DNA from: a virus
Taxonomy: Duplodnaviria > Caudoviricetes
IMG/VR virus record: IMGVR_UViG_3300017747_002190
Location: 1-54,501 of that record
Length of the DNA: 54,501 bases
Direction: 5' to 3' (one strand)
Shown here: piece after piece, positions 1 to 54,501 of the stretch
Position numbering within the stretch: the stretch's first letter is position 1
Layout of the letters: each line of letters opens with the position of its first letter
Program-made: the position numbers and the translations under genes
The notes under the pieces: model-generated
The model's input: only the letters and a program-made list of their open reading frames with translations
Told to the model about the DNA's origin: nothing
Database searches by the model: none

Positions 1-123
1 CTGCCTGTGGGCGGCGTGGACGTGCTGCAGGCGCTGTACCGGCGTATGAACAGGCCGACGCCCAACAGCACTGGCGGGTACTCGTCCAGTGCCGGCGGGG
101 TGGTCGGCAACGCGTTCGACAAC
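1..123. repeat. Terminal direct repeat, copy 1 (identical to 54379-54501); circular assembly overlap
   Basis: ctgcctgtgggcggc...ttcgacaac is identical at both ends, and the reading frame continues across the join. Confidence 0.97.
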
Positions 124-846
124 AACATCGACACGCTCTGCACACAGACGAGCACCAACGGCAACATTGCGGTCAATTACGGCACCAACAACTCGGTGTA
201 CATCGGATCCATTGGGGTGCTTCCCGGCGCGTCTGGCGAGATTGACTCTGTCTTTGAGTATTCCGCGGACGGTCTGACGTGGAGCACGCTGTATGACCCT
301 GGCGTGCAGACGTGGGTGAACGGCGAGTGGCTGTGGTACGACATTGACCCTGGCCAAGATGTGCAGTATTACCGGATCCGCGCCAGAAACGGGTCGACGC
401 TGTCGCTGCGGGAGTTCTATCTCGGCAACAACTCGACCGAGATCACGATGGCCCGGCTGAATCGGGACGACTACACGAACCTGCCCAACAAGAACTTCAC
501 GGCCAACCAGCCGTTCCAGTTCTGGGTCAACCGCACGATCCCCCAGGCGAAGCTGTACCTGTGGCCGGTGCCGTCTGACCCGTTCGTGCAGATGACTCTG
601 TGGTACTCGCGGCAGATCATGGACGTGGGTGAGTTGTCTGGCGAGCTTGAGATCCCGCAGCGCTGGTATTTGGCGGTGCAGAACATGCTGGCGCACCAGA
701 TGGCCATGGAGCTCCCTGGCGTCGACATGGCGCGGGTTCAGTACCTGGAGCAGCAGGCCGAGAAGTACCTCACCCTGGCAGAGCAGGAAGAGCGCGACAA
801 GTCGCCGATCTACTTCGCACCATCGATCGCCTGCTACACGAGGTGA
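1..846 (+). CDS. C-terminal part of a head-tail adaptor/connector-like virion protein (starts at 54151), with an inserted discoidin/galactose-binding-like domain
   Basis: In frame with ATG at 54151 across the join; C-terminal LYLWPVP...IPQRWYLAVQNMLAHQMA...AEQEERD resembles podoviral adaptors; follows the capsid module. Confidence 0.7.
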   Translation: MPVGGVDVLQALYRRMNRPTPNSTGGYSSSAGGVVGNAFDNNIDTLCTQTSTNGNIAVNYGTNNSVYIGSIGVLPGASGEIDSVFEYSADGLTWSTLYDPGVQTWVNGEWLWYDIDPGQDVQYYRIRARNGSTLSLREFYLGNNSTEITMARLNRDDYTNLPNKNFTANQPFQFWVNRTIPQAKLYLWPVPSDPFVQMTLWYSRQIMDVGELSGELEIPQRWYLAVQNMLAHQMAMELPGVDMARVQYLEQQAEKYLTLAEQEERDKSPIYFAPSIACYTR

Positions 847-849
847 CGC

Positions 850-1197
850 ATGCCAGTGTTCCTTGACACCAGGGGCCTGTCTGACATCGCCATTGCAGTG
901 TGCGACCGCTGCAAGATGAAGCGTGCTCATGCCGAGATGCGGCCGGACCCCAACTTCCCCGGGCTGCAGGTCTGCGGCCAGGGGTGTGCGGACGAGAAGG
1001 ACCCGTACCGGCTGCCGGCTCGCAAGACGGAGCGGATCACAATCCGGTTCCCGCGGCCGGACGTGAGCGTTGCCGTTCAGGACAACAACCTGATCACCGG
1101 CCCGTATGGTGGCGCCGTCATCTCAACTCAGCAGAACACGGAGACGCCATCTCAGAACGGGAACCTGGACGGCATTGACGTGCAACCCGAGGGATAA
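850..1197 (+). CDS. Conserved small late protein with CDRC...C..C motif
   Basis: IAIAVCDRCKMKR...GLQVCGQGCADEKDP...RFPRPD; tightly packed in the late operon. Confidence 0.7.
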   Translation: MPVFLDTRGLSDIAIAVCDRCKMKRAHAEMRPDPNFPGLQVCGQGCADEKDPYRLPARKTERITIRFPRPDVSVAVQDNNLITGPYGGAVISTQQNTETPSQNGNLDGIDVQPEG

Positions 1198-3771
1198 ATG
1201 CCAAACGTAACCATCACACAGCTACCGGCCGCCGGCCCGATTGTGGGCACTGAGGCTGTGCCGATCGTGCAGGATGGTCAGACGCGGCAGACCACTGCAG
1301 CGGCGCTCGCCGCCTCGCCATCGCAGTTCCAGACCTTCCTGACGCTGAACCAGGAGCCGACGCTTCCCAACAGCCGGCGCCTGTCCGTACAAACGGGCCT
1401 GGGGCTCACGGACAACGGAGCGCTGTCTACCCTATCCCTGAGCCTCAACGGCGCCTCTGGGGCCCTAGAAACGGCCTTGACGGGCATCGTGGCGAAGACG
1501 GGCTCCACGACGGTCGTGGCTCGGACCCTGACGGCGTCTGGCCTGGGCTTGAGCATCACCAATGGGAGCGGCGTTTCTGGCAACCCGACGTTTGCTCTGA
1601 CGGGGCAAGTGGCTGGGCTGGCGAACCTGACTGGCCCGGGCATGGTCTCTGTGGGCGGCGGGTCTGTGAACGCCAGGGTGCTTCAGGGCACGACGAACGA
1701 GATTTTGGTGGCCAACGGCGACGGACTGGCCAATCCGACCATTCGACTGGCCTTTGACCCGGTAGTCCCTGGTACTGCTGGCCTGACCATCCCTATTGGC
1801 ACGACCGCGGAAAGAGGGTCCGGGGCTGACGGCAGGATTCGGTACAACTCCACTCTGTCTGTGTATGAGGGCTACTCTGCAGGCAGTTGGGTCTCGTTTG
1901 GGGGCGCGGGGGCGGTCGTGACCTCCTTCAGTGCAGGCACAACAGGCCTGTCTCCTTCTGCCCCGACAGGAGGGGCGGTTGTCCTAGGCGGCACCCTGAG
2001 CGTTGGCAACGGCGGAACCGGGCAGGTCACCTACACCGACGGCCAGCTTTTGATTGGCAACAGCACGGGCAATACCCTTGCGAAGGCCACCTTGACCGCT
2101 GGATCTGGCATCGCCATCACCAATGGCGCCGGGTCAATCACAATCTCAATAGCCAGCACGGTTGCGATCACAGGCGGGACGATTGACAACACGGTCATCG
2201 GGGGAACAACCCCGGCTGCAGGCACGTTCACTTCGGTGGCGATGACCTCTGGCACGATCGCCACTGCTCCGGTCAGTGGCAATGACATCGTCAACAAGAC
2301 CTATGCCGACTCGATCGCCGCGGGCATCAACTTCCACCAGTCCTGCCGGCTGGCCACCGCAACGGCTCTTCCGTCTTGCACCTACAGCAACGGGATTTCT
2401 GGCGTAGGTGCGACGTTGACGGCAACGGCCAACGGGCCTTTGTCGGTTGACAGCACTCTTGTGGCTGCCACCAACCGGATTCTTGTCAAGAACCAAGTCA
2501 ACGCTGCGCACAACGGCGTCTACACGGTCACGCAGGTTGGGAACACGTCCCCCGGCGCTCCGTTCATCCTGACCCGCGCGACCGACTTTGACTCAACTGG
2601 GTCTGGTGTTGACCAGATCGACGCAGGTGACTTCTTCCTGATCACCGCTGGGTCAACCCTGGCCAACACCTCGTGGGTGCAGCAGACGCCTCTGCCGATC
2701 ACGATTGGGACCACGGCGATCGTCTTCTCGCAGTTCGGTGCGCCTCTGACCTATTCGGCTGGAACCGGGCTCAACGAGTCTCCTGCCTACACCTTCAACA
2801 TCGCCAACACCGGGGTCTCTTCTGGGTCTTACGGCAGCGCCTCAAGCGTGCCGGTGCTCTCGGTCAATGCTCAAGGTCAGATCACGACGGCGGTCAGCAC
2901 CTCAATTGCGATCGACGCGTCTCAGGTGACATCTGGTGCCCTCGCGGTGGTCAACGGTGGCACGGGGCAGACGACCTACACGGACGGCCAGTTGCTGATC
3001 GGCAACAGCACCGGCAACACGCTTGCCAAGTCGACGCTGACGCAGGGATCCGGCATCACGATTACCAACGGCGCGGGGTCTATTACCGTCTCCAACGCGT
3101 CGCCGATGACATACCCAGGCGCGGGTATACCCAACTCAACGGGAAGCGCCTGGGGGACGTCCTACAGCACCACAGGCAGCGGCACGGTGGTGGCTCTGGC
3201 GACGTCTCCGTCGTTCACCACGCCGGACCTGGGGGCGGCTACCGCCACGAGCGTCAACAAGGTTGCGCTGACGGCGCCGGCCGGCGGGGCCACGTTGACG
3301 ATCGCTGACACCAAGACGCTGACGGTCAGCAACACGTTGACGTTCACCGGGACTGATGGCACCTCGTTTGCCTACCCGGGCTCCAGCGGCACCGTCGTGA
3401 CCCTGGACGCGACGCAGACGCTGACCAACAAGCGCATCACGGCCCGGGTCAGTTCGACGTCCAGCATCTCTTCGCCCTTGGCGTGGAACAGCGACAACTT
3501 TGACCAGTACGCTGCGACGGCCCAGGCTGGAGCTCTGACGATCAACGCTGACTCTGGAACGCCAACGGACGGCCAGCGGGCCATCTTCCGCTTCAAGGAC
3601 AACGGAACGCCTCGGGCGTTGAGTTGGACGACAGGCAGCACCAACAGCTTCCAGGCGATTGGCGTGACCCTGCCGATTACGACAGTTGCCAACAAGACCA
3701 CCTACGTTGGCGTGATCTACAACGCCTCATCGTCCCGCTGGGACGCAGTGGCAGTGACGACTGAAGCATGA
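1198..3771 (+). CDS. Tail fibre / fibre-like virion protein, 857 aa
   Basis: Rich in Thr, Gly, Ser and Ala; duplicated NGGTGQxTYTDGQLLIGNSTGNTLAK segment; VNKTYAD and RILVKNQ...NGVYTV...LTRATD fibre motifs. Confidence 0.8.
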   Translation: MPNVTITQLPAAGPIVGTEAVPIVQDGQTRQTTAAALAASPSQFQTFLTLNQEPTLPNSRRLSVQTGLGLTDNGALSTLSLSLNGASGALETALTGIVAKTGSTTVVARTLTASGLGLSITNGSGVSGNPTFALTGQVAGLANLTGPGMVSVGGGSVNARVLQGTTNEILVANGDGLANPTIRLAFDPVVPGTAGLTIPIGTTAERGSGADGRIRYNSTLSVYEGYSAGSWVSFGGAGAVVTSFSAGTTGLSPSAPTGGAVVLGGTLSVGNGGTGQVTYTDGQLLIGNSTGNTLAKATLTAGSGIAITNGAGSITISIASTVAITGGTIDNTVIGGTTPAAGTFTSVAMTSGTIATAPVSGNDIVNKTYADSIAAGINFHQSCRLATATALPSCTYSNGISGVGATLTATANGPLSVDSTLVAATNRILVKNQVNAAHNGVYTVTQVGNTSPGAPFILTRATDFDSTGSGVDQIDAGDFFLITAGSTLANTSWVQQTPLPITIGTTAIVFSQFGAPLTYSAGTGLNESPAYTFNIANTGVSSGSYGSASSVPVLSVNAQGQITTAVSTSIAIDASQVTSGALAVVNGGTGQTTYTDGQLLIGNSTGNTLAKSTLTQGSGITITNGAGSITVSNASPMTYPGAGIPNSTGSAWGTSYSTTGSGTVVALATSPSFTTPDLGAATATSVNKVALTAPAGGATLTIADTKTLTVSNTLTFTGTDGTSFAYPGSSGTVVTLDATQTLTNKRITARVSSTSSISSPLAWNSDNFDQYAATAQAGALTINADSGTPTDGQRAIFRFKDNGTPRALSWTTGSTNSFQAIGVTLPITTVANKTTYVGVIYNASSSRWDAVAVTTEA

Positions 3772-3938
3772 GCATGAAGATTGATTTTTCCTTTGAAACT
3801 CCTTACGGGAAGTTTGCTGATGCGCTGTGGTTCCACGACGATCAGGACATCCCTACGGCCGAAGAGATTGAGGCCATGAAGCAGAGGCGGCTGGACAACT
3901 GGATTGCTGCCATCACTGCGCCACCTGCTGAGGAGTAA
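3768..3938 (+). CDS. Small 56-aa protein between fibre genes (possible fibre assembly factor); below the ORF-track cutoff
   Basis: ATGA overlap with the upstream stop; MSMKIDFSFETPYGKFADALWFHDDQDIPTAEEIEAMKQRRLDNWIAAITAPPAEE; ends 2 nt before the next start. Confidence 0.7.
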   Translation: MSMKIDFSFETPYGKFADALWFHDDQDIPTAEEIEAMKQRRLDNWIAAITAPPAEE

Positions 3939-3940
3939 CA

Positions 3941-6900
3941 GTGGCCAATCGTTACTGGGTAGGTGGGTCTGGCACCTGGAACACAACGTCCACAACAAAC
4001 TGGTCAGCATCGCCCGGCGGGCCAAGCGGGGCGTCTGTTCCGACATCTGCTGATTCTGTCTTTTTTGATCGGACTGCCACCTATACCGTCACGATGACGG
4101 GTGCTTTGGCTTGCCTAGACATTACAGTGTCTGCTGGCACTGTAACGTTTGCGGTCGGCTCCGCCCCAACACTTGGAATTAGTGGGTCAATGTCATTGAC
4201 TGCGGCCACAATATGGGGCAATACAGGCGCAATTACTTTTAGGTCTACGGTCGCCGGCCAAACAATTACAACCAATGGCGTAAGCATAGGCTCCGCAATT
4301 GTGTTCGATGGAGTCGGCGGCGAATGGACTCTTGTTGGCGCGCTCACCACCACAAATTCAATCACGGTCACCAACGGCACATTTGCCACAGGTATTTATA
4401 ATTTAACCGCCACCAGTATTGCATCCAACAATTCAAATGTAAGAACCATTAACTTTGGCTCTAGCTCAGTATTGTGCTCCAGCCCAACTGCAATAAACTT
4501 TACAAACAGCACCAATCTGACATTTAATGCCGGCACGTCAACAATAACATCGGCAATAACTGCCACGACCGTGGCGTTCAACGGCGGCGGGCTTGCGTTT
4601 TACAATGTGTCTTTTGCGGCCACAACTGGTGTTGCCGCAACAATTACTGGCGCCAATTCCTTCAACAATTTGTCTTTTGCGGGAAGAACGAGTGCCGGTG
4701 TTCAGTCCGTTGTATTCGGCGCAAGTCAAACAATAAACGGTATTTTGACCGTGTCTGCTGGCACAAACGCCACGATGCGGAACTTTTTACGCTCCTCAAC
4801 AATTGGCACTTCAGTGACCTTGACGTGCGCCAATGTGAGTTTTACTGATGTCGACTTTAGAGACATAACCATAGCAGGCGCGGCCGCACCAGCATCAGGC
4901 CCTCGATTGGGCGACTGCAAGGGAAACAGCGGCATCACGTTTACGGCTGCTGCAAACAAATTCTGGAACCTTGCTGGCGGCGGCAACTGGTCTGGTACTG
5001 GATGGGCTTTGTCTGGAGGCGGGGCGGTTGCAGTCAACAACTTCCCTCTGGCGCAAGACACCTGCATTTTCCAAGCTACTGGCTTGAACTCTGGCGCGAC
5101 GATCACCGTCAACGCCTCGTACAACATCGGCACCATTGACATGAGTGCCAGAACCGCCAACACGATGACGTTGGCAACTGGCACCACCGCTCCGTCAATT
5201 TATGGAAACTGGATCAATGGGACTGGAACCACGCTCACCGGTACTGGCACATTTACGTTTGCCGGTCGTGGGGCTCAAACAATAACAAGTGCCGGAATTA
5301 CATTCACGCAGGCATTCAGTATAACCAGCAGAGGTGGGTCTGTTACGCTTCAGGACGCCCTTACTACATCAAATATCCTTGCCATACCAACAATTGAGAT
5401 TCGCTTGGGAACTCTTGATCTTGCGTCTTACAATCTCACGCAATCAGGAAATTCTTCGCAAGGTTTGGCTATACCTGCAAATTTTGGCGACGCGGCATTG
5501 TCGCTTGGCTCAGGAACATTAACCATTGCGGCCCAGGGGCTCACCACATTCAACAACCCATCGGGATGCACAGTCAGCGGCACCGGAACCATTAGAATGA
5601 CTTCCGCATTTGCCAAGCGCTTTGTTGGCGGAAGTTTTGCTTACACCAATATTACGCTTGATCAAGGTGGAGCCGGCGCCCTCACTATCGCTGGAAGCAA
5701 CACGTTCTCAAACATAACAAACAGCTACAACGCAACCGGCGCAGCTACGATAACCCTGACGGCGGGAACGACGCAGACTGTCTCAAACTTCACTGCATCT
5801 GGGCGTTCCGGCAGCGTCTTGACATTGAATAGCTCGGTTGCCGGGTCGACTGCAACCATCTCCAAGGCAAGCGGGATTGTTGCTGTTGCGTATATGTCCA
5901 TTCAAGACAATATTGCAACAGGCGGCGCAACATGGCGCGCTTACACGTCCACAGATCTTGGCAACAACACTGGCTGGAGCATTACTGCCAACGATGCATT
6001 TTGGTGGATTGTTGGCAGTGGCACATGGGATAGCGCGACCACGTCAAGTTGGTCGACGTCTCCAGTGGGTGTCGCTGGGGCTACTGTCCCGGCCACCACG
6101 AATGATGTGTATTTTTACAATTCAACAACCTACACCGTCACAGTAGCGATTGGTGCGGCCTGCAGCACCCTTACGATGTTGAGCGGTGTTGTGACGTTTG
6201 CCGGCCTATCAACCTCAACATTGACGGTCAATAGGTCAATGATTCTGTTGGCCGGCACCACTTGGAGCATGGCGGGTGTCATAACATTTAACTCAACTTC
6301 GTCTGGGAACACCATCACGACAGGCGGCGCAACCATAAGTGCTGGCATTGTCTTGGATGGAGCCGCCGGGTCATGGCTTCTTGGTGATGCTCTCACAATA
6401 TCAAAGGCTGGAGCCGGAGCATTCACACTGGCCAATGGAACTGTAGACTTGAACGGCTACACGTTGAGCCTGACTAGCTCAACATCAACATTTTTGATTG
6501 CTGCCGGCACCAAGTCCATTATATTTGACGGCGGAGTAATTACAACCAACGGCGCTGGCACAACGGCCTTCAACAATGCCAACCCAATCGGGTTCACCAC
6601 ATCTGCCGGCACTGGCAATGGTGTCATCAGCCTGACCAGCGCTTCTACCAAGACATTCGTTGGGGGTGGGTCTACATATGCGTGCGCCATCAATCAGGGC
6701 GGCGCCGGGGCTCTGACCATATCTGGCTCAAACACGTTCAGCGACATCACGAACACTTATGTTGCTACTGGGGCGACGTCGATAGTATTCGCCGCCAGCA
6801 GTACGCAAACGGTCGCTGCATTTACTGCGACGGGCGCTGTCGGCAATGTGCTGACAATGAATAGCTCAAGCACAACCAGGGCCACAATTGCGTACTCCGG

Positions 6901-8008
6901 GGTTGGGTCCATCACAAATTTGGACTACCTTAGCGTCAGGGATTTGGCGTTCACGCCTGGGCCGGCGACAAACGGGTCAACGCCGTACGTTTGGTATCTG
7001 GGCGGAAACTCAACAAACAGAGGAAATAACATCGGTGGCCTGTTTCAGCCAAGCACGTTTGTGGCTCCGGCAACAGGCCCGATAAAGGTGTATCAGATAA
7101 CGAATACTGCCACAACGTCTTGGACTTTTCCCGCCGACTGGAATTCAACGAGCAACTCAATTCACATTATTGGCGGCGGCGGCAGTGGAGCGACGGGTGC
7201 TGTAGCGGGGAGCAACCGCGCTGCAGGCGGCGGTGGCGGCGGTGGTGGGTGTACCGTCATTACCAACTATGTGGCGTCTCCGTCGTCGACGATCACGGTT
7301 GCGGTTGGCTCTGCTGGTTCTGGTGGCGGCGCTGGCGGCAACACCAGTTGGGATTCTGGCGCCTTCGTCGCTGGCGGCGGTCAGCCGGGGTCTGCCACAA
7401 CAACCCCATCGTCGTCTGGCGGGACTGGTGGTACGGGGGCCTATGCTGGCGGCCAGGGTGGCGCGGGTTCGTTCGGTACTACTGCGTCTCAGGGCTACGG
7501 CGCTGGAGGCGGCGGCGGCGCTGGCGGCCCCAATGGTGCTGGCGGAGCGGGCGGCAATGGGTTTGGGTCAACGACTGCTGCAAGCGTGGCTGGCGGCGGT
7601 GGCGGCGGCAACGGCGGCGGGTCTGCTGGCGGGAACGCTGCTTCTGCTGTGGGTGGAGCAGGCGGCAACAACTTTGGCGCGACGGGCGGCGGGACTGCCC
7701 CGGGCGGCGCTGGTACTGTTGGTGGTGGTGGCGCCGGCAACGTCAACACAAGCGCCGGTGGCCAGGGCGGCCCCGGCATAGACATATTGAACACCATCGG
7801 TAGCGGAGGCGGTCGAGGTGGCGCCGCTGCTGCAGCAGGAGGCAACAACACTGCAGGCGTGTATGGTGGCGGTGGTGCTGGCGGAGGAGTCTCCACGGCA
7901 GGCACGGGGTCCGCAGGCGGGAACGGGGCTCAGGGCATCATCATCATTGCGTACACACCCGGCGCCGGGGCGAACAACTCGGCGTTCCTGATGTTCTGCC
8001 GGTGGTGA
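3941..8008 (+). CDS. Large adhesin/tail-fibre-like protein, 1355 aa: three ~345-aa solenoid-like modules plus a C-terminal glycine-rich domain
   Basis: RYWVGGSGTW...VP...DSVFF-type motif recurs three times; Gly-rich tail ends GGNGAQGIIIIAY; more AT-rich than the flanking genes. Confidence 0.8.
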   Translation: MANRYWVGGSGTWNTTSTTNWSASPGGPSGASVPTSADSVFFDRTATYTVTMTGALACLDITVSAGTVTFAVGSAPTLGISGSMSLTAATIWGNTGAITFRSTVAGQTITTNGVSIGSAIVFDGVGGEWTLVGALTTTNSITVTNGTFATGIYNLTATSIASNNSNVRTINFGSSSVLCSSPTAINFTNSTNLTFNAGTSTITSAITATTVAFNGGGLAFYNVSFAATTGVAATITGANSFNNLSFAGRTSAGVQSVVFGASQTINGILTVSAGTNATMRNFLRSSTIGTSVTLTCANVSFTDVDFRDITIAGAAAPASGPRLGDCKGNSGITFTAAANKFWNLAGGGNWSGTGWALSGGGAVAVNNFPLAQDTCIFQATGLNSGATITVNASYNIGTIDMSARTANTMTLATGTTAPSIYGNWINGTGTTLTGTGTFTFAGRGAQTITSAGITFTQAFSITSRGGSVTLQDALTTSNILAIPTIEIRLGTLDLASYNLTQSGNSSQGLAIPANFGDAALSLGSGTLTIAAQGLTTFNNPSGCTVSGTGTIRMTSAFAKRFVGGSFAYTNITLDQGGAGALTIAGSNTFSNITNSYNATGAATITLTAGTTQTVSNFTASGRSGSVLTLNSSVAGSTATISKASGIVAVAYMSIQDNIATGGATWRAYTSTDLGNNTGWSITANDAFWWIVGSGTWDSATTSSWSTSPVGVAGATVPATTNDVYFYNSTTYTVTVAIGAACSTLTMLSGVVTFAGLSTSTLTVNRSMILLAGTTWSMAGVITFNSTSSGNTITTGGATISAGIVLDGAAGSWLLGDALTISKAGAGAFTLANGTVDLNGYTLSLTSSTSTFLIAAGTKSIIFDGGVITTNGAGTTAFNNANPIGFTTSAGTGNGVISLTSASTKTFVGGGSTYACAINQGGAGALTISGSNTFSDITNTYVATGATSIVFAASSTQTVAAFTATGAVGNVLTMNSSSTTRATIAYSGVGSITNLDYLSVRDLAFTPGPATNGSTPYVWYLGGNSTNRGNNIGGLFQPSTFVAPATGPIKVYQITNTATTSWTFPADWNSTSNSIHIIGGGGSGATGAVAGSNRAAGGGGGGGGCTVITNYVASPSSTITVAVGSAGSGGGAGGNTSWDSGAFVAGGGQPGSATTTPSSSGGTGGTGAYAGGQGGAGSFGTTASQGYGAGGGGGAGGPNGAGGAGGNGFGSTTAASVAGGGGGGNGGGSAGGNAASAVGGAGGNNFGATGGGTAPGGAGTVGGGGAGNVNTSAGGQGGPGIDILNTIGSGGGRGGAAAAAGGNNTAGVYGGGGAGGGVSTAGTGSAGGNGAQGIIIIAYTPGAGANNSAFLMFCRW

Positions 8009-8044
8009 GTGCTGACAGTAACATCCATATTGAGTGCAGAAGCC

Positions 8045-8263
8045 ATGAGTCTGACCATGCAACAGAAGGCTGATTTGACGGCGGAGGCGATGAAGGCCGC
8101 CCCGCCTGTCACGGTGGCTGGCGCGACCGTCGCCGGCATCCAGGTGAACGATCTGATCCTGTGGGCCACGTTGGTCTATGTGGTGCTGCAGATCGCGTTC
8201 TTGCTGTACAGGTGGCACAAGATGCATACGACCAAGAAGGGAGAGCGTGATGGCGTGGACTGA
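8045..8263 (+). CDS. Holin, resembling the T7 gp17.5 class II type
   Basis: KAAPPVTVAGATVAGIQVNDLILWATLVYVVLQIAFLLY with a charged C-terminus; upstream of the lysozyme. Confidence 0.65.
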   Translation: MSLTMQQKADLTAEAMKAAPPVTVAGATVAGIQVNDLILWATLVYVVLQIAFLLYRWHKMHTTKKGERDGVD

Positions 8264-8525
8264 TGTTCTCAAGGCGGTCATCCCCATCGTGGTGATGTGC
8301 CTTGCGTGGCTTCTGGGGCAGGTCAACTCGTTCTCGAAGCGGCTGACCAAGATTGAGGGCCACATGCCGGCGCTGATCACCAAGGAAGGGATTCCTACCG
8401 ACAGCCCGCTTTCTGCCGAGCGCAGGGCCATCATGAAGGAGCAGTTGATGCTCCACATCAACGACCTCCAAGTCAAGGTCAAGCTCCTTGAAGAGCGCGA
8501 GAAGTTCGTGAAGGGGACCAAGTAA
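8250..8525 (+). CDS. Small membrane-anchored coiled-coil protein in the lysis cluster
   Basis: N-terminal TM segment AVIPIVVMCLAWLLG followed by a coiled-coil-like tail. Confidence 0.6.
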   Translation: MAWTDVLKAVIPIVVMCLAWLLGQVNSFSKRLTKIEGHMPALITKEGIPTDSPLSAERRAIMKEQLMLHINDLQVKVKLLEEREKFVKGTK

Positions 8526-9028
8526 TGCTGTCGCTTCTGTCTACTCTTGGCGGCCTGCTGATCAGCGGCCTGCCCAAGCTGCTGGAGTTTTTCCAGAACA
8601 AGTCCGACCAGAAGCACGAGATCGCCCTGGCGCGTCTGCAGACCGAGCGGGAACTCCAGCTTGCGGCTCAGGGGTATGCCTCCCAGGCCAAGATGGAGGA
8701 GATCCGCGTTGAGCAGGTGGCGATGCAGACCGAGGCGCAGATGACCGAGGCTGCGCTCAGGCACGACGAGAAGGTGCTGGAGAAGGCCAGCCGCTGGGTT
8801 GCCAACTACGTCGGCACGGTGCGCCCGACGGTGACCTATATTTTCATCATCGAGTTGGTGCTGATCAACGCTGCTCTGACGCTGTACGTCTGGAAGCATC
8901 CGGGCCTGATCCAGTCGGTGGATGACCTGATCCGGGTGACGGCGATCATCTTCAGCGAGGACGAGATGGCCATGCTGGGCGGAATCATCGGGTTCTGGTT
9001 CGGCAGCAGGCAGTGGAGCAAGAAGTGA
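8525..9028 (+). CDS. Holin-like membrane protein (3TM-holin-like)
   Basis: Amphipathic N-terminus, VRPTVTYIF TM segment, C-terminal IIGFWFGSRQWSKK; directly before the endolysin. Confidence 0.65.
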   Translation: MLSLLSTLGGLLISGLPKLLEFFQNKSDQKHEIALARLQTERELQLAAQGYASQAKMEEIRVEQVAMQTEAQMTEAALRHDEKVLEKASRWVANYVGTVRPTVTYIFIIELVLINAALTLYVWKHPGLIQSVDDLIRVTAIIFSEDEMAMLGGIIGFWFGSRQWSKK

Positions 9029-9528
9029 AGCTGAGCCCGGAGGGCGCTGCGCTGATGCACCGGTACGAGGGCTACAGGAACAAGCCCTACCTGTGCCCTG
9101 CGCACATCTGGACGATCGGGTACGGGCATGTTCTGTATCAGGATCAGATTCAGCTTCCCATGGTTCGCAAGGAGGGGTATGAAGGCTTCATCAGGCGGGA
9201 CTACCCGCTACGTCCGGAGCACAACCGTGTCTGGTCAAAGCAGGAGATCGATGCGCTTTTCGACGCTGACGTCGCTGCTTTTGAGCGAGGTGTTCTACGT
9301 CTGGTTCCCGGCGGTGCTGGTCGTCAAGGGCGGTTTGACGCTCTGGTCTCTTTTGCGTACAACGCCGGTCTAGGCAACCTGCAGCGCAGCCAGATCAGGA
9401 TGAAGGCCAACCGCGGCGATGTGGAAGGGGCGGCTGACGCGTTCATGCAGTGGACGAAGGCCGGCGGCCGGGAGCTTCCCGGGCTTGTGAGGCGGCGTAC
9501 GGATGAACGTGCGCTGTTCCTGAGATGA
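9025..9528 (+). CDS. Endolysin, GH24 phage lysozyme
   Basis: YEGYRNKPYLCPAHIWTIGYGH catalytic region, FDALVSFAYNAG and GLVRRRTDERALF. Confidence 0.92.
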   Translation: MKLSPEGAALMHRYEGYRNKPYLCPAHIWTIGYGHVLYQDQIQLPMVRKEGYEGFIRRDYPLRPEHNRVWSKQEIDALFDADVAAFERGVLRLVPGGAGRQGRFDALVSFAYNAGLGNLQRSQIRMKANRGDVEGAADAFMQWTKAGGRELPGLVRRRTDERALFLR

Positions 9529-9914
9529 GCGCAGTCAAGACCGATCCTGCCAAGTGGAAGCGCATCGTCGCCAACGTCAAGGCGTCTGGCAAAGGGGGCT
9601 CTCCAGGCCAATGGAGCGCCCGTAAGGCGCAAATGGCGACTCAGCAATACCAACGTAGCGGCGGGGGCTACAAAGGCCCTCAGAGGGCGGATAATGCCCT
9701 TGCGCGGTGGACGCGTGAGGACTGGGGTACGCGCTCGGGGAAACCGTCCACGCAGGGGCCGGAGGCCACCGGCGAACGGTACTTGCCCAAGGCTGCACGC
9801 GAGAAGCTGACACCTTCTGAGTACGCGTCGACAACCCGGGCGAAGCGGGAAGGGACCAAGCGCGGGCAGCAGTACGTCCCGCAGCCTGAATCCATCAAGA
9901 AGAAGGTGTGGTGA
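9525..9914 (+). CDS. Basic conserved phage protein (DUF5872-like)
   Basis: GGSPGQWSARKAQ...GGGYKG...WTREDWGT...GERYLPKAA motif set. Confidence 0.6.
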   Translation: MSAVKTDPAKWKRIVANVKASGKGGSPGQWSARKAQMATQQYQRSGGGYKGPQRADNALARWTREDWGTRSGKPSTQGPEATGERYLPKAAREKLTPSEYASTTRAKREGTKRGQQYVPQPESIKKKVW

Positions 9915-10546
9915 TGCCTGCCGTTGTGATGACCTACGACAGTCTGGTGCTGGACATCCGGAGCTACCTGGAGCGCACCGACGCGTCTACGCTGGACAAG
10001 ATCCCGACCTTCATCATGCTGGCAGAGCAGGTGATCGCGTCGGAGCTCAAGTTCCTCGGCAACCTGACGGTGGCCACGAGCACGATGACGCAGGGTCAGG
10101 CGACGATCGACAAGCCGGCCCGATGGAGGAAGACGGTCTCCATCAACGTCACGGTGAACGGCCAGCGCCAGCCGGTGCTGCTGCGCAAGTACGAATACCT
10201 GCGGGAGTATTGGCCCGACCCGGCGTCCGAGGACGTGCCGCTGTATTACTGTGACTACGACTACACGCACTGGCTTGTTGCGCCGACGCCTGCCGCGGCG
10301 TACAACTACGAGGTGCTGTACTACGAGCGCTCGCAGCCGCTGGACTCCTCCAACCAGTCGAACTGGTTCACCCAATACGCGCCCCAGGCGCTTCTGTACG
10401 GGGCTCTGCTGCAGGCCATGCCGTTCCTCAAGAACGACGAGCGTGTGCCGCTGTGGCAGGCCCAGTACGACAAAGTGATGCAGGTGCTGAAGACCGAGGA
10501 CGTGGCTCGGATCGGCGACCGGCAAACGATTGCGAGGGATGCATGA
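9914..10546 (+). CDS. Tail adaptor / tubular-protein-A-like virion protein
   Basis: MTYDSLVLDIRSYLER...IPTFIMLAE...VAPTP...LLYGALLQAMPFLKND; lies in the tail module. Confidence 0.7.
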   Translation: MPAVVMTYDSLVLDIRSYLERTDASTLDKIPTFIMLAEQVIASELKFLGNLTVATSTMTQGQATIDKPARWRKTVSINVTVNGQRQPVLLRKYEYLREYWPDPASEDVPLYYCDYDYTHWLVAPTPAAAYNYEVLYYERSQPLDSSNQSNWFTQYAPQALLYGALLQAMPFLKNDERVPLWQAQYDKVMQVLKTEDVARIGDRQTIARDA

Positions 10547-12468
10547 GCAGTTTCAACAGTCCGTTCACCGGCAACGTCATCGTCCCGACGGACGTCTCGT
10601 ATCGCAACATCACGCTGTCAGCCAACATCGTCTTGGAGTGGCCGATCAACGGCAACGCCACGCCCAACTACGCGGCGCGGATCATGGACGTGACGGCCAC
10701 GACCGGCGGCCTGATCATGCGCATGCCGCCCGCCAATCAGGCGTCTGTGGGCCAGGATGCGCTGATCCGCAACGTCGGCGCAAACTCCTTCACGGTGGCC
10801 GACTACGACGGCAACGTCATTGCAGTCGTGGCGGCCAGCGCGGCAAGGTACATCTACATCACGACCAACGCGAATGAGGCGGGGACCTGGGGCATCATCG
10901 CCTTCGGCGTCGGCTCTTCGGCGGCAGATGCTGCCTCACTGGTGGGCTACGGCCTGACGGTGATCGGTGCGACGCTGAACACCTCTCACCCCGTACAGAC
11001 GTTCTCCAGCGCTTACACCGCGGTGGAGGCCGATCGCGCCAAGACGTTCGTATGGACCGGCGGGTCTGCCACGATGACCTTGACGTCGGCCACCACGCTC
11101 GGCAACAACTGGTTCATCCTGCTGCGCAACAACGGAACGGGGACGCTGACCGTTGCGCCTTCTGGCAGCGACCAGATCAACTCTTCTGTGTCTCTGCCGC
11201 TGCAGCCGTCTGATTCCGCAATCATCTGCTGCTCTGGCACGTCATTCTTCACTGTCGGCATTGGCAAGAGCACTGACTTCAACTTCAGTCAGAACACCAA
11301 AGCGGTGACGTCAGGCAGCTATACGTTGACCTCATCTGAGGCTGCCAACCCGATTCAGAAGTTCACAGGAACCCTGTCGGGCAACGTGACGGTGACGGTG
11401 CCGCAGACGATTGCGGTCTACTACGTCACGAATCAGACAAACGGAACTAGCGCCGGGTATACGGTCACTCTGACAACCGGCGTGGCCGGCAGCACTTCTG
11501 TTGTTGTCACCGCTGGTCAGCAGGTGATTCTGGTCTGCGACTCTCAGAACCTCTACAACGCTTCTACCATCAATGTTGGGGTGTCTACAATATCTCTGGC
11601 CAACGGCACCACTGGGTCCCCGTCTTTGAATTTTGCGTCAGAGCCCACGACTGGGATATATAGATTTTTGCCCGGCCAGTTGGCAATATCAATACTTGGA
11701 GTTCAGCGACTTATAGCCCGGGCTTCAGGGCTATACATTCAAGGGAACATTGAATGCTCTGGTCGTTTTATTTCCGCATTGGATAATGCAGCAATTGGCC
11801 AAATTACGGTCGGCATTGGGGCATCTGGAAACGCAAGCTGCACCGCAGTTGGTGGGGGCCTCCCGTTGGGCAGCAACACAAGTGCCGGCGCCAACAACAC
11901 CGCATTTGGAAATGACTCGCTAGTGGCCGTCACTTCAGGCGACAACAACACCGCGATAGGGTCTCTCGCTGGCGGCATTCTGACCACTGGCAGCGACAAC
12001 ACTTATCTTGGCTACGGCACCAACGCATCATCCAGTGGCGTAAGCAATGAGGTGGTGATTGGCTCCGGCCTTACTGGGAAAGGCACAAATACCTCCTTTC
12101 TTTCTGGATCAGTTGGAGCGTACAATCAAAAAAACCAAGCATCGTGGGACACCATATCGGACAAACGGCTAAAGAAAAATATTGTCGACAATAATGTCGG
12201 CCTAGAGGTGATTGACAGGCTTCGTGTCAGAAACTTTGAATACCGATCTCCTGACGAGGTTGACCTGCTGCCCAAAACTGAAGCAGTTGAAAGGTCTGGG
12301 GTTCAGCTTGGTGTGATCGCCCAAGAGTTGCAGGAAGTTCTGCCGGAAAGCGTGATTGAGCGCAGTACCGGCGCTCTATCGGTGAGCACAGACGTTTTGA
12401 TCTGGCACTTGGTCAATGCTGTCAAGCAGTTGTCCGAGAAGGTCAATCGGCTTGAGGCGAGGCAATGA
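10543..12468 (+). CDS. Tail fibre/spike with a C-terminal peptidase S74 intramolecular chaperone domain
   Basis: SDKRLKKNI...GVIAQELQEVLPE...LVNAVKQLSEKVNRLE; NNTAFG/NNTAIG adhesin-like repeats. Confidence 0.85.
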   Translation: MSSFNSPFTGNVIVPTDVSYRNITLSANIVLEWPINGNATPNYAARIMDVTATTGGLIMRMPPANQASVGQDALIRNVGANSFTVADYDGNVIAVVAASAARYIYITTNANEAGTWGIIAFGVGSSAADAASLVGYGLTVIGATLNTSHPVQTFSSAYTAVEADRAKTFVWTGGSATMTLTSATTLGNNWFILLRNNGTGTLTVAPSGSDQINSSVSLPLQPSDSAIICCSGTSFFTVGIGKSTDFNFSQNTKAVTSGSYTLTSSEAANPIQKFTGTLSGNVTVTVPQTIAVYYVTNQTNGTSAGYTVTLTTGVAGSTSVVVTAGQQVILVCDSQNLYNASTINVGVSTISLANGTTGSPSLNFASEPTTGIYRFLPGQLAISILGVQRLIARASGLYIQGNIECSGRFISALDNAAIGQITVGIGASGNASCTAVGGGLPLGSNTSAGANNTAFGNDSLVAVTSGDNNTAIGSLAGGILTTGSDNTYLGYGTNASSSGVSNEVVIGSGLTGKGTNTSFLSGSVGAYNQKNQASWDTISDKRLKKNIVDNNVGLEVIDRLRVRNFEYRSPDEVDLLPKTEAVERSGVQLGVIAQELQEVLPESVIERSTGALSVSTDVLIWHLVNAVKQLSEKVNRLEARQ

Positions 12469-14720
12469 CTCAGAAGGTCTTCTCACTTGACACGCAGCCC
12501 GGCATCCAGCGGGACGGCACGATCTTTGATCGGCAGTTCTACACGGATGGCCGGTGGGTCCGTTTCCAGCGGGGTCGTCCGCGCAAGATGTTCGGGTTCC
12601 GGCGCATCATTGAGGACCTCAAGGGCCCTTCTCGTGGCATCTGGGTGAACGCCCAGAACGGGTTCAACTACGTCTTCAGCGGGCATTCTGAAGGCTTGCA
12701 GGTTCTGACACTTGATGACGCTGGTGTAGGCGCCGGCATCTTGGATTTCACATTGTCAGATTTCACGTCCAATCCGTTAAATCTCTGGCAATTTGATGGG
12801 TTCTACAACGTCACGGGTGGCGTGGCTTCGCTGGTTGCTCACCCGGGCCAGAACCTGCAACAAATTGATAGCACAGCGAACACGCCGGTGCTGATCGGCG
12901 ACATCGCTGGCACGACCATGTCTCAGATCGGGGTGTTCACCGACTCTCTGACGTTGAATGGCACAACGACGGCTACCCTGGCGGCCAGCAACATCCGCAT
13001 CGGGGCTGGGCAGACGGTCACCGGCACGAACATTCCGGCGGGCACGACGGTTGTGTCTGTGGTGAGCACGACGGTGACGCTGTCCCAGGCGGCCACGGGC
13101 TCTGGCACGGTCACGGCGACCTTCAACAACAACATCTCGGTGTCCGGCGGGGTGGTGGTATTGCACCCGTATGTGTTCGTGTACGGCAACGACGGGCTGA
13201 TCCAGAACTGCTCGGCCGGCGATCCTGACGACTGGGTGTCTGCGGACGCCAACGCGACGAACGCGGCCACAGGGAAGATCGTCAAGGGCCTGCCGGTGCG
13301 TGGTGGCTCCAACAGCCCGTCTGGCCTGTTCTGGAGCCTTGACAGCCTCATACGCGTGTCCTACGCCCCTCAGAGCCTGGGCGTGGCCGGTACTGCAAAC
13401 TTTGCTGCGCCGACGTTCTGGCGGTACGACATCATCTCCTCGCAGACCTCAATCATGTCGTCGTCCAGTGTGATTGAGTACGACGGCATCTACTACTGGT
13501 GCGGCGTTGATCGCTTCCTGCTGTACAACGGTGTCGTCAAGGAAATTCCCAACCCGATGAACCAGAACTGGTTCTTTGACAACCTGAACTACAACCAGCG
13601 GCAGAAGGTCTGGGCGACCAAGGTGCCGCGATTCGGAGAAATCTGGTGGTTCTACCCTCGGGGCGACTCAACTGAGTGCAACGATGCGGTGATCTACAAC
13701 GTGCGTGAGAACTGCTGGTATGACGTCGGGCAGGCGGCCGGAGCCCGAAGATCGGCAGGCTACTTCTCCCAGGTGTTTGCCTATCCGGTGGAGGCTGACT
13801 GGGAGACGTCGGTTGAGCAAATCATCACCACGTCCAATGTGAGCGCGACGATTGGCAGCCCGTTGCTGATACCTACTTCATCAACTCCCAACCGGTTGGT
13901 GCAAGTTGGGCAACTCGCTCAGGGCATTGACGCTGTCACCTTGGCAGATGTGTTCCCATCTGGAACCACGGTTTTGGCGGTCACGTCAAGTGGCATACGA
14001 ACCCTCGGCGCCATTACAGGCGGCTCAGGCTATGTGAATGGGACTTACCCTGGCGTACCCCTTACTGGAGGGTCTGGGTTCACTGCAGAGGCCACTGTGA
14101 CCGTTTCTGGGGGTGCTGTGACGGCTGTGGTCATCACGGCGTATGGCTCTGGGTACGTCGTAGGTGATGTGCTCAGCGCCAGCAATGTTGACCTTGGTGG
14201 AACGGGCTCCGGGTTCTCGGTGCCGGTGACGGCGCTGTACGCTCAACTGATTGAGTTGTCGGCGAATGCTTTGTCTACGTCTTTCTTTTTCACCATGGAG
14301 TTCAGTACGGTGCCTGGGTTGTGTAAGCTCTACCAGCACGAGATCGGGCGGGATGCGATCGACGGCACTCAGGTGCTGGCCATTGAGAGCTACGTTGAGA
14401 CGAACGACCTGGGGTGGGTCTCTGGCGGCCCGTCTCAAGCGGCGCCGGAGGGGCCCAACCGGTGGCTGAGGCTGGAGCGGGTGGAGCCGGACTTCATCAT
14501 GTCTGGCGAGATGGAGCTCTACGTCACCGGGCGTCCGTACGCGCAGTCTGAGGACGACACCTCGGCGCCGTACGTCTTCGACCAGGACACGAACAAGATC
14601 GACATGCGCGAGCAGCGGCGAGAGCTTCGTCTGAAATTCCGCAGCAATGTGGCCGGCGGGGACTACCAGTTCGGTAAGATCATCGTCAACGCTGACATGG
14701 GCGACGTGCGGGGCTACTGA
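12465..14720 (+). CDS. Tail nozzle / tubular-protein-B-like (P22 gp10-like role) protein with inserted domains
   Basis: 751 aa; PGIQRDGT...DGRWVRFQRGRPRK N-terminus and FGEIWWFYP...CNDAVIYNVRENCWY; precedes the ejection proteins. Confidence 0.7.
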   Translation: MTQKVFSLDTQPGIQRDGTIFDRQFYTDGRWVRFQRGRPRKMFGFRRIIEDLKGPSRGIWVNAQNGFNYVFSGHSEGLQVLTLDDAGVGAGILDFTLSDFTSNPLNLWQFDGFYNVTGGVASLVAHPGQNLQQIDSTANTPVLIGDIAGTTMSQIGVFTDSLTLNGTTTATLAASNIRIGAGQTVTGTNIPAGTTVVSVVSTTVTLSQAATGSGTVTATFNNNISVSGGVVVLHPYVFVYGNDGLIQNCSAGDPDDWVSADANATNAATGKIVKGLPVRGGSNSPSGLFWSLDSLIRVSYAPQSLGVAGTANFAAPTFWRYDIISSQTSIMSSSSVIEYDGIYYWCGVDRFLLYNGVVKEIPNPMNQNWFFDNLNYNQRQKVWATKVPRFGEIWWFYPRGDSTECNDAVIYNVRENCWYDVGQAAGARRSAGYFSQVFAYPVEADWETSVEQIITTSNVSATIGSPLLIPTSSTPNRLVQVGQLAQGIDAVTLADVFPSGTTVLAVTSSGIRTLGAITGGSGYVNGTYPGVPLTGGSGFTAEATVTVSGGAVTAVVITAYGSGYVVGDVLSASNVDLGGTGSGFSVPVTALYAQLIELSANALSTSFFFTMEFSTVPGLCKLYQHEIGRDAIDGTQVLAIESYVETNDLGWVSGGPSQAAPEGPNRWLRLERVEPDFIMSGEMELYVTGRPYAQSEDDTSAPYVFDQDTNKIDMREQRRELRLKFRSNVAGGDYQFGKIIVNADMGDVRGY

Positions 14721-14956
14721 TGATCATCTACGACCCCAGGTTCCACACGTTTGAGTCCTGGGCGTCGCTGATGGTTGAGTTGTACGCTGCTCAGCAGTTG
14801 GAGATCCCCACTGCCCAGACGGACTGGAAGAAGTGGGGCGAGGGCCTGAAGGCGATCGACGTCTTCACCAATGAGGGCATCCCCGGAACGTCGAACTTTG
14901 AGCGGTGGGATGACTGGGCTGCGGCGCTGGTCAACGCTGTGAACGTGATGCGGTGA
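14720..14956 (+). CDS. Small Trp-rich tail-associated protein
   Basis: 78 aa; start overlaps the nozzle stop. Confidence 0.6.
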   Translation: MIIYDPRFHTFESWASLMVELYAAQQLEIPTAQTDWKKWGEGLKAIDVFTNEGIPGTSNFERWDDWAAALVNAVNVMR

Positions 14957-14986
14957 GCGCTGAATGCGCAAAGTCTGGAATTGATA

Positions 14987-17900
14987 ATGGCAATCACCTT
15001 TAGTCCAGAAGCTCTTGATGAAATGATGGCCATGGCGCCCGCCATGCCGGCCGCAGTAGAAAGCCAGCCCACATCGACCCGTTCAATTCCAAACGAATAC
15101 TGGTCCTGGGACGACCCCCGCCTTGGCGGCGAAGTGGGCGAGTACAGCGGCCCTTGGGATATGGTCCTGAAGGCGGCCGGTTTTAAGGGCGGCGAGATTG
15201 ATCCGATCACGGCCTCAATGACCAACGACAGGAGCGGCATCTATAAAGCCCGCTTGGTCGGCGAGACGATGAACGAGTACGGTGGGCTGGACCCAAGGTA
15301 TGAGTTGAAATTTTCCCCGGAAGCCATTCGTGCAATTGATGGGCTTAGGGACGCGGGGTACGATCTTCGTATCAAGCATCCAGATCGGAGAACATTCAAT
15401 CAATACTGGGGCCTTGTGACTCCAGAAGGCGTTGAAGACATCAAGATTGCCGGGTCTGATCTTGGTGAGGGCTTGAGGGCGGCGGTGCCTTACATTGCCT
15501 TGCTGGCTGGCCCGCTGGGCGCTCAGATTGGTGGGGCGCTTGGTGGGGCGCTTGGCGTCACAAGCACTCTTGGCCAGCAGGCGATTGGATCTGCGATTGT
15601 GAACGCTGGGTTGACGGCGGCTGGCGGCGCTGACTTTGGCGACATCCTGAGATCTGGCGTTACGGGGCTTGTGACTCCGTATGTGCCGGGCGTTGTCGGC
15701 GACATCGTCCCAAAGTCGCTGGGCGCTTTGGAGTCTGTGGCCGAGAAGGCGATCACGAGCGCGGCCACGTCCGCCATCAGCGGCAAGGGTGACCCTGCTG
15801 CTGCTGCTCTTGGTAGTTTGGCTGGGTCTGCGGTTGGCGCAATTCCTGGCGCGACGAGCGTTCCGCCTGCAATCATGCAGGGAGCGCTGGAGCTTGCGAC
15901 GACCGGGTCGCTGTCTCCGTCGACGTTGTTCAACGCAGCGACCAGCCTGGGCAAGACGTCCGGCACGAGCCAGACGGGTTCGCGGGTTGGCGCTTCGTAT
16001 GACGACCCGTTGCGCACGACGGACGTGGTGGCAGAGCTTGGGGACACCATTGGCACGTCGAGCGGCGGCGGCACGCTCTTGGCCGGCCCGATGGACGCAA
16101 TGGACTTCTCGGCGCCCAACAGGGCAGAGCAGAAGACGCAGGTTGCCGACTACATCCGCAATCAGGCTGAGAACGGCGTGGCGGGCTTCAAGGTCGGTTC
16201 TGGCGGCGTGCTGGAGGTGGAAGACCGCGACCGTGGGGTCACGCACCGGTTCACGTCTGATGGCTCGGTGCTCGGCTCTGTCGATACCGTGTTCGGGTCA
16301 AGAACAGGCGAAACCTCTTCTACTTCCGCAGGCGTCAAGGATTTCCTGGCGAGCCCCTACGTCCAGGGCTTGTTCCAAGGCGGCGAAGGGTCTGGGGACA
16401 GCGGCCGGTATATGGTCTCCGAGGTGGCTGACGAGGGGCCGGCTACTGGCAGTCTTACGCAAGAGCAGTCCGACGAATTGCTGAAGCAGGCAGAGCAAGA
16501 CCTGATGGAGGAGGAGCTCTATCAAGTCAATCCGCCGGTGACGCTGCCGTCTACTGACGTTGACACGGCGGCCGATTCTGGCCAATCTGTGTTTGACCAG
16601 ATCGACCAAGACCTGGGTCAGCTTGCACTGGATCGGCAAGAGGAGACCCGCGCAGAGCAGGATCAGGAGCAGGCCCGCAAAGACGCGGAGGCTGCCGAGT
16701 ACGAACAGTTTCGGCTGCAGCAGGAGTTTGAGCAGCAGGGGCAGCCGGCCGCTACTGAAATTGTCCAGCCGCCTGTTGCAGAGACCGTTCAAGAGCCCGT
16801 GCAAGAGCCGGTTGTGATCCCGCCGTCGCCTGTGGTGGATCAGCCCGTGCAGGTTCAAGAGGAGTCCGCCGTCCTGCCGCCAACCACAGCGACCCAGGAA
16901 CAGGCCCAGGAGGCCGTACAGCCGCCTGTCCAGCCATCGACAGGGGTAGGCCCTGATGAGGTACGCCAGATCGTCTCTGACGCGCTCCAGGCCAATCCTT
17001 CGCTGACTGAGCAGCAGGTGCAGCAGATCGTCAACGGCGCAATCCAGAACATGCCTGCCGGGCTGACGACGCAGGACGTCGCTCAGGTGGTTGATGACGC
17101 CATCAGCCGGTTGCCACAGGGTCCGACGACCGCGGACATTGACTCGGCTGTGAACCGCGCCATGACCGACGTTGCCACCAAGTCGGACGTCGCTGATGCA
17201 ATTCGCAACATCCAGTTCCCCGAGGGGATCAACCAGGATGACGTGTCAAGGGCGATCAGCGACTACATGGAGCAGAACCCTGGGCTGACCGCCTCGGATG
17301 TTGCTCAGCAGGTAGAGCAGGCACTGCAGCAGTTGCCTGTGTACGCGACGCCCTCAGATGTTGACGACGCGGTTCGTTCTGGCCTGACGGGCTACGCCAC
17401 GAGCCAAGATGTGGCTCAACTTGGCGGGAACCTGCAGGCGCAGGTGCAGAACCTGAATCAGGATCTGCAGTTTGCCATTTCGGACGCGATCGCCAGCGGC
17501 CTGCAAGGCGACGCCGCCTTGCGTGAGGGGCTGGAGACCCTTGCTGGCAACTTGGGGACAACTCGCTCTGAGCTTCTCTCTCGGCTGGGCGCGTCTGAAG
17601 AGACGCTTCGGTCTGAGCTTGCATCGCAACTGGGCGGGGTGAGTTCGCAGATCAGCAACGTCCAGACCCTGCTGTTGGACAAGATCAACGCTGCGTACTC
17701 GGTTGGCTTGCAGGGCGATGAGGCGCTGCGGGCCGGGTTGGACAGTCTGGCGGCCGATCTGGGGACAACTCAGGCCAACCTGTTGTCTCAGCTTGGGACA
17801 ACCGAGGCGGCGCTGCGCTCTCAGTTCGGGTCTCAGATTGGCGAGGTGCGGACGCAAGTCGGTCAACTGGGTCAAGACCTCCAGGATGCGATTGACAGTG

Positions 17901-19906
17901 CTCGCCGCAGCGGGTTGCAGGGTGATGCTGCGCTGCAGGCCGGTCTTGACACGCTGGCGGGCAGCCTGGGCACGACTCGGTCTGAGCTCTTAAGCCAGCT
18001 TGGCACGACAGAGCAGGCGCTGCGTTCGGACTTCGCATCGCAACTGGGCGGCGTGCAGTCCCAGGTCACGCAGCTTGGATCTGAACTCGGCAGTGCCATT
18101 GAAGCGGCGCGTGCTGCCGGCCTTCAAGGCGATGCTGCGCTTCAGGCCGGCCTGACTTCCTTGGCCGGCGACTTGGGCACGACCAAGGATGAACTGCTGT
18201 CTCGACTTGGCATGACAGAGCAGGGCTTGCGCGCTGACTTCGCCTCGCAGTTGGGCGGCGTGCAGACGCAAGTGACAGAGCTTGGCGCCGATCTGAGCAG
18301 CGCAATTGAATCTGCTCGTGCCGCCGGGCTGCAAGGCGATGCCGCACTTCAGGCGGGCTTGGACACGCTCGCCAATAGGCTCGGTACGACGACCGATCAG
18401 TTGCTGTCACAGCTTGGGACTACCGAGTCGGCGCTTCGGTCCCAGTTTGGTGCGCAGATTGGAGAGGTGCAGACTCAGGTTGGTCAGTTGGGCCAGGACC
18501 TTCAGGCTTCGATTGACAGCGCCCGCCGCGCCGGTCTCCAAGGGGATGCTGCACTGCAGGCTGGGCTTGACACGCTGGCCAACAGACTCGGCACTACCAC
18601 TGACCAACTGCTCTCCCAGCTTGGCGCTACGGAGCAAGGCCTGCGGAGTCAGTTTGCGGGCCAGCTTGGCGAGGTGCAGTCAAGCCTGACCGGCCAGATC
18701 GGCGGCGTGGAAGAGCGCCTCAACAGCAGGATTGAGGATCTCGTCGATCAAGGTGTCGACTTCCAGACAGCGACCAACCAAGCGCTGAAGGAAGTCACGG
18801 GCGGCATTGAGACGCTGGCTGAGCAGCAGCAGCAGGAGTCCGAGCGGACGCAAACGGCGATTGGTTCGGTGGAAGAGCGCCTGGGCGACCGGATCAACCA
18901 ACTGATGCAGCAGGGCTTGGACTGGCGAGACGCAACCGATCAGGCCATCGCGGAAGTGTCTGGCTCGGTTTCCAGTCTGGCTGAGGAGACGCGGTCCTCC
19001 ATCGGTGCCTTGGGTTTGGACGTTGAGTCTCAGATTGAAGAGTTCAGAAGGGCACAAGAGGCGGCCGACGCTGCAGCGGCTGAGGCGGCGCGGCAACAGG
19101 CAGCAGAGCAAAAGAGCGCTACCGAGGCGGCCGTCGCCAGGGCCGTTCAGCAGTCGGCGGAAGAGGCCGCTGCTCGTGACGCCGCCCGGCAGGCGGCGGC
19201 GGATGATCAGAGCCGGCGCGACAGGCTCATGGGCCTTGCGTCATCCTTCATCCCTCAAGGCACGTCAGGCGGCGTCAGCGATCCGTACAAGGCGACCTTC
19301 TTGGCGCCTTTCATTGTCGGAGGCAAAGGGCCGGAGAAGTTTGAGGGGCCGCTTTCTGGGTTTCTCAAGCAGGCGACGACTGGCGATTTCTTGCCGGATA
19401 AGCCGCAGCAATCAACGAGGCTTGAAGAGGATCAACAAGTGGGCGCAGATCAGTATTTCGGGAACGCTCAGGCTCTCGCCAACCCGCTGGACGTGTACCA
19501 GCCAGAGCAGGAGTACACCGGGCTGTTTGGCTTCCGAGCCGGCGGCATGGTGCCATTCATGGCTCAGGGCGGCACACGGTATGGCCACAACGCCCACGGG
19601 GCGCTGAACGTGCTGGAGCACTCTGGCAAGCATCGCGTCGACTATCGCCAGGGCGATGCTGTCACCGGCATCGGCGATGGTCAGTCTGACGATATCCCGG
19701 CGATGCTGGCTGACGGCGAATTTGTGATCCCGGCGGACGTTGTGGCGGCGCTGGGCAACGGGTCAACGAAGGCGGGGTCCGATAAACTGTACGAGATGAT
19801 GCACAACATCAGGCGGCATCATCGGTCTGCGGGCCCCAAGGATTTGCCGCCGCCCGCAAAGGCGCCGCTGGAGTACATCAAGTCCCGCAAGGGCAGGAGC
19901 GCATGA
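14987..19906 (+). CDS. Very large acidic internal virion/ejection protein with helical tandem repeats
   Basis: Hydrophobic Gly/Ala segments, 69-aa repeats and a C-terminal GDGQSDDIPAMLADGEFVIPADVV domain; first gene of the ejection cluster. Confidence 0.7.
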   Translation: MAITFSPEALDEMMAMAPAMPAAVESQPTSTRSIPNEYWSWDDPRLGGEVGEYSGPWDMVLKAAGFKGGEIDPITASMTNDRSGIYKARLVGETMNEYGGLDPRYELKFSPEAIRAIDGLRDAGYDLRIKHPDRRTFNQYWGLVTPEGVEDIKIAGSDLGEGLRAAVPYIALLAGPLGAQIGGALGGALGVTSTLGQQAIGSAIVNAGLTAAGGADFGDILRSGVTGLVTPYVPGVVGDIVPKSLGALESVAEKAITSAATSAISGKGDPAAAALGSLAGSAVGAIPGATSVPPAIMQGALELATTGSLSPSTLFNAATSLGKTSGTSQTGSRVGASYDDPLRTTDVVAELGDTIGTSSGGGTLLAGPMDAMDFSAPNRAEQKTQVADYIRNQAENGVAGFKVGSGGVLEVEDRDRGVTHRFTSDGSVLGSVDTVFGSRTGETSSTSAGVKDFLASPYVQGLFQGGEGSGDSGRYMVSEVADEGPATGSLTQEQSDELLKQAEQDLMEEELYQVNPPVTLPSTDVDTAADSGQSVFDQIDQDLGQLALDRQEETRAEQDQEQARKDAEAAEYEQFRLQQEFEQQGQPAATEIVQPPVAETVQEPVQEPVVIPPSPVVDQPVQVQEESAVLPPTTATQEQAQEAVQPPVQPSTGVGPDEVRQIVSDALQANPSLTEQQVQQIVNGAIQNMPAGLTTQDVAQVVDDAISRLPQGPTTADIDSAVNRAMTDVATKSDVADAIRNIQFPEGINQDDVSRAISDYMEQNPGLTASDVAQQVEQALQQLPVYATPSDVDDAVRSGLTGYATSQDVAQLGGNLQAQVQNLNQDLQFAISDAIASGLQGDAALREGLETLAGNLGTTRSELLSRLGASEETLRSELASQLGGVSSQISNVQTLLLDKINAAYSVGLQGDEALRAGLDSLAADLGTTQANLLSQLGTTEAALRSQFGSQIGEVRTQVGQLGQDLQDAIDSARRSGLQGDAALQAGLDTLAGSLGTTRSELLSQLGTTEQALRSDFASQLGGVQSQVTQLGSELGSAIEAARAAGLQGDAALQAGLTSLAGDLGTTKDELLSRLGMTEQGLRADFASQLGGVQTQVTELGADLSSAIESARAAGLQGDAALQAGLDTLANRLGTTTDQLLSQLGTTESALRSQFGAQIGEVQTQVGQLGQDLQASIDSARRAGLQGDAALQAGLDTLANRLGTTTDQLLSQLGATEQGLRSQFAGQLGEVQSSLTGQIGGVEERLNSRIEDLVDQGVDFQTATNQALKEVTGGIETLAEQQQQESERTQTAIGSVEERLGDRINQLMQQGLDWRDATDQAIAEVSGSVSSLAEETRSSIGALGLDVESQIEEFRRAQEAADAAAAEAARQQAAEQKSATEAAVARAVQQSAEEAAARDAARQAAADDQSRRDRLMGLASSFIPQGTSGGVSDPYKATFLAPFIVGGKGPEKFEGPLSGFLKQATTGDFLPDKPQQSTRLEEDQQVGADQYFGNAQALANPLDVYQPEQEYTGLFGFRAGGMVPFMAQGGTRYGHNAHGALNVLEHSGKHRVDYRQGDAVTGIGDGQSDDIPAMLADGEFVIPADVVAALGNGSTKAGSDKLYEMMHNIRRHHRSAGPKDLPPPAKAPLEYIKSRKGRSA
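17498..18690 (+). repeat. Coding tandem repeat, six units with an exact 207-nt (69-aa) period
   Basis: GLQGD(A/E)AL units start at 17498, 17705, 17912, 18119, 18326 and 18533. Confidence 0.95.
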
Positions 19907-20892
19907 TGGGTATCACACAGGGCAGCCCGTTGCCTGACGTCACCGTCACTACGACGAAGGCGGACACGGCACCAGACTACTACACCAACTACCTGAAGAG
20001 CCTTGCCAACGCCGGCAAGACGGCGACGGAAAGCACTGCGGCGACTGGAATCGCCGAATACGACCCTCTGCAGACGCAGGGGTACGGGATGGTGGAGTCG
20101 GGCGCCGGGGCGTACAAGGACTACTTGAAAGACGCCGAAGCGTCGGTTGCCAAGCCGGCAGCGGGTCTTGATGCGGCTCGGATCTCCGCGCTGATGAACC
20201 CGTACCAGACCAACGTCGTCGACGAGATGGCGCGTCTGTCGCAGCAGAACATCCAGCGCAACGTCCTGCCGTCGCTGAAGGCCGGCTTTGTGGGTTCTGG
20301 GAACCTGGGCAGCCAGCGGTACGCCGGTGCCCTGGGGCAGTCTCTGGCGGACGTTCAGGCCAACCTGACGGGTCAGCAGTACGGAGCGCTCAGCAAGGGC
20401 TACAGCGAGGCGCTGAAGGCCGCCATGGACGAACTGACGCTGCAGAACGAAGCGGCGAAGACGCAGCTTGGCATGGCCGAGAAGGCCCAGGCGATGGGCC
20501 TGACGGAGGCTGGTGCGCTGACGAAGGCCGGCGCCGAGAAGCAGGCGTACGAGCAGTCCAAGCTCGACTACCCGATGAAGATGGCGACGGCCGCCTCGGG
20601 CCTGATGCGCGGCTTGCAGATGCCGATGACTCAGTCTGAGCAGCGCGTCGGCCCGCTTGCCGGCGCCTATTCACAGTCTGATCTCTCCAACGTCTTGGGC
20701 ATTTTGTCAATGCTCGGCGCGATGAGGGAAGGTTCTCCGGGAGCCAATTTGATTGGAGATATTGGCGACTGGATAAGTGGCATTGACTGGTCCAGTATTG
20801 TTGGCGGCGGCGGGTCGACTGGCTCAAGCGGCGGCAATACTGATGAGACTGATTACACGGCAGACGAAGACTACATTGGCGGGTTTGATTGA
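19903..20892 (+). CDS. Internal virion/DNA ejection (pilot-like) protein
   Basis: Gln/Ala-rich helical protein; MNPYQTNVVD and GNLGSQR motifs; hydrophobic C-terminal segment. Confidence 0.6.
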   Translation: MMGITQGSPLPDVTVTTTKADTAPDYYTNYLKSLANAGKTATESTAATGIAEYDPLQTQGYGMVESGAGAYKDYLKDAEASVAKPAAGLDAARISALMNPYQTNVVDEMARLSQQNIQRNVLPSLKAGFVGSGNLGSQRYAGALGQSLADVQANLTGQQYGALSKGYSEALKAAMDELTLQNEAAKTQLGMAEKAQAMGLTEAGALTKAGAEKQAYEQSKLDYPMKMATAASGLMRGLQMPMTQSEQRVGPLAGAYSQSDLSNVLGILSMLGAMREGSPGANLIGDIGDWISGIDWSSIVGGGGSTGSSGGNTDETDYTADEDYIGGFD

Positions 20893-20904
20893 TTGGGGAC
20901 TACC

Positions 20905-22485
20905 ATGGCGACGCAATCTGTTTCATACCTCGCCGGGGAAGATCCGGGAACGGCCAAGGCCAACGCTGAGTACCAAGACGCTTTGCAGAAGATGCTTGCG
21001 GCTCTTGACTCGCGCAAGAACCGCATGTTCGACCCGCAGCTTCTTGCGCTTGCCGAGGGCTTCCTGACGCCGACGAAGACGGGATCCTTCGGCGAGAGCC
21101 TGGGCTACGCCGCGGGCAGCTTGCGTCAATCCCAGGAGCGGCAGGCCGAGCAGGACCAGAAGCTCGCAGAGGCCCGCCTGGGGCTGGCCGGCAAGGGCCT
21201 GGAGTTGGAGCGGCAGCGAGCGCGGGAGCGGGCCTTCATGCAGGAGATCGGCGCCCCCGCCGAGGCTGCGGCCATGCCTACGCCGGGCGGCCCGGCAGGC
21301 GCTGCTCCCAACGGTGCCCCGGGCGCTGTCCCGGCTGGCGGCCAGCCCGCTGCTGGCGTCGCTGCGCCGCAGGGGATTCGTGTCTCACCGGGAGCCCCCA
21401 AGTTCCCGACGCGGGAGCAGTTCCTGCGCAGGCAGATGCTGGACGGGAAGCCGCTCACTGACGCGATGAAAGCGTGGGAAGACCTGCGCAAGCAAAACGA
21501 AGAGGTCCGAGATGTTGGCACGCTGAACCGAGCCACGGGGATGTTCTATCCCAACCCCAACGTCTCTGAGGTTGAGAGGAAGGTCGGTCAGTCGACGTAC
21601 ACCATGCCGGCCGGTGTTGCTTTCCGGCTGGACGCCGCTCTTCTGTCTGGCGACCGTGAGGGCTACAACAATATGGTGAAGGAGTTCCTCGCCGGCCCGA
21701 CGGGCGAGCCTCCGAAGTCGAAACAAGAGTCGGAGATTCAGCAGGAAGAGGCCAAGACCTACGCCGCTGAGATGGCCAAGAAGGCGGCAGAGAAGGAGGC
21801 CGCGCTTGAGCAGCGCAATCAGGCTGCGCAGCGCGCTTTCGGCAGTGCCACTCGCATCATCGATCTTGCCGCGCGGAGTCCGCAGGCTCTTGGCATCTTG
21901 AATCAAGCCAATGTGATGGGTGCGATTGGAACTCTTCTCAAGGAGTCGATTCGAGTCGGCAACACGTCCGTTGGCCTTGGCGATATTGAGGGTGCGCTTC
22001 GTCAGGTCATGCCGAATGTGCAGAAGGCAGACCTTGACCGAGTTGCATTGATTGCAAGCGAATTGGCGGAAGTCGAACTTGCGTTCACGCAACTGTACTT
22101 GGCCAAGCAGGGGGCGATCACTGAAGGCGAGCGGGCGATTGTTCGACAACTTGGCGGCAGCATCAGCAACAGCGCCGAGGTGTTGATCAAGAAGTCGCAA
22201 CTGCTGGCTGCCCGGTCTCAGCATGACATGAACGTGGCTGACAAGTTCTATGCCATGAAGGACGCCGACCCCAAGTTGACGTACCTGCAGTTTGAGCGGT
22301 CCCCTGAGTACCGAGAGATGACCAAGAGGTACAACGAAGACTTGGCGCGTCAGTTCGGTGGTCAGGCTGCCGTTCCTCGGCCGGCAGGCGCCGCTCCTGC
22401 ACGACCGGCCGCTGGGAGTGTGCCATCTGGCGCGGCGCCATTCTCCGGTGCGCGTCAGCGCGTTGACCAAATGCTTGGAAGGTGA
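20905..22485 (+). CDS. Internal virion/DNA ejection protein
   Basis: LLALAEGFLTPTKTGSFGESLG N-terminus, coiled coils and QGAITEGER motif; lies in the ejection cluster. Confidence 0.6.
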   Translation: MATQSVSYLAGEDPGTAKANAEYQDALQKMLAALDSRKNRMFDPQLLALAEGFLTPTKTGSFGESLGYAAGSLRQSQERQAEQDQKLAEARLGLAGKGLELERQRARERAFMQEIGAPAEAAAMPTPGGPAGAAPNGAPGAVPAGGQPAAGVAAPQGIRVSPGAPKFPTREQFLRRQMLDGKPLTDAMKAWEDLRKQNEEVRDVGTLNRATGMFYPNPNVSEVERKVGQSTYTMPAGVAFRLDAALLSGDREGYNNMVKEFLAGPTGEPPKSKQESEIQQEEAKTYAAEMAKKAAEKEAALEQRNQAAQRAFGSATRIIDLAARSPQALGILNQANVMGAIGTLLKESIRVGNTSVGLGDIEGALRQVMPNVQKADLDRVALIASELAEVELAFTQLYLAKQGAITEGERAIVRQLGGSISNSAEVLIKKSQLLAARSQHDMNVADKFYAMKDADPKLTYLQFERSPEYREMTKRYNEDLARQFGGQAAVPRPAGAAPARPAAGSVPSGAAPFSGARQRVDQMLGR

Positions 22486-22487
22486 TC

Positions 22488-24047
22488 ATGGCCGACCTGT
22501 CGTTCATGTCCGAGTTGACCGATGAGCAGCGGCAGTACGCCGAGGTCATCAGGTCAAAGGCCCGAGAGATGGGCATCCCGCCAGAGTTGGCGGTGGCTGT
22601 CGCCTATCAAGAGAGCCGGCTGAACCCGGCAACCCCGGCGAACCGGAGGGGTGCGGTGGGCATCATGCAGGTGCGGCCGGTCGCTGCTCAAGACGTCGGG
22701 GTTGACCCGACCAAGCTGCAGGACCCGGGAACCAACATTGACGCCGGCCTGCGCTACCTGAAGAAGGCGCTGAACGAGACCGGTGACCCCAGGCTGGCGG
22801 TGATCTACTACAACGCCGGGCCGGGCCGACTGGCAGATTTCGACCGTGGCGGGGATCTCCCGAAGGAGACCGAAACCTATCTCCGGTCGCTGAAGGCCTA
22901 CGGCGCCTTCAACCCTCCGGCCGAGCAACCTGCTGCACAGCCTGCTGCAGAGGTTCCGGCTCAGTCTGCCTCTCAGTCGGGCGGAGTCGACTTTGCGGCT
23001 CTCCAGCGACAGGTTGAAGAGGGGGCAAACGCTCAAGAGCGCCGCATGGCGCAGCTTGTGGGGCTGGCCGGCGGGACTGGATTGGCTGGTGCTCGTGCTG
23101 GCGTGGACTTGGGCGCCAAAGGGGCGCAGGGAGCCGGCAAGGCGTTCGGGCAGGGGATGGCTCAGGCGGCAGCGGCTGCGGCCCCTGGCGGGGCTCCTGC
23201 GGGCCTTCCTGGGGCTCCTGGAGGACCGGGCGCTCCCGGCATGGCTCCGCCCGGGGGTGCTCCGCTGACTCCTGGCGGTACACGGCCGCCGCCGTTTGCT
23301 TCGCAGCCTGGGGCGCCGCAGGCGTTCCCTCGGGCGGTCGGGCCTGGACAGGGCGTGGTCAACACCGGCCGGGCTTTCGGGCTGACGCCAATCGAGGCGG
23401 CTCAGGCTACGGGCATGACGAAGCAAGAGGGCGGCGTCTGGGATCTGATCAACAAGGCCCAAGAGGGCCGCGGGCGGGTTGCTCAGTTGGGCGGCGGGTT
23501 CGTTGAGAATCCCATGTTTGGTGGCCTTATGACCCCGGAGCAGGGGGTCGGAGGCGGCCCCCGAGCGAGCTACGTCTCGACTGCCGGCGGGCTGCAGGCT
23601 TTGCCACCTCGCGCCCCGGTTCCCACAACCCCGCCTCCGGCCGGAGCCTTGGAGCAGGTCACGCAGACCTTCAAGCGCATGGCGGACACCGGGCTGAACA
23701 TGGCAGGCCGGGCGATGCGGTACGTTGCGCCTCCCTTGGCCATGGCTCAGGGTGCCGGTGAGCTCATCAGCGCGAAGCAGGCCATGCAGCGCGAACAGCC
23801 CGACTACCTGGAGGCGGCTCTCAGGGGCCTGGGCGGCACCGCTGCGGTGGCGAGCGCCTTCACCCCGGCCGCTCTGCCGGTGGCCGTAGGCGCTCCTCTG
23901 GCCCAGGCGTTCCGCGAGCGCATGGCTGAGAATGCCCGGCGGTTCCCGGCTGACACCCGGCCGCTGACGCCAGAGGAAGAGGAGAGGGCCAGCCGCCCGG
24001 TGACGTTCTACCGCACGGGCGACAGGCGGTTCGCGTCGAGGCCCTAG
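22488..24047 (+). CDS. Ejection protein with an N-terminal lytic transglycosylase (SLT) domain
   Basis: AVAYQESRLNP, GAVGIMQV, NIDAGLRYL, YYNAGPG and ETETYL SLT motifs. Confidence 0.88.
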   Translation: MADLSFMSELTDEQRQYAEVIRSKAREMGIPPELAVAVAYQESRLNPATPANRRGAVGIMQVRPVAAQDVGVDPTKLQDPGTNIDAGLRYLKKALNETGDPRLAVIYYNAGPGRLADFDRGGDLPKETETYLRSLKAYGAFNPPAEQPAAQPAAEVPAQSASQSGGVDFAALQRQVEEGANAQERRMAQLVGLAGGTGLAGARAGVDLGAKGAQGAGKAFGQGMAQAAAAAAPGGAPAGLPGAPGGPGAPGMAPPGGAPLTPGGTRPPPFASQPGAPQAFPRAVGPGQGVVNTGRAFGLTPIEAAQATGMTKQEGGVWDLINKAQEGRGRVAQLGGGFVENPMFGGLMTPEQGVGGGPRASYVSTAGGLQALPPRAPVPTTPPPAGALEQVTQTFKRMADTGLNMAGRAMRYVAPPLAMAQGAGELISAKQAMQREQPDYLEAALRGLGGTAAVASAFTPAALPVAVGAPLAQAFRERMAENARRFPADTRPLTPEEEERASRPVTFYRTGDRRFASRP

Positions 24048-24259
24048 ACCGACTTCTCCAGAAGATCCGCCAGCGGCACATCGTGCTGGCGGATGATCGC
24101 CACGCACCGGGCGTGCTCCTTCTTCCGGTGCTCAATGCTCAGCACGGCGTCGAGCTTCTGAGCGAAGTCGAGCAGGTTCACGTCGTCGGCATAGACCCCC
24201 TTCGGGTCTTTGTCGTTGACGTAGAAGAAGACGTTCTTGACCAGGGTTTCGTCGATCAC
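24044..24259 (-). CDS. Hypothetical protein, last gene of the leftward early operon
   Basis: GTGA overlap with the upstream gene; 71 aa. Confidence 0.6.
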   Translation of the reverse strand: MIDETLVKNVFFYVNDKDPKGVYADDVNLLDFAQKLDAVLSIEHRKKEHARCVAIIRQHDVPLADLLEKSV

Positions 24260-24462
24260 TTCTTCGCCCTCCAGAGTTCCCACATCGTGATGGCGTTTCG
24301 TGCGATGGCTCGCGTAGGAACCGACTTGTACGGGAAATCCTTGTCGTTGAAGAATTCCTCAATGGACGACTGCTCATTCAGAAACGTCTGATGCAGCCTC
24401 GCTGCACGTTCCGAGTTGAAAAGCTGACCGTCGGTGGTCTCGAATGCGGATACGGTTTTCAT
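24256..24462 (-). CDS. Hypothetical protein
   Basis: MKTVSAFETTDGQLFNSERAARLH...; ATGA coupling. Confidence 0.65.
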   Translation of the reverse strand: MKTVSAFETTDGQLFNSERAARLHQTFLNEQSSIEEFFNDKDFPYKSVPTRAIARNAITMWELWRAKK

Positions 24463-25214
24463 TGGTGGTTGTTCTTCAGTTGCCAGAAAGTCAGGAGTGA
24501 GTGGAACATCTTCCAGCCTACTTGGAGTTCCTCCTGCGTCCACTCCTTGAAGACGCACAGGCCGGGAACTGATCGAGAGACGAACGCGTTGGCGCATCTC
24601 GCCTCTGGCATGCCCATGCCGACCCGGTAGGCGGCAAGCTGCATCAGGTGCTCGTCGTACCCGTCGACCCTGGACGGATCGGTGAACTCCTTGGTCTTGA
24701 CGTCGACCACGAAGCCGGGGGCGTGCAGGTCCAGTTTCCCGCCGAATCCAGCCTCGTGGGCGAACGATCGCTCGGCCGCCCAGGGCTGCATGCCGAAGAG
24801 CCCTTCCAGCGCCTTGTGGAAGCCCTGGACGTGCTCTTGGTGCCTGTCTCGGGGCTCGCCTCGGTAGAACGCCTCGATCGACGCGTGGATGTCGGTGCCG
24901 GCGTCCGCGGCGGATCGGGCGGCGTCCTTGGAGTCGTCCAGGATGCGGGAGATGTACTCGTCGTCGGACTCGGCGTCGACCTTGGGGAGCGTCAGGGCAG
25001 CCAGCAGCACCTGCTCCTGTTTCCAGCGGTCTAGACCGGGCTTGGCTGCGACGTTGATGATCGTCGTGACCGAGGGTACAAGGTTGTGCTTCCGAGCGTC
25101 TCTGAGCGTCGTTGGGCGGAGCTTGCCGTTGGCCCCGAGTATCTTGTAGGTCGGATCGCCGTTGCGGGCGTACCAGTGGCCGGACTCTGCGGCGTGAGAG
25201 GCGATCAGGGACAT
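24459..25214 (-). CDS. PD-(D/E)XK exonuclease (RecB/Cas4-like recombination nuclease)
   Basis: PSVTTI, GTDIH, GFGGKLDL, VVDVKT and QLAAY motifs. Confidence 0.85.
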   Translation of the reverse strand: MSLIASHAAESGHWYARNGDPTYKILGANGKLRPTTLRDARKHNLVPSVTTIINVAAKPGLDRWKQEQVLLAALTLPKVDAESDDEYISRILDDSKDAARSAADAGTDIHASIEAFYRGEPRDRHQEHVQGFHKALEGLFGMQPWAAERSFAHEAGFGGKLDLHAPGFVVDVKTKEFTDPSRVDGYDEHLMQLAAYRVGMGMPEARCANAFVSRSVPGLCVFKEWTQEELQVGWKMFHSLLTFWQLKNNHQ

Positions 25215-25675
25215 GGTTGGGGCACCTTGAGGTTGGTTGGTAGCTTCTTGCGCATGTCTATGCGCTCCTCGGCTTGGAATTTCTGACTGTGGGTGAGGTT
25301 GGCCAGCAGGTCTACCCAGCTTGCCTGCAGGTCGCGCAGGGCGGCAAGTTCGCCGGCACGGACGGCCCGAGTGCCGGTGCGAGTGAGGATGTCGACGCAC
25401 GCCTGATGCGCTGCCTTGATGACGCCCTGGCTGTCTTTTGCCAGCCGGTCGATCACGAGTTGCTCGGCCAGGGCAGCGGCGGCGAAGATGGCGTCCCACT
25501 GCTCCAGCGTGGCTTGCCCGCGGCCGACAGACGTGATCGCATCGTCGAGCTCCAGCGCCCACACCGTTCGGTCGTCGAGCGACAGCAGGGTCGCGCCTGT
25601 CAGCGCCACCACATTAGCCTGGGGGTTCACTCCCCGGGGGCGGTAGGCTTTACGAGGACGACTGCTGCGCGGCAT
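25205..25675 (-). CDS. Hypothetical protein
   Basis: 156-aa ORF in the coupled leftward operon; basic N-terminus RPRKAYRPR. Confidence 0.65.
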   Translation of the reverse strand: MPRSSRPRKAYRPRGVNPQANVVALTGATLLSLDDRTVWALELDDAITSVGRGQATLEQWDAIFAAAALAEQLVIDRLAKDSQGVIKAAHQACVDILTRTGTRAVRAGELAALRDLQASWVDLLANLTHSQKFQAEERIDMRKKLPTNLKVPQPCP

Positions 25676-25841
25676 CTGTCATCCTTGATACGCAAGACGT
25701 CTCCAGCACCCACGGGCCGATCCAGACCGAGCGGATGGCTGCAGGATGCAGCGGGCTGACCTTAATGTTGCGCAGGCAGTCCTCGCACTCGGGCTTGTGT
25801 GCCCCGGCGCACCGGGCTGTGTCATTGGGGAGGTAGTTCAT
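25650..25841 (-). CDS. Small Cys-containing hypothetical protein
   Basis: MNYLPNDTARCAGAHKPECEDCLR...; ATGA coupling. Confidence 0.6.
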   Translation of the reverse strand: MNYLPNDTARCAGAHKPECEDCLRNIKVSPLHPAAIRSVWIGPWVLETSCVSRMTDAAQQSSS

Positions 25842-25933
25842 GCCAACCCCGCCAGTTTGAACGCCAACTCCGTTGGCACTGTCCGTTGCACATACGCCCG
25901 ATGCAGCGGGCACCAATAGTGGATGGTGGTCAT
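25838..25933 (-). CDS. 31-aa mini-protein
   Basis: MTTIHYWCPLHRAYVQRTVPTELAFKLAGLA; ATGA overlaps on both sides. Confidence 0.5.
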   Translation of the reverse strand: MTTIHYWCPLHRAYVQRTVPTELAFKLAGLA

Positions 25934-26094
25934 TTCGCCTCTCCTTCTGCCCGCGCCTTGGCGTATGCTTCTCTCATCGCGTCACTCATGCGCTTCATGT
26001 TGGCCCGCACAGTTCCCCACGCCCTGCGCTGTCTTGCGGCGTAGATGTACCAGGGATACAGGTGGTCTTTGATCCTGCGGATGCGGCGTCTCAT
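25930..26094 (-). CDS. 54-aa basic hypothetical protein
   Basis: MRRRIRRIKDHLYPWYIYAARQRRAWG...; ATGA overlaps on both sides. Confidence 0.5.
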   Translation of the reverse strand: MRRRIRRIKDHLYPWYIYAARQRRAWGTVRANMKRMSDAMREAYAKARAEGEAK

Positions 26095-26375
26095 TTGTTC
26101 CCCCTCGCTCTGATTTCAGCAGCACACCGCTGCGCAATCCCTTCGATGCTTGCGTGTTGGTCGCAGATGTCGGCGCAGGCGGCGCGTTCTGCTGCGGCAC
26201 CGGCCTCAAACCCTTCCCGATGCGACATGAACTTGGATGGGTCAATGTTGGAGAGTGTGTGTGCGGCGACGAGGGCGGCGAAGTGCGTAAGTTCACCATG
26301 TTCAAGCACAAAGAACTTGCCGTCCTCGTACAGCCCGGCCTCTCTCGCCATGCGGATGATGTCTTCTTGGGTCAT
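26091..26375 (-). CDS. Hypothetical phage protein
   Basis: MTQEDIIRMAREAG...FAALVAA...AERAACADIC...CAAEIRARG, a pattern common in proteobacterial phages. Confidence 0.7.
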   Translation of the reverse strand: MTQEDIIRMAREAGLYEDGKFFVLEHGELTHFAALVAAHTLSNIDPSKFMSHREGFEAGAAAERAACADICDQHASIEGIAQRCAAEIRARGNK

Positions 26376-26599
26376 GTCCTGCTCCTCTCCGGCCACGATG
26401 CGGGCCTGTCGGTCCATTCAATGTCGTCCCAAAAACTTTCGACATATGCAGACCCTGCCGCTTCCTCGGCTGTCATCCCTATGTGCGCCGGACGGCTCCA
26501 CGCTCGGCCATTCCACCAACGCAGGACATCTGGATTACGGCGTGTACTCGCCGGCCACCAGCCGACAGAAGGCGGCGGGCCTTTGTGCCATGTGGTCAT
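26372..26599 (-). CDS. Trp-rich hypothetical protein
   Basis: WHKGPPPSVGWWPAS...RWWNGRAWS; coupled to its neighbours. Confidence 0.65.
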   Translation of the reverse strand: MTTWHKGPPPSVGWWPASTRRNPDVLRWWNGRAWSRPAHIGMTAEEAAGSAYVESFWDDIEWTDRPASWPERSRT

Positions 26600-26748
26600 G
26601 TATTCGCTCCTTCTGCTTTTGCGATTGCGGCGCGGAGGGCGGTGATGGCCTCATTCAGTGGGGTGTGGTTCTGCGCCACTGAGTTGAGGTCGGATGCCCA
26701 CTCCAACGCCTCCAGCGCCTGCTGGGCGGCTTGTCTTAGGTCAGTCAT
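26596..26748 (-). CDS. 50-aa hypothetical protein
   Basis: MTDLRQAAQQALEALE...AITALRAAIAKAEG; ATGA overlaps. Confidence 0.6.
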   Translation of the reverse strand: MTDLRQAAQQALEALEWASDLNSVAQNHTPLNEAITALRAAIAKAEGANT

Positions 26749-27413
26749 GCTTTCACCTCGTAGTCCTTGAACACAACGCCCTTGCTGGCATTACCAACTT
26801 TGCAGGCTTTGACCCAAGCCTTTTTGCCGCCTTTACAGATGCGCCAATGACCGCGCCTGTCGTGCAATCTTGGTGATGCGTGGGTGCCGCCTTGCGGCTC
26901 GCCCTTGGGTTTTTTGGGCGCAATCTCAACGGTGTGCCAATCAAACAACGCCAATGGCTTTCCCTTGGCGGCCCGAGCGGCATTCAGAAGGGACTTTTTG
27001 GGCGTCGGAAAATATGCCGTCTGCGTCACAGCGTTTAGGCTTTGTACAAAACGACTGACGAGCGCGATGACTGGCAGGTAATGCGCCCGAGAAGGAGGCT
27101 CCATGCCTTCTCTTCCGTAGATGCGTATCCCTTCGTCGGTGTTTATGTAAGAGAACGGCTTAATGATTGCGGGAAATTTGCCGGTGTCATACCTGCCGGC
27201 TACGCTTACATGGTTGTCACCAGTAATCAGCGCCACGCAAAACTTACTTCCGTCCACATCAACGCCGCAAAACGCGGTGCGCGGATATGGCATAGCAAAT
27301 AATTCATCATCAAGCCTTGCCTCCACAAGTTCTGGAATGTTTCCTACATCAAACCAAGTCCACCGTTCAGCATCATTAGTGACTTTTACAAACTCAGTGA
27401 TAAGGGGCGTCAC
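26745..27413 (-). CDS. Hypothetical protein with GGTHASPR-H-RRGHWR C-terminal motif (paralog of 34238-34924)
   Basis: GTG start overlapping the upstream stop; AT-richer than the flanking genes. Confidence 0.75.
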   Translation of the reverse strand: MTPLITEFVKVTNDAERWTWFDVGNIPELVEARLDDELFAMPYPRTAFCGVDVDGSKFCVALITGDNHVSVAGRYDTGKFPAIIKPFSYINTDEGIRIYGREGMEPPSRAHYLPVIALVSRFVQSLNAVTQTAYFPTPKKSLLNAARAAKGKPLALFDWHTVEIAPKKPKGEPQGGTHASPRLHDRRGHWRICKGGKKAWVKACKVGNASKGVVFKDYEVKA

Positions 27414-27661
27414 TTGATCACCCCCACAGGACCGAACACCATCCCGATCAGGATGACCGCAATTGCCGCGCCCAACACCTTGGGCCACAGCGGCTCGGGC
27501 TCGGGCTCGACGTACTTGTGCGCCTCGATCTCGTCGGGATCGACGCAAGGCTCAACCGGAACCCACTCCTGCCTGCAGTAAATGCATTTGTGGCCGCCCG
27601 AAAACCACGGCCTCCATTCGTGCTCTCCCGTCGTTGACGGCTTGCAAACGTCTTCGTTCAT
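27410..27661 (-). CDS. Small protein with C/H cluster and a C-terminal TM helix
   Basis: CKP...HEW...HKCIYC; WPKVLGAAIAVILIGMVFG; GAGGAG SD. Confidence 0.6.
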   Translation of the reverse strand: MNEDVCKPSTTGEHEWRPWFSGGHKCIYCRQEWVPVEPCVDPDEIEAHKYVEPEPEPLWPKVLGAAIAVILIGMVFGPVGVIK

Positions 27662-27678
27662 TCGCTGTACTCCTCAGC

Positions 27679-27698
27679 AAAAGGGGGCCGAAGCCCCC
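27679..27698 (-). terminator. Rho-independent terminator after the DUF2829 gene
   Basis: Minus strand GGGGGC-TTCG-GCCCCC-TTTT. Confidence 0.8.
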
Positions 27699-27709
27699 AG
27701 TGTCCCGAC

Positions 27710-28132
27710 TCAGGCAGCCGGTGCTGCCGGTGCTGACGGCTCCGCCTTCTTGCGGCCGGGGGGCGCCTTGGGCGTGCCGTCCTTCTTCCGGCCGTACGGG
27801 GCGTCAGGATCGCGCTGTACGGGCGTTTTCGCCCTGGCTGCACCCTTGGGTCGTCCGCGGCGCTTCGGAGTCTCCTGGGCCGTTTGCGGGGCCTTCGCGG
27901 CGGCTTGGGGCGCGATGACCGTCCAGTCGTCAGACAGCATGTCGGTCTGCGAGGCGAGCCAGGGCACTCGGGCGCTGCCGGCCGGGTATTCCAGGTAGAT
28001 GTACGGCAGCGTCATCCTGCTGTTGGCGTCGGGGCGCTGCAAGTGCAGCGACAAGCCCTTGCCGTTCCAGCCGTCGCGGCTGACCGAGTGCCCTTGCTTG
28101 AGCAAGGCGAGTGCGAGAGAAAAGTCCATCAT
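27710..28132 (-). CDS. DUF2829 (Tad2-like Thoeris anti-defence sponge) domain fused to a basic AT-hook tail
   Basis: FSLALALLKQGHSVSRDGWNGKG...LPYIYL...VPWLASQTDMLSDDW; tail KRRGRPKG. Confidence 0.82.
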   Translation of the reverse strand: MMDFSLALALLKQGHSVSRDGWNGKGLSLHLQRPDANSRMTLPYIYLEYPAGSARVPWLASQTDMLSDDWTVIAPQAAAKAPQTAQETPKRRGRPKGAARAKTPVQRDPDAPYGRKKDGTPKAPPGRKKAEPSAPAAPAA

Positions 28133-28140
28133 CTATCTCC

Positions 28141-28797
28141 TCAGAACGGGATGTCGTCGTCCATTTCCTCCAGCGACTTCGCAGATGCGTTCTGCTCGCG
28201 CTGGTACTGCTCGGCCGGAGAACCCTTCGGCCATTCGGGGGCGGACTGAATCTTGGCCTTGAGCCTATCGCCCAGGCTGTCGAACAGCGCCATGTCGGGG
28301 TTGTCGAGATCGAAGAAGGCCGTCTTGTTGTGGCCCTCGGGCAGCCCCATGCGGCGCACGTTGGCCGGCACCGGGCTGACGGCCGTGACGTTGGAGTACT
28401 CCTTGCCGTCCTGGCCGGCGGTCTTCATGACGGTCAGCATGCACCACGCGCCGAGCACGTTGCGCAGGTGGAATCCGTTGAGCTCTTCTTGCGTGAAATC
28501 CCTGCCGCGCCAAGACTTGAGGTCAATGCGCAAGCGGGCGTTCTCGCCCAGGCTGACGGTGTAGTTCTTGCTGATCGTCAGCGGCTCGTTCTTGTCGGTG
28601 ACAAGCGGCTTGCCGGCGTCATCTTCGCTGTGGACTTCCCACTGGAGCATGACCTTCGGGGAGATCTTCTGCTGGCCTTTCCATTCGCTTTTCTGCGAAC
28701 CGAGGTCAATGATGCGGTAGCACCGTGCGAGGTGCATGCCCGGGGGGACGGGCTTGAAGTCTCCGCCGCCTCCTGTTTGTCGTGCTGTCAGTCCCAT
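28141..28797 (-). CDS. Single-stranded DNA-binding-like / replication protein with an acidic DDDIPF tail
   Basis: PGMHLARCYRIIDLG...SLGENARLRIDLKSWRG; C-terminal EEMDDDIPF is typical of SSBs. Confidence 0.7.
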   Translation of the reverse strand: MGLTARQTGGGGDFKPVPPGMHLARCYRIIDLGSQKSEWKGQQKISPKVMLQWEVHSEDDAGKPLVTDKNEPLTISKNYTVSLGENARLRIDLKSWRGRDFTQEELNGFHLRNVLGAWCMLTVMKTAGQDGKEYSNVTAVSPVPANVRRMGLPEGHNKTAFFDLDNPDMALFDSLGDRLKAKIQSAPEWPKGSPAEQYQREQNASAKSLEEMDDDIPF

Positions 28798-28798
28798 A

Positions 28799-29065
28799 TC
28801 AAAGTCCCATGTAGCTTCGGATGGCGAGCATGTCGCCGGGTTGTGCCGCGCCTCGTTCGACGCGGTCAAGAATGCGGCGCATCTCTGCGTCGCGTGCCTC
28901 CATCGCGCTGTCGAACCCGCGCGCTCGAAGACGATTGCGGTGAACGCCTGTGTCAAGGTCCGGCGGGTTCTGGCCCAGCCGTTCCCATTCCCGAGTGATC
29001 GTGCTGGCCACGTCGGTTGACACCGCGTTTGTGTAGCGTTTGTATGGATCCTGTGATGTGAGCAT
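28799..29065 (-). CDS. Hypothetical protein, first gene of the leftward operon
   Basis: MLTSQDPYKRYTNAV...; directly downstream of the leftward promoter. Confidence 0.6.
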   Translation of the reverse strand: MLTSQDPYKRYTNAVSTDVASTITREWERLGQNPPDLDTGVHRNRLRARGFDSAMEARDAEMRRILDRVERGAAQPGDMLAIRSYMGL

Positions 29066-29093
29066 GTCCGCCCTTCGCTGTTGATGAGATTGC

Positions 29094-29123
29094 ACTGTAG
29101 CATGATGTAAGCGCAGATTGCAA
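29094..29123 (-). promoter_or_regulatory. Leftward sigma70-like promoter (PL)
   Basis: Minus strand TTGCAA-N18-TACAGT followed by the ACAGCGAA leader motif; overlaps TGTAA-N7-TTGCA at 29106-29122. Confidence 0.65.
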
Positions 29124-29179
29124 CACCAGATCAAAAAACAAAGTCATCGTGTATGATGCACTCACACAACGAGGCCGAC

Positions 29180-29389
29180 ATGACTCTCAAAGAATGGTTT
29201 GACTCCCAACCGCACGGCTCCAAGGCCATCATGGCCCGTAGGCTGGGCATCACTCGCACCTGGATGTCGGGCATCATCAGCGGACGGGAGACCTGCTCCC
29301 CGTACCTTGCTGTGGCCATCAGCCAGATGACCAACGGCGCCGTTCGCAAGGAGGACTTGCGGCCGGACCTGTTCGGCAGCGCGTCGTGA
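29180..29389 (+). CDS. Cro/YdaS-like HTH transcriptional regulator
   Basis: KAIMARRLGITRTWMSGIISG...AVAISQMTNGAVRKEDLRPDLF; divergent from the leftward operon. Confidence 0.8.
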   Translation: MTLKEWFDSQPHGSKAIMARRLGITRTWMSGIISGRETCSPYLAVAISQMTNGAVRKEDLRPDLFGSAS

Positions 29390-29700
29390 ACTACCTCTTC
29401 AACCTCGACGCCTGGGGGCCCGTGATGGCCTCCATGCCGGACGCTGAGGATCTGGCGCTGCGCCGCATGATCGACGCGTATTTCGAGCGCGAGGGCCCGC
29501 TGCCGCGCGACCGCAAGCTCCTCCAAGACCTGATCCGGCTGGACTGGGACTGCATCTCACCCGTGCTGGAGAGGTTCTTCGACGTGACCGACGCCGGGTA
29601 CACCCAGCACGAACTGCAGGCCGAGGTGGAACGCCTGCAACGCCGCAGGAAGGTGGCGGCCATCAATGGTGCTCGCGGAGGTCGACCTCGGCGGGTATGA
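29386..29700 (+). CDS. Short DUF1376/YdaU-like protein
   Basis: EDLALRRMIDAYFEREGPLP...VLERFF...GY...NGARGGRP. Confidence 0.75.
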   Translation: MNYLFNLDAWGPVMASMPDAEDLALRRMIDAYFEREGPLPRDRKLLQDLIRLDWDCISPVLERFFDVTDAGYTQHELQAEVERLQRRRKVAAINGARGGRPRRV

Positions 29701-29705
29701 TGTTG

Positions 29706-29793
29706 CGAGACCCGGCTAGGGGGGGAGTAGCTACCCGCCCGAAAAGCGTTCCTCCTCCGCCTGCCGGTGCTCTCCTCTGAGGGGGGAAGAGGA
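29706..29793 (+). ncRNA. Candidate structured cis-regulatory RNA leader of the replication initiator
   Basis: CCGGC/GCCGG and AGG/CCT stems enclose two hairpins and a GAAAA junction; TCCTCT/AGAGGA hairpin over the RBS; TATGAT at 29696-29701. Confidence 0.45.
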
Positions 29794-30653
29794 TGGACAT
29801 GCACTACTACCAATGGCACGTCGGGGACTATCAGTCCCACACCCAGCACCTCAGCGAGATGGAAGATCTCGCGTACCGCAGGATGCTGGACTGGTGCTAC
29901 CTGCACGAGCAACCCCTGCCGCTTGACCAAGACGAGGTCGCGTGGCTCATCCGCATGCGTTCGCATAGCGACTGCATTGCGACCGTACTGCGTTTCTTCT
30001 TCGTTCGCACGGACAAAGGGTGGGTAAACCCTAGGGTTCAGCGCGAGATGGAGCGGTACGCCTCCAAGAGCGAGAAGGCGCGGCAGAGCGCCCAGGCCCG
30101 GTGGTCGAATAGCCCCCCCAGTGGGGAGGGCATGGGGAGGGCATCGAAGAAGGACTCTGCTGATGCGAACGCATTGCGAACGCAGTCCGAAGGCAATGCT
30201 AACCAAGAACCAAGAACCAACAACCAAGAACCAGAAGACATAGCTCCTTCGGAGCTTGTGCGCCAGGGCAAGCCTGGAGCACCAAATCGGCTGCAGGATG
30301 TGCCAAAAACTTTGGAGCATGCGATCCAAAGAGCGCCTGCGGCACCTGACTGCCCGCACGCTGAGATCGTTGAGCTCTATCACGAGTGCTGCCCGACTCT
30401 CGCCAGGGTCATGGTGCTGAGCCCAAAGCGGCAGGCGCTGATGCGCAGCCGGTGGCGCGAGGTCTGGGCTGACCTGAAGTGGGACCGGGCCGGGGGCGTC
30501 GGTTGGTTCCGAGAGTTCTTCGAGTCGGTCAACCGGTCGGACTTCCTGACCGGCCGGGCGAAGAGCGACAGGCAGTGGCAGGCAGACCTTGAGTGGCTGA
30601 TGCTGCCGAGCAACTTCGTCAAGGTGGCCGAAGGCCGATACAACAAGGGGTGA
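29793..30653 (+). CDS. DUF1376/YdaU-family replication initiator
   Basis: MHYYQWHVGDYQSHTQHLSEMEDLAYRRMLD...KARQSAQARW; internal iterons; C-terminal FLTGR...WQADLEWLM...NFVKVAEGRY. Confidence 0.82.
   Translation: MDMHYYQWHVGDYQSHTQHLSEMEDLAYRRMLDWCYLHEQPLPLDQDEVAWLIRMRSHSDCIATVLRFFFVRTDKGWVNPRVQREMERYASKSEKARQSAQARWSNSPPSGEGMGRASKKDSADANALRTQSEGNANQEPRTNNQEPEDIAPSELVRQGKPGAPNRLQDVPKTLEHAIQRAPAAPDCPHAEIVELYHECCPTLARVMVLSPKRQALMRSRWREVWADLKWDRAGGVGWFREFFESVNRSDFLTGRAKSDRQWQADLEWLMLPSNFVKVAEGRYNKG
30121..30238 (+). repeat. Iteron-like repeats, putative replication origin within the initiator gene
   Basis: 11-bp period gtggggagggc/atggggagggc and atgcgaacgca/ttgcgaacgca/gtccgaaggca, then A/C-rich AACCAAG-like heptamers. 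Confidence 0.65.
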
Positions 30654-30657
30654 TGAC

Positions 30658-31086
30658 ATGGGCTACGCAGCGACTCTCAAGAAGATCCACGAGCAGGAAG
30701 ACGCGCCTCAATTGACCGGCTGCCGGGCGCATGGGTGCCCGTTCCCCGCGGCGATGTCGGCCGGTGGCGGGGCGCCCGGGTTCTGCCGGCATCACGACGG
30801 CGTCAACCCGCTCCAGTGGCCGGGCATCACTGATTCGATGCTGCGCCAGTACGGGCCGCTGACGGGCGAGGTGCTCGGGGCCCGCCGGTATTTCGGCTCC
30901 GGCCTGCCGGGCGATGATGCCCAGCGGATGGCTGAGGCCTGGGCCCGCCTGCAGCCGCACGGCTACGACATGGACCCGGCTGACTGCGTCCACCGCAACG
31001 GCAAGCGCGAGCCGGCCCGGACGTACCGGCGCTGGGCGTATGCGGCCGAGGACCTGCTGGCCAAACTGCTGAGGACTGCGCGATGA
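30658..31086 (+). CDS. Hypothetical protein with CxxxGC...CxxH motif (after the initiator)
   Basis: CRAHGCP...FCRHH; occupies the usual helicase-loader position. Confidence 0.6.
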   Translation: MGYAATLKKIHEQEDAPQLTGCRAHGCPFPAAMSAGGGAPGFCRHHDGVNPLQWPGITDSMLRQYGPLTGEVLGARRYFGSGLPGDDAQRMAEAWARLQPHGYDMDPADCVHRNGKREPARTYRRWAYAAEDLLAKLLRTAR

Positions 31087-31152
31087 CAGTCGCATGTATG
31101 GGCGGCTGGTGCATGATGCGCGAGTCGTGCGCGTACTACCACGTCGAGTCCA

Positions 31153-31395
31153 ATGTCATCCTTGAGCGACTCTACCACCAATATTCCCTGGACGCATTCC
31201 GACGAGTATCGGCATCAGTGCTTGGTGAGATGGCTGATTTCGATGCGGATCGCCGACCGCGCTTGCGCGATGCAGTGGCTGCAGGAATGGCAGCGCCGGC
31301 ACCCGGGCAGTATGCTGGAGCGCGACGTCCGGCAGCAGTGGACCCTGGGCAACCGGGGGGCGAAGGGGGACTGGCGTGCTCTTCCTAGGAGTTGA
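31153..31395 (+). CDS. Hypothetical phage protein
   Basis: EYRHQCLVRWLI...DVRQQWTLGNRGAKGDW; overlaps the ORF at 31083-31388. Confidence 0.55.
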   Translation: MSSLSDSTTNIPWTHSDEYRHQCLVRWLISMRIADRACAMQWLQEWQRRHPGSMLERDVRQQWTLGNRGAKGDWRALPRS

Positions 31396-31828
31396 CCCTG
31401 GCCTCGTGTCTGTCGCCTGGGGGCTGATCGACCACCACGGCGGCTTCCGAGCCTGCGGGCCGATCCCGAACGCCGATCGCCGGATCACTGTCCGACGCTG
31501 GCGCGAGGACCTGCTGCAGGCAGTCGGCCGAGAAGACTGCATTGCGGCCCTTGAGAGCGTCCACAGCATGCCAGGACAGGGGGTGGCCTCGACTTTCGCC
31601 TTTGGACGCGCTGTAGGGGCTATACAGGGCCTTCTTGACCTATTGCCGTGGCCGGTCACCCTGGCCGAGCCGAGGGTCTGGAAGCGCACGATGGGACTGA
31701 CCGCGGACAAGGCGTCGTCCCTGCTGGCCGCCCGCAACCTGTGGCCCGAGGCGCCGCTGAAGCGCGTCAAGGACCACGGGGCGGCCGAGGCGCTCTTGTT
31801 GGCCGAGTGGCTGAGGAGGCAGCGCTGA
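31376..31828 (+). CDS. ruvC: RuvC-like Holliday junction resolvase
   Basis: LGVDPG, ESVHSMPGQGVASTFAFG, PRVWK and DHGAAEALLLA. Confidence 0.85.
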   Translation: MLFLGVDPGLVSVAWGLIDHHGGFRACGPIPNADRRITVRRWREDLLQAVGREDCIAALESVHSMPGQGVASTFAFGRAVGAIQGLLDLLPWPVTLAEPRVWKRTMGLTADKASSLLAARNLWPEAPLKRVKDHGAAEALLLAEWLRRQR

Positions 31829-32268
31829 TGGACGGCTGGAGAGCGGACGACGGGAGGCACCCTTTCAACGGCTTCGCGCCCGACCGCCGCCTGCTCCAGG
31901 CCATCATCTGCGTGGCGATTGAGGACTGCTGTCGGCCGCCGACGCGGGCTGAGGCGCGGTTCAAGGCCAACCGGCTGAGGGACCAGATCCAGGCGCTGCG
32001 CTGGCTGTTCTGCGACTCGCCGGCCCTGGACTGGTACGCCGAACTGCTGGAGATCTCGGTGTCCGACCTGCGCAGCAGCCTCGTGCGGGCGGCGTATGAG
32101 GACGGCGAGGGGTCAGCGTTTCGGCCTGATCAGCGCAGGGTGTTTCGTGTGCGGTATCAGTGGGCGAAGAGCGCCGGACTCTTCAATGAGCCGTACGACG
32201 TTTTTGCAGAGGACAGAGGGGATGACGATGAGGCTGGAGAAGACGACGGATCCGAACGATGCGATTGA
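31828..32268 (+). CDS. Hypothetical protein
   Basis: LLQAIICVAIED...ALRWLF; TGATG coupling. Confidence 0.6.
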   Translation: MDGWRADDGRHPFNGFAPDRRLLQAIICVAIEDCCRPPTRAEARFKANRLRDQIQALRWLFCDSPALDWYAELLEISVSDLRSSLVRAAYEDGEGSAFRPDQRRVFRVRYQWAKSAGLFNEPYDVFAEDRGDDDEAGEDDGSERCD

Positions 32269-32575
32269 GTACATTTTCCGCCACGGCAAAAAGTACGCTC
32301 AGGCAAAAGCCGATAGGATCTTCCTGGAGGAGTACCGGAAGAGCAAAAAAGCCATCCTCATGAAGGAGGCCGAGGTCTACGGGAATCGCACCGCCGCCGC
32401 TCAGGAGCGCGAGGCGTATGCGCACGACGACTACGTCGAGCTCTTGAAGGGCTTGCAGCAGGCTGTGGCGATCGAGGAGGAGCTTCGGTGGGGGCTGGTA
32501 GCTGCGCAGGCCAGGATCGACGTCTGGCGCAGCCAGGAGGCGTCTGCGCGGCAGGAAGTCAAGGCCGTCCTATGA
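32222..32575 (+). CDS. Conserved helical phage protein
   Basis: YAQAKADRIFLEEYRKSKKAILM...AQEREAYAH...RIDVWRSQEAS. Confidence 0.7.
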   Translation: MTMRLEKTTDPNDAIEYIFRHGKKYAQAKADRIFLEEYRKSKKAILMKEAEVYGNRTAAAQEREAYAHDDYVELLKGLQQAVAIEEELRWGLVAAQARIDVWRSQEASARQEVKAVL

Positions 32576-32868
32576 AGACCGAACTCCGACGGTACATGTC
32601 GCAGGTGGCGGACCTCGGGTGCGTCGTCTGCCGGCGGATCCACGGGCCGCACGACCCCGGGCCGGTTGAGCTCCATCACCCGCGAGCCGGCGTCGGGATG
32701 GCCCGCCGATCGAGCGACTGGAACGTGGTTCCGCTGTGTGTCGCGCATCACCGAGGTAAGGCGAGCGTGCATGGCCTGGGCACGAAGGGCTTCCCGGCCT
32801 ACTATGGTTTCACTGAGGCGGACCTGCTGGCCGACGTCCGGGCTCTGGTCAAAGACCCCAGGACATAG
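32572..32868 (+). CDS. Ref-family (recombination enhancement) HNH-like nuclease
   Basis: VADLGCVVC...ELHH...GMARR...VPLCVAHHRG...VHG...YGFTEADLL. Confidence 0.78.
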   Translation: MKTELRRYMSQVADLGCVVCRRIHGPHDPGPVELHHPRAGVGMARRSSDWNVVPLCVAHHRGKASVHGLGTKGFPAYYGFTEADLLADVRALVKDPRT

Positions 32869-32875
32869 TCTGGTA

Positions 32876-32949
32876 TTGCATGATTGTGTAAGTTGGGCTT
32901 ACACTAGCGTCACTGCGATCGAGCAGCAACTACAGCGAAGGACAGCGAA
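32876..32949 (+). promoter_or_regulatory. Promoter/leader cassette P1
   Basis: TTGCAT-N18-TACACT; TGTAA-N7-TTACA at 32887-32903; CTGC-gatcga-GCAG hairpin; two copies of ACAGCGAA. Confidence 0.75.
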
Positions 32950-33246
32950 ATGAACACCACGATCAACACCGCCGCCGCCGACATCGACACGCTGGGCGCC
33001 ATCTTGGCCAACATCGCCGCGCTGGAGAAGCGGGCTGAGGAGATCAAGAAGTCCCTCAAAGAGGAGGCTTCCATGTCCGGGCAGCAGCACTTCGACGGCC
33101 AACTGTTCCGCGCCACCTACGTCGAGAGCAACCGGTCTACCGTGGACTGGAAGGCCATCGCCGCCAAGTACGCGATCCCCGCCGAGGCGATCGCCCTGCA
33201 CACGAAGACCCAGGCCGTCTACTCGGTCAAGGTCTCCACCCTGTGA
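32950..33246 (+). CDS. Hypothetical early protein
   Basis: IDTLGAILANIAALEKRAEEIK...GQLFRATYVESNRSTVDWK; first gene after P1. Confidence 0.75.
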   Translation: MNTTINTAAADIDTLGAILANIAALEKRAEEIKKSLKEEASMSGQQHFDGQLFRATYVESNRSTVDWKAIAAKYAIPAEAIALHTKTQAVYSVKVSTL

Positions 33247-33260
33247 TTGAGGAGACAGAC

Positions 33261-33569
33261 ATGAGCTTCCTGCATCTCCGCGCTCAACTCCGGGCCCTCC
33301 GGGCCTCCCTGGCCGGGCAGCCGGCCCTCCGCACGTCGCGGGCTTGCGACTGGTCAAGGGTTCGCGTCGCGCTCCGCGCCGCGGCCGGCGCCAAGAAACG
33401 GGTCCGCGTGTACGCCGGCTCGGGCTTCGTGCCCAACAGCTACAAGTGGCGCTGCCAGATCCAGTACATCGAGGTGCTGCTGACCGACGGCAAGGCGACC
33501 AGCATCTACGCAAACTGGACCGGGGCCCAGCGACCCCGCGGCCAGGGCTCGCTGGTGGTGGTTCAGTGA
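33261..33569 (+). CDS. Hypothetical early protein
   Basis: GAGGAG SD; GFVPNSYKWRC motif. Confidence 0.65.
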   Translation: MSFLHLRAQLRALRASLAGQPALRTSRACDWSRVRVALRAAAGAKKRVRVYAGSGFVPNSYKWRCQIQYIEVLLTDGKATSIYANWTGAQRPRGQGSLVVVQ

Positions 33570-33748
33570 AAAAGGCCCGCCCAGATTCCCCCGGGCGGGC
33601 AAAGCGGCCTCAGAAGGGGGAGACAGACCCTGCTGTTGCGAGGCCGCTGCAGTCCAGTCTACCCAACTGGCCCTTCCCGCCAGTGCTCCTGGACTACAGC
33701 CGGCCGCTGAAGCCGGACGTCAGCGACGTCGAGGACGCCCTCTTCTAA
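33566..33748 (+). CDS. Small hypothetical protein
   Basis: GTGA overlap; NWPFP...EDALF. Confidence 0.5.
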   Translation: MKKARPDSPGRAKRPQKGETDPAVARPLQSSLPNWPFPPVLLDYSRPLKPDVSDVEDALF

Positions 33749-33769
33749 TCCCGACCAGATTGAAGGGGC

Positions 33770-33841
33770 TTGTGTCAAAGTCAAAGTTGGGCTTACACTA
33801 GCATCACTGCAACACGCAGGAAAGCGAATCAGGAAAACACC
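33770..33841 (+). promoter_or_regulatory. Promoter/leader cassette P2
   Basis: TTGTGT-N18-TACACT; aagttgggcttacactagc shared with P1; CTGC-aacac-GCAG; AAAGCGAA. Confidence 0.72.
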
Positions 33842-34060
33842 ATGCTGCTGACTGCCAACTTCAAGATGGCCCTGACGGGGCAAAACATCAGCCTTAGCTT
33901 GCTGGCCCCCAGTTTCCCGTTGGACGCCGACCTGCAGTCGATCGACCGCCCGGAGTTCATGCCCGCCGGGTCGCACAAGACCTGGGACCGGGTCGACGGG
34001 GAAACGACCTTCCGGTATGTCTTGGCCGAGGTCGCCCATGTTGAGGCACTGCGTTTCTGA
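33842..34060 (+). CDS. Hypothetical early protein
   Basis: AGGA SD; first gene after P2. Confidence 0.6.
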   Translation: MLLTANFKMALTGQNISLSLLAPSFPLDADLQSIDRPEFMPAGSHKTWDRVDGETTFRYVLAEVAHVEALRF

Positions 34061-34070
34061 AGGAAGCATC

Positions 34071-34241
34071 ATGATCAAGTTGGAAAACACGGTTGACGGT
34101 CTGTCCGTCACCATCATCCCGACGCAGCAGACGGTCTATGAAGTCGTCTTCCGCGACGAGGAGTCTGGCGCCGAGATCGGTCGTAGGGTTTTCATCGACG
34201 CGCAGCAGGCCAGGGACTTTGCCGAGAAGGTGCTCGGGTGA
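34071..34241 (+). CDS. Small hypothetical protein
   Basis: AAGGA SD; MIKLENTVDG... Confidence 0.6.
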   Translation: MIKLENTVDGLSVTIIPTQQTVYEVVFRDEESGAEIGRRVFIDAQQARDFAEKVLG

Positions 34242-34924
34242 CTCCCCTGATCGCCCAGATGGCCGGCCTCGTGCCCGAGGAGGCCATCAAATACCACTGG
34301 TTCGAAATGCCCGACCCGGGCCAGCCGGTGCAGGTCGACGCCGAAGTGATGTCTCGGCGATTGCCGTTCCCGAAGGTCGCCGTTGCCTGCCAACTGAAAA
34401 GCAACCGGCTCGTGCTCCTGCTGGTTCAGACCGAGCAGATCACCGGCTGCGTGCCGATGCTCCTCGGCCCCCGAGGCATGAGCTCCGGCAAGGCGTTTGG
34501 CTACGTCGTACAGGACGGCGAGGTCCGCGTCTGGCACCACGACCGCACGCCGTTCGACCCGAAGACGAGCGGGGCGGCCGGGTATGCGCCGCTGATCGCC
34601 GCGTTCCTGCGCAGCCTGGACACCGGGCCCGTGGCCGCCTATCAGCCTGCGCTGCGGCCGAACCACGCCAAACGCGTGCGCCAGGGCAAGGCGCCTCATT
34701 ACGACTGGGAGACGATCGTCATCGAGCCGCCGCAGCCCAAGGCGGCCCCGCAGGGCGGCACGCACGCCAGCCCCAGGTGGCATGAGCGCCGCGGGCACTG
34801 GCGCACGACCCGCTCGGGAAAGCGCTGCTGGGTGCGCCACTGTGAAGTCGGCGACAGGGCCCTGGGCGCGGTGTTCCACGACTACAAAATAAACCCAGCG
34901 GGTTCTTCGGGTATTGCATCATGA
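34238..34924 (+). CDS. Hypothetical protein with GGTHASPR-H-RRGHWR motif (paralog of 26745-27413)
   Basis: MTPLI start; QGGTHASPRWHERRGHWR...GKRCWV...C.VG...GAVFHDY. Confidence 0.75.
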   Translation: MTPLIAQMAGLVPEEAIKYHWFEMPDPGQPVQVDAEVMSRRLPFPKVAVACQLKSNRLVLLLVQTEQITGCVPMLLGPRGMSSGKAFGYVVQDGEVRVWHHDRTPFDPKTSGAAGYAPLIAAFLRSLDTGPVAAYQPALRPNHAKRVRQGKAPHYDWETIVIEPPQPKAAPQGGTHASPRWHERRGHWRTTRSGKRCWVRHCEVGDRALGAVFHDYKINPAGSSGIAS

Positions 34925-34985
34925 TCTAAGTTCGGGTTACACTGTCATCACTGCAGCACGCAGGACAGCGAACCAGGAGCGAATC
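34914..34985 (+). promoter_or_regulatory. Promoter/leader cassette P3
   Basis: TTGCAT-N18-TACACT; CTGC-agcac-GCAG; ACAGCGAA; AGGAG SD. Confidence 0.75.
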
Positions 34986-35444
34986 ATGAGCCAGCCCTTC
35001 GAGACCCAGACTTGCACGCGGTGCGCCGGCAGCGGCAAGTTCTCCTTCAACATGATGCACGGCGATCGCTGCTACGGTTGCGGCGGTACTGGGCATCAGT
35101 TCACCGCGCGGGGCAAGGCCGCCAACGCTCACTTCACGTCGTTGCTGCAGCGCAAGGTCGCCGACTTGAAGGTTGGGGAGTTCGTCAAGACCTGGGTCGT
35201 TCTCGGTGGCCGCGATGTGTGGTGCATCGTTGAGGCTATCAGGGAAGACGCGCTGAATCCCGGCATGGTGTACATCGACCTGAAATCCATCAAGTCCGGG
35301 CGGGGAATGACCTGTGGGCAGTGGTTGATCAGCGACGTCACGTCCGTTGTGTCGCAAGCTGATCTCGATGCCAAGAAGGCCGAGGCAGTTGCCTATCAGG
35401 CGACGCTGACCAAGGCGGGTAAGGTCTCCAAGAAAGCCAAGTGA
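34986..35444 (+). CDS. Protein with an N-terminal DnaJ-type CxxCxGxG zinc finger
   Basis: CTRCAGSG...CYGCGGTG. Confidence 0.75.
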   Translation: MSQPFETQTCTRCAGSGKFSFNMMHGDRCYGCGGTGHQFTARGKAANAHFTSLLQRKVADLKVGEFVKTWVVLGGRDVWCIVEAIREDALNPGMVYIDLKSIKSGRGMTCGQWLISDVTSVVSQADLDAKKAEAVAYQATLTKAGKVSKKAK

Positions 35445-35448
35445 TCTG

Positions 35449-35525
35449 AGGGGGCTTGCGCCCCTTCAAGATGTAACCTACACTTGCACTACTGCATCAC
35501 GCAGGACAGCGAAAGAAAGCGAATC
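35449..35525 (+). promoter_or_regulatory. Promoter/leader cassette P4, with a hairpin over the -35 element
   Basis: TTGCGC-N17-TACACT; GGGGC-ttgc-GCCCC hairpin; CTGC-atcac-GCAG; ACAGCGAA. Confidence 0.7.
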
Positions 35526-35783
35526 ATGACCAAGCAACTCCTCCGCGCCGAGCGACAGTACGAAATCCTCCACCAGTCCACGGTGGCGGGCATCCCCTGC
35601 CTCGTGGGGGTGATCGAACTGTTCACCGACACCAGCGACGGCTGGGCCCGTCCGCAGGTGTGCTTCACCTTCGACATCTTGGACCGCCGCGGCTACCCGG
35701 CGCCCTGGCTGGAGGCCAAGCTGGACCACTCTGTGGCCGGCAACGATGAGGCGCGGTTCCTGGCCGAGATCCGCCATTCCTGA
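35526..35783 (+). CDS. Hypothetical early protein
   Basis: VAGIPC...FDILDRRGYPAPWLEAKL. Confidence 0.7.
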   Translation: MTKQLLRAERQYEILHQSTVAGIPCLVGVIELFTDTSDGWARPQVCFTFDILDRRGYPAPWLEAKLDHSVAGNDEARFLAEIRHS

Positions 35784-35811
35784 GTAGACCTAGGGGGCAT
35801 TCAAGACCCCC

Positions 35812-35874
35812 TTGTGCGTTACCGGAAACAGGTCTACAGTTCACCCATCGCAACACGCAACCCGGAGCAGCAAC
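35812..35874 (+). promoter_or_regulatory. Promoter/leader cassette P5
   Basis: TTGTGC-N17-TACAGT; gcaacacgca leader; GGAG SD; preceded by an AGGGGG/CCCCCT hairpin. Confidence 0.62.
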
Positions 35875-36174
35875 ATGACAACCCTCTACAAAAAGTGCCC
35901 GCGCTGCAGCGGCACCGGCATCTACGCCCAACGCGGCTTTTGTTTCGCCTGTAACGGTGAAGGCGCCTACGCCGCCGATTCGTTCCTGAGGGTTCTTGGC
36001 AAGTCCGGTGAGTTCTTCGGCATCACCGGCCCGGTGGTCAGCGGCAAGCAGTTCAAAGGCATCGCCCGCGGCGCCAGCGATCTGATTGACGGGTACACCG
36101 CCAAGGTCATCACCGAAGAGCAGGCCCGTGCGTTCTTCAAGCGTTACGGTGTCAGCACCGAGGTGGCGGCATGA
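35875..36174 (+). CDS. Protein with an N-terminal DnaJ-type CxxCxGxG zinc finger
   Basis: CPRCSGTG...CFACNGEG. Confidence 0.72.
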   Translation: MTTLYKKCPRCSGTGIYAQRGFCFACNGEGAYAADSFLRVLGKSGEFFGITGPVVSGKQFKGIARGASDLIDGYTAKVITEEQARAFFKRYGVSTEVAA

Positions 36175-36371
36175 TGAACCGAGAAGAAGCGATCGACTTC
36201 GGTCGATTCAGCGCCGTAGTTGCTCTGGATCAAAAGCTCGTCGGAGATGCGTTCGACGACTGCCGCGAGAACATACGTTGCACCTTGATGGAAAACAGAG
36301 CCAGCCAGTGGGAATACGAGGCATGGGATGCTTTTGATGATCACATCGCCGCCAACAGGAAGCACACATGA
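36171..36371 (+). CDS. Small acidic hypothetical protein
   Basis: ATGA coupling; GAGG SD. Confidence 0.6.
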   Translation: MMNREEAIDFGRFSAVVALDQKLVGDAFDDCRENIRCTLMENRASQWEYEAWDAFDDHIAANRKHT

Positions 36372-36592
36372 ACCCTGATACCGCCATCGCCACCCTGCGC
36401 AGGCAGTCGCAGACAGCTCAGCGCGTGGCCGCCATGCGTCAGCGTCGAGCCGAGGCTGGTCTGACACGCCTGGAGCTCTATGTCCACCCGGACGATCATG
36501 CGGCCGTCAAGGCCATGGCGAAGGCGCTGTCAGACCAAAGACAATGTAAGTCTGACCGTGCAAAAACACAGTCAAAACCGATACAATCGTAA
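36368..36592 (+). CDS. Small putative DNA-binding protein (RHH/antitoxin-like)
   Basis: QRVAAMRQRRAEAGLTRLELYVHPDDHAAVK. Confidence 0.55.
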   Translation: MNPDTAIATLRRQSQTAQRVAAMRQRRAEAGLTRLELYVHPDDHAAVKAMAKALSDQRQCKSDRAKTQSKPIQS

Positions 36593-36663
36593 TGTCCGCT
36601 GCATCTAGGCCATGCAGTTCCGCATGGTCAGATAACCCAGCGGGTTTCTGAGGAGAAGAGGAA

Positions 36664-36918
36664 ATGGCGAGGATCGTTTACGTCGTCGAGGCCGAGGGCA
36701 TCCCGACCCGGCTGATCGAGGCAACGCAGAGCACCCAGGCGCTGGCGTATGCCGCCCGCACAACCTACGCCGTGCGCAAGGCGTCGCAGCAGGACCTGAT
36801 CAAGCTGCTGCGTGAGGGCGTCAGCGTGGAGGCGTCGGTCGCCGAGCCGGATCTCTTCGAGCCCGAGCCGAAGGTCAGCATCGACAACGCCGGCAACGTC
36901 GTCACCCTGGCGGCATGA
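36664..36918 (+). CDS. Hypothetical protein
   Basis: Strong GAGGA SD; RLIEATQSTQALAYAAR...VRKASQQDLI. Confidence 0.7.
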   Translation: MARIVYVVEAEGIPTRLIEATQSTQALAYAARTTYAVRKASQQDLIKLLREGVSVEASVAEPDLFEPEPKVSIDNAGNVVTLAA

Positions 36919-37190
36919 GCCCCTCCGACTGGATCACCATCCCGCAGGTGGCCCGCGCGATGAGCGTTGAGCTCGCGCCGCGGGAGTCGTGGTCCATCGG
37001 ATCCGAGGTGGCCACGATGTACCAGCGCAGGGTCGGCGCACAGCCGCCCAAGGACCTGCGGCCGAAGACGTCGGGCAGCGGCTCTCACTGCTTCGCCGTC
37101 TACCCTCCCGCCTGGGAGAAGACCATCAGGCAGGTCATCGAGTCGCACGTCGCCGATCGCCGACAGCAGAACACCCTCTTCGAGGACTGA
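36915..37190 (+). CDS. Hypothetical protein
   Basis: ATGA coupling; 91 aa. Confidence 0.65.
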   Translation: MSPSDWITIPQVARAMSVELAPRESWSIGSEVATMYQRRVGAQPPKDLRPKTSGSGSHCFAVYPPAWEKTIRQVIESHVADRRQQNTLFED

Positions 37191-37191
37191 C

Positions 37192-37608
37192 ATGGACAGT
37201 ACCGACATCGAGATCCGCGCCGCCTCCTACTGCCTGCAGCGCACCTGCCACGGTCTGGCCAGGGACTGCGGCTGGTGGACGGACGGCGCCGGCAACAACC
37301 AAGCGCACACCTACAAGCCGGAGTTCAGCTACCCCCACGGCCGCAACATCGGAGAGATGCTCTGCCTGATCCACAGTGAGATCAGCGAGGCCATGGAAGG
37401 CGCCAGGAAGGGCCTCTACGACGACAAGCTCCCCCATCGCCCGATGTTGGAGGTAGAGCTCGCCGACGCCGTAATCCGGATCTACGACATGGCCGGCGGA
37501 CTCAACCTCGACCTGGGAGGCGCAATCGCCGAGAAGCTCCAGTACAACGCCCAGCGAGCAGACCACAAGCCCGAGAACCGCAGGCAACCCGGCGGCAAAG
37601 CGTTCTGA
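37192..37608 (+). CDS. MazG-like nucleotide pyrophosphohydrolase
   Basis: LIHSEISEAMEGARK...EVELADAVIRIYD...EKLQYN (EXXE/EXXD metal motifs). Confidence 0.85.
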   Translation: MDSTDIEIRAASYCLQRTCHGLARDCGWWTDGAGNNQAHTYKPEFSYPHGRNIGEMLCLIHSEISEAMEGARKGLYDDKLPHRPMLEVELADAVIRIYDMAGGLNLDLGGAIAEKLQYNAQRADHKPENRRQPGGKAF

Positions 37609-37635
37609 TACCCTCACCCACAAGGAGAGAGCATC

Positions 37636-38109
37636 ATGGGACGCCCCACCACCTACAGACCAGAGATCGCAGCCAAGATCTGCAGCCGCCTCTCCAACGG
37701 AGAACCGCTGTCCACCATCTGCAAAGCAGAAGGCATCGCCGTCTCCACGGTGTATGAGTGGCTGAACCGCGAGCCGTCTTTCTCGGAGGCTTACGCGCGC
37801 GCTCGGGAGGATCAGGCGGACACGCTGGCGGCCGAGATCACGGCGCTGTCTGATGAGCCGCCGCGGCTGATCGAGGACGAGAAGGGCGTGGCCCGGGTTG
37901 ATTCCGCTTGGGTGCAGTGGCAGAAGAACCGGGTCGACGCCCGCAAGTGGGTGGCGGCCAAGCTCAAGCCGAAGAGCTACGGCGATCGAGTCCAGGTGGC
38001 TGGCGACGCCGATGCGCCGCTGAAACTCGACGCTGAGGTCAACGCTGAGAAGCTCTTCAAGACCATCCTTGAGCACGCCCAACTGACGCGGCAGGCCGCC
38101 GGCTCATAA
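37636..38109 (+). CDS. terS: Terminase small subunit
   Basis: GRPTTY...ICSRLSNGEPLSTIC...STVYEWL...YARARE...DARKW...KLKPKSYGD. Confidence 0.85.
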   Translation: MGRPTTYRPEIAAKICSRLSNGEPLSTICKAEGIAVSTVYEWLNREPSFSEAYARAREDQADTLAAEITALSDEPPRLIEDEKGVARVDSAWVQWQKNRVDARKWVAAKLKPKSYGDRVQVAGDADAPLKLDAEVNAEKLFKTILEHAQLTRQAAGS

Positions 38110-38215
38110 GCGCAGGCTATGACGCCGGGCGCCGAGTGTCGAAATTCCCGGGCTGAGACTGGCGGCCCATAGGAAACCTCAATGATGCGCCGCAGCAATG
38201 CGGCCGACTGGCATG

Positions 38216-38476
38216 CGATCACGACAATCCCTGAGCACGAACCATCGGCTGGCCTGGAAGCTGGCGGCCGAGCCGATGACCGCGGCTGAACTGATCGAGG
38301 CGGCGCCCGGCACGACGCCGCAGATCCTAGACAACATGGTCCGCCTCAACATCCTGACGCTGCGTGGCGGGCTGTACCGCTCCGTGCCCGGGCTGGAGGT
38401 GCCACGGCATGAGGCGCCGCGGCAGTCGATCCAGGCCGCCAGCGTTTGGGAGTACGCCCGGAGGTGCGCGGCGTGA
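38216..38476 (+). CDS. Hypothetical protein (possible winged helix); start uncertain
   Basis: PMTAAELI...ILDNMVRLNILTLRGGLY...SVWEYA. Confidence 0.5.
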   Translation, partial: RSRQSLSTNHRLAWKLAAEPMTAAELIEAAPGTTPQILDNMVRLNILTLRGGLYRSVPGLEVPRHEAPRQSIQAASVWEYARRCAA

Positions 38477-38682
38477 CCGACGACGAGATCGCCCAGTTCA
38501 TGGGCTGGAGCCGGGAGACGACGGCCAGGATGTCAGGCGACCCCGAGTCGTTCGTCGGGCGCACGCGCAGGCTCGTAGACGAGGCTCAGAGGCGCGAGCG
38601 CGAGCGCTGGGAGGGTGCCCTACGGTCGGAGTCCAGGACGCCGCCCTGCGCCCTCCTGAAGGCCTGCGGTGGACCTCGCTGA
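38473..38682 (+). CDS. Hypothetical protein
   Basis: GTGA coupling; MTDDEIAQFMGWSRET. Confidence 0.5.
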   Translation: MTDDEIAQFMGWSRETTARMSGDPESFVGRTRRLVDEAQRRERERWEGALRSESRTPPCALLKACGGPR

Positions 38683-40093
38683 GTCGCTGGAGGCGCCAGA
38701 CGTACAGGCGGCGCTGAAGGCCCTGCCGCCGGAGAAGCGGCTGGCGTACCTCTGGCGGTTGCGGTGGCTGCAGACGGCGCATGCTCATCAGGTGCTGCCG
38801 TCGGGGGACTGGTGGTCGGTCTGGCTGATGCTGGCAGGCCGGGGCGCCGGCAAGACCCGGACGGCCGCCGAGCAGATCGGCTGGTGGGCCTGGGAGAACC
38901 CGGGCACGCGCTGGCTGGTGGCCGCCCCGACGTCGTCTGACGTGCGGGGGACGTGCTTCGAGGGCGACTCGGGGCTGATGGCCGTCATCCCGGCGCCGCT
39001 GATCGCTGACTACAACAAGGCGCTGCACGAGCTCCGGCTGACCAACGGCAGCCTGATCAAGGGCATCCCTGCCTCAGAGCCCGAGCGCTTCCGGGGCCCG
39101 CAGTTTCACGGGGCGTGGTGCGACGAGCTCGCCGCCTGGGACTACCTGCAGGAGTCGTGGGACCAGATCCAGTTCGGCGTGCGCCTGGGGGCCAAGACCA
39201 GGACGGTCATCACGACGACGCCGAAGCCCAAGGACCTGATCATCGAACTGCTGGGCCGGGAGGGCGACGACGTCGTGGTCACCCGGGCGTCGACGTATGC
39301 CAACCTGGGCAACCTGAGCGATAACTTCCGCCGTCAGATCATGCAGTACGAGGGCACGACGCTCGGCCGCCAGGAGATTCACGCCGAGATCATCGACCCC
39401 GAGGAGGGCGGCATCGTCAAGCGGGACAGCTTCAAGCTGTGGCCGGCGGCGAAGGCCTTCCCGAAGTTCGAGTACATCCTGCAGAGCTACGACTGCGCGA
39501 CGTCCGAGAAGACCCAGAACGACCCGACGGCGTCGAGCACCTGGGGCGTGTTCAAGCCGGAAGACGGGCCGATGAGCGCGATGCTGATCGACTGCTGGCA
39601 GGACCGGCTGCAGTACCCTGACCTGCGGCCGAAGGTGGTCGACGAGTACGAGACGGTATTCGAGTCGGGCACGGACGGCCGGGATCGCAAGCGGGTCGAC
39701 CTGATCCTGATTGAAGACAAGTCTGCGGGCATCTCGCTGATCCAGGACTTGCAGCGGGCGCATCTGCCGGTGAGGGCGTACAACCCCGGGAAGGCGGACA
39801 AGGTGCAGCGGCTGAACATCGTGTCGCACATCATTGCGCGGGGCCGGGTGTGGATTCCTGAGTCGACGCAGCGGCCTGGGTATGTGCGAGACTGGGCGGA
39901 GCCGCTGGTGTCGCAGGTGTGTGCATTCCCGCAGACGACGCACGATGACCTTGTTGATACGCTAACGCAGGCGCTGCGATTCCTGCGCGATTCTGGGTGG
40001 CTGGAGGTTGATCCTCCGCCGCAGGATGATTGGGACGAGGACGACTACGCAGACACTGGTCGGCCGAAGAGGGAGAATCCGTATGCCGCGTGA
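38669..40093 (+). CDS. terL: Terminase large subunit
   Basis: Walker A AGRGAGKT, Walker B AWCDE, TTTP motif III; nuclease motifs SYDCA, IEDKSAG and HDDLVD. Confidence 0.95.
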   Translation: MDLAESLEAPDVQAALKALPPEKRLAYLWRLRWLQTAHAHQVLPSGDWWSVWLMLAGRGAGKTRTAAEQIGWWAWENPGTRWLVAAPTSSDVRGTCFEGDSGLMAVIPAPLIADYNKALHELRLTNGSLIKGIPASEPERFRGPQFHGAWCDELAAWDYLQESWDQIQFGVRLGAKTRTVITTTPKPKDLIIELLGREGDDVVVTRASTYANLGNLSDNFRRQIMQYEGTTLGRQEIHAEIIDPEEGGIVKRDSFKLWPAAKAFPKFEYILQSYDCATSEKTQNDPTASSTWGVFKPEDGPMSAMLIDCWQDRLQYPDLRPKVVDEYETVFESGTDGRDRKRVDLILIEDKSAGISLIQDLQRAHLPVRAYNPGKADKVQRLNIVSHIIARGRVWIPESTQRPGYVRDWAEPLVSQVCAFPQTTHDDLVDTLTQALRFLRDSGWLEVDPPPQDDWDEDDYADTGRPKRENPYAA

Positions 40094-40253
40094 GTCGCCG
40101 GTGGTGGCCGTGTTGGAGCGGCACGAGATGCTGGACAGGGAGGTGGAGGTGGTGGAACATCTGCCTACGCCGCAGTGCTGGTGTTTCCCGAGGCTGGAGT
40201 TTGTGGACCCGGAGACTGGCAACGAGGTGTGGATTCACCACGAGCCGCATTAG
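40083..40253 (+). CDS. Small His/Cys protein
   Basis: EHLPTPQCWCFP...GNEVWIHH; GGAG SD. Confidence 0.6.
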   Translation: MPRESPVVAVLERHEMLDREVEVVEHLPTPQCWCFPRLEFVDPETGNEVWIHHEPH

Positions 40254-40261
40254 GGGTGACG

Positions 40262-43200
40262 ATGGACTTGATGGACGACGAACTGCGCCGGGTGCTGTCT
40301 GGGTCGGTTGATGCCCCGACGGACTCGATGGCGAGAGAGCTTGCCCGCCTGCGAGTGCGCGATCGTGGTCCGACGGCGACGGAGAGGGCTGCGGCGTCGC
40401 AGCCGTCGTTCAGGATGCCGAGCTCTGGCCGGCGGCGTCCGGAGCAGCGTGGCGGCGGTGAGGCGCTGGAGACCCTGGGGTCGGCGATTGCTGGCAGTGT
40501 GCCTGCTGGGCTGGCTGGTGCGGCGGTGCTGCCTTTCCAGGGGCCTGAAGGGGCCGCCAAGACGATCAATCGGGTGCAGGACTACCTGACCATTGACCCG
40601 CAGACAGAGGGCGGCGTACGGGCTCTGAGGGGCATTGCCGGGGCACTGTCGCCATTGGGTGCGCCGGCCCAGGCTGCCGGTGATGTCACGCTGAGGGCGA
40701 CGGGCTCTCCGCTGCTGGCCACCGGTGCGGAGTTGCTGGCTGACCCTCTGAACCTGCTGGGGATCGGTGCTACTGCCAAGCCTGTTGCGCGTGCGGCTGC
40801 GGCTGGTGCCCGGCAGGCTGGGAAGGCGGCGAAGGCCACCGGGCAGAGCCTGGGCCCGAAGGCGGCGGAGATGGCCGAGGCGTACATGCGCCGGTCTGGC
40901 ATGACGCCGGAGATCACGACGTACCACGGGACGCCGCACACCTTCCCTGCTGAGCCCGGGCTGCCGCTGGGCCGGTTCCGCGCCGAGAAGATCGGCAGCG
41001 GTGAGGGCGCTCAGGCGTATGGGCATGGCATATATGTGGCCGAAACTCCTGATGTCGCAAAACAATATAGAAAAGAATTGGCTACAGACGTCAAAATTGA
41101 CGGCCAACCTTTTATGGTTGGCGGAAAGAAAATATCCACAACTGGCAACAGAACAATTGATGATTTTTTGACTTGGCACGTTGGGGATGTGGAAGAGGCA
41201 ATAAAAGCTGCGGAACGAATGGGATTTAATGAATACATACCAAAATTAGAAAACCTTAAGGGCCGTATTGAGAAAGTTCAGGGCGGTTCCTTCTACACCG
41301 TCGACCTCCCCGACCCAATGGTCGACCGCATGCTGGATTGGGACAAGCCGGTCAAAGAGCAGTCTCAGCAAGTACAGAAAATCATTCAGCAGCTTGTGTC
41401 CCAAGAAGTTGGGCAAGAAAAGGCTGCAGAACTGATGTTGCGTGATTCATTTACTGGGCAAAATGCCATGTTGCATTTGCCCGCAAAGTCTTCTATCGAA
41501 GATTCTCAAGTGTTGCGGCGTGCTGGCATCCCGGGCATCAAGTACCTAGACGAGGGCTCCAGAGGCGCTGGAGAGGGCACGCGCAACTTTGTCGTGTTCC
41601 CGGGCGAAGAGGACAAGCTGACCATCCTGCAGCGCAATGACGAGAAGCTGCCAACGAAGAAGGCCGATGGTGGCCTGATTGGAGAAACCATGAGCTACAC
41701 CACTGCGGCCGACACCATTGCTGACAAGCTGATGCGCCAGGGCATGGATCCTGACCAAGCGTTCATGACGGCGCTGCGGATGTCTGACGCGCGGATGAAG
41801 GCTGGCGGTGCTGTGCTGATGGCGGGCGGCGGAGATGCGGAGCGTGAGTTGACGCTCCAGGCCCGCAACCGCAATCTTGCGGCGCTGGACCGCGGTCTTG
41901 CCCCGAGGGCTCGCAAGACCTGGGACGGCCCGATGATTGACCGTCCCATTGTGAACGGCAAGGCGCTGGTGAGCGCTGAGGAGCTCGCTGACTTCCGCCG
42001 CCGGTTCGGCGAGAAGATGACGCTGCGCGACCTGCTGAACGCTGACAAGGGACGTGGCCCGTCTGGGGCTATGCCGGCCGCCAGAGGCGCTCAGGGCGCG
42101 AATGTGGCGCCCAGGGGCCCGCTTATCCGTCCTGATGAGGCTGCAACGCTGCCGCCTGTGGGGCTGTCGGACATCCCTGGCTTGGTCATGCGTGGCATGG
42201 CAGAAGGGGCAGAGCGCGTGCCGGCCGGGCGTGGCGCTGGGGCGGCGTTTGTCGGCGCTGGGGCGCCGCGTGCGGCGATGGCGGCCAAGACGCTGCGTGA
42301 TCATCCGTCGATCACTCCTGCGCAACGTCAGATGCTCAAGGAGATGGAGGACTACATCAGCGGGCTGAACCAAGCCGATCGGCCGGCGGTGGACCCGAAG
42401 ATCCGTGCGCTGGAGGAGCGGCTTGAGCCCCCAATGGCGGGCGGCGGGGCGGCGAGGAAGCTGACCGCGCGTGCGGCGGCCAGGGCTGAGGCAAGGCTTG
42501 CCGAGAAGGCGGCGAAGGAAGCGGCTGAGAGGGCGGCGAAGCAGGCGGCGATCGACGCAAGAACTCCGACTGAGCGGGCCGTGGTTGAGAAGTTCGGGCA
42601 GAAGCAGGAGCAGGAAGCCGCTCGGGCGAAGAAGGTGGAGCAGATCAGTCAGGCGGATGCCCCGCAGCGGGACGTCAAGCCTGCCGGCCGGCGCGTCAAG
42701 GTTGCGCCTGACGTGTACCGCGTCATGGCTGACACGCAAGGCGACGCAGCCGTGCTGCAGGCGGCCAGGGCCGGGCAGCACCTGAAGCCCACCCCGCAGG
42801 GCTACGTTGGTGCGCCTCGCACGGTGACCAACCCGCAGGCGCTTGGCGGCATGCGAAGGGCCATGGACAAAGACTTCGCGGACGCGGTGGAGGCTGTTCG
42901 ACTTGCGGATCCGGAGCGGCTCGGGACGTGGTACGACCGGGCCAAGCAAGGGATCGCCGAGAGCGCTGAACCGTACCAGTTGCCTCGCACACTGGAGCAG
43001 CATGGCGTCTACTCTGCTGGCGTCAGCCCTGAGTCAGAGTTGGGGTTCGCGCTCAAGCACCTGAACAGCCGAGCGGCCGGTGAGCCGGCGATGGCGTACC
43101 GGGGCGCCCCAATGCGCAACCTGGACGAGGCCGTCGCTCAGAACCGACCAGCGAACATGGGGTTCAAGATCGGCGAGTACATGAACAAGAACGACCCGCG

Positions 43201-44596
43201 CATCCCCAACGAGGGGCTGTTCGGCGTCAATGACTTCCGGCGGGCGCAGGGCATGGGATATACCGACCCTGCCGGCAATCCTTGGAAGGCGGGCGTGTCC
43301 GAGACCATGCACCCCTTCATGGACGCCGAGACCGCGCTGCAGGTGGATCGAGCCAACAGGGGCGCCATCGGCGGCCGTACTGATTGGGCCGGCCCGCACA
43401 TCCAAGAGGTCCCGTGGGTCTATGGCAAGGGTCAGGATCTGTACAGCCGCGGGAAGAGTGGACGGTTCGGCGGCGATGAGCTTGAAGGCATCAAGAGATC
43501 GTTGGTGGAAGCCAACAACACGGCACGCGACTACATGTACAAGCATGCGGCTTCGGCGACGCACGAGGCTGTTCCTGGCGCGTCGCTTGGGCATGTGCCG
43601 CAGGTGCTGAGCATGACCCCGGAGGAGAAGCTCGCCTATGGCAACGTCGGACGGTGGGACCGGCCGGCACCGGAGATGGAACTGAGCGACCTGCCGGGAG
43701 TCGGCGCCGGGAACCGGGACGTGCTGTACGGGGCGCTGGGGTATCGTCAGCTTCCTTCCCGGCAGGCCGAGGGGCTGTACATCAACAAGCTGGGGCAGGT
43801 TGAAACCAACCCCATGACCATTGCAAGGCCGTTGATGGATTTCCCCACCGGCGGAGGCGGGCTGATGGCCCCGGAGTCTCGCAAGGTTGCCGACACGCTG
43901 GAGCAGTTCCGAGCGTTCATGGACGCGCAAGAGGCCGGGGCGTACAACCTGCCGAACACCATGAGCGCCGTCAAGAACAAGAACTCGCTCCTCTTGGACA
44001 GCAGGAACCTGAACCCTGACAAGCTGGGCGATCCGTCTGCCGGCGTCATCCCGACGTCCGACCAGTTGGCCAGACTCAACGCCGCCATGGAGGGAACCGG
44101 CTTTGGCGTGTCCGCCACCAACCGCGGCGTCGTCGTCTTCCCGTATGACCCGACCATGGACGCCAAAGAGGCGGCCAAGATTCTGAGGAAGAAGCAGGGT
44201 GAACTGACGGCCATTTACCCGTCTGATCCGCAGAAGTCTCTGACCACCATGGGCTATGTGCCCGGCATTGGCAAGCGCAGTGCGGAGGGCCCGCTGTCGA
44301 CCGTTCCGTTCAGTGGAGAGGCCACCGGCGACTTGCTCCAGGCGTTCTCTGAACTGAACCCGGCCGTCGCGCAGAACCTCAGCGAGTCTGAATTCGTGCG
44401 CCAGATCATTCGAGACAAGGCACTGCGAGACGCGAAGCTGGGCGGCACGCGCCGCGACATCCAAGAGTCCCGCAGGTTCTTCAGCGAGGCGGATTGGCCG
44501 AAGGCGGTTGAGTTGATCCGCAAGGGCATGAGCACTGCTGCGGCGCTTGCCGCGCTGGGCTACAGCGCCAGTTCAATGGCCGAGGAAGGCCGGTGA
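40262..44596 (+). CDS. Large polyvalent protein: hydrophobic N-terminus, ADP-ribosyltransferase-like domain and putative HhH-glycosylase-like domain
   Basis: YHGTPHTF...KIGSGEGAQAYGHGIYVAE...GIPGIKYLD...NFVVF (ART-PolyVal-like); WYDRA...SAGVSP...KIGEY...NDFRRAQ...QEVPW. Confidence 0.72.
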   Translation: MDLMDDELRRVLSGSVDAPTDSMARELARLRVRDRGPTATERAAASQPSFRMPSSGRRRPEQRGGGEALETLGSAIAGSVPAGLAGAAVLPFQGPEGAAKTINRVQDYLTIDPQTEGGVRALRGIAGALSPLGAPAQAAGDVTLRATGSPLLATGAELLADPLNLLGIGATAKPVARAAAAGARQAGKAAKATGQSLGPKAAEMAEAYMRRSGMTPEITTYHGTPHTFPAEPGLPLGRFRAEKIGSGEGAQAYGHGIYVAETPDVAKQYRKELATDVKIDGQPFMVGGKKISTTGNRTIDDFLTWHVGDVEEAIKAAERMGFNEYIPKLENLKGRIEKVQGGSFYTVDLPDPMVDRMLDWDKPVKEQSQQVQKIIQQLVSQEVGQEKAAELMLRDSFTGQNAMLHLPAKSSIEDSQVLRRAGIPGIKYLDEGSRGAGEGTRNFVVFPGEEDKLTILQRNDEKLPTKKADGGLIGETMSYTTAADTIADKLMRQGMDPDQAFMTALRMSDARMKAGGAVLMAGGGDAERELTLQARNRNLAALDRGLAPRARKTWDGPMIDRPIVNGKALVSAEELADFRRRFGEKMTLRDLLNADKGRGPSGAMPAARGAQGANVAPRGPLIRPDEAATLPPVGLSDIPGLVMRGMAEGAERVPAGRGAGAAFVGAGAPRAAMAAKTLRDHPSITPAQRQMLKEMEDYISGLNQADRPAVDPKIRALEERLEPPMAGGGAARKLTARAAARAEARLAEKAAKEAAERAAKQAAIDARTPTERAVVEKFGQKQEQEAARAKKVEQISQADAPQRDVKPAGRRVKVAPDVYRVMADTQGDAAVLQAARAGQHLKPTPQGYVGAPRTVTNPQALGGMRRAMDKDFADAVEAVRLADPERLGTWYDRAKQGIAESAEPYQLPRTLEQHGVYSAGVSPESELGFALKHLNSRAAGEPAMAYRGAPMRNLDEAVAQNRPANMGFKIGEYMNKNDPRIPNEGLFGVNDFRRAQGMGYTDPAGNPWKAGVSETMHPFMDAETALQVDRANRGAIGGRTDWAGPHIQEVPWVYGKGQDLYSRGKSGRFGGDELEGIKRSLVEANNTARDYMYKHAASATHEAVPGASLGHVPQVLSMTPEEKLAYGNVGRWDRPAPEMELSDLPGVGAGNRDVLYGALGYRQLPSRQAEGLYINKLGQVETNPMTIARPLMDFPTGGGGLMAPESRKVADTLEQFRAFMDAQEAGAYNLPNTMSAVKNKNSLLLDSRNLNPDKLGDPSAGVIPTSDQLARLNAAMEGTGFGVSATNRGVVVFPYDPTMDAKEAAKILRKKQGELTAIYPSDPQKSLTTMGYVPGIGKRSAEGPLSTVPFSGEATGDLLQAFSELNPAVAQNLSESEFVRQIIRDKALRDAKLGGTRRDIQESRRFFSEADWPKAVELIRKGMSTAAALAALGYSASSMAEEGR

Positions 44597-44806
44597 CTAC
44601 AACAGCCCGCGGGCTTTCGCGTAGTAGCGGGCCCCTGCGCCGGCTCGCCTCATCCAGGCGAGTTCTTCGTCGGTATGGCGCTGGCGCTTGGGCTTGGCTG
44701 CATGATGCTGCGCCAAGAGCTCTTCCATCAGGGATGCGCACTCGTCAAAGTAGCTCCCGGGCTCGACCTTCTTCAGGAAGGCAATGGCCTCTTCGTACTT
44801 GTCCAT
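44597..44806 (-). CDS. Small antisense gene within the late arm
   Basis: MDKYEEAIAFLKKVEPGSYFDECASLMEELL...; fills the gap between the polyvalent gene and the portal. Confidence 0.55.
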   Translation of the reverse strand: MDKYEEAIAFLKKVEPGSYFDECASLMEELLAQHHAAKPKRQRHTDEELAWMRRAGAGARYYAKARGLL

Positions 44807-44822
44807 GTCCAAGCACCCGTGG

Positions 44823-44839
44823 TGTAATCGGACCTTACA
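44823..44839. promoter_or_regulatory. Operator-like inverted repeat TGTAA-N7-TTACA upstream of the portal and the antisense gene
   Basis: tgtaa-tcggacc-ttaca; same architecture as the site in P1. Confidence 0.55.
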
Positions 44840-44860
44840 GAATATCAGAAGGAACGGCTC

Positions 44861-47410
44861 ATGGCAACTGAGTTCCCGATCGACCCAGAGTTCAACCGCT
44901 TCGTGGAGGGCATGCCCGACGACGCCGATGGCGAGACGCCTGGGGTGGAGGTGGACCTTGAACTGTCCGAGTCGGACATCCAGGAGCTTCCTGACGGCTC
45001 TGCGGTGGTGACGCTGGACACCAACGGGCCGATGGACAACGAGGACTTCTACCAGAACCTCGCCGACAGCGACGTGCTGGACTCCATCGACCTGAACTCG
45101 ATGGCCCTGAAGTACATCCAACTGGTGGAGAAGGACCGCGAAGCCCGCAAGCAGCGGGACAAGCAGTACGAGGACGGCATCCGCCGCACTGGGATGGGCA
45201 ACGACGCCCCTGGTGGCGCCTCGTTTGCGGGTGCCAGCAAGGTCGTACACCCGGTGATGGCCGAGGCGTGCATCGACTTTGCGTCCCGCGCCATCCGCGA
45301 ACTGTTCCCGGCTGACGGGCCGACGCGCACGAAGATCCTCGGTGACGTCAATCAGGAGAAAACTGACATCGCGGAGCGCAAGCGCGACTTCATGAATTGG
45401 CAGTTGACCGAGCAAATCGAGGAATTCCGCGACGAGCAGGAGCAATTGTTCACTCAATTGCCTCTTGGTGGATCGCAATACCTCAAACTCTGGTACGACG
45501 AGGACAAAAAGCGTCCTTGTGCCGAGTTTTTGCCGATCGACAACGTGCTTTTGCCCTTTGCGGCGTCGAATTTCTACACTGCGCCGCGCGCAACGGAGGT
45601 TCATGACCTCTCAAGGTATGAATTTGAGCGCCGTGTGGCCTCAAAACTGTACCGAGATGGCAGTTTTATCCGTGCCACGATGGACCCGGAGCAGACTGCG
45701 GCCCAAAAGGCCAACGACAAGATCGAAGGACGGTCGGAAAACGACAACGAAGACGGTGTTCGTCGCGTCTACCACATCTACACATGGCTGGAACTCGAAA
45801 ACGACAGGTTTTCGAAGGGAGAGATGGCTCCCTACGTCCTGATGATCGACGACTTGGAGTCTGAGGTCATCGGGCTGTACCGAAACTGGGAGGAAGGCGA
45901 CGAAACGATGACCAAACTCGACTGGGTGGTCGAGTTCAAGTTCATCCCGTGGCGCGGCGCGTACGCCGTGGGCCTGCCGCACCTCATTGGAGGCCTCTCA
46001 GCGGCCCTTACAGGCGCTCTGAGGGCCTTGCTGGACTCTGCGCACATCAACAACGCTGCGACGCTCCTGAAGCTCAAGGGGGCGAAGGTTTCGGGTCAGT
46101 CCCAGCAGGTCGAAGTGACCCAGGTGGCCGAAATTGAGGCCGCGCCTGGGGTTGACGACGTCCGCAAGCTGGCGATGCCGATGCCGTTCAACCCGCCGAG
46201 CCCGGTGCTGTTCCAGTTGCTGGGCTGGCTCACCGGTGCGGCCAAGGGGGTGGTGACGACGGCCGAGGAGAAGATCGCCGACGTCAATGCGAACACGCCG
46301 GTGGGCACCACCCAGGCTCTGATCGAGCAGGGCGCGGCGGTGTTCTCGGCGATCCATGCTCGGCTGCACGAATCGCAGTCTCGCGTGCTCAAGGTGCTGA
46401 GCCGGATCAACCGGTGGTACTTGGACGACATGCGCCGCGGCGAGGTGGTCGAAGACCTGGAGGTTCGCCGGGAGGACTTTGCCCGGGTGACGGACGTGAT
46501 CCCGGTGTCGGACCCGCACATCTTCAGCGAGACGCAGCGGATGGCCCAGACCCAGTCGGTCATGGCCATGATGGAGAAGCATCCGGACCTGTTCAACCGC
46601 CGGGCGGTGGTCATGCGCTTCCTGAAGCAGATCAAGGTGCCGGGCGTCAACGAACTGATGACGGACACGCCTGCGCCTGAGAAGCTGGACGCGGCCAACG
46701 AGAACGTGGCGATGACGATCGGTCAGTCGGCGTTCGCGTACCTGGAGCAGGACCACTTCTCGCACATCGTGACGCATCTGAAGTACGCCTCGGACCCGGT
46801 GTTCGGTGGCAACCCGATGATCGCGCCCAACGTGCTGCCGAAGATGATGGAGCACATCAAGCAGCACTTCGCGCTGTGGTATCTGGGCCGCATGAACGGG
46901 TATGTGACGCGGTCGCTGGGTCGCAAGGCTGATGACTATGCCGAGGCAGAGGATCCGGCCGAGATCGACAAGCTGTACGGTGCGGCGGCCGGTCATGTGG
47001 CGCTGGACGCTGAGGAGACGCTTGCCAAGACGATGCCGGTGATCCAGCAGATGGTCAAGACGCTGGAGCAGTTCAAGCCGAAGCCTGAGTTGACGCCGGA
47101 CGGTCAGGTGCTGCTGCAGACGAGCATGGCTGAGACGCAGCGCAGGCAGGCGCGTGATCAGGCCGAGATGCAACTGAAAGCGGCTGACAATCAGGCCAAG
47201 CTGCAACTGGCGGCCCAGAAGCAGATGGACGACAAGGACCTCGCCATTGAGGAACTGCAGTTGAAGCTGGCCATCGCTCAGGGTGACCAGGAAACGAAGG
47301 AGCGCATCGAGACGGCCCGTTTGATGCGGGATGCGGCCCGGTTGAGGCATGACCAGGACAAGACCGTCATTGACTACTCGATGAAAGGAGCACCAAGTGG
47401 CTACCAGTGA
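44861..47410 (+). CDS. Portal protein
   Basis: 849 aa after TerL; FAGASKVVHPVMAEACIDF, LPLGGS, FIPWRGAYAVGLPHL and PVGTTQALIEQG; Gln/Ala coiled-coil C-terminus. Confidence 0.88.
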   Translation: MATEFPIDPEFNRFVEGMPDDADGETPGVEVDLELSESDIQELPDGSAVVTLDTNGPMDNEDFYQNLADSDVLDSIDLNSMALKYIQLVEKDREARKQRDKQYEDGIRRTGMGNDAPGGASFAGASKVVHPVMAEACIDFASRAIRELFPADGPTRTKILGDVNQEKTDIAERKRDFMNWQLTEQIEEFRDEQEQLFTQLPLGGSQYLKLWYDEDKKRPCAEFLPIDNVLLPFAASNFYTAPRATEVHDLSRYEFERRVASKLYRDGSFIRATMDPEQTAAQKANDKIEGRSENDNEDGVRRVYHIYTWLELENDRFSKGEMAPYVLMIDDLESEVIGLYRNWEEGDETMTKLDWVVEFKFIPWRGAYAVGLPHLIGGLSAALTGALRALLDSAHINNAATLLKLKGAKVSGQSQQVEVTQVAEIEAAPGVDDVRKLAMPMPFNPPSPVLFQLLGWLTGAAKGVVTTAEEKIADVNANTPVGTTQALIEQGAAVFSAIHARLHESQSRVLKVLSRINRWYLDDMRRGEVVEDLEVRREDFARVTDVIPVSDPHIFSETQRMAQTQSVMAMMEKHPDLFNRRAVVMRFLKQIKVPGVNELMTDTPAPEKLDAANENVAMTIGQSAFAYLEQDHFSHIVTHLKYASDPVFGGNPMIAPNVLPKMMEHIKQHFALWYLGRMNGYVTRSLGRKADDYAEAEDPAEIDKLYGAAAGHVALDAEETLAKTMPVIQQMVKTLEQFKPKPELTPDGQVLLQTSMAETQRRQARDQAEMQLKAADNQAKLQLAAQKQMDDKDLAIEELQLKLAIAQGDQETKERIETARLMRDAARLRHDQDKTVIDYSMKGAPSGYQ

Positions 47411-47558
47411 TCAAGAGCAGAAGAGCGTTCTTGTGCCCCAGCACAAGCGCATGGCGATGGGCGCCAAGGTCGACGGCCAGTCGATGCAAGCGAAGGGTGA
47501 GTCCGGCAATGGCAAGCCGGCGCAAGGAGGGCTGTCGCAGGCGAGCAAGAAGAAGTGA
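47397..47558 (+). CDS. 53-aa basic protein; below the ORF-track cutoff
   Basis: AAAGGAG SD; MATSDQEQKSVLVPQHKRMAMGAKVDG...KPAQGGLSQASKKK; GTGA overlap with the next gene. Confidence 0.65.
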   Translation: MATSDQEQKSVLVPQHKRMAMGAKVDGQSMQAKGESGNGKPAQGGLSQASKKK

Positions 47559-47752
47559 GGACGATCGGAGACCTGATCGGCGCGATTACGTCTAGGCAGG
47601 CTGAGATAGCCTCGTCCCTCGCTGTGGGAAATGCAGCGAACTGGGAGTCGTACCAGCGCATGATCGGACAGTACGCCGGGCTCGGAGAAGCCCTGGCGAT
47701 CCTGAACAAACTGATGGAAGACGACGATGAGCGAGATGGGCGTGGCGCTTGA
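47555..47752 (+). CDS. Small conserved head-module protein
   Basis: SLAVGNAANWESYQRMIGQYAGL. Confidence 0.7.
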   Translation: MRTIGDLIGAITSRQAEIASSLAVGNAANWESYQRMIGQYAGLGEALAILNKLMEDDDERDGRGA

Positions 47753-48161
47753 CAGCGCCGAGATGGCTTGGGCATTCCCGAGCGTGGACCCTGGCGCGAA
47801 ACCCCTTGGTGGCCGCATCCTGGTGCAACTGCGGCGAGCCAAGAAGAAGGCGACGAAGTCGGGAATCATCTTGGTCGCGGAGACCAAGGAGACCGAGAAG
47901 TGGCAGAACATGGTGGCCAAGGTCATTGAGATCGGGCCGCTGGCGTTCCGCAAGCGGGATTCGATGGAGCCCTGGCCGGAGGGAAGCTGGTGTGAAGCCG
48001 GCGACTACATCCGTGTGCCCAAGTGGGGCGGCGACCGTTGGGAGGTGAAGGTTCCGGGCGAGGATGACCTCGAAGACCCGGCGCTGTTCATGATCCTGAA
48101 CGACCACGAGGTGATCGCCAAGGTCACCGGCAACCCTCTTGAAATGAAGGCGTTCCTCTGA
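47727..48161 (+). CDS. groES: GroES-like co-chaperonin (Cpn10)
   Basis: KPLGGRILVQ...TKSGIILV...AKVIEIGP...GDYIRVPKWGG...ILNDHEVIA. Confidence 0.85.
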   Translation: MSEMGVALDSAEMAWAFPSVDPGAKPLGGRILVQLRRAKKKATKSGIILVAETKETEKWQNMVAKVIEIGPLAFRKRDSMEPWPEGSWCEAGDYIRVPKWGGDRWEVKVPGEDDLEDPALFMILNDHEVIAKVTGNPLEMKAFL

Positions 48162-49099
48162 TGAGCACCGAGAAGCAAGACGAACAGATCGACGTGGTCG
48201 AGGAGAAGGACGGCAGCGCTGTCGTCGAACTCCCCGGTGACGTCGCACCGGCAGACTCCCAGGAAACGGCCCAGGAGGCCGCAGGAGACGATGGCGGTGA
48301 CGTGGACAGGCCAGGGGACTCCGACGCCGTTCGGGAGGCTCGTAGGGCCCGCAGGCGTGCGAAGAAGGACCTCGTGCGCCGCACCAGTGAAGAGAAGGAC
48401 CAGCGCCTGCAGATGCTGCAGCGCCAGAACCAGGAGCTCATGGAGCGCCTGTCTGTGGTTGAGCGCAAGACGCACTCTTCGGACCTTGCTCGCCTGGACA
48501 AGGCGATCGAGGAGGAGGAGCTTCGCTACCGCTACGCTGCGCAGAAGATGAAGGACGCCACGTCGGCATCTGACGGGGAGGCGTTCGGCCGTGCGCAGGA
48601 GATGTGGTACGAGGCCCGCCGCAAGATCGAGGCGATGAAGAGCCTCAAGGACCGTGCTGCCCAGGCTACCAAGCAGCAGGGTGCGGTCAATCCGCAGGTG
48701 ACTCGGTTGGCGAATTCCTGGATGGAGCGCAACGACTGGTATGACCCGTCTGGCAGTGACGAGGACACGGCGATCGCCAAGGTGATTGACCGCAAACTCA
48801 CTGAAGACGGTTGGGATCCTGCGTCTCAGGACTACTGGGAGGAGCTCGACCGGCGTTTGCAAAAGCGTCTGCCGCATCGCTATACTGACTCTGTTGATGA
48901 CCATTCTCGAAGGAGTAGGCCCCGCAGCGTGGTAACTGGATCGGGACGCGAGGTCGGTGGCGGCGCAAGCCGTTCGACTTTCGTGCTGTCACCTGAACAG
49001 GTGAGGGCGATGAAAGACGCCGGACTGTGGGATGACCCCCACAAACGGGCCAACATGATCAAGCGGTACGCGCAAGAAGCACGAAGCAGGAGCAACTGA
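48161..49099 (+). CDS. Capsid scaffolding protein
   Basis: Acidic N-terminus, long coiled coil, WMERNDWY and LSPEQVRAMKDAG C-terminus; upstream of the capsid gene. Confidence 0.7.
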   Translation: MSTEKQDEQIDVVEEKDGSAVVELPGDVAPADSQETAQEAAGDDGGDVDRPGDSDAVREARRARRRAKKDLVRRTSEEKDQRLQMLQRQNQELMERLSVVERKTHSSDLARLDKAIEEEELRYRYAAQKMKDATSASDGEAFGRAQEMWYEARRKIEAMKSLKDRAAQATKQQGAVNPQVTRLANSWMERNDWYDPSGSDEDTAIAKVIDRKLTEDGWDPASQDYWEELDRRLQKRLPHRYTDSVDDHSRRSRPRSVVTGSGREVGGGASRSTFVLSPEQVRAMKDAGLWDDPHKRANMIKRYAQEARSRSN

Positions 49100-49101
49100 A
49101 G

Positions 49102-49644
49102 ATGGACGGTCGTCTCAAGAAATCTCTGTCCGCTGGCGGACGCGAAACTCGCGCAAGCGAGGACGTTGTACGGCAGGGCCCGGAGGAACAGTTTCACTCG
49201 GCACAGGAACGTCGCAGGATGTGGAGTGACGAGTGGACACAATCAGCGCTGCCGAAGGTCCCGGAAATGCCGGGATGGCACCTTTGCTGGCTATCGACAA
49301 CCAACAGCTACGACAGCATCGACAAGCGGATCCGACTCGGCTACGTTCCCGTTCGCGCGGATGAGTTGCCTGGGTTCGAGAACTACAAGGTCAAGGCTGG
49401 CGAAGACGTCGGTTTCATCGCATGCAACGAGATGCGCCTGTACAAGCTCCCCATGGAGATTTACCAGGACGTCATGTTGCAGATGCACCATGAGAGGCCC
49501 ATGGAAGAGGCGGACAAGATCCGCGTCCAAGTGGAGAACCTGCAGGGTGCGCGTGACAGCCGGGGCAAGAGCCTCGGTCAGGTCGAAGGTGAAGGCTTCG
49601 GCGATATGGACCGAAACGTCAAGACCCCGATGTTCATCGGGTGA
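49102..49644 (+). CDS. Conserved head-module protein
   Basis: PGWHLCWLS...RIRLGYVPVRADE...GFIACNEMRLYKLP. Confidence 0.7.
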   Translation: MDGRLKKSLSAGGRETRASEDVVRQGPEEQFHSAQERRRMWSDEWTQSALPKVPEMPGWHLCWLSTTNSYDSIDKRIRLGYVPVRADELPGFENYKVKAGEDVGFIACNEMRLYKLPMEIYQDVMLQMHHERPMEEADKIRVQVENLQGARDSRGKSLGQVEGEGFGDMDRNVKTPMFIG

Positions 49645-49660
49645 GACATAGGAGAAACTC

Positions 49661-50284
49661 ATGTCTGCTACGAGTGCTCCGTTCGGCCTGCGTCCCGCGT
49701 TCCATCCCAGTGGTCTGGACCGCGCACAGGCGCTCGCCAACGGAATTCAAGCGGTCAGCACGAGCGGCAACGTCTCGGCTGGCTACGCCACCACCATCCT
49801 CAAGGGCCAAGCGGTGAAGATGAACACCGCCGGCTACATCGAGATCGCTGCGGCCACGGGCCCGCTGCTGGGCGCCTTCGCTGGCGTCGAGTGGACGGAC
49901 TCCACTGGTCGTCGTCGGGTGTCGAACTACTGGCCTGCGAACGAGTCGTTCCTGGTCGGCTCGGTCGTCGCCTACTTCTACAGCGACCCGCAGATCGTCT
50001 ACGAGATCCAGTCGGATGCAACGCTTGCTCAGACTGCCATCGGCGATGAAGCGAACCTGAGCAATCACACTGCCGGTTCGACCACGACGGGCCTGTCCCA
50101 GGCGACGCTCAGCGCGTCGCTTGTCGGCGCGGACGGTGAAGCGCAACTGCGCATCATCGACATCGCACCGTATCCGGACAATGCATGGGGCGATCCTTTC
50201 GTCATCGTGCGCGTCCAGATTGCGGAGCATCAGTACAACCAAGTGCGCGTTTCGGGTGCGAACTACACCCCGATCGCCATCTAA
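49661..50284 (+). CDS. Capsid decoration/cement-like protein
   Basis: APFGLRP start, LLGAFAGVEW, DPQIVYEIQ, GSTTTGLS and LRIIDI; directly before the major capsid protein. Confidence 0.65.
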   Translation: MSATSAPFGLRPAFHPSGLDRAQALANGIQAVSTSGNVSAGYATTILKGQAVKMNTAGYIEIAAATGPLLGAFAGVEWTDSTGRRRVSNYWPANESFLVGSVVAYFYSDPQIVYEIQSDATLAQTAIGDEANLSNHTAGSTTTGLSQATLSASLVGADGEAQLRIIDIAPYPDNAWGDPFVIVRVQIAEHQYNQVRVSGANYTPIAI

Positions 50285-50297
50285 GGAGGGCTGAGCC

Positions 50298-51212
50298 ATG
50301 GCAGCTCCGATGAGAAGTACCGACTTTCGTTCAATCGTCGAACCGATCCTGAACGAATGCTTCGATGGCGTCTACGACCAGCGCACCGACGAGTGGTCGC
50401 GGGTCTTCCGCGAACAGCAGGGCATCCCCCGCAACTACCACGAAGAGCCCGTGCTCTACGGGTTCGGCGCGGCGCCGCAACTGCCGGACGGCACGCCTGT
50501 GTCGTACCAGCAGGGTGGTGTGCTGTTCCTGAAGCGCTACGTCTACAACGTGTACGGTCTGGCGTTCGCGCTGACCAAGGTGCTCGTTGAGGACGGCGAC
50601 CACATCCGCATCGGGCAGGTGTATGCGCGTCACCTCGCGCAGAGCCTGATTGAGACGAAGGAGACGCTGTCGGCCAACGTGCTGAACCGCGCCTTCAACT
50701 CGTCCTACCCGGGCGGCGACGGCGTGCAACTGAACAGCAACGCCCACCCCATCGTCAACGGGACGTTCAGCAACCTGCTCTCTACGGCCGCGAACCTCTC
50801 GCAGACGTCGCTGGAGCAGATGCTGATCCAGATCCGTCAGGCGGTGGACAACAACGGCAAGAAGATCCGTCTGGTGCCTCGCCAATTGGTGGTGGCCCCG
50901 GGCAACGTCTTCCAGGCCGAGGTGCTGCTGAAGTCGGTTCTGCGTGCCGGCAACGCCAACAACGACATCAACCCGATCAAGTCGATCGGTCTGCTGGACG
51001 AGGGCGCGGCGGTTCTGTCGCGTCTGACCTCGGCGACCGCATGGTGGGTCCAGACCGACGCGCCGGAGGGCATGAAGCTCCTGATGCGCCGGAAGCTGGA
51101 GAAGACCATGGAAGGCGACTTTGAGACGGACTCGATGCGCTACAAGGCGACCGAGCGCTACGACGTCGGCTTCACCGATCCGCGGGCCATGTACGGCACG
51201 CCGGGCGTCTGA
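50298..51212 (+). CDS. Major capsid protein
   Basis: 304 aa; AAGGAGG SD; GLAFALTKVLVED, ANVLNRAF, GGDGV, LSQTSLEQML, DFETDSMRYKATERY and DPRAMYG; followed by a hairpin. Confidence 0.9.
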   Translation: MAAPMRSTDFRSIVEPILNECFDGVYDQRTDEWSRVFREQQGIPRNYHEEPVLYGFGAAPQLPDGTPVSYQQGGVLFLKRYVYNVYGLAFALTKVLVEDGDHIRIGQVYARHLAQSLIETKETLSANVLNRAFNSSYPGGDGVQLNSNAHPIVNGTFSNLLSTAANLSQTSLEQMLIQIRQAVDNNGKKIRLVPRQLVVAPGNVFQAEVLLKSVLRAGNANNDINPIKSIGLLDEGAAVLSRLTSATAWWVQTDAPEGMKLLMRRKLEKTMEGDFETDSMRYKATERYDVGFTDPRAMYGTPGV

Positions 51213-51220
51213 CGACCATC

Positions 51221-51246
51221 AGGGGGGCTTCGGCCCCCTACTCTTG
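51221..51246 (+). terminator. Hairpin/weak terminator after the capsid gene
   Basis: GGGGGC-TTCG-GCCCCC followed by tactctt. Confidence 0.6.
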
Positions 51247-51259
51247 AAAGGAGAGCGGA

Positions 51260-51943
51260 ATGCTGAGTACGACTCGGTTCCCGAATGGCGTCACCAATGT
51301 CGGCGAGGATTCGCTCTTCGCTGCCATGGGGCAACTGGCGCCCACGAAGTTCCACACCTACATGGAGGACTTCGACTACTACGCTGCGGCCGACTGGACG
51401 GTCACCGAGACCCAGGCCGGCGCCACCCAGGCGCTGACCAACGGTGATGGCGGTCTGCTGCTTCTGACCAACTCGGCTGCGGATGACGACCTGAACGCCT
51501 TGCAGAAGGTGGGCGCGTCGTTTGCGTTCGCCGCTGGGAAGAAGCTCTGGTTTGAGGCCCGCTTCAAAGTGAGCGACGCCACCCAGTCGGACTTCGTGAT
51601 GGGCCTGCAAGGGACCGACACGACGCCGCTGGACACGAGCGATGGGGTCTTCTTCCTGAAGGCCGATGGGTCTACGTCGGTCAGCCTCGTGGTTGAGGCG
51701 AGCAGCACTGCGACGACGACGTCGTCTGTGGCTACCGTGGCCAACGACACTTTCGTGCGCCTGGGCTTCTGGTACGACGGCGACGCTGCGGTGTACTACT
51801 TCGTCAATGGCGCTTTGGGCGGCAAGTCGGTGACGACGAATCTGCCTACGGCTGACCTGCGGGTGTCGTTTGGCATCCAGAACGGCGAGGCGGTGGCCAA
51901 GACCATGACCATCGACTACGTCTTCGTGGCGAAGGAGCGCTGA
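51260..51943 (+). CDS. Virion protein (beta-sandwich-like, possible decoration)
   Basis: TTRFPNGVTN...YMEDFD...WFEARFKVSD...TIDYVFVAKER. Confidence 0.65.
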   Translation: MLSTTRFPNGVTNVGEDSLFAAMGQLAPTKFHTYMEDFDYYAAADWTVTETQAGATQALTNGDGGLLLLTNSAADDDLNALQKVGASFAFAAGKKLWFEARFKVSDATQSDFVMGLQGTDTTPLDTSDGVFFLKADGSTSVSLVVEASSTATTTSSVATVANDTFVRLGFWYDGDAAVYYFVNGALGGKSVTTNLPTADLRVSFGIQNGEAVAKTMTIDYVFVAKER

Positions 51944-51945
51944 TC

Positions 51946-52914
51946 ATGGGTCAATTCAAGCCGATGGTGAAGATGGAGACGACGGAGCCGTCCGTCGAGC
52001 TCAAGCTCAAGAAGGGCGGCGAGGTCAAGATGCAGATGGGCGGCGCCGCCCCGATGCGTCCGATGCCGGGCATGCCGGCTCGCGGTGGCTCCATGGCCGC
52101 CATGAGCCCTGCCAAGCCGTCTCTGGCGGCTCGCCGCCGGGCGATGCAGGCCATGCCTGCCGCTGCGGCTCCTGCGGGCCCTGTGGGGCGTGCTGGCCGC
52201 ATGATGGCCGAGGGTGGCGAGTCCAAATCGGCCCACAAGGCCGAGATGAAGGCCATCAAGGGCCTGGGCGAGAAGATGTCCGCTCACGCTGCCAAGCCCG
52301 CCAGCAAGGCCCACAAGGGCCTGAAGACGGGCGGTGTGGCCAATGCCCAGGGCGGCTACGCTGCGGGCGGCAAGGTGACCACCAAGGTCGCTACGGCGCA
52401 TCCTGACAACTCCCCGGCCAAGACCGGCGACGTGAAGCTGGGCAACGGCGGCGGGTACGCCACCGGTGGCGTGGCCAAGGCGAACGGCGGCGGCTACAAG
52501 ACGGGTGGTTCCGCAAAAAAAGCCTACGCCACGGGGGGTCGTGTTGACTCTGGTGCGCCCGTGGCGATGCCTCAAGGCCGCAAGCTGCCTTCCAAGCCGG
52601 TGAGCATCGACCGGCTGTCCGGCACGTTCAAGGACGGCGGAAAGGTGGATGCCTACGACAAGATCAAGTCGATGGACATCCCGGCAGAGGCCAAGTCGAG
52701 GCTGCAGCAGGCTGAGAACGAGAAGGCTTACAAGGCCTTTGAGGAGCAGCAGAAGCGCGGCGAGCCGTCGATCAGCGATATGCTCTCGGGGATCCCGAGT
52801 GCGGTGAAGCGCATGTTCAACCGCGACAAGGCGCCTGGATCTGTCACCAAGACGGAGAAGGCTGTCACGGTGGAGCCTGTGCCGAAGAAGCGCGGCGGTC
52901 TAGCGAAGTGCTGA
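51946..52914 (+). CDS. Basic low-complexity protein with ~11 repeats of a Phi-[AKQ]-x-G-G motif (candidate internal head protein)
   Basis: LKKGG, MQMGG, MAEGG, LKTGG, YAAGG, YATGG, KANGG, YKTGG, YATGG, FKDGG, KKRGG. Confidence 0.75.
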   Translation: MGQFKPMVKMETTEPSVELKLKKGGEVKMQMGGAAPMRPMPGMPARGGSMAAMSPAKPSLAARRRAMQAMPAAAAPAGPVGRAGRMMAEGGESKSAHKAEMKAIKGLGEKMSAHAAKPASKAHKGLKTGGVANAQGGYAAGGKVTTKVATAHPDNSPAKTGDVKLGNGGGYATGGVAKANGGGYKTGGSAKKAYATGGRVDSGAPVAMPQGRKLPSKPVSIDRLSGTFKDGGKVDAYDKIKSMDIPAEAKSRLQQAENEKAYKAFEEQQKRGEPSISDMLSGIPSAVKRMFNRDKAPGSVTKTEKAVTVEPVPKKRGGLAKC

Positions 52915-52920
52915 AACAAG

Positions 52921-52947
52921 GTGGGGGCTTCGGCCCCCGCTTTCCTT
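52921..52947 (+). terminator. Rho-independent terminator-like hairpin
   Basis: GTGGGGGC-TTCG-GCCCCCGC-TTTCCTT. Confidence 0.7.
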
Positions 52948-52958
52948 GAGGATTGAAA

Positions 52959-53714
52959 ATGGGAACATATTCTTCCGCGACCCGTCAGGGAGCGTATGAG
53001 CCGTTTGAATTGCAAGTGTCCCGTGGGCAGGTTGACGGGCACTCAGTGGTGAACATTTTTGGCAATACTACCGCTCTCGGTAGCACTGCTTTTGGCCCTC
53101 TGTGGGAGGGTTTGACTGGCAGCGGCGGCGCTTACGCTTACCCAGCCTCTGCTGTCGTGATGACACTTGCAAGCTCTTCCGCTTCTGACACAGCCGTCAC
53201 CATTCGCGTGGAAGGACTTGGCGCTGGGTTTGTCGAGCAATCTGAGGATGTCGTGTTGAACGGCACGACTGGAGTCAACACCACCAAAACTTTCCTGCGA
53301 ATCAACCGCATGGAGACTTGGTCTGGTAACGCTGTGGGTGCTGTATCCGCCACGAATGGCGGCACTTTGTACGCAAGGATTACGGCTGGCAACGGCGTGA
53401 CTCAGATGTCCCTGTACACCGTGCCTGCTGGCTACACGTTCTACCAAACCTACTATCAGGCCGACACCAACACGTCCGCGACGAGTGGTGCTTACGTCAG
53501 GTTGCGTACATATCAAGTTCACCGGGAAAGAGTCGGTGAGGTTGTGACGGCTGAGTTGCAAACTGCGTTTGTGCAACAACTGACGATTCCTCTTCAGTTC
53601 CCCGTGTCTTACCCAGAAAAGCACGACATCCAATGGCAACTGCTTGGTGCTGGTGGTGCTGGCGCGGTGGCCAATGTCTATGTTGGCGGTATTCTGATCA
53701 AGAACCCGGACTGA
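52959..53714 (+). CDS. Virion protein
   Basis: FELQVSRGQVDGHSVVNIFG...EDVVLNGTT...FLRINRM...SLYTVPAGYTFY...PEKHDI. Confidence 0.65.
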   Translation: MGTYSSATRQGAYEPFELQVSRGQVDGHSVVNIFGNTTALGSTAFGPLWEGLTGSGGAYAYPASAVVMTLASSSASDTAVTIRVEGLGAGFVEQSEDVVLNGTTGVNTTKTFLRINRMETWSGNAVGAVSATNGGTLYARITAGNGVTQMSLYTVPAGYTFYQTYYQADTNTSATSGAYVRLRTYQVHRERVGEVVTAELQTAFVQQLTIPLQFPVSYPEKHDIQWQLLGAGGAGAVANVYVGGILIKNPD

Positions 53715-53716
53715 TC

Positions 53717-53899
53717 ATGCCCGCCAAGTCGCAAGCCCAGTTCCGTCTGATGAAGGCGGCCGAGAAAGATCCCAAAGTGGCCAAGAAGGTCGGCATCAAG
53801 CCGAGCGTGGCTGCCGAGTTCACGTCTGGGAACGTCAAGGGGCGGGCGTACAAGAAGCTGCCGGAGGCCAAGAAGGCCGGCGGCGGGGCGTGCTGGTGA
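53717..53899 (+). CDS. Small basic late protein
   Basis: MPAKSQAQFRLMKAA...KVGIKPSVAAEF...KKAGGGACW. Confidence 0.7.
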   Translation: MPAKSQAQFRLMKAAEKDPKVAKKVGIKPSVAAEFTSGNVKGRAYKKLPEAKKAGGGACW

Positions 53900-53902
53900 G
53901 CC

Positions 53903-54151
53903 ATGGCCAAGAACGTCAGTCTGGCCATTGGACGTGGTGAGAAGCTCTCGGCTGAGCGCGGAGCGGGCTTGACCGCGAAGGGCCGGGAGAAGTACAACCG
54001 CGAGACCGGGTCGAACCTCAAGGCTCCGCAGCCCGAGGGTGGGCCGCGGCGTGATTCATTCTGCGCCCGTATGGGCCCGGTGGCCCGCAAGAGCGAGCCT
54101 GGAAGCCGGTCTCGTGCGTCCATGAAGCGCTGGAACTGTCCGGGGTGGTGA
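53903..54151 (+). CDS. Small basic conserved protein (DUF6321-like)
   Basis: GLTAKGREKYNRETGSNLKAP...RRDSFCARM...KRWNC. Confidence 0.65.
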   Translation: MAKNVSLAIGRGEKLSAERGAGLTAKGREKYNRETGSNLKAPQPEGGPRRDSFCARMGPVARKSEPGSRSRASMKRWNCPGW

Positions 54152-54501
54152 TGGCGTACTCAGGCACTGTTGGCACGACTCTCGTATCGGTCCAGAAGCT
54201 GATCGACCACGGGGCGCGGCGCTGCGGCAAGCTGGCCGAGGAGTTGACCTCGGAGCAGGTTCAGGCGTCGCGCACGATGCTGTTCTACCTGCTGTCGAAC
54301 CTGATCAACATCGGAATCCAGTATTGGGCGATCAACAAGAAGGTCATCGGCCTGAACGCGAACCAGTACATCTACGACCTGCCTGTGGGCGGCGTGGACG
54401 TGCTGCAGGCGCTGTACCGGCGTATGAACAGGCCGACGCCCAACAGCACTGGCGGGTACTCGTCCAGTGCCGGCGGGGTGGTCGGCAACGCGTTCGACAA
54501 C
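54151..54501 (+). CDS. N-terminal part of the head-tail adaptor-like protein (continues at position 1)
   Basis: MAYSGTVGTTLVSVQKLIDHGARRCGK...NIGIQYWAI...YDLPVGGVDVL; open to the contig end and in frame with 1-846. Confidence 0.75.
   Translation, partial: MAYSGTVGTTLVSVQKLIDHGARRCGKLAEELTSEQVQASRTMLFYLLSNLINIGIQYWAINKKVIGLNANQYIYDLPVGGVDVLQALYRRMNRPTPNSTGGYSSSAGGVVGNAFDN
54379..54501. repeat. Terminal direct repeat, copy 2
   Basis: Identical to 1-123. Confidence 0.97.

Follow-up and report, generated by a model that had tools for sequence, protein, structure and literature searches.

A candidate polyvalent cargo protein of a podovirus, with a conserved C-terminal chassis and GG-motif joints

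T4 Alt, an ART enzyme, travels in the phage head and enters the host together with the DNA. T4 internal proteins and the P1 Dar proteins are loaded via a short targeting element or partner proteins, and some of them are cleaved. In the MuF/SPP1 gp7-anchored phage toxins, a conserved head-protein chassis is fused to interchangeable effector domains. The polyvalent proteins of phages and plasmids were described by Iyer, Burroughs, Anand, de Souza and Aravind in 2017 (PMC5512222). Here we analyzed a window, the whole 54,501-nucleotide stretch of DNA, which is the complete 54.5-kb genome of a podovirus and encodes a protein, P0002, that resembles them. As they are presented in the main text of that paper, polyvalent proteins share with P0002 several unrelated effector-type domains per polypeptide, an H-Y-D ART (with LPD domains in relatives), a gene amid portal and terminase head genes, and extensive domain shuffling. 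Unlike them, P0002 lacks a zincin metallopeptidase, MuF and a vRNAP module, and has a DUF7178-related C-terminal chassis and joints marked by a defined GG motif; neither "glycine" nor "linker" appears in the main text of PMC5512222 (0 occurrences). We consider P0002, at a rough probability of 55%, to be a phage polyvalent (multi-effector) cargo protein on a conserved chassis with GG-motif joints, which would be packaged and delivered.

Like T4 Alt, the T4 internal proteins and the P1 Dar proteins, the proposed cargo would be a head-packed, injected enzyme. However, T4 Alt belongs to the R-S-E clade, unlike the H-Y-D ART-type domain of P0002. In sequence, P0002 is unrelated to both the T4 targeting peptide and the Dar proteins, and, unlike in T4, no prohead protease is seen in the window. 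The combination of a conserved chassis with swappable effectors is common to P0002 and the MuF/SPP1 gp7 toxins, but the P0002 chassis is unrelated and C-terminal rather than N-terminal, and its gene precedes the portal gene. The genes discussed here are:

38669..40093, + strand: terminase large subunit (TerL), left neighbour (PF03237, 5.2e-24; PF17289, 3.8e-09)
40262..44596, + strand: polyvalent protein gene (P0002; ORF and translation, 1444 aa)
44861..47410, + strand: portal protein, right neighbour (phrog_1216, 8.3e-18)
47727..48161, + strand: phage Cpn10 (GroES-like) gene, context (PF00166, 30.4 bits vs cut-off 21.1)
51946..52914, + strand: GG-repeat protein P0123, 322 aa, net charge +30 (translation; motif 14 times)

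The coordinates bear out the first-pass annotation's placement of the gene between TerL and portal; TerS lies at 37636-38109, and the portal protein matched 18 phage records (top identity, 63.7%). The P0002 ORF starts at ATG 40262, closely preceded by an AGGGG-type ribosome site, and stops at 44596. The frame is open further upstream to GTG 40175; the homolog P0003 begins MDLMDDELRR, as P0002 does from ATG 40262. Of 8000 candidates scored, 271 are homologs of P0002 at E ≤ 0.001. The TerL–portal position of the cargo gene in the window is shared by 42 of 53 IMG/VR loci; in a second phage backbone the gene closes the structural module. The protein is divided as follows:

40442..40876, + strand: Ala/Gly-rich, partly hydrophobic N-terminal region, aa 61-205 (composition, hydropathy)
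40910..41656, + strand: divergent ART-PolyVal-like domain, aa 217-465 (AF2 folded block, pLDDT 70-93)
41657..41680, + strand: joint motif 1, KKADGGLI, aa 466-473 (pLDDT <50 at aa 465-477)
41696..41797, + strand: small helical unit, aa 479-512 (AF2 helices 479-492 and 497-517, pLDDT 73-86)
41795..41839, + strand: joint motifs 2 and 3, MKAGGAVLMAGGGDA, aa 512-526 (pLDDT <50 at aa 514-530)
41840..42433, + strand: middle segment, aa 527-724 (AF2; 97% identical in P0004)
42434..42454, + strand: joint motif 4, MAGGGAA, aa 725-731 (pLDDT <50 in both models)
42449..42556, + strand: long Ala/Lys/Glu-rich helix into the chassis, aa 730-765 (AF2 helix, C-terminal-piece residues 6-41)
42719..44581, + strand: conserved C-terminal chassis, aa ~820-1440 (distant relative of DUF7178)

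The Gly/Ala-rich hydrophobic N-terminus noticed earlier is confirmed, with 24% Ala and 16% Gly across aa 61-205 and the most hydrophobic 19-mer at aa 72-90 (Kyte-Doolittle 1.59). This region is modeled as low-confidence helices (AF2 pLDDT mostly 30-63) and is kept in P0003 and P0008; a stretch at aa 140-218 is also found at the N-terminus of P0004. The middle segment is modeled as a helix, a small alpha/beta unit (552-595), a long disordered part (597-675) and a further helix (686-704). The AF2 model of the N-half is poor as a whole (pLDDT 58), so the low confidence at the joints is partly a product of a shallow alignment.

Sequence comparison identifies aa 217-465 as a probable divergent H-Y-D ADP-ribosyltransferase-type domain. 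An ART-type domain ending at KKADGG had been proposed, and it is supported by the folded AF2 block, by His222, Tyr258 and Asp430, which are invariant in a 49-sequence alignment, and by an hhalign match (93%) to canonical ART-PolyVal over YHGT..GxY..A..Y. The homologs P0373 and P0312 exceed the PF18760 threshold within this region, and Foldseek placed ART-fold proteins at ranks 3-10 with non-significant E values of 0.2-0.9. ART-PolyVal (PF18760), of the Tox-ART-HYD2-like clade, has the same N-terminal YHGT...GxY...A..Y motifs and invariant H-Y-D triad; as a further point in common, it is often fused to domains such as GNAT, ParB, Dcm and SLT. In contrast, P0002 itself gave no ART-PolyVal match in the Pfam scan, failing to reach the model at all, and has its Tyr and Asp strands separated by an insert of ~130 aa. 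The P0002-type domain often stands beside a canonical ART-PolyVal in one protein (P0003, P0365) and therefore represents a distinct subfamily. The final strand, RNFVVF, had been read as a hint of atypical chemistry for want of a Glu. That suggestion falls away: the main text of PMC5512222 assigns polyvalent-protein ARTs to the H-Y-D clade, so an absent Glu is normal here, and the invariant Asp430 lies on the preceding strand (IKYLD).

The C-terminal ~620 aa are a widespread, well-folding module distantly related to DUF7178. The chassis is matched by 496 cluster representatives (E ≤ 0.001), the majority of them solo proteins of 700-900 aa, and matches usually begin ~100 aa into the 720-aa query piece. 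Across 82 sequences, R820, G850, P852, R865, W890, Y891, S918, K969, D991, D1021, E1023, R1030, Q1048 and W1052 are invariant. The AF2 model of this piece is confident (pLDDT 93.8, pTM 0.91). Profile–profile comparison with the C-terminus of the DUF7178-bearing P0023 gave 99.6% probability (hhalign, E 6.5e-25), and DUF7178 is also what the closest Atlas clusters contain, although their score of 0.87 counts only as a lead. P0002 has no Pfam match to PF23802 (DUF7178), and the chassis is far longer than that family's 193-position model; a literature search returned no paper mentioning DUF7178. The first-pass annotation had read the C-terminal 720 aa as an HhH DNA glycosylase-like effector, which we rejected and regard as almost certainly wrong. 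A noise-level Pfam RecR_HhH match (E 0.19, 9 residues) is its sole support, whereas the confident model found no fold match in the PDB (best E 0.086, TM at most 0.13, none a glycosylase), the 82-sequence profile found no PDB sequence at E ≤ 1, and the homology is to DUF7178-type proteins.

The invariant polar residues S918, K969, D991, D1021 and E1023 suggest an enzyme, and related phages manage without any gene at the TerL–portal site; both would suit an unpackaged P0002, a late cytoplasmic enzyme or assembly factor sitting in the head-gene cluster. We think this improbable, as the gene occurs in structural modules of two unrelated backbones, and all 13 BFVD matches to the chassis (E ≤ 0.001) are uncharacterised or polyvalent phage proteins. 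The domain repertoire is also that of the polyvalent proteins held, in the main text of PMC5512222, to be packaged.

A modular polyvalent protein in the head-gene cluster, as first proposed, is supported by the homologs: the C-module is common to 116 of the 120 listed, their N-termini vary, and Pfam domains are detected in the variable parts. In the P0002 lineage, the chassis has gained N-terminal add-ons that differ between close relatives, namely ART-PolyVal, LPD23, PcfJ or the ART-like domain of P0002. P0004 is 97% identical to P0002 (955/983) from aa 467 on, with KKADGGLI as the exact start of the identity, and upstream carries LPD23 and ART-PolyVal, unlike P0002. At locus L029, the match to the window is close for TerL (98% identity) and portal (99%) but reaches only 68% in the C-module; the gene is therefore internally mosaic. 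The idea that domains swap exactly at GG motifs holds at KKADGGLI in P0004, but the left edge of the ART domain (aa ~218) has no motif and identity to P0003 falls ~40 aa past MAGGGAA. The left edge of the conserved block in P0002 lies at MAGGGAA in 39 comparisons, at aa 764 in 18 and at aa 633 in 16. In 88 of 116 proteins a GG run lies no more than 10 aa from the modal left edge of the C-block (26.7% for random positions), and by a strict definition this is so in 66 of 116 (10% for random positions). Because many family members are close relatives, the family counts given here do not represent independent events. HSP ends within 5 aa of a strict motif are only about twofold enriched (13.1% vs 6.9%).

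All four strings on which the joints had been recognized are where they had been placed, MKAGGAV at aa 512 (41795), MAGGGDA at aa 520 (41819), and KKADGGLI and MAGGGAA as above. The four elements have the short form [M/K]-A-x-GG-x-[V/I/L] and lie in predicted disordered segments, with pLDDT <50 also at aa 717-740 and at residues 1-5 of the C-terminal piece; motifs 2 and 3 (MKAGGAVLMAGGGDA) are kept in P0003-P0009, P0011, P0012 and P0027. A bare GG is unspecific: seven of the 12 GG runs in P0002 are inside folded domains (aa 287, 341, 862, 1037, 1070, 1197 and 1394). The earlier placing of the GG elements at module joints, in low-confidence segments, is supported. Specificity lies in the extended motif, [M/Y/F/K]-[A/K]-x-GG(G)-x-[V/I/L], rather than in GG alone. 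A loose pattern, which may count one site twice, occurs 8 times in aa 455-740 against 0.65 in shuffles (0 of 2000 reach 8). Counted in a strict form across 116 family members, the variable parts hold 344 sites, or 0.557 per 100 aa, against 8 sites, or 0.011 per 100 aa, for the C-terminal module. The motif comes with added modules: one or more sites are found in 85 of 88 proteins whose N-extension reaches 400 aa, against 17 of 122 solo forms (N-extension <250 aa). That the solo chassis mostly lacks the motif speaks against a requirement for it in chassis loading; cleavage or a linker function would fit at least as well.

As a passive linker, recognised by no partner and retained because disordered Gly-rich spacers are where in-frame fusions survive best, the element would be expected in disordered joints and with added modules, as observed; some swap points lack the motif, and no motif partner was identified. 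Still, the flanks of the GG are conserved (Y/M/F at −3, A/K at −2, V/I at +2) both across proteins of very different composition and across non-homologous ones, a separate protein with conserved ends is mostly built of the motif, and the TerL, portal, Cpn10, p312 and MCP homologs of the loci lack the tight form. We regard a mere linker as rather unlikely.

That separate protein, P0123, is encoded after the capsid gene and contains the loose pattern 19 times against 1.0 in shuffles (0 of 2000). Of 8000 sequences scored, 4937 are homologous to it at E ≤ 0.001, and none of these carries a name. All 11 same-backbone loci with enough downstream DNA encode a GG-repeat protein with 14-24 runs. The motif recurs in non-homologous proteins at the TerL–portal locus of related phages. 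The cargo protein of one such locus (L001), with a GP88 domain and no homology to P0002 by BLASTP, carries KAKGGQV, KAEGGNV, MAKGGVA and YAEGGGV; in HTVC027P the motif is found in gp41, in gp42, which is unrelated to the chassis, and in a 112-aa protein. Phages RW and CRP-902 have neither cargo gene nor motif-rich protein, and the second backbone with the same chassis shows no clear motif. The association between cargo gene and GG-repeat protein is drawn from three lineages that have both and two that have neither.

Cpn10 is encoded in each of the three motif-bearing lineages examined, and E. coli GroES (KSAGGIVL) resembles MKAGGAVL and KKADGGLI of P0002, one site sharing the A-G-G-x-V-L core. 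The motif could accordingly mimic the GroES mobile loop and engage host GroEL, for example to fold or refold the large cargo protein, yet we give this little credence. The family consensus lacks the hydrophobic triplet, keeping only V/I at +2 with an often charged +1, and the phages' own Cpn10 loops differ, reading ATSAGIILV with a single Gly (KKATKSGIILV in the window). RW and CRP-902 have Cpn10 but no motif proteins.

Clan CE proteases cleave the virion polyproteins of adenovirus and ASFV at GG-X, and a targeting peptide is lost from T4 internal proteins. By these parallels, P0002 may be a polyprotein cut after or within GG, freeing modules from the chassis; the GG-repeat protein would then be cut into small basic peptides. 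Such trimming, which we hold as a tentative alternative, agrees with the motif's arrival with added modules, the accessible, low-confidence joints and the small residues at −2 to +1. The main text of PMC5512222 likewise proposes that polyvalent proteins are split into units and reports cleavage of P1 DarA and DdrB. Against it, no protease was found among 36 window proteins (Pfam) or those scanned with PHROGs; the sole peptidase match is the S74 chaperone domain of a tail fibre, and the usual polyvalent-protein zincin peptidase is absent. The 304-aa capsid protein lacks an extension long enough for a propeptide. Releasing modules would call for fewer sites than are seen, with tandem copies 8-13 aa apart and 14-24 copies in a single small protein.

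For the element we slightly favour, though at less than an even chance, multivalent docking to a repeated head component in which the GG-repeat protein would serve as main ligand or matrix. The GG element would be a short linear recognition tag for one factor of this lineage's head pathway, and it is the chassis that would belong to the virion or the ejection apparatus. P0002 would be produced late, enter the head and be delivered along with the DNA, after which its ART-type domain may modify a host target using NAD+.

P0002, the 1444-aa product of the open reading frame at 40262-44596, lies between TerL and the portal, and every motif quoted for it in the first-pass annotation was found in place. 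As a virus record the window is complete: it has direct terminal repeats, spans 54,501 bases and shows a podovirus-like gene content. The genes surrounding P0002 are as follows.

37636-38109 (+): TerS, Sf6-type (Pfam)
38669-40093 (+): TerL (Pfam)
40262-44596 (+): P0002
44861-47410 (+): portal (PHROGs)
47727-48161 (+): Cpn10/GroES homolog, between the portal and scaffold-like genes
50298-51212: capsid protein, 304 aa
51946-52914 (+): GG-repeat protein P0123, 322 aa, net charge +30, two genes after the capsid gene

The window also encodes an SU10-type adaptor, a lysozyme, an SLT-domain protein and tail-fibre genes. The SLT-domain protein (521 aa; 22482-24047, +) and a 1641-aa coiled-coil protein (14981-19906, +) are likely ejection or internal proteins. 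A tail fibre at 10453-12468 (+) carries a Peptidase_S74 chaperone domain, and a 1355-aa glycine-rich protein with 45 GG runs (3941-8008, +), which adjoins a tail-fibre gene, matched no family in Pfam, PHROGs or NCBIfam. The gene at 27710-28132 (−) encodes a protein with a Tad2-like (Thoeris anti-defence 2) domain (PF11195, E 1.6e-20) and is a second counter-defence gene of this genome related to NAD signalling. Portal matches were found in 18 of 50,697 deposited phage records. The closest is the uncultured phage MW202545.1 (63.7%), followed by Caulobacter phages of the RW type (46.5%); Roseobacter phages CRP-901/902 and pelagiphages HTVC027P/023P are further relatives. Every relative examined, RW, CRP-902 and HTVC027P among them, keeps the Cpn10 homolog.

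P0002 is a polyvalent protein, as had been proposed: unrelated domains are joined in one chain, the gene sits among head genes in the order TerL, P0002, portal, and cassettes are exchanged between homologs. AlphaFold2 models divide it into four parts: an ART-like domain, a helical unit of small size, an alpha/beta unit and a C-terminal module (aa ~820-1440, here the chassis). These comprise at least two unrelated globular domains of effector type. The N-terminus is Ala/Gly-rich as described, with 24% Ala and 16% Gly over aa 61-205 and a single borderline-hydrophobic 19-mer. Scans of P0002 and of its homologs revealed no peptidase domain; a processing peptidase (zincin MPTase) is frequent in polyvalent proteins, not obligatory.

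Database families offered little. P0002, whole or in five pieces, matched no family in Pfam, PHROGs or NCBIfam, and PDB sequence searches with P0002 or with either alignment profile returned nothing. By tblastn against the 50,697 phage records, the chassis was absent at E ≤ 1e-5, and the four matches obtained covered the ART-like domain only. In a search of 5.8 billion proteins, 8000 candidates were scored and 271 of them proved to be relatives at E ≤ 0.001. The C-terminal ~645 aa are common to 116 of the 120 relatives listed, at 54-82% identity, while the N-terminal parts of those 116 range from 130 to 1219 aa and contain ART-PolyVal, LPD23 or PcfJ in their variable portions. The other four listed (P0023, P0026, P0038 and P0046) have the N-terminal and middle parts of P0002 joined to a different C-terminus, in which DUF7178 is present in P0023 and P0038.

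Pairwise comparisons locate the exchanges. The relative P0004 is identical to P0002 at 955 of 983 positions from residue 467 (KADGG) to the end; upstream of KADGG, LPD23 and a canonical ART-PolyVal replace the domain of P0002. Another relative, P0003, keeps the N-terminus of P0002 and has an extra ART-PolyVal inserted before KADGGLIGE. An IMG/VR contig of 16157 bases (L029) encodes a TerL, portal and Cpn10 that are 98%, 99% and 100% identical to those of the window, with a chassis of only 68% identity in a polyvalent gene carrying an extra ART-PolyVal cassette; the near-identical flanks and divergent chassis imply recent recombination within the gene. Together, these three comparisons indicate that the gene is a mosaic of cassettes. 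Such mosaicism is the hallmark of the polyvalent proteins described by Iyer et al. 2017 (PMC5512222).

In 42 of 53 IMG/VR loci the chassis gene has a TerL homolog as its upstream neighbour and the portal downstream. The other setting is a second backbone of 11 loci, in which the chassis gene ends the structural module and exonuclease and primase genes follow.

9506-12073 of L034: chassis gene of the second backbone
L017-L019, L030, L031, L033, L039, L050, L053 and L055: further second-backbone chassis loci

These chassis are 61-69% identical, with the last 45 residues nearly identical, and their neighbours encode an exonuclease and a primase-helicase. Both placements fit a candidate virion-associated protein, one that may be enclosed in the head and enter the cell together with the DNA.

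The proposal of an ART-type domain in the N-terminal half is supported by sequence. Of 3244 candidates of 474-2000 aa, 1468 are related to the segment aa 204-473 at E ≤ 0.001, with GNAT, ParB, Dcm, SLT, LPD23, canonical ART-PolyVal and DUF7178 as fusion partners. P0002 itself does not match the ART-PolyVal model PF18760 even at E ≤ 10; within the homologous region, the relatives P0373 (37.5 bits) and P0312 (31.5 bits) pass its cut-off of 31.2 bits. An hhalign comparison of 67 copies of the domain with 30 canonical ART-PolyVal domains gave 93% probability, over the N-terminal 34 columns only, which hold the YHGT...GxY...A..Y block. H222, Y258 and D430 are invariant in a 49-sequence alignment, as are E248, D348, D351, D359, R434, N442 and E450. 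The first three lie on or beside predicted strands (219-224, 257-260 and 425-429), and a triad of His on strand 1, Tyr on strand 2 and Asp on strand 5 defines the ARTs of polyvalent proteins in Iyer et al. (PMC5512222). Atypical chemistry had been suspected from the final strand, RNFVVF, which lacks the usual Glu; its absence is expected, since polyvalent ARTs use His-Tyr-Asp, and the triad is normal for the clade.

Taken as a whole, the AlphaFold2 model of aa 1-740 is of poor quality (pLDDT 58), with aa 217-465 folded at pLDDT 70-93. Proteins of the ART fold (MbcT, cholix toxin, exotoxin A and tankyrase) fill Foldseek ranks 3-10, at non-significant E values of 0.2-0.9 and TM of 0.31-0.38 to the target. 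Rank 1 of the N-half model, a chain of the cyanophage A4 pre-ejectosome (PMC12002296), was set aside as too weak (E 2.7e-3, TM 0.13); the match probably reflects long helices. The region aa 217-465 is treated as an insert-bearing subfamily of His-Tyr-Asp ARTs, with NAD+-dependent ADP-ribosyl transfer as its putative activity.

The C-terminal region had been read as HhH-glycosylase-like, and this is not supported by the structure, family and profile searches. Foldseek of the chassis against the PDB gave nothing (best E 0.086, TM at most 0.13), no glycosylase appeared among those matches, the profile found no PDB sequence, and Pfam matches did not rise above noise. The fold itself is predicted with confidence (AlphaFold2 pLDDT 93.8, pTM 0.91). 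In BFVD, Foldseek found 13 matches at E ≤ 0.001, all uncharacterised and from uncultured tailed phages, several being labelled LPD-, RelA/SpoT- or SleB-containing. Exhaustive HMMER against 1.84 billion representatives of 50% identity clusters returned 496 matches at E ≤ 0.001, of which 195 reach E ≤ 1e-30; the majority are proteins of 700-900 aa in which the match covers all but the first 100-250 residues.

The chassis is related to DUF7178. P0002 did not match the DUF7178 Pfam model (PF23802); hhalign of the chassis alignment profile (A1) against P0023 residues 1100-1716 gave 99.6% probability (E 6.5e-25, 498 columns), and the nearest clusters in the Atlas are DUF7178 (score 0.87, a lead only). 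No paper in the literature searched mentions DUF7178, and the chassis may already stand as an LPD in the supplementary domain lists of PMC5512222. Fourteen residues are invariant in an 82-sequence alignment (R820, G850, P852, R865, W890, Y891, S918, K969, D991, D1021, E1023, R1030, Q1048 and W1052). The chassis comprises a helical first half (aa 820-1095) and an alpha/beta second half (aa 1095-1440); all fourteen fall in the helical part, a sign of a putative active or binding site there.

The first-pass annotation also held that GG motifs separate the modules. Bare GG is uninformative, as 7 of the 12 GG runs of P0002 are within folded domains. What carries the signal is the extended element, [M/Y/F/K]-[A/K]-x-GG(G)-x-[V/I/L]: eight occur in aa 455-740 compared with 0.65 in shuffles, and none of 2000 shuffles reached eight. 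Motif-bearing peptides include KKADGGLIGE, MKAGGAVLMAGGG and YAKGGKV. All four linker motifs fall at pLDDT <50 (aa 465-477, 514-530 and 717-740) and are flanked by folded units; with the P0004 swap starting at KADGG, this places GG elements at module joints. Domains are exchanged at such a motif in P0004; some breakpoints (aa ~218, ~633 and ~764) have no motif.

Across the 116 relatives, the strict motif occurs 344 times in the variable parts versus 8 times in the chassis. In 88 of 116 proteins, an all-against-all BLAST puts the modal left edge of the conserved C-terminal block no more than 10 aa from a GG run (26.7% for random positions); for a strict site at this distance the count is 66 of 116 (10% for random positions). 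This modal boundary is the clearer signal; the ends of alignments in general are enriched near the motif only about twofold. The motif accompanies added modules: one or more sites occur in 85 of 88 proteins whose N-extension reaches 400 aa, versus 17 of 122 in which it is shorter than 250 aa (Spearman 0.76), counts that overstate independent events because the proteins are related to one another. Its near absence from solo chassis proteins favours a cleavage site or a plain linker. We consider a passive linker unlikely.

The motif extends beyond this family. P0123 has 14 GG runs like those of P0002, including KKGGEV, YAAGGKV, YATGGRV and FKDGGKV, and is probably disordered and made largely of [Y/M/F]-[K/A]-x-GG-x-[V/A] repeats. 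Its homologs have 14-24 runs, a conserved N-terminus (MGQFKPMVKM...) and an equally conserved C-terminus (...KKRGG..C) with a terminal Cys. The protein recurs wherever a window-backbone locus extends far enough downstream (11 loci, with the window and MW202545.1 counted), and its family of at least 4937 members contains no named protein.

Unrelated cargo proteins carry the motif as well. Between TerL and portal, MW202545.1 encodes an 890-aa GP88-domain protein (L001, 6227-8899) with KAKGGQV, KAEGGNV, MAKGGVA and YAEGGGV, to which BLASTP found no homology of the chassis. The same gap of HTVC027P (L059, 15711-19842) holds two unrelated genes with KIKGGII, KADGGRI and MAVGGRV; hhalign of the chassis against HTVC027P gp42 gave no homology, and this phage also encodes a 112-aa protein with four motifs. 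RW and CRP-902 have neither a cargo gene in the gap nor a motif-rich protein: the gap contains tRNA-Val alone in RW and is empty in CRP-902, whose extra genes follow the portal. By gene order, the gap is a putative cargo hot spot. No clear GG motif was seen in the second backbone carrying the chassis. The motif is therefore a property of the phage lineage and of an accessory/internal protein class, not of one family, and this distribution points to a putative common reader in the lineage.

What such a reader would do can be stated only tentatively. A docking tag is the function toward which we lean, as a possibility: the motifs occur in tandem arrays 8-13 aa apart, a dedicated GG-repeat protein exists, and hydrophobic anchors at -3 and +2 are conserved. 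Cleavage at the motif, which would release the modules, is rated only slightly less probable, and a passive linker less probable again. Pfam, covering 36 window proteins (all but ~20-30 small ORFs), found no protease except the Peptidase_S74 of the tail fibre; a cutting enzyme, if any, may be host-encoded. Mimicry of the GroES mobile loop is highly improbable. MKAGGAVL of P0002 resembles KSAGGIVL of the E. coli loop, and the motif-bearing phages have a Cpn10 gene; against this, the hydrophobic triplet is missing from the family consensus, and the loops of the phages' own Cpn10 read ATSAGIILV. A complex prediction of the GroEL apical domain (CH60_ECOLI 191-376) with P0002 aa 455-535, run without controls, scored 0.02 (mark 0.34), which speaks neither for nor against the mimicry. 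The remaining probability goes to other roles of the motif.

To a bolder reading we assign a probability of about one in four: the GG element, in the form [M/Y/F]-[A/K]-x-GG-x-[V/I], would serve this podophage lineage as a portable cargo code read by one head-pathway factor, and adjacent modules (ART, PcfJ, LPD23, GP88-like or the DUF7178 chassis) would be loaded into the capsid, perhaps trimmed, with the basic GG-repeat matrix protein. In its boldest form, GroES-loop mimicry would borrow the host GroEL.

Polyvalent proteins are regarded as injected weapons for counter-defence and take-over; to our knowledge, the assembly, loading and separation of their modules are understood in few cases only (T4, P1 and N4). 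New here are a DUF7178-related chassis with a confident orphan predicted fold, a putative insert-bearing His-Tyr-Asp ART subfamily, and an apparently lineage-wide GG motif common to unrelated cargo proteins and an abundant GG-repeat protein. The chassis (496 clusters, no solved relative) and the ART subfamily are sizeable unexplored families. The family of P0002 offers a testable grammar in which effector cassettes are swapped on a conserved chassis and the joint motif is short and defined. Should that motif encode loading or processing, it would explain the recruitment of new effectors by simple recombination and would provide a handle to load chosen proteins into laboratory phage capsids.

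Follow-up and report, generated by a model that had tools for sequence, protein, structure and literature searches.

Large mosaic polyvalent proteins, encoded beside the terminase and portal genes, were described from phages and conjugative elements by Iyer et al. (2017; PMC5512222), whose account predicts their packaging, injection and processing and suggests that zincin-like MPTase domains carry out the processing; neither 'glycine' nor 'linker' occurs in its main text. Cleavage of the tape measure protein (TMP) of phage lambda has been known since the 1970s-80s, and this protein, gpH, is reported to shed ~14 kDa from its glycine-rich C-terminal region, with neither site nor enzyme established in that account (PMC12617516). 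Published models place residues 818-849 of gpH on the gpI tripod, in the tail tip (PMC10721106; PMC12617516). The T5 TMP, pb2, is reported to be cut after R1127 (PMC10038345). Glycine-directed processing during tail assembly has a precedent in gpK of lambda, the phage whose TMP is itself cut within a glycine-rich region; we infer that gpK may be linked to gpH cleavage.

Di-glycine sites are those of the adenovirus protease, ASFV pS273R, Ulp, DUB and PLpro enzymes and C39 bacteriocin leaders, and the adenain/Ulp-type consensus is Phi-x-G-G|x. In such systems a hydrophobic residue precedes GG at the joints of virion precursors, and the adenoviral substrates include basic core proteins. Encapsulin cargo-loading peptides and T4 capsid-targeting sequences are short, glycine-containing and often terminal, are found on unrelated cargo, and have an HK97-fold shell or its core as their reader.

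Here, we describe a conserved short linear motif, Phi-[A/K]-x-G-G-x-[V/A], where Phi is hydrophobic, which bounds modules in several proteins of a podovirus and its relatives. No published description of this motif was found within the open-access literature searched.

Genomic setting

The window, that is, the whole stretch of 54,501 nucleotides analysed (IMG/VR record IMGVR_UViG_3300017747_002190), represents a circular podovirus genome of ~54.4 kb. Judged by its gene set, which includes an SU10-type adaptor and nozzle/fibre genes and lacks a tail tube, the phage is short-tailed. Relevant features are:

47727-48161: Cpn10 homologue (GroES-like; PF00166, phrog_3188)
48284-48304, plus strand: degenerate motif GDDGGDV in the acidic N-terminal part of a scaffold-like protein (48161-49099)
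50298-51212, plus strand: major capsid protein (MCP), HK97-type (PF25209), without the motif
51946-52914, plus strand: motif-array protein, 322 aa, pI 10.2, rich in Gly, Ala, Lys, Met and Pro
52923-52938, plus strand: perfect 6-bp G+C hairpin with a TTCG loop, directly 3' of the array gene, read from the sequence

The array gene sits in the head block, directly 3' of the genes for the MCP and a 227-aa protein, and MCP identity is 89-99% across the 50 array-bearing loci that yielded a full-length copy. The hairpin may terminate transcription or stabilise the mRNA at the end of the MCP, 227-aa and 322-aa block, although the evidence is weak because the scan scored it on the minus strand only and its plus-strand T-tail is short. 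At the position of GDDGGDV, the scaffold-like proteins of relatives read MAEGGEA, MADGGDA or MAAGGAA. As a separate observation, the gene at 32096-32575 gave a weak TGL match (17.3 bits against a cut-off of 23.7), and its sequence resembles a coiled-coil protein.

The motif array and its family

Copies of the motif are distributed along the 322-aa protein as follows:

52006-52026, 52030-52050, 52321-52341 and 52357-52377, plus strand: strict motifs at aa 21, 29, 126 and 138
52456-52476, 52495-52515, 52525-52545 and 52627-52647, plus strand: strict motifs at aa 171, 184, 194 and 228
52204-52224, plus strand: looser copy MAEGGES
52885-52911, plus strand: C-terminal motif KKRGGLAKC with a conserved terminal Cys

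A preliminary description of this DNA had characterised the protein as largely a string of the motif, and the plus-strand frame does translate in that way, with every listed instance present. Under the strict pattern [LMYFIVW][AKQR].GG.[VA], 8 copies are counted in it, where 2000 composition-preserving shuffles give 0.08 (shuffle maximum 2), and there are 16 GG dipeptides against 6.4 expected. Searches of curated families returned nothing for this protein in Pfam at E≤0.1 or in PHROGs v4 at E≤0.01, the best hit of a PDB profile search had E=0.64, and in the Atlas it matched unnamed viral clusters and nothing among the named ones. Its family is virus-only and unannotated, comprising 486 clusters at 50% identity (4937 matches at E≤0.001), and among deposited records only MW202545, from an uncultured virus, bears a member.

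Across 150 family representatives the mean is 6.4 motifs, against 0.10 expected, with copies in the array core spaced only 5-10 residues apart. An alignment of 18 diverse homologues shows invariant GG pairs and conservation of the stretches between motifs as well; motif-bounded cassettes are gained and lost, the N-terminal 23 aa are conserved, and the C-terminus bears the motif. That C-terminus takes the form GG.{0,4}C in 119 of 120 close homologues and in 92 of the 150 diverse representatives, and many of the remaining representatives end in GG plus a few residues, lacking the Cys. The family is built almost wholly of junction-type segments. It is also accessory: the array is missing within 10 kb in 9 of the 17 loci that carry the polyvalent domain of the window type (see below).

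An AF2 model of the array protein is mostly disordered (mean pLDDT 44.6), and pLDDT falls below 50 over the motif regions both here and in the model of the ejection-protein C-terminal module, so that the motif segments are disordered as modelled. A single complex prediction run, pairing the MCP alignment with array residues 1-60, scored 0.00, below the mark, and gives no answer either way.

Motif copies outside the array protein

The preliminary description had placed four further copies in a polyvalent protein and two in a giant ejection protein, and these are present; it had noticed none in the MCP, portal or TerL, and indeed these lack the motif. The features of the polyvalent protein are:

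40175-44596, plus strand: 1473-aa mosaic polyvalent protein in the TerL-portal interval (the database version begins 29 aa later)
41657-41680, 41795-41815, 41819-41839 and 42434-42454, plus strand: motifs at module joints, namely KKADGGLI (aa 495), MKAGGAV (541), MAGGGDA (549) and MAGGGAA (754)

Neither Pfam nor PHROG gave a match for the window protein itself; some of its homologues carry PF18760 (ART-PolyVal), PF18838, PF14284 or PF23802. Like the proteins of Iyer et al. (2017), it is a large multi-module mosaic encoded beside terminase and portal with polyvalent-associated domains in its homologues, and by these features it would be classed as polyvalent. At least one motif copy occurs in 107 of 119 homologues, which together hold 251 copies, at module joints, against 22 after shuffling. 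The modules are swapped mosaically, and an inserted ART cassette falls precisely between two linkers that bear the motif. The motif persists in large proteins of this locus that are without the window-type C-terminal domain, and in two loci (L036 and L062) the large gene is broken just past a copy.

The ejection protein carries its copies within one C-terminal module:

19532-19903, plus strand: C-terminal module of the 1641-aa ejection protein (gene 14981-19906), homologous to annotated tape measure protein segments
19532-19552 and 19559-19579, plus strand: motifs FRAGGMV (aa 1518) and MAQGGTR (aa 1527)
19643-19663, plus strand: degenerate copy YRQGDAV
19667-19744, plus strand: GDGQSDDIPAMLADGEFV element

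Across 120 homologues, the last 175 aa hold 80 copies, against 16 in the other 175,909 aa. In tblastn searches the module matched phage records at E values down to 8e-9 and records annotated as tape measure protein down to 2e-8; by sequence it also matches Douge gp16 in the PDB (E=4.8e-4) and PHROG TMP families. With the motif and G-x-G-x-x-S-D-x-I-P-A-x-L-x-x-G-E-F-V, this is a putative tape-measure-type C-terminal module. Its AF2 model has a pLDDT of 55, and the confident part (70-81, approximately residues 85-135) consists of short strands and helices, too little of a fold to merit structural comparison.

The same arrangement recurs in true TMPs. In the C-terminal modules of lambda gpH (~733-790 and the C-terminus), T5 pb2 (~1128-1150) and the TMPs of Arthrobacter phage Richie, Gordonia phage Lilbeanie and mycobacteriophage Douge, Phi-A-x-G-G-x-Phi flanks a G-rich stretch and a GE[FYH]V element. 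The motif stood beside the GEFV element in all six TMPs or TMP-like proteins sampled; HK97 gp16 has neither, and the module is therefore not universal among TMPs. The glycine-rich C-terminal region of lambda gpH contains FATGGFT, YATGGYV and MRDGGLF, and the ejection protein of Caulobacter phage RW ends in YMDGGRV. In contrast with these modules, the array protein has the motif alone, without the GEFV element, and it belongs to a phage that its gene set marks as short-tailed.

Further sites concern small proteins:

53717-53899, plus strand: 60-aa protein whose N-terminal part matches phrog_16759, with KKAGGGACW at its end (53870-53896)
53903-54151, plus strand: 82-aa DUF6321 protein, the downstream half of a split gene
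47517-47534, plus strand: PAQGGL in a 53-aa ORF (47397-47558), which does not fit the motif

Among 18 distinct relatives, 13 have the phrog_16759-type domain and DUF6321 in a single ORF with the motif at the joint, and in the other 5, as in the window, the gene is split right after GG. Both KKAGGGACW and PAQGGL had been put forward as copies; the peptides are there, but each, like KKRGGLA in the array protein, is missing the hydrophobic position, and PAQGGL is probably due to chance.

The suggestion of a genome-wide signal is confirmed by relatives, though not from this genome alone. Apart from the array protein, the 58 remaining ORFs of the window contain 4 strict copies against 2.3 expected, a count of at least 4 being reached in 60 of 300 shuffles; for the 3 strict copies of the 1473-aa protein, p=0.003 before any correction for 59 ORFs. 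Among 22 related loci of at least 17 kb, by comparison, the count outside the array protein is 56 copies where ~12.3 are expected (raw counts of 63 and 12.63, less one mis-flagged array ORF contributing 7 observed and ~0.37 expected), where ORF calls are crude and where loci, like the homologues above, are not independent samples. Taken with the enrichment in polyvalent and ejection-protein homologues, these counts bear out a peptide signal shared by late proteins at the family level. In the family logo, over 2072 GG sites, position -3 is Y, M, F or L in 64%, position -2 is K or A in 70%, and position +2 is V or A in 47%.

Search for a reader or protease

Pfam recognised no peptidase family in 57 of the 59 ORFs (25930-26094 and 27410-27661 excluded), nor did PHROG scans of the late proteins, in keeping with the earlier remark that no protease was recognised in this genome. 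The window yielded no JAB, NlpC/P60 or Ubl family, differing in this respect from lambda with its gpK, and neither an MPTase nor another peptidase was found in the window's polyvalent protein or in the precomputed Pfam lists of its 120 listed homologues, unlike the arrangement that Iyer et al. (2017) proposed. The motif departs from the adenain/Ulp-type consensus: Phi stands at -3, with two residues rather than one between it and GG, and V/A is conserved at +2. No virus-encoded cognate cysteine protease was found in the 57 of 59 ORFs scanned. Further, the only mapped cut adjoining such a motif, that of T5, lies before A-x-G-G and not after GG.

Three candidates for an unrecognised protease had been named beforehand, and none is supported. 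The proteins encoded at 49102-49644 and 850-1197 match no family and have homologues in phage RW, whose MCP is 78% identical to that of the window but which lacks the array and polyvalent proteins and has no excess of the motif (2 copies, with 2.0 expected). The third, a 'DGEFV domain', is the small tape-measure-type element of the ejection protein, with its short strands and helices in the model. Other possible readers were rejected. The conserved C-terminal domain of the 1473-aa protein, considered as a cryptic protease or general reader, has no invariant His or Cys; it is present in 0 of 30 array-bearing loci, and only 8 of 17 loci bearing it have the array. The 253-aa neighbour (52953-53714), considered as a motif-specific partner, is a mobile virion or fibre-like protein also found in cyanomyoviruses. 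Avs18, which senses TMPs, targets a central helical segment and not the motif (PMC13581612).

Discussion

The proteins that bear the motif probably exit the virion through the tail, and our preferred reading, to which we commit only weakly, is that the motif is a processing site separating modules. The motif would mark exposed hinges at which the chain is cut, by a host protease or an unrecognised phage one, and cutting would let the modules separate during assembly or after ejection. The array protein might then be a multi-site substrate, either cut into small basic peptides or acting as a competitor for that enzyme. For polyvalent proteins, processing was already proposed earlier (PMC5512222). 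The low pLDDT over motif regions points to exposure, and the splitting of the small two-domain gene right after GG, in relatives and in the window, suggests that the modules function apart. T5 provides a precedent for cleavage at motif hinges: in its record, the pb2 cut position reads R|AEGGMMYPGVSYQMGEHGTEVV, directly before A-E-G-G. The specificity is no simple match, however, since this cut precedes A-E-G-G with Arg at -3 and does not follow GG or a hydrophobic residue. The protease-site half of the preliminary proposal thus gains two indirect supports, the T5 cut and the gene fissions, and no recognised enzyme.

Two aspects of the distribution fit processing poorly. Cutting at a motif 2-9 residues from the C-terminus would have little point, and such terminal copies occur in 119 of 120 close array homologues, in the ejection protein of RW and in lambda gpH. 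The 5-10-residue spacing of the array would yield tiny peptides, though the inter-motif stretches are conserved. Docking, whether to the exit machinery or to the capsid, is a close rival and in sum only slightly less plausible. Docking to the exit machinery, unlikely when taken singly, would have the uncut motif bind the ejection or tail-channel core, perhaps by strand addition, tethering cargo modules and ejection proteins, with the array as a multivalent adaptor held by avidity. The extreme C-terminal copies suit such a role, as do the tight tandem spacing and conserved N-terminal anchor of the array; no protease is required, and the motif is common to tail-resident TMPs and podovirus proteins. 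In lambda, the gpH segment modelled on the gpI tripod runs on, by sequence, into the final M-R-D-G-G-L-F-S. Against this, no receptor was found, a single tether per protein would suffice yet the motif occurs at nearly every module joint, the lambda papers describe the contact as a coiled coil on gpI and not as a motif-specific pocket, and the internal TMP copies of mycobacteriophage Douge are not resolved (PMC13033339).

It is also possible, with much the same low probability as exit docking, that the motif has no reader at all. Phi-x-x-G-G-x-V could be a minimal turn or hairpin, serving as a flexible, compactable linker for travel through a narrow channel, and the array an elastic or space-filling disordered protein. 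The disorder of the motif regions in the models, their position in linkers joining unrelated modules and the gain and loss of motif-bounded cassettes are all consistent with such a structural hinge, and the Gly/Met/Pro/Ala-rich composition of the array protein recalls elastomeric proteins. Were the linker passive, however, an invariant GG, a hydrophobic -3 and V/A at +2 should not persist through 486 clusters and in unrelated host proteins, and the fixed C-terminal copy would be left unexplained.

A broader reading of the motif, slightly less probable again, is a general junction code for proteins that exit through the tail (TMPs, podovirus ejection proteins and injected polyvalent cargo), with a conserved reader that cuts or grips. 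If true, it predicts that the lambda gpH to gpH* cut lies at or beside F-A-T-G-G (residues 735-739), and the motif-array proteins, which number in the thousands, would act as multivalent adaptors or reader competitors.

The capsid-loading form of docking is distinctly improbable. Here the motif would bind the scaffold or the inside of the HK97-fold shell and load cargo into procapsids, with the array as a basic internal core protein. The place of the array gene in the head block after the MCP and 227-aa protein, the very basic array protein (pI 10.2), the single copy in the scaffold-like protein of relatives and the 89-99% MCP conservation in array-bearing loci all agree with it. But the same motif flanks the homologous element of siphovirus TMPs, which are located in tails and not capsids; it is thus not confined to proteins packaged inside the shell, which argues against a capsid-specific code and weakens the inner-capsid docking first proposed. 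The accessory nature of the array and the case of RW, with its similar MCP and neither array, polyvalent protein nor enrichment, count against it as well, and relative to the encapsulin and T4 peptides, the copies here are mostly internal and repeated. Least probable by far is a mimic of the GroES mobile loop (which reads ..S-A-G-G-I-V-L..) that recruits host GroEL: the window encodes a Cpn10 homologue (47727-48161) and relatives' copies include FQAGGIV, YAKGGLV and FKKGGLV, but most copies lack a hydrophobic triplet after GG (GGEVK, GGSAK, GGRVD), and RW retains its GroES-like gene without array or enrichment.

Conclusions

How proteins of the phage particle are loaded, held and released is poorly understood, especially for polyvalent effectors and tape measure proteins. 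Should the motif prove to be just a favoured linker, the result would still be useful, as a caution against taking it for a signal. A motif of seven residues, set at module joints across these protein classes, is a handle open to mutation, and it predicts where cuts or contacts should be sought. It also offers a way to spot candidate injected proteins in metagenomic phages, and it defines a very abundant, virus-only and unannotated protein family.

Genome organization

The first 123 nt of the window (nt 1-123) recur as an exact direct repeat at nt 54379-54501, and these identical ends therefore mark it as a circularly assembled phage genome of ~54,378 bp, with a G+C content of ~62%. By MCP, the closest cultured phages are the Caulobacter phages RW, RLK, KcrB, and GB2A (78% identity), and the closest record is the uncultured MW202545 (90%). 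The late genes are arranged as follows:

37636-38109, small terminase, Sf6-type
38669-40093, TerL
40175-44596 (+), 1473-aa polyvalent protein, between TerL and portal
44861-47410, portal, then two tiny ORFs
47727-48161 (+), GroES-like co-chaperonin (PF00166, E=4e-7; phrog_3188)
48161-49099, scaffold-like protein, then a 180-aa and a 207-aa protein
50298-51212, MCP (PF25209), then a 227-aa protein
51946-52914 (+), 322-aa array protein, then a 253-aa protein
53717-54151, pair of 60-aa and 82-aa ORFs
past the circular junction, SU10-type adaptor proteins, fibres, lysozyme, the 1641-aa protein (giant ejection protein; 14981-19906, +), and an SLT protein

The GroES-like gene is kept in RW (58% identity) and MW202545, and an adaptor-like gene crosses the circular junction (54145-54501 joined to 1-846). 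The leftward early block encodes a Tad2-like Thoeris anti-defence domain (27710-28132, -; PF11195, E=1.6e-20). A YdaS-type HTH protein (29153-29389, +; PF15943, E=2e-11) and the two DUF1376 proteins that follow it (29386-29700 and 29793-30653, both +) together resemble an early-gene cluster for regulation or the initiation of replication. A Gly-rich protein of 1355 aa (3941-8008, +; 247 Gly, 74 GG vs 45 expected) has no Pfam match; its gene spans DNA of low G+C (0.52 vs ~0.62), especially at 4001-6000, which suggests that a fibre or receptor-binding module may have been acquired here recently.

The array protein and its family

The translated sequence bears out the preliminary description of the 322-aa protein as largely a string of a short Gly-Gly motif, Phi-[A/K]-x-G-G-x-[V/A]. 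Under a strict pattern set ahead of counting, [LMYFIVW][AKQR].GG.[VA], it holds 8 copies vs 0.08 expected (at most 2 in any of 2000 residue shuffles of the protein), and 16 GG dipeptides vs 6.4 expected from shuffles. The protein is basic (pI 10.2; 56 K+R vs 26 D+E) and is without a relative in Pfam, PHROG, or PDB. AlphaFold2, run on an 18-sequence alignment, returned a mean pLDDT of 44.6 with three helices of at least 9 residues, and every motif stretch fell below 50.

Scoring 8000 candidates yielded 4937 database matches at E<=0.001, and in an exhaustive profile search, grouping at 50% identity gave 486 clusters, of which 186 scored E<=1e-30; all clusters with taxonomy are viral. Among 50,697 deposited phage records, the family occurs only in MW202545. 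Across the 18 aligned sequences, which extend down to 62% identity, all major GG pairs are invariant, and the invariance extends to residues 1-22 and the terminal Cys. Strict copies number 3-11 in each of 150 representatives (mean 6.4 vs 0.10 expected), and their 2072 GG sites prefer Y/M/F/L at -3 (64%), K/A at -2 (70%), and V/A at +2 (47%). The C-terminus reads GG.{0,4}C in 119 of 120 close homologues and in 92 of the 150 representatives; many other representatives, fragments possibly among them, finish with the motif and a few further residues but no Cys. Motif-bounded cassettes have been gained and lost between arrays.

The motif in other late proteins

The motif had been proposed as a genome-wide signal. 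From this genome alone that does not follow: the other 58 ORFs hold 4 strict copies vs 2.3 expected, a count reached in 60 of 300 shuffles, and the three copies in the polyvalent protein give p=0.003, uncorrected for 59 ORFs. The Gly-rich 1355-aa protein has zero copies. The signal emerges once relatives are counted. In 22 related loci of at least 17 kb, which are mutually related and have crude ORF calls, we found 56 strict copies outside the array protein vs ~12.3 expected (raw 63 vs 12.63, minus one mis-flagged array ORF with 7 observed and ~0.37 expected). The observation was a good one, and its statistics needed relatives. Sites that recur are the large pre-portal ORF, the scaffold-like protein at its acidic N-terminus, and the small protein 3' of the array; a recurrent match in the adaptor, VAGGGSA, seems to belong to a fold rather than to represent the motif.

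The polyvalent protein is a mosaic. Its homologues number 292 at E<=1e-5, ART-PolyVal and other polyvalent-associated domains occur in some of them, and 107 of 119 carry at least one strict copy (251 in total vs 22 shuffled). Motif copies coincide exactly with module-swap points in an alignment of 12 homologues, and two motif-bearing linkers flank an ART cassette of ~200 aa. The C-terminal domain of the window's protein was found in none of 30 array-bearing loci with sufficient upstream DNA (as controls, MCP matched 72 loci and portal 41); large ORFs at the polyvalent position in such loci still carry the motif.

The window's 60-aa and 82-aa ORFs are fused in 13 of 18 distinct relatives, with the motif at the joint and a hydrophobic -3 residue in 12 of the 13; the window's split, directly after GG, is common to five relatives. 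The large gene is split just 3' of a motif in two loci. In the related loci L018, L043, and L066 the small-protein gene is modular, with two- and three-module forms and the motif at each joint, and one inserted module resembles the class of the window's 9525-9914 protein (weak DUF5872 match). Cys or Cys-x-x-Trp forms the C-terminus of three different small proteins here.

Phage RW is without the array, polyvalent, and small proteins, and shows no motif enrichment (2 copies vs 2.0 expected). Its gp085c (501 aa; 10088-11593 of the RW record, L002) is inserted directly after the MCP gene, in the window's accessory-head-gene slot, and by eye has repeated Zn-finger-like and endonuclease-like features.

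A link to tape measure proteins

Both motif copies of the 1641-aa protein lie within a C-terminal module strongly conserved in 1568 homologues; in 120 of these, the last 175 aa hold 80 strict copies vs 16 over all of the remaining 175,909 aa. The module includes G-D-G-Q-S-D-D-I-P-A-M-L-A-D-G-E-F-V (the GEFV element), the 'DGEFV domain' of the preliminary description. It matches PHROG tape-measure families, annotated tape measure proteins (TMPs) of Arthrobacter, Gordonia, and Nitrincola phages, and two repeats in the mycobacteriophage Douge TMP (PDB 8zdo chain S, E=4.8e-4). AlphaFold2 gave it a pLDDT of 55, with the motif part below 50; near the GEFV element, short helices and strands alone reached moderate confidence. 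We read six TMPs or TMP-like proteins that carry the element, and the motif adjoins it in every one:

Motif copies beside the GEFV element
RW gp066c: beside the element, and again at the C-terminal end
Richie TMP: adjoining the element
Lilbeanie TMP: adjoining the element; four copies
Douge TMP: adjoining the element
Lambda gpH: copies at 733 and 778; last copy 8-12 residues from the end
T5 pb2: adjoining a GEFV-type element

HK97 gp16 has neither element nor motif; the lambda element alone was found in 1013 phage records. In Douge, the resolved structure covers only residues 1658-1699 and leaves out the internal motif copies (PMC13033339). In T5, pb2 residues 1135-1150 (T5 record, L168) hold a 'Zn-carboxypeptidase motif' to which muralytic activity has been attributed; it overlaps a GE-x-G-x-E-V element whose position corresponds, in alignment, to that of the GEFV element in other TMPs (lambda gpH 752-762). 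The His is not conserved there, and a metallopeptidase function shared across these modules therefore looks doubtful.

Processing, docking, or hinge

The motif is short, position-specific, and under selection; it lies in stretches that are disordered in the models, at module boundaries and at C-termini. Its carriers are the array family, mosaic pre-portal proteins, the small two-domain protein, and a TMP-type module; these motif-bearing proteins probably exit via the tail.

We tentatively propose that the motif may be a processing or separation site in exit proteins. Cutting is favoured because the motif sits at junctions of mosaic proteins, because natural gene fissions fall at it, and because of the T5 and lambda precedents. 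T5 pb2 is reported to be cleaved after R1127, between a hydrophobic stretch and the so-called metallopeptidase motif (PMC10038345); in the T5 record, A-E-G-G-M-M follows. For lambda gpH, cleavage site and catalyst are given as unknown (PMC12617516).

The evidence is almost balanced between cutting and gripping, in which the motif would dock to exit machinery, itself a possible but unlikely reading. Several points favour gripping. C-terminal copies are fixed, tandem copies are tightly spaced, and the spacers between them are conserved; the gpH C-terminus sits on gpI, residues 818-849 being modelled on the gpI tripod in the tail tip (PMC10721106; PMC12617516), and this segment continues into the last motif copy. 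Nor was a protease found: a Pfam scan of 57 of the 59 ORFs detected no peptidase. The protease candidates put forward earlier, 49102-49644 and 850-1197, are not supported; they match no family, and both have homologues in RW. The polyvalent C-terminal domain was rejected as a general reader (no invariant His or Cys; no co-occurrence with arrays). The 253-aa neighbour (52953-53714, +) was rejected as a motif-specific partner, being a mobile virion protein that cyanomyoviruses have too. Relatives of this protein (phrog_8198) occur in 28 phage records, chiefly of T4-like cyanophages, where the annotation is sometimes virion or tail fibre protein; it seems to be an accessory structural protein that moves between phages. 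If a reader exists, these results point to a core component of the virion or to a host factor.

A hinge that nothing reads has a similarly limited chance of being correct, and there is a small chance that the answer lies outside these readings. Docking inside the capsid is improbable, and a purely capsid-interior loading code seems unlikely, because tail-resident TMPs share the motif. Mimicry of a GroES loop is very hard to credit.

In the main texts of the open-access literature we found no description of the motif, nor did we find there a paper giving its junction role or its presence beside the TMP GEFV element. Zincin-type processing was put forward in a survey of polyvalent proteins from 2017, whose main text uses neither 'glycine' nor 'linker' (PMC5512222). 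Cleavage sites and targeting peptides are, as kinds, already known from virion proteins. The array family is abundant and without annotation, and the capsid-based interpretation first placed on its motif had to be widened from the capsid to exit proteins.
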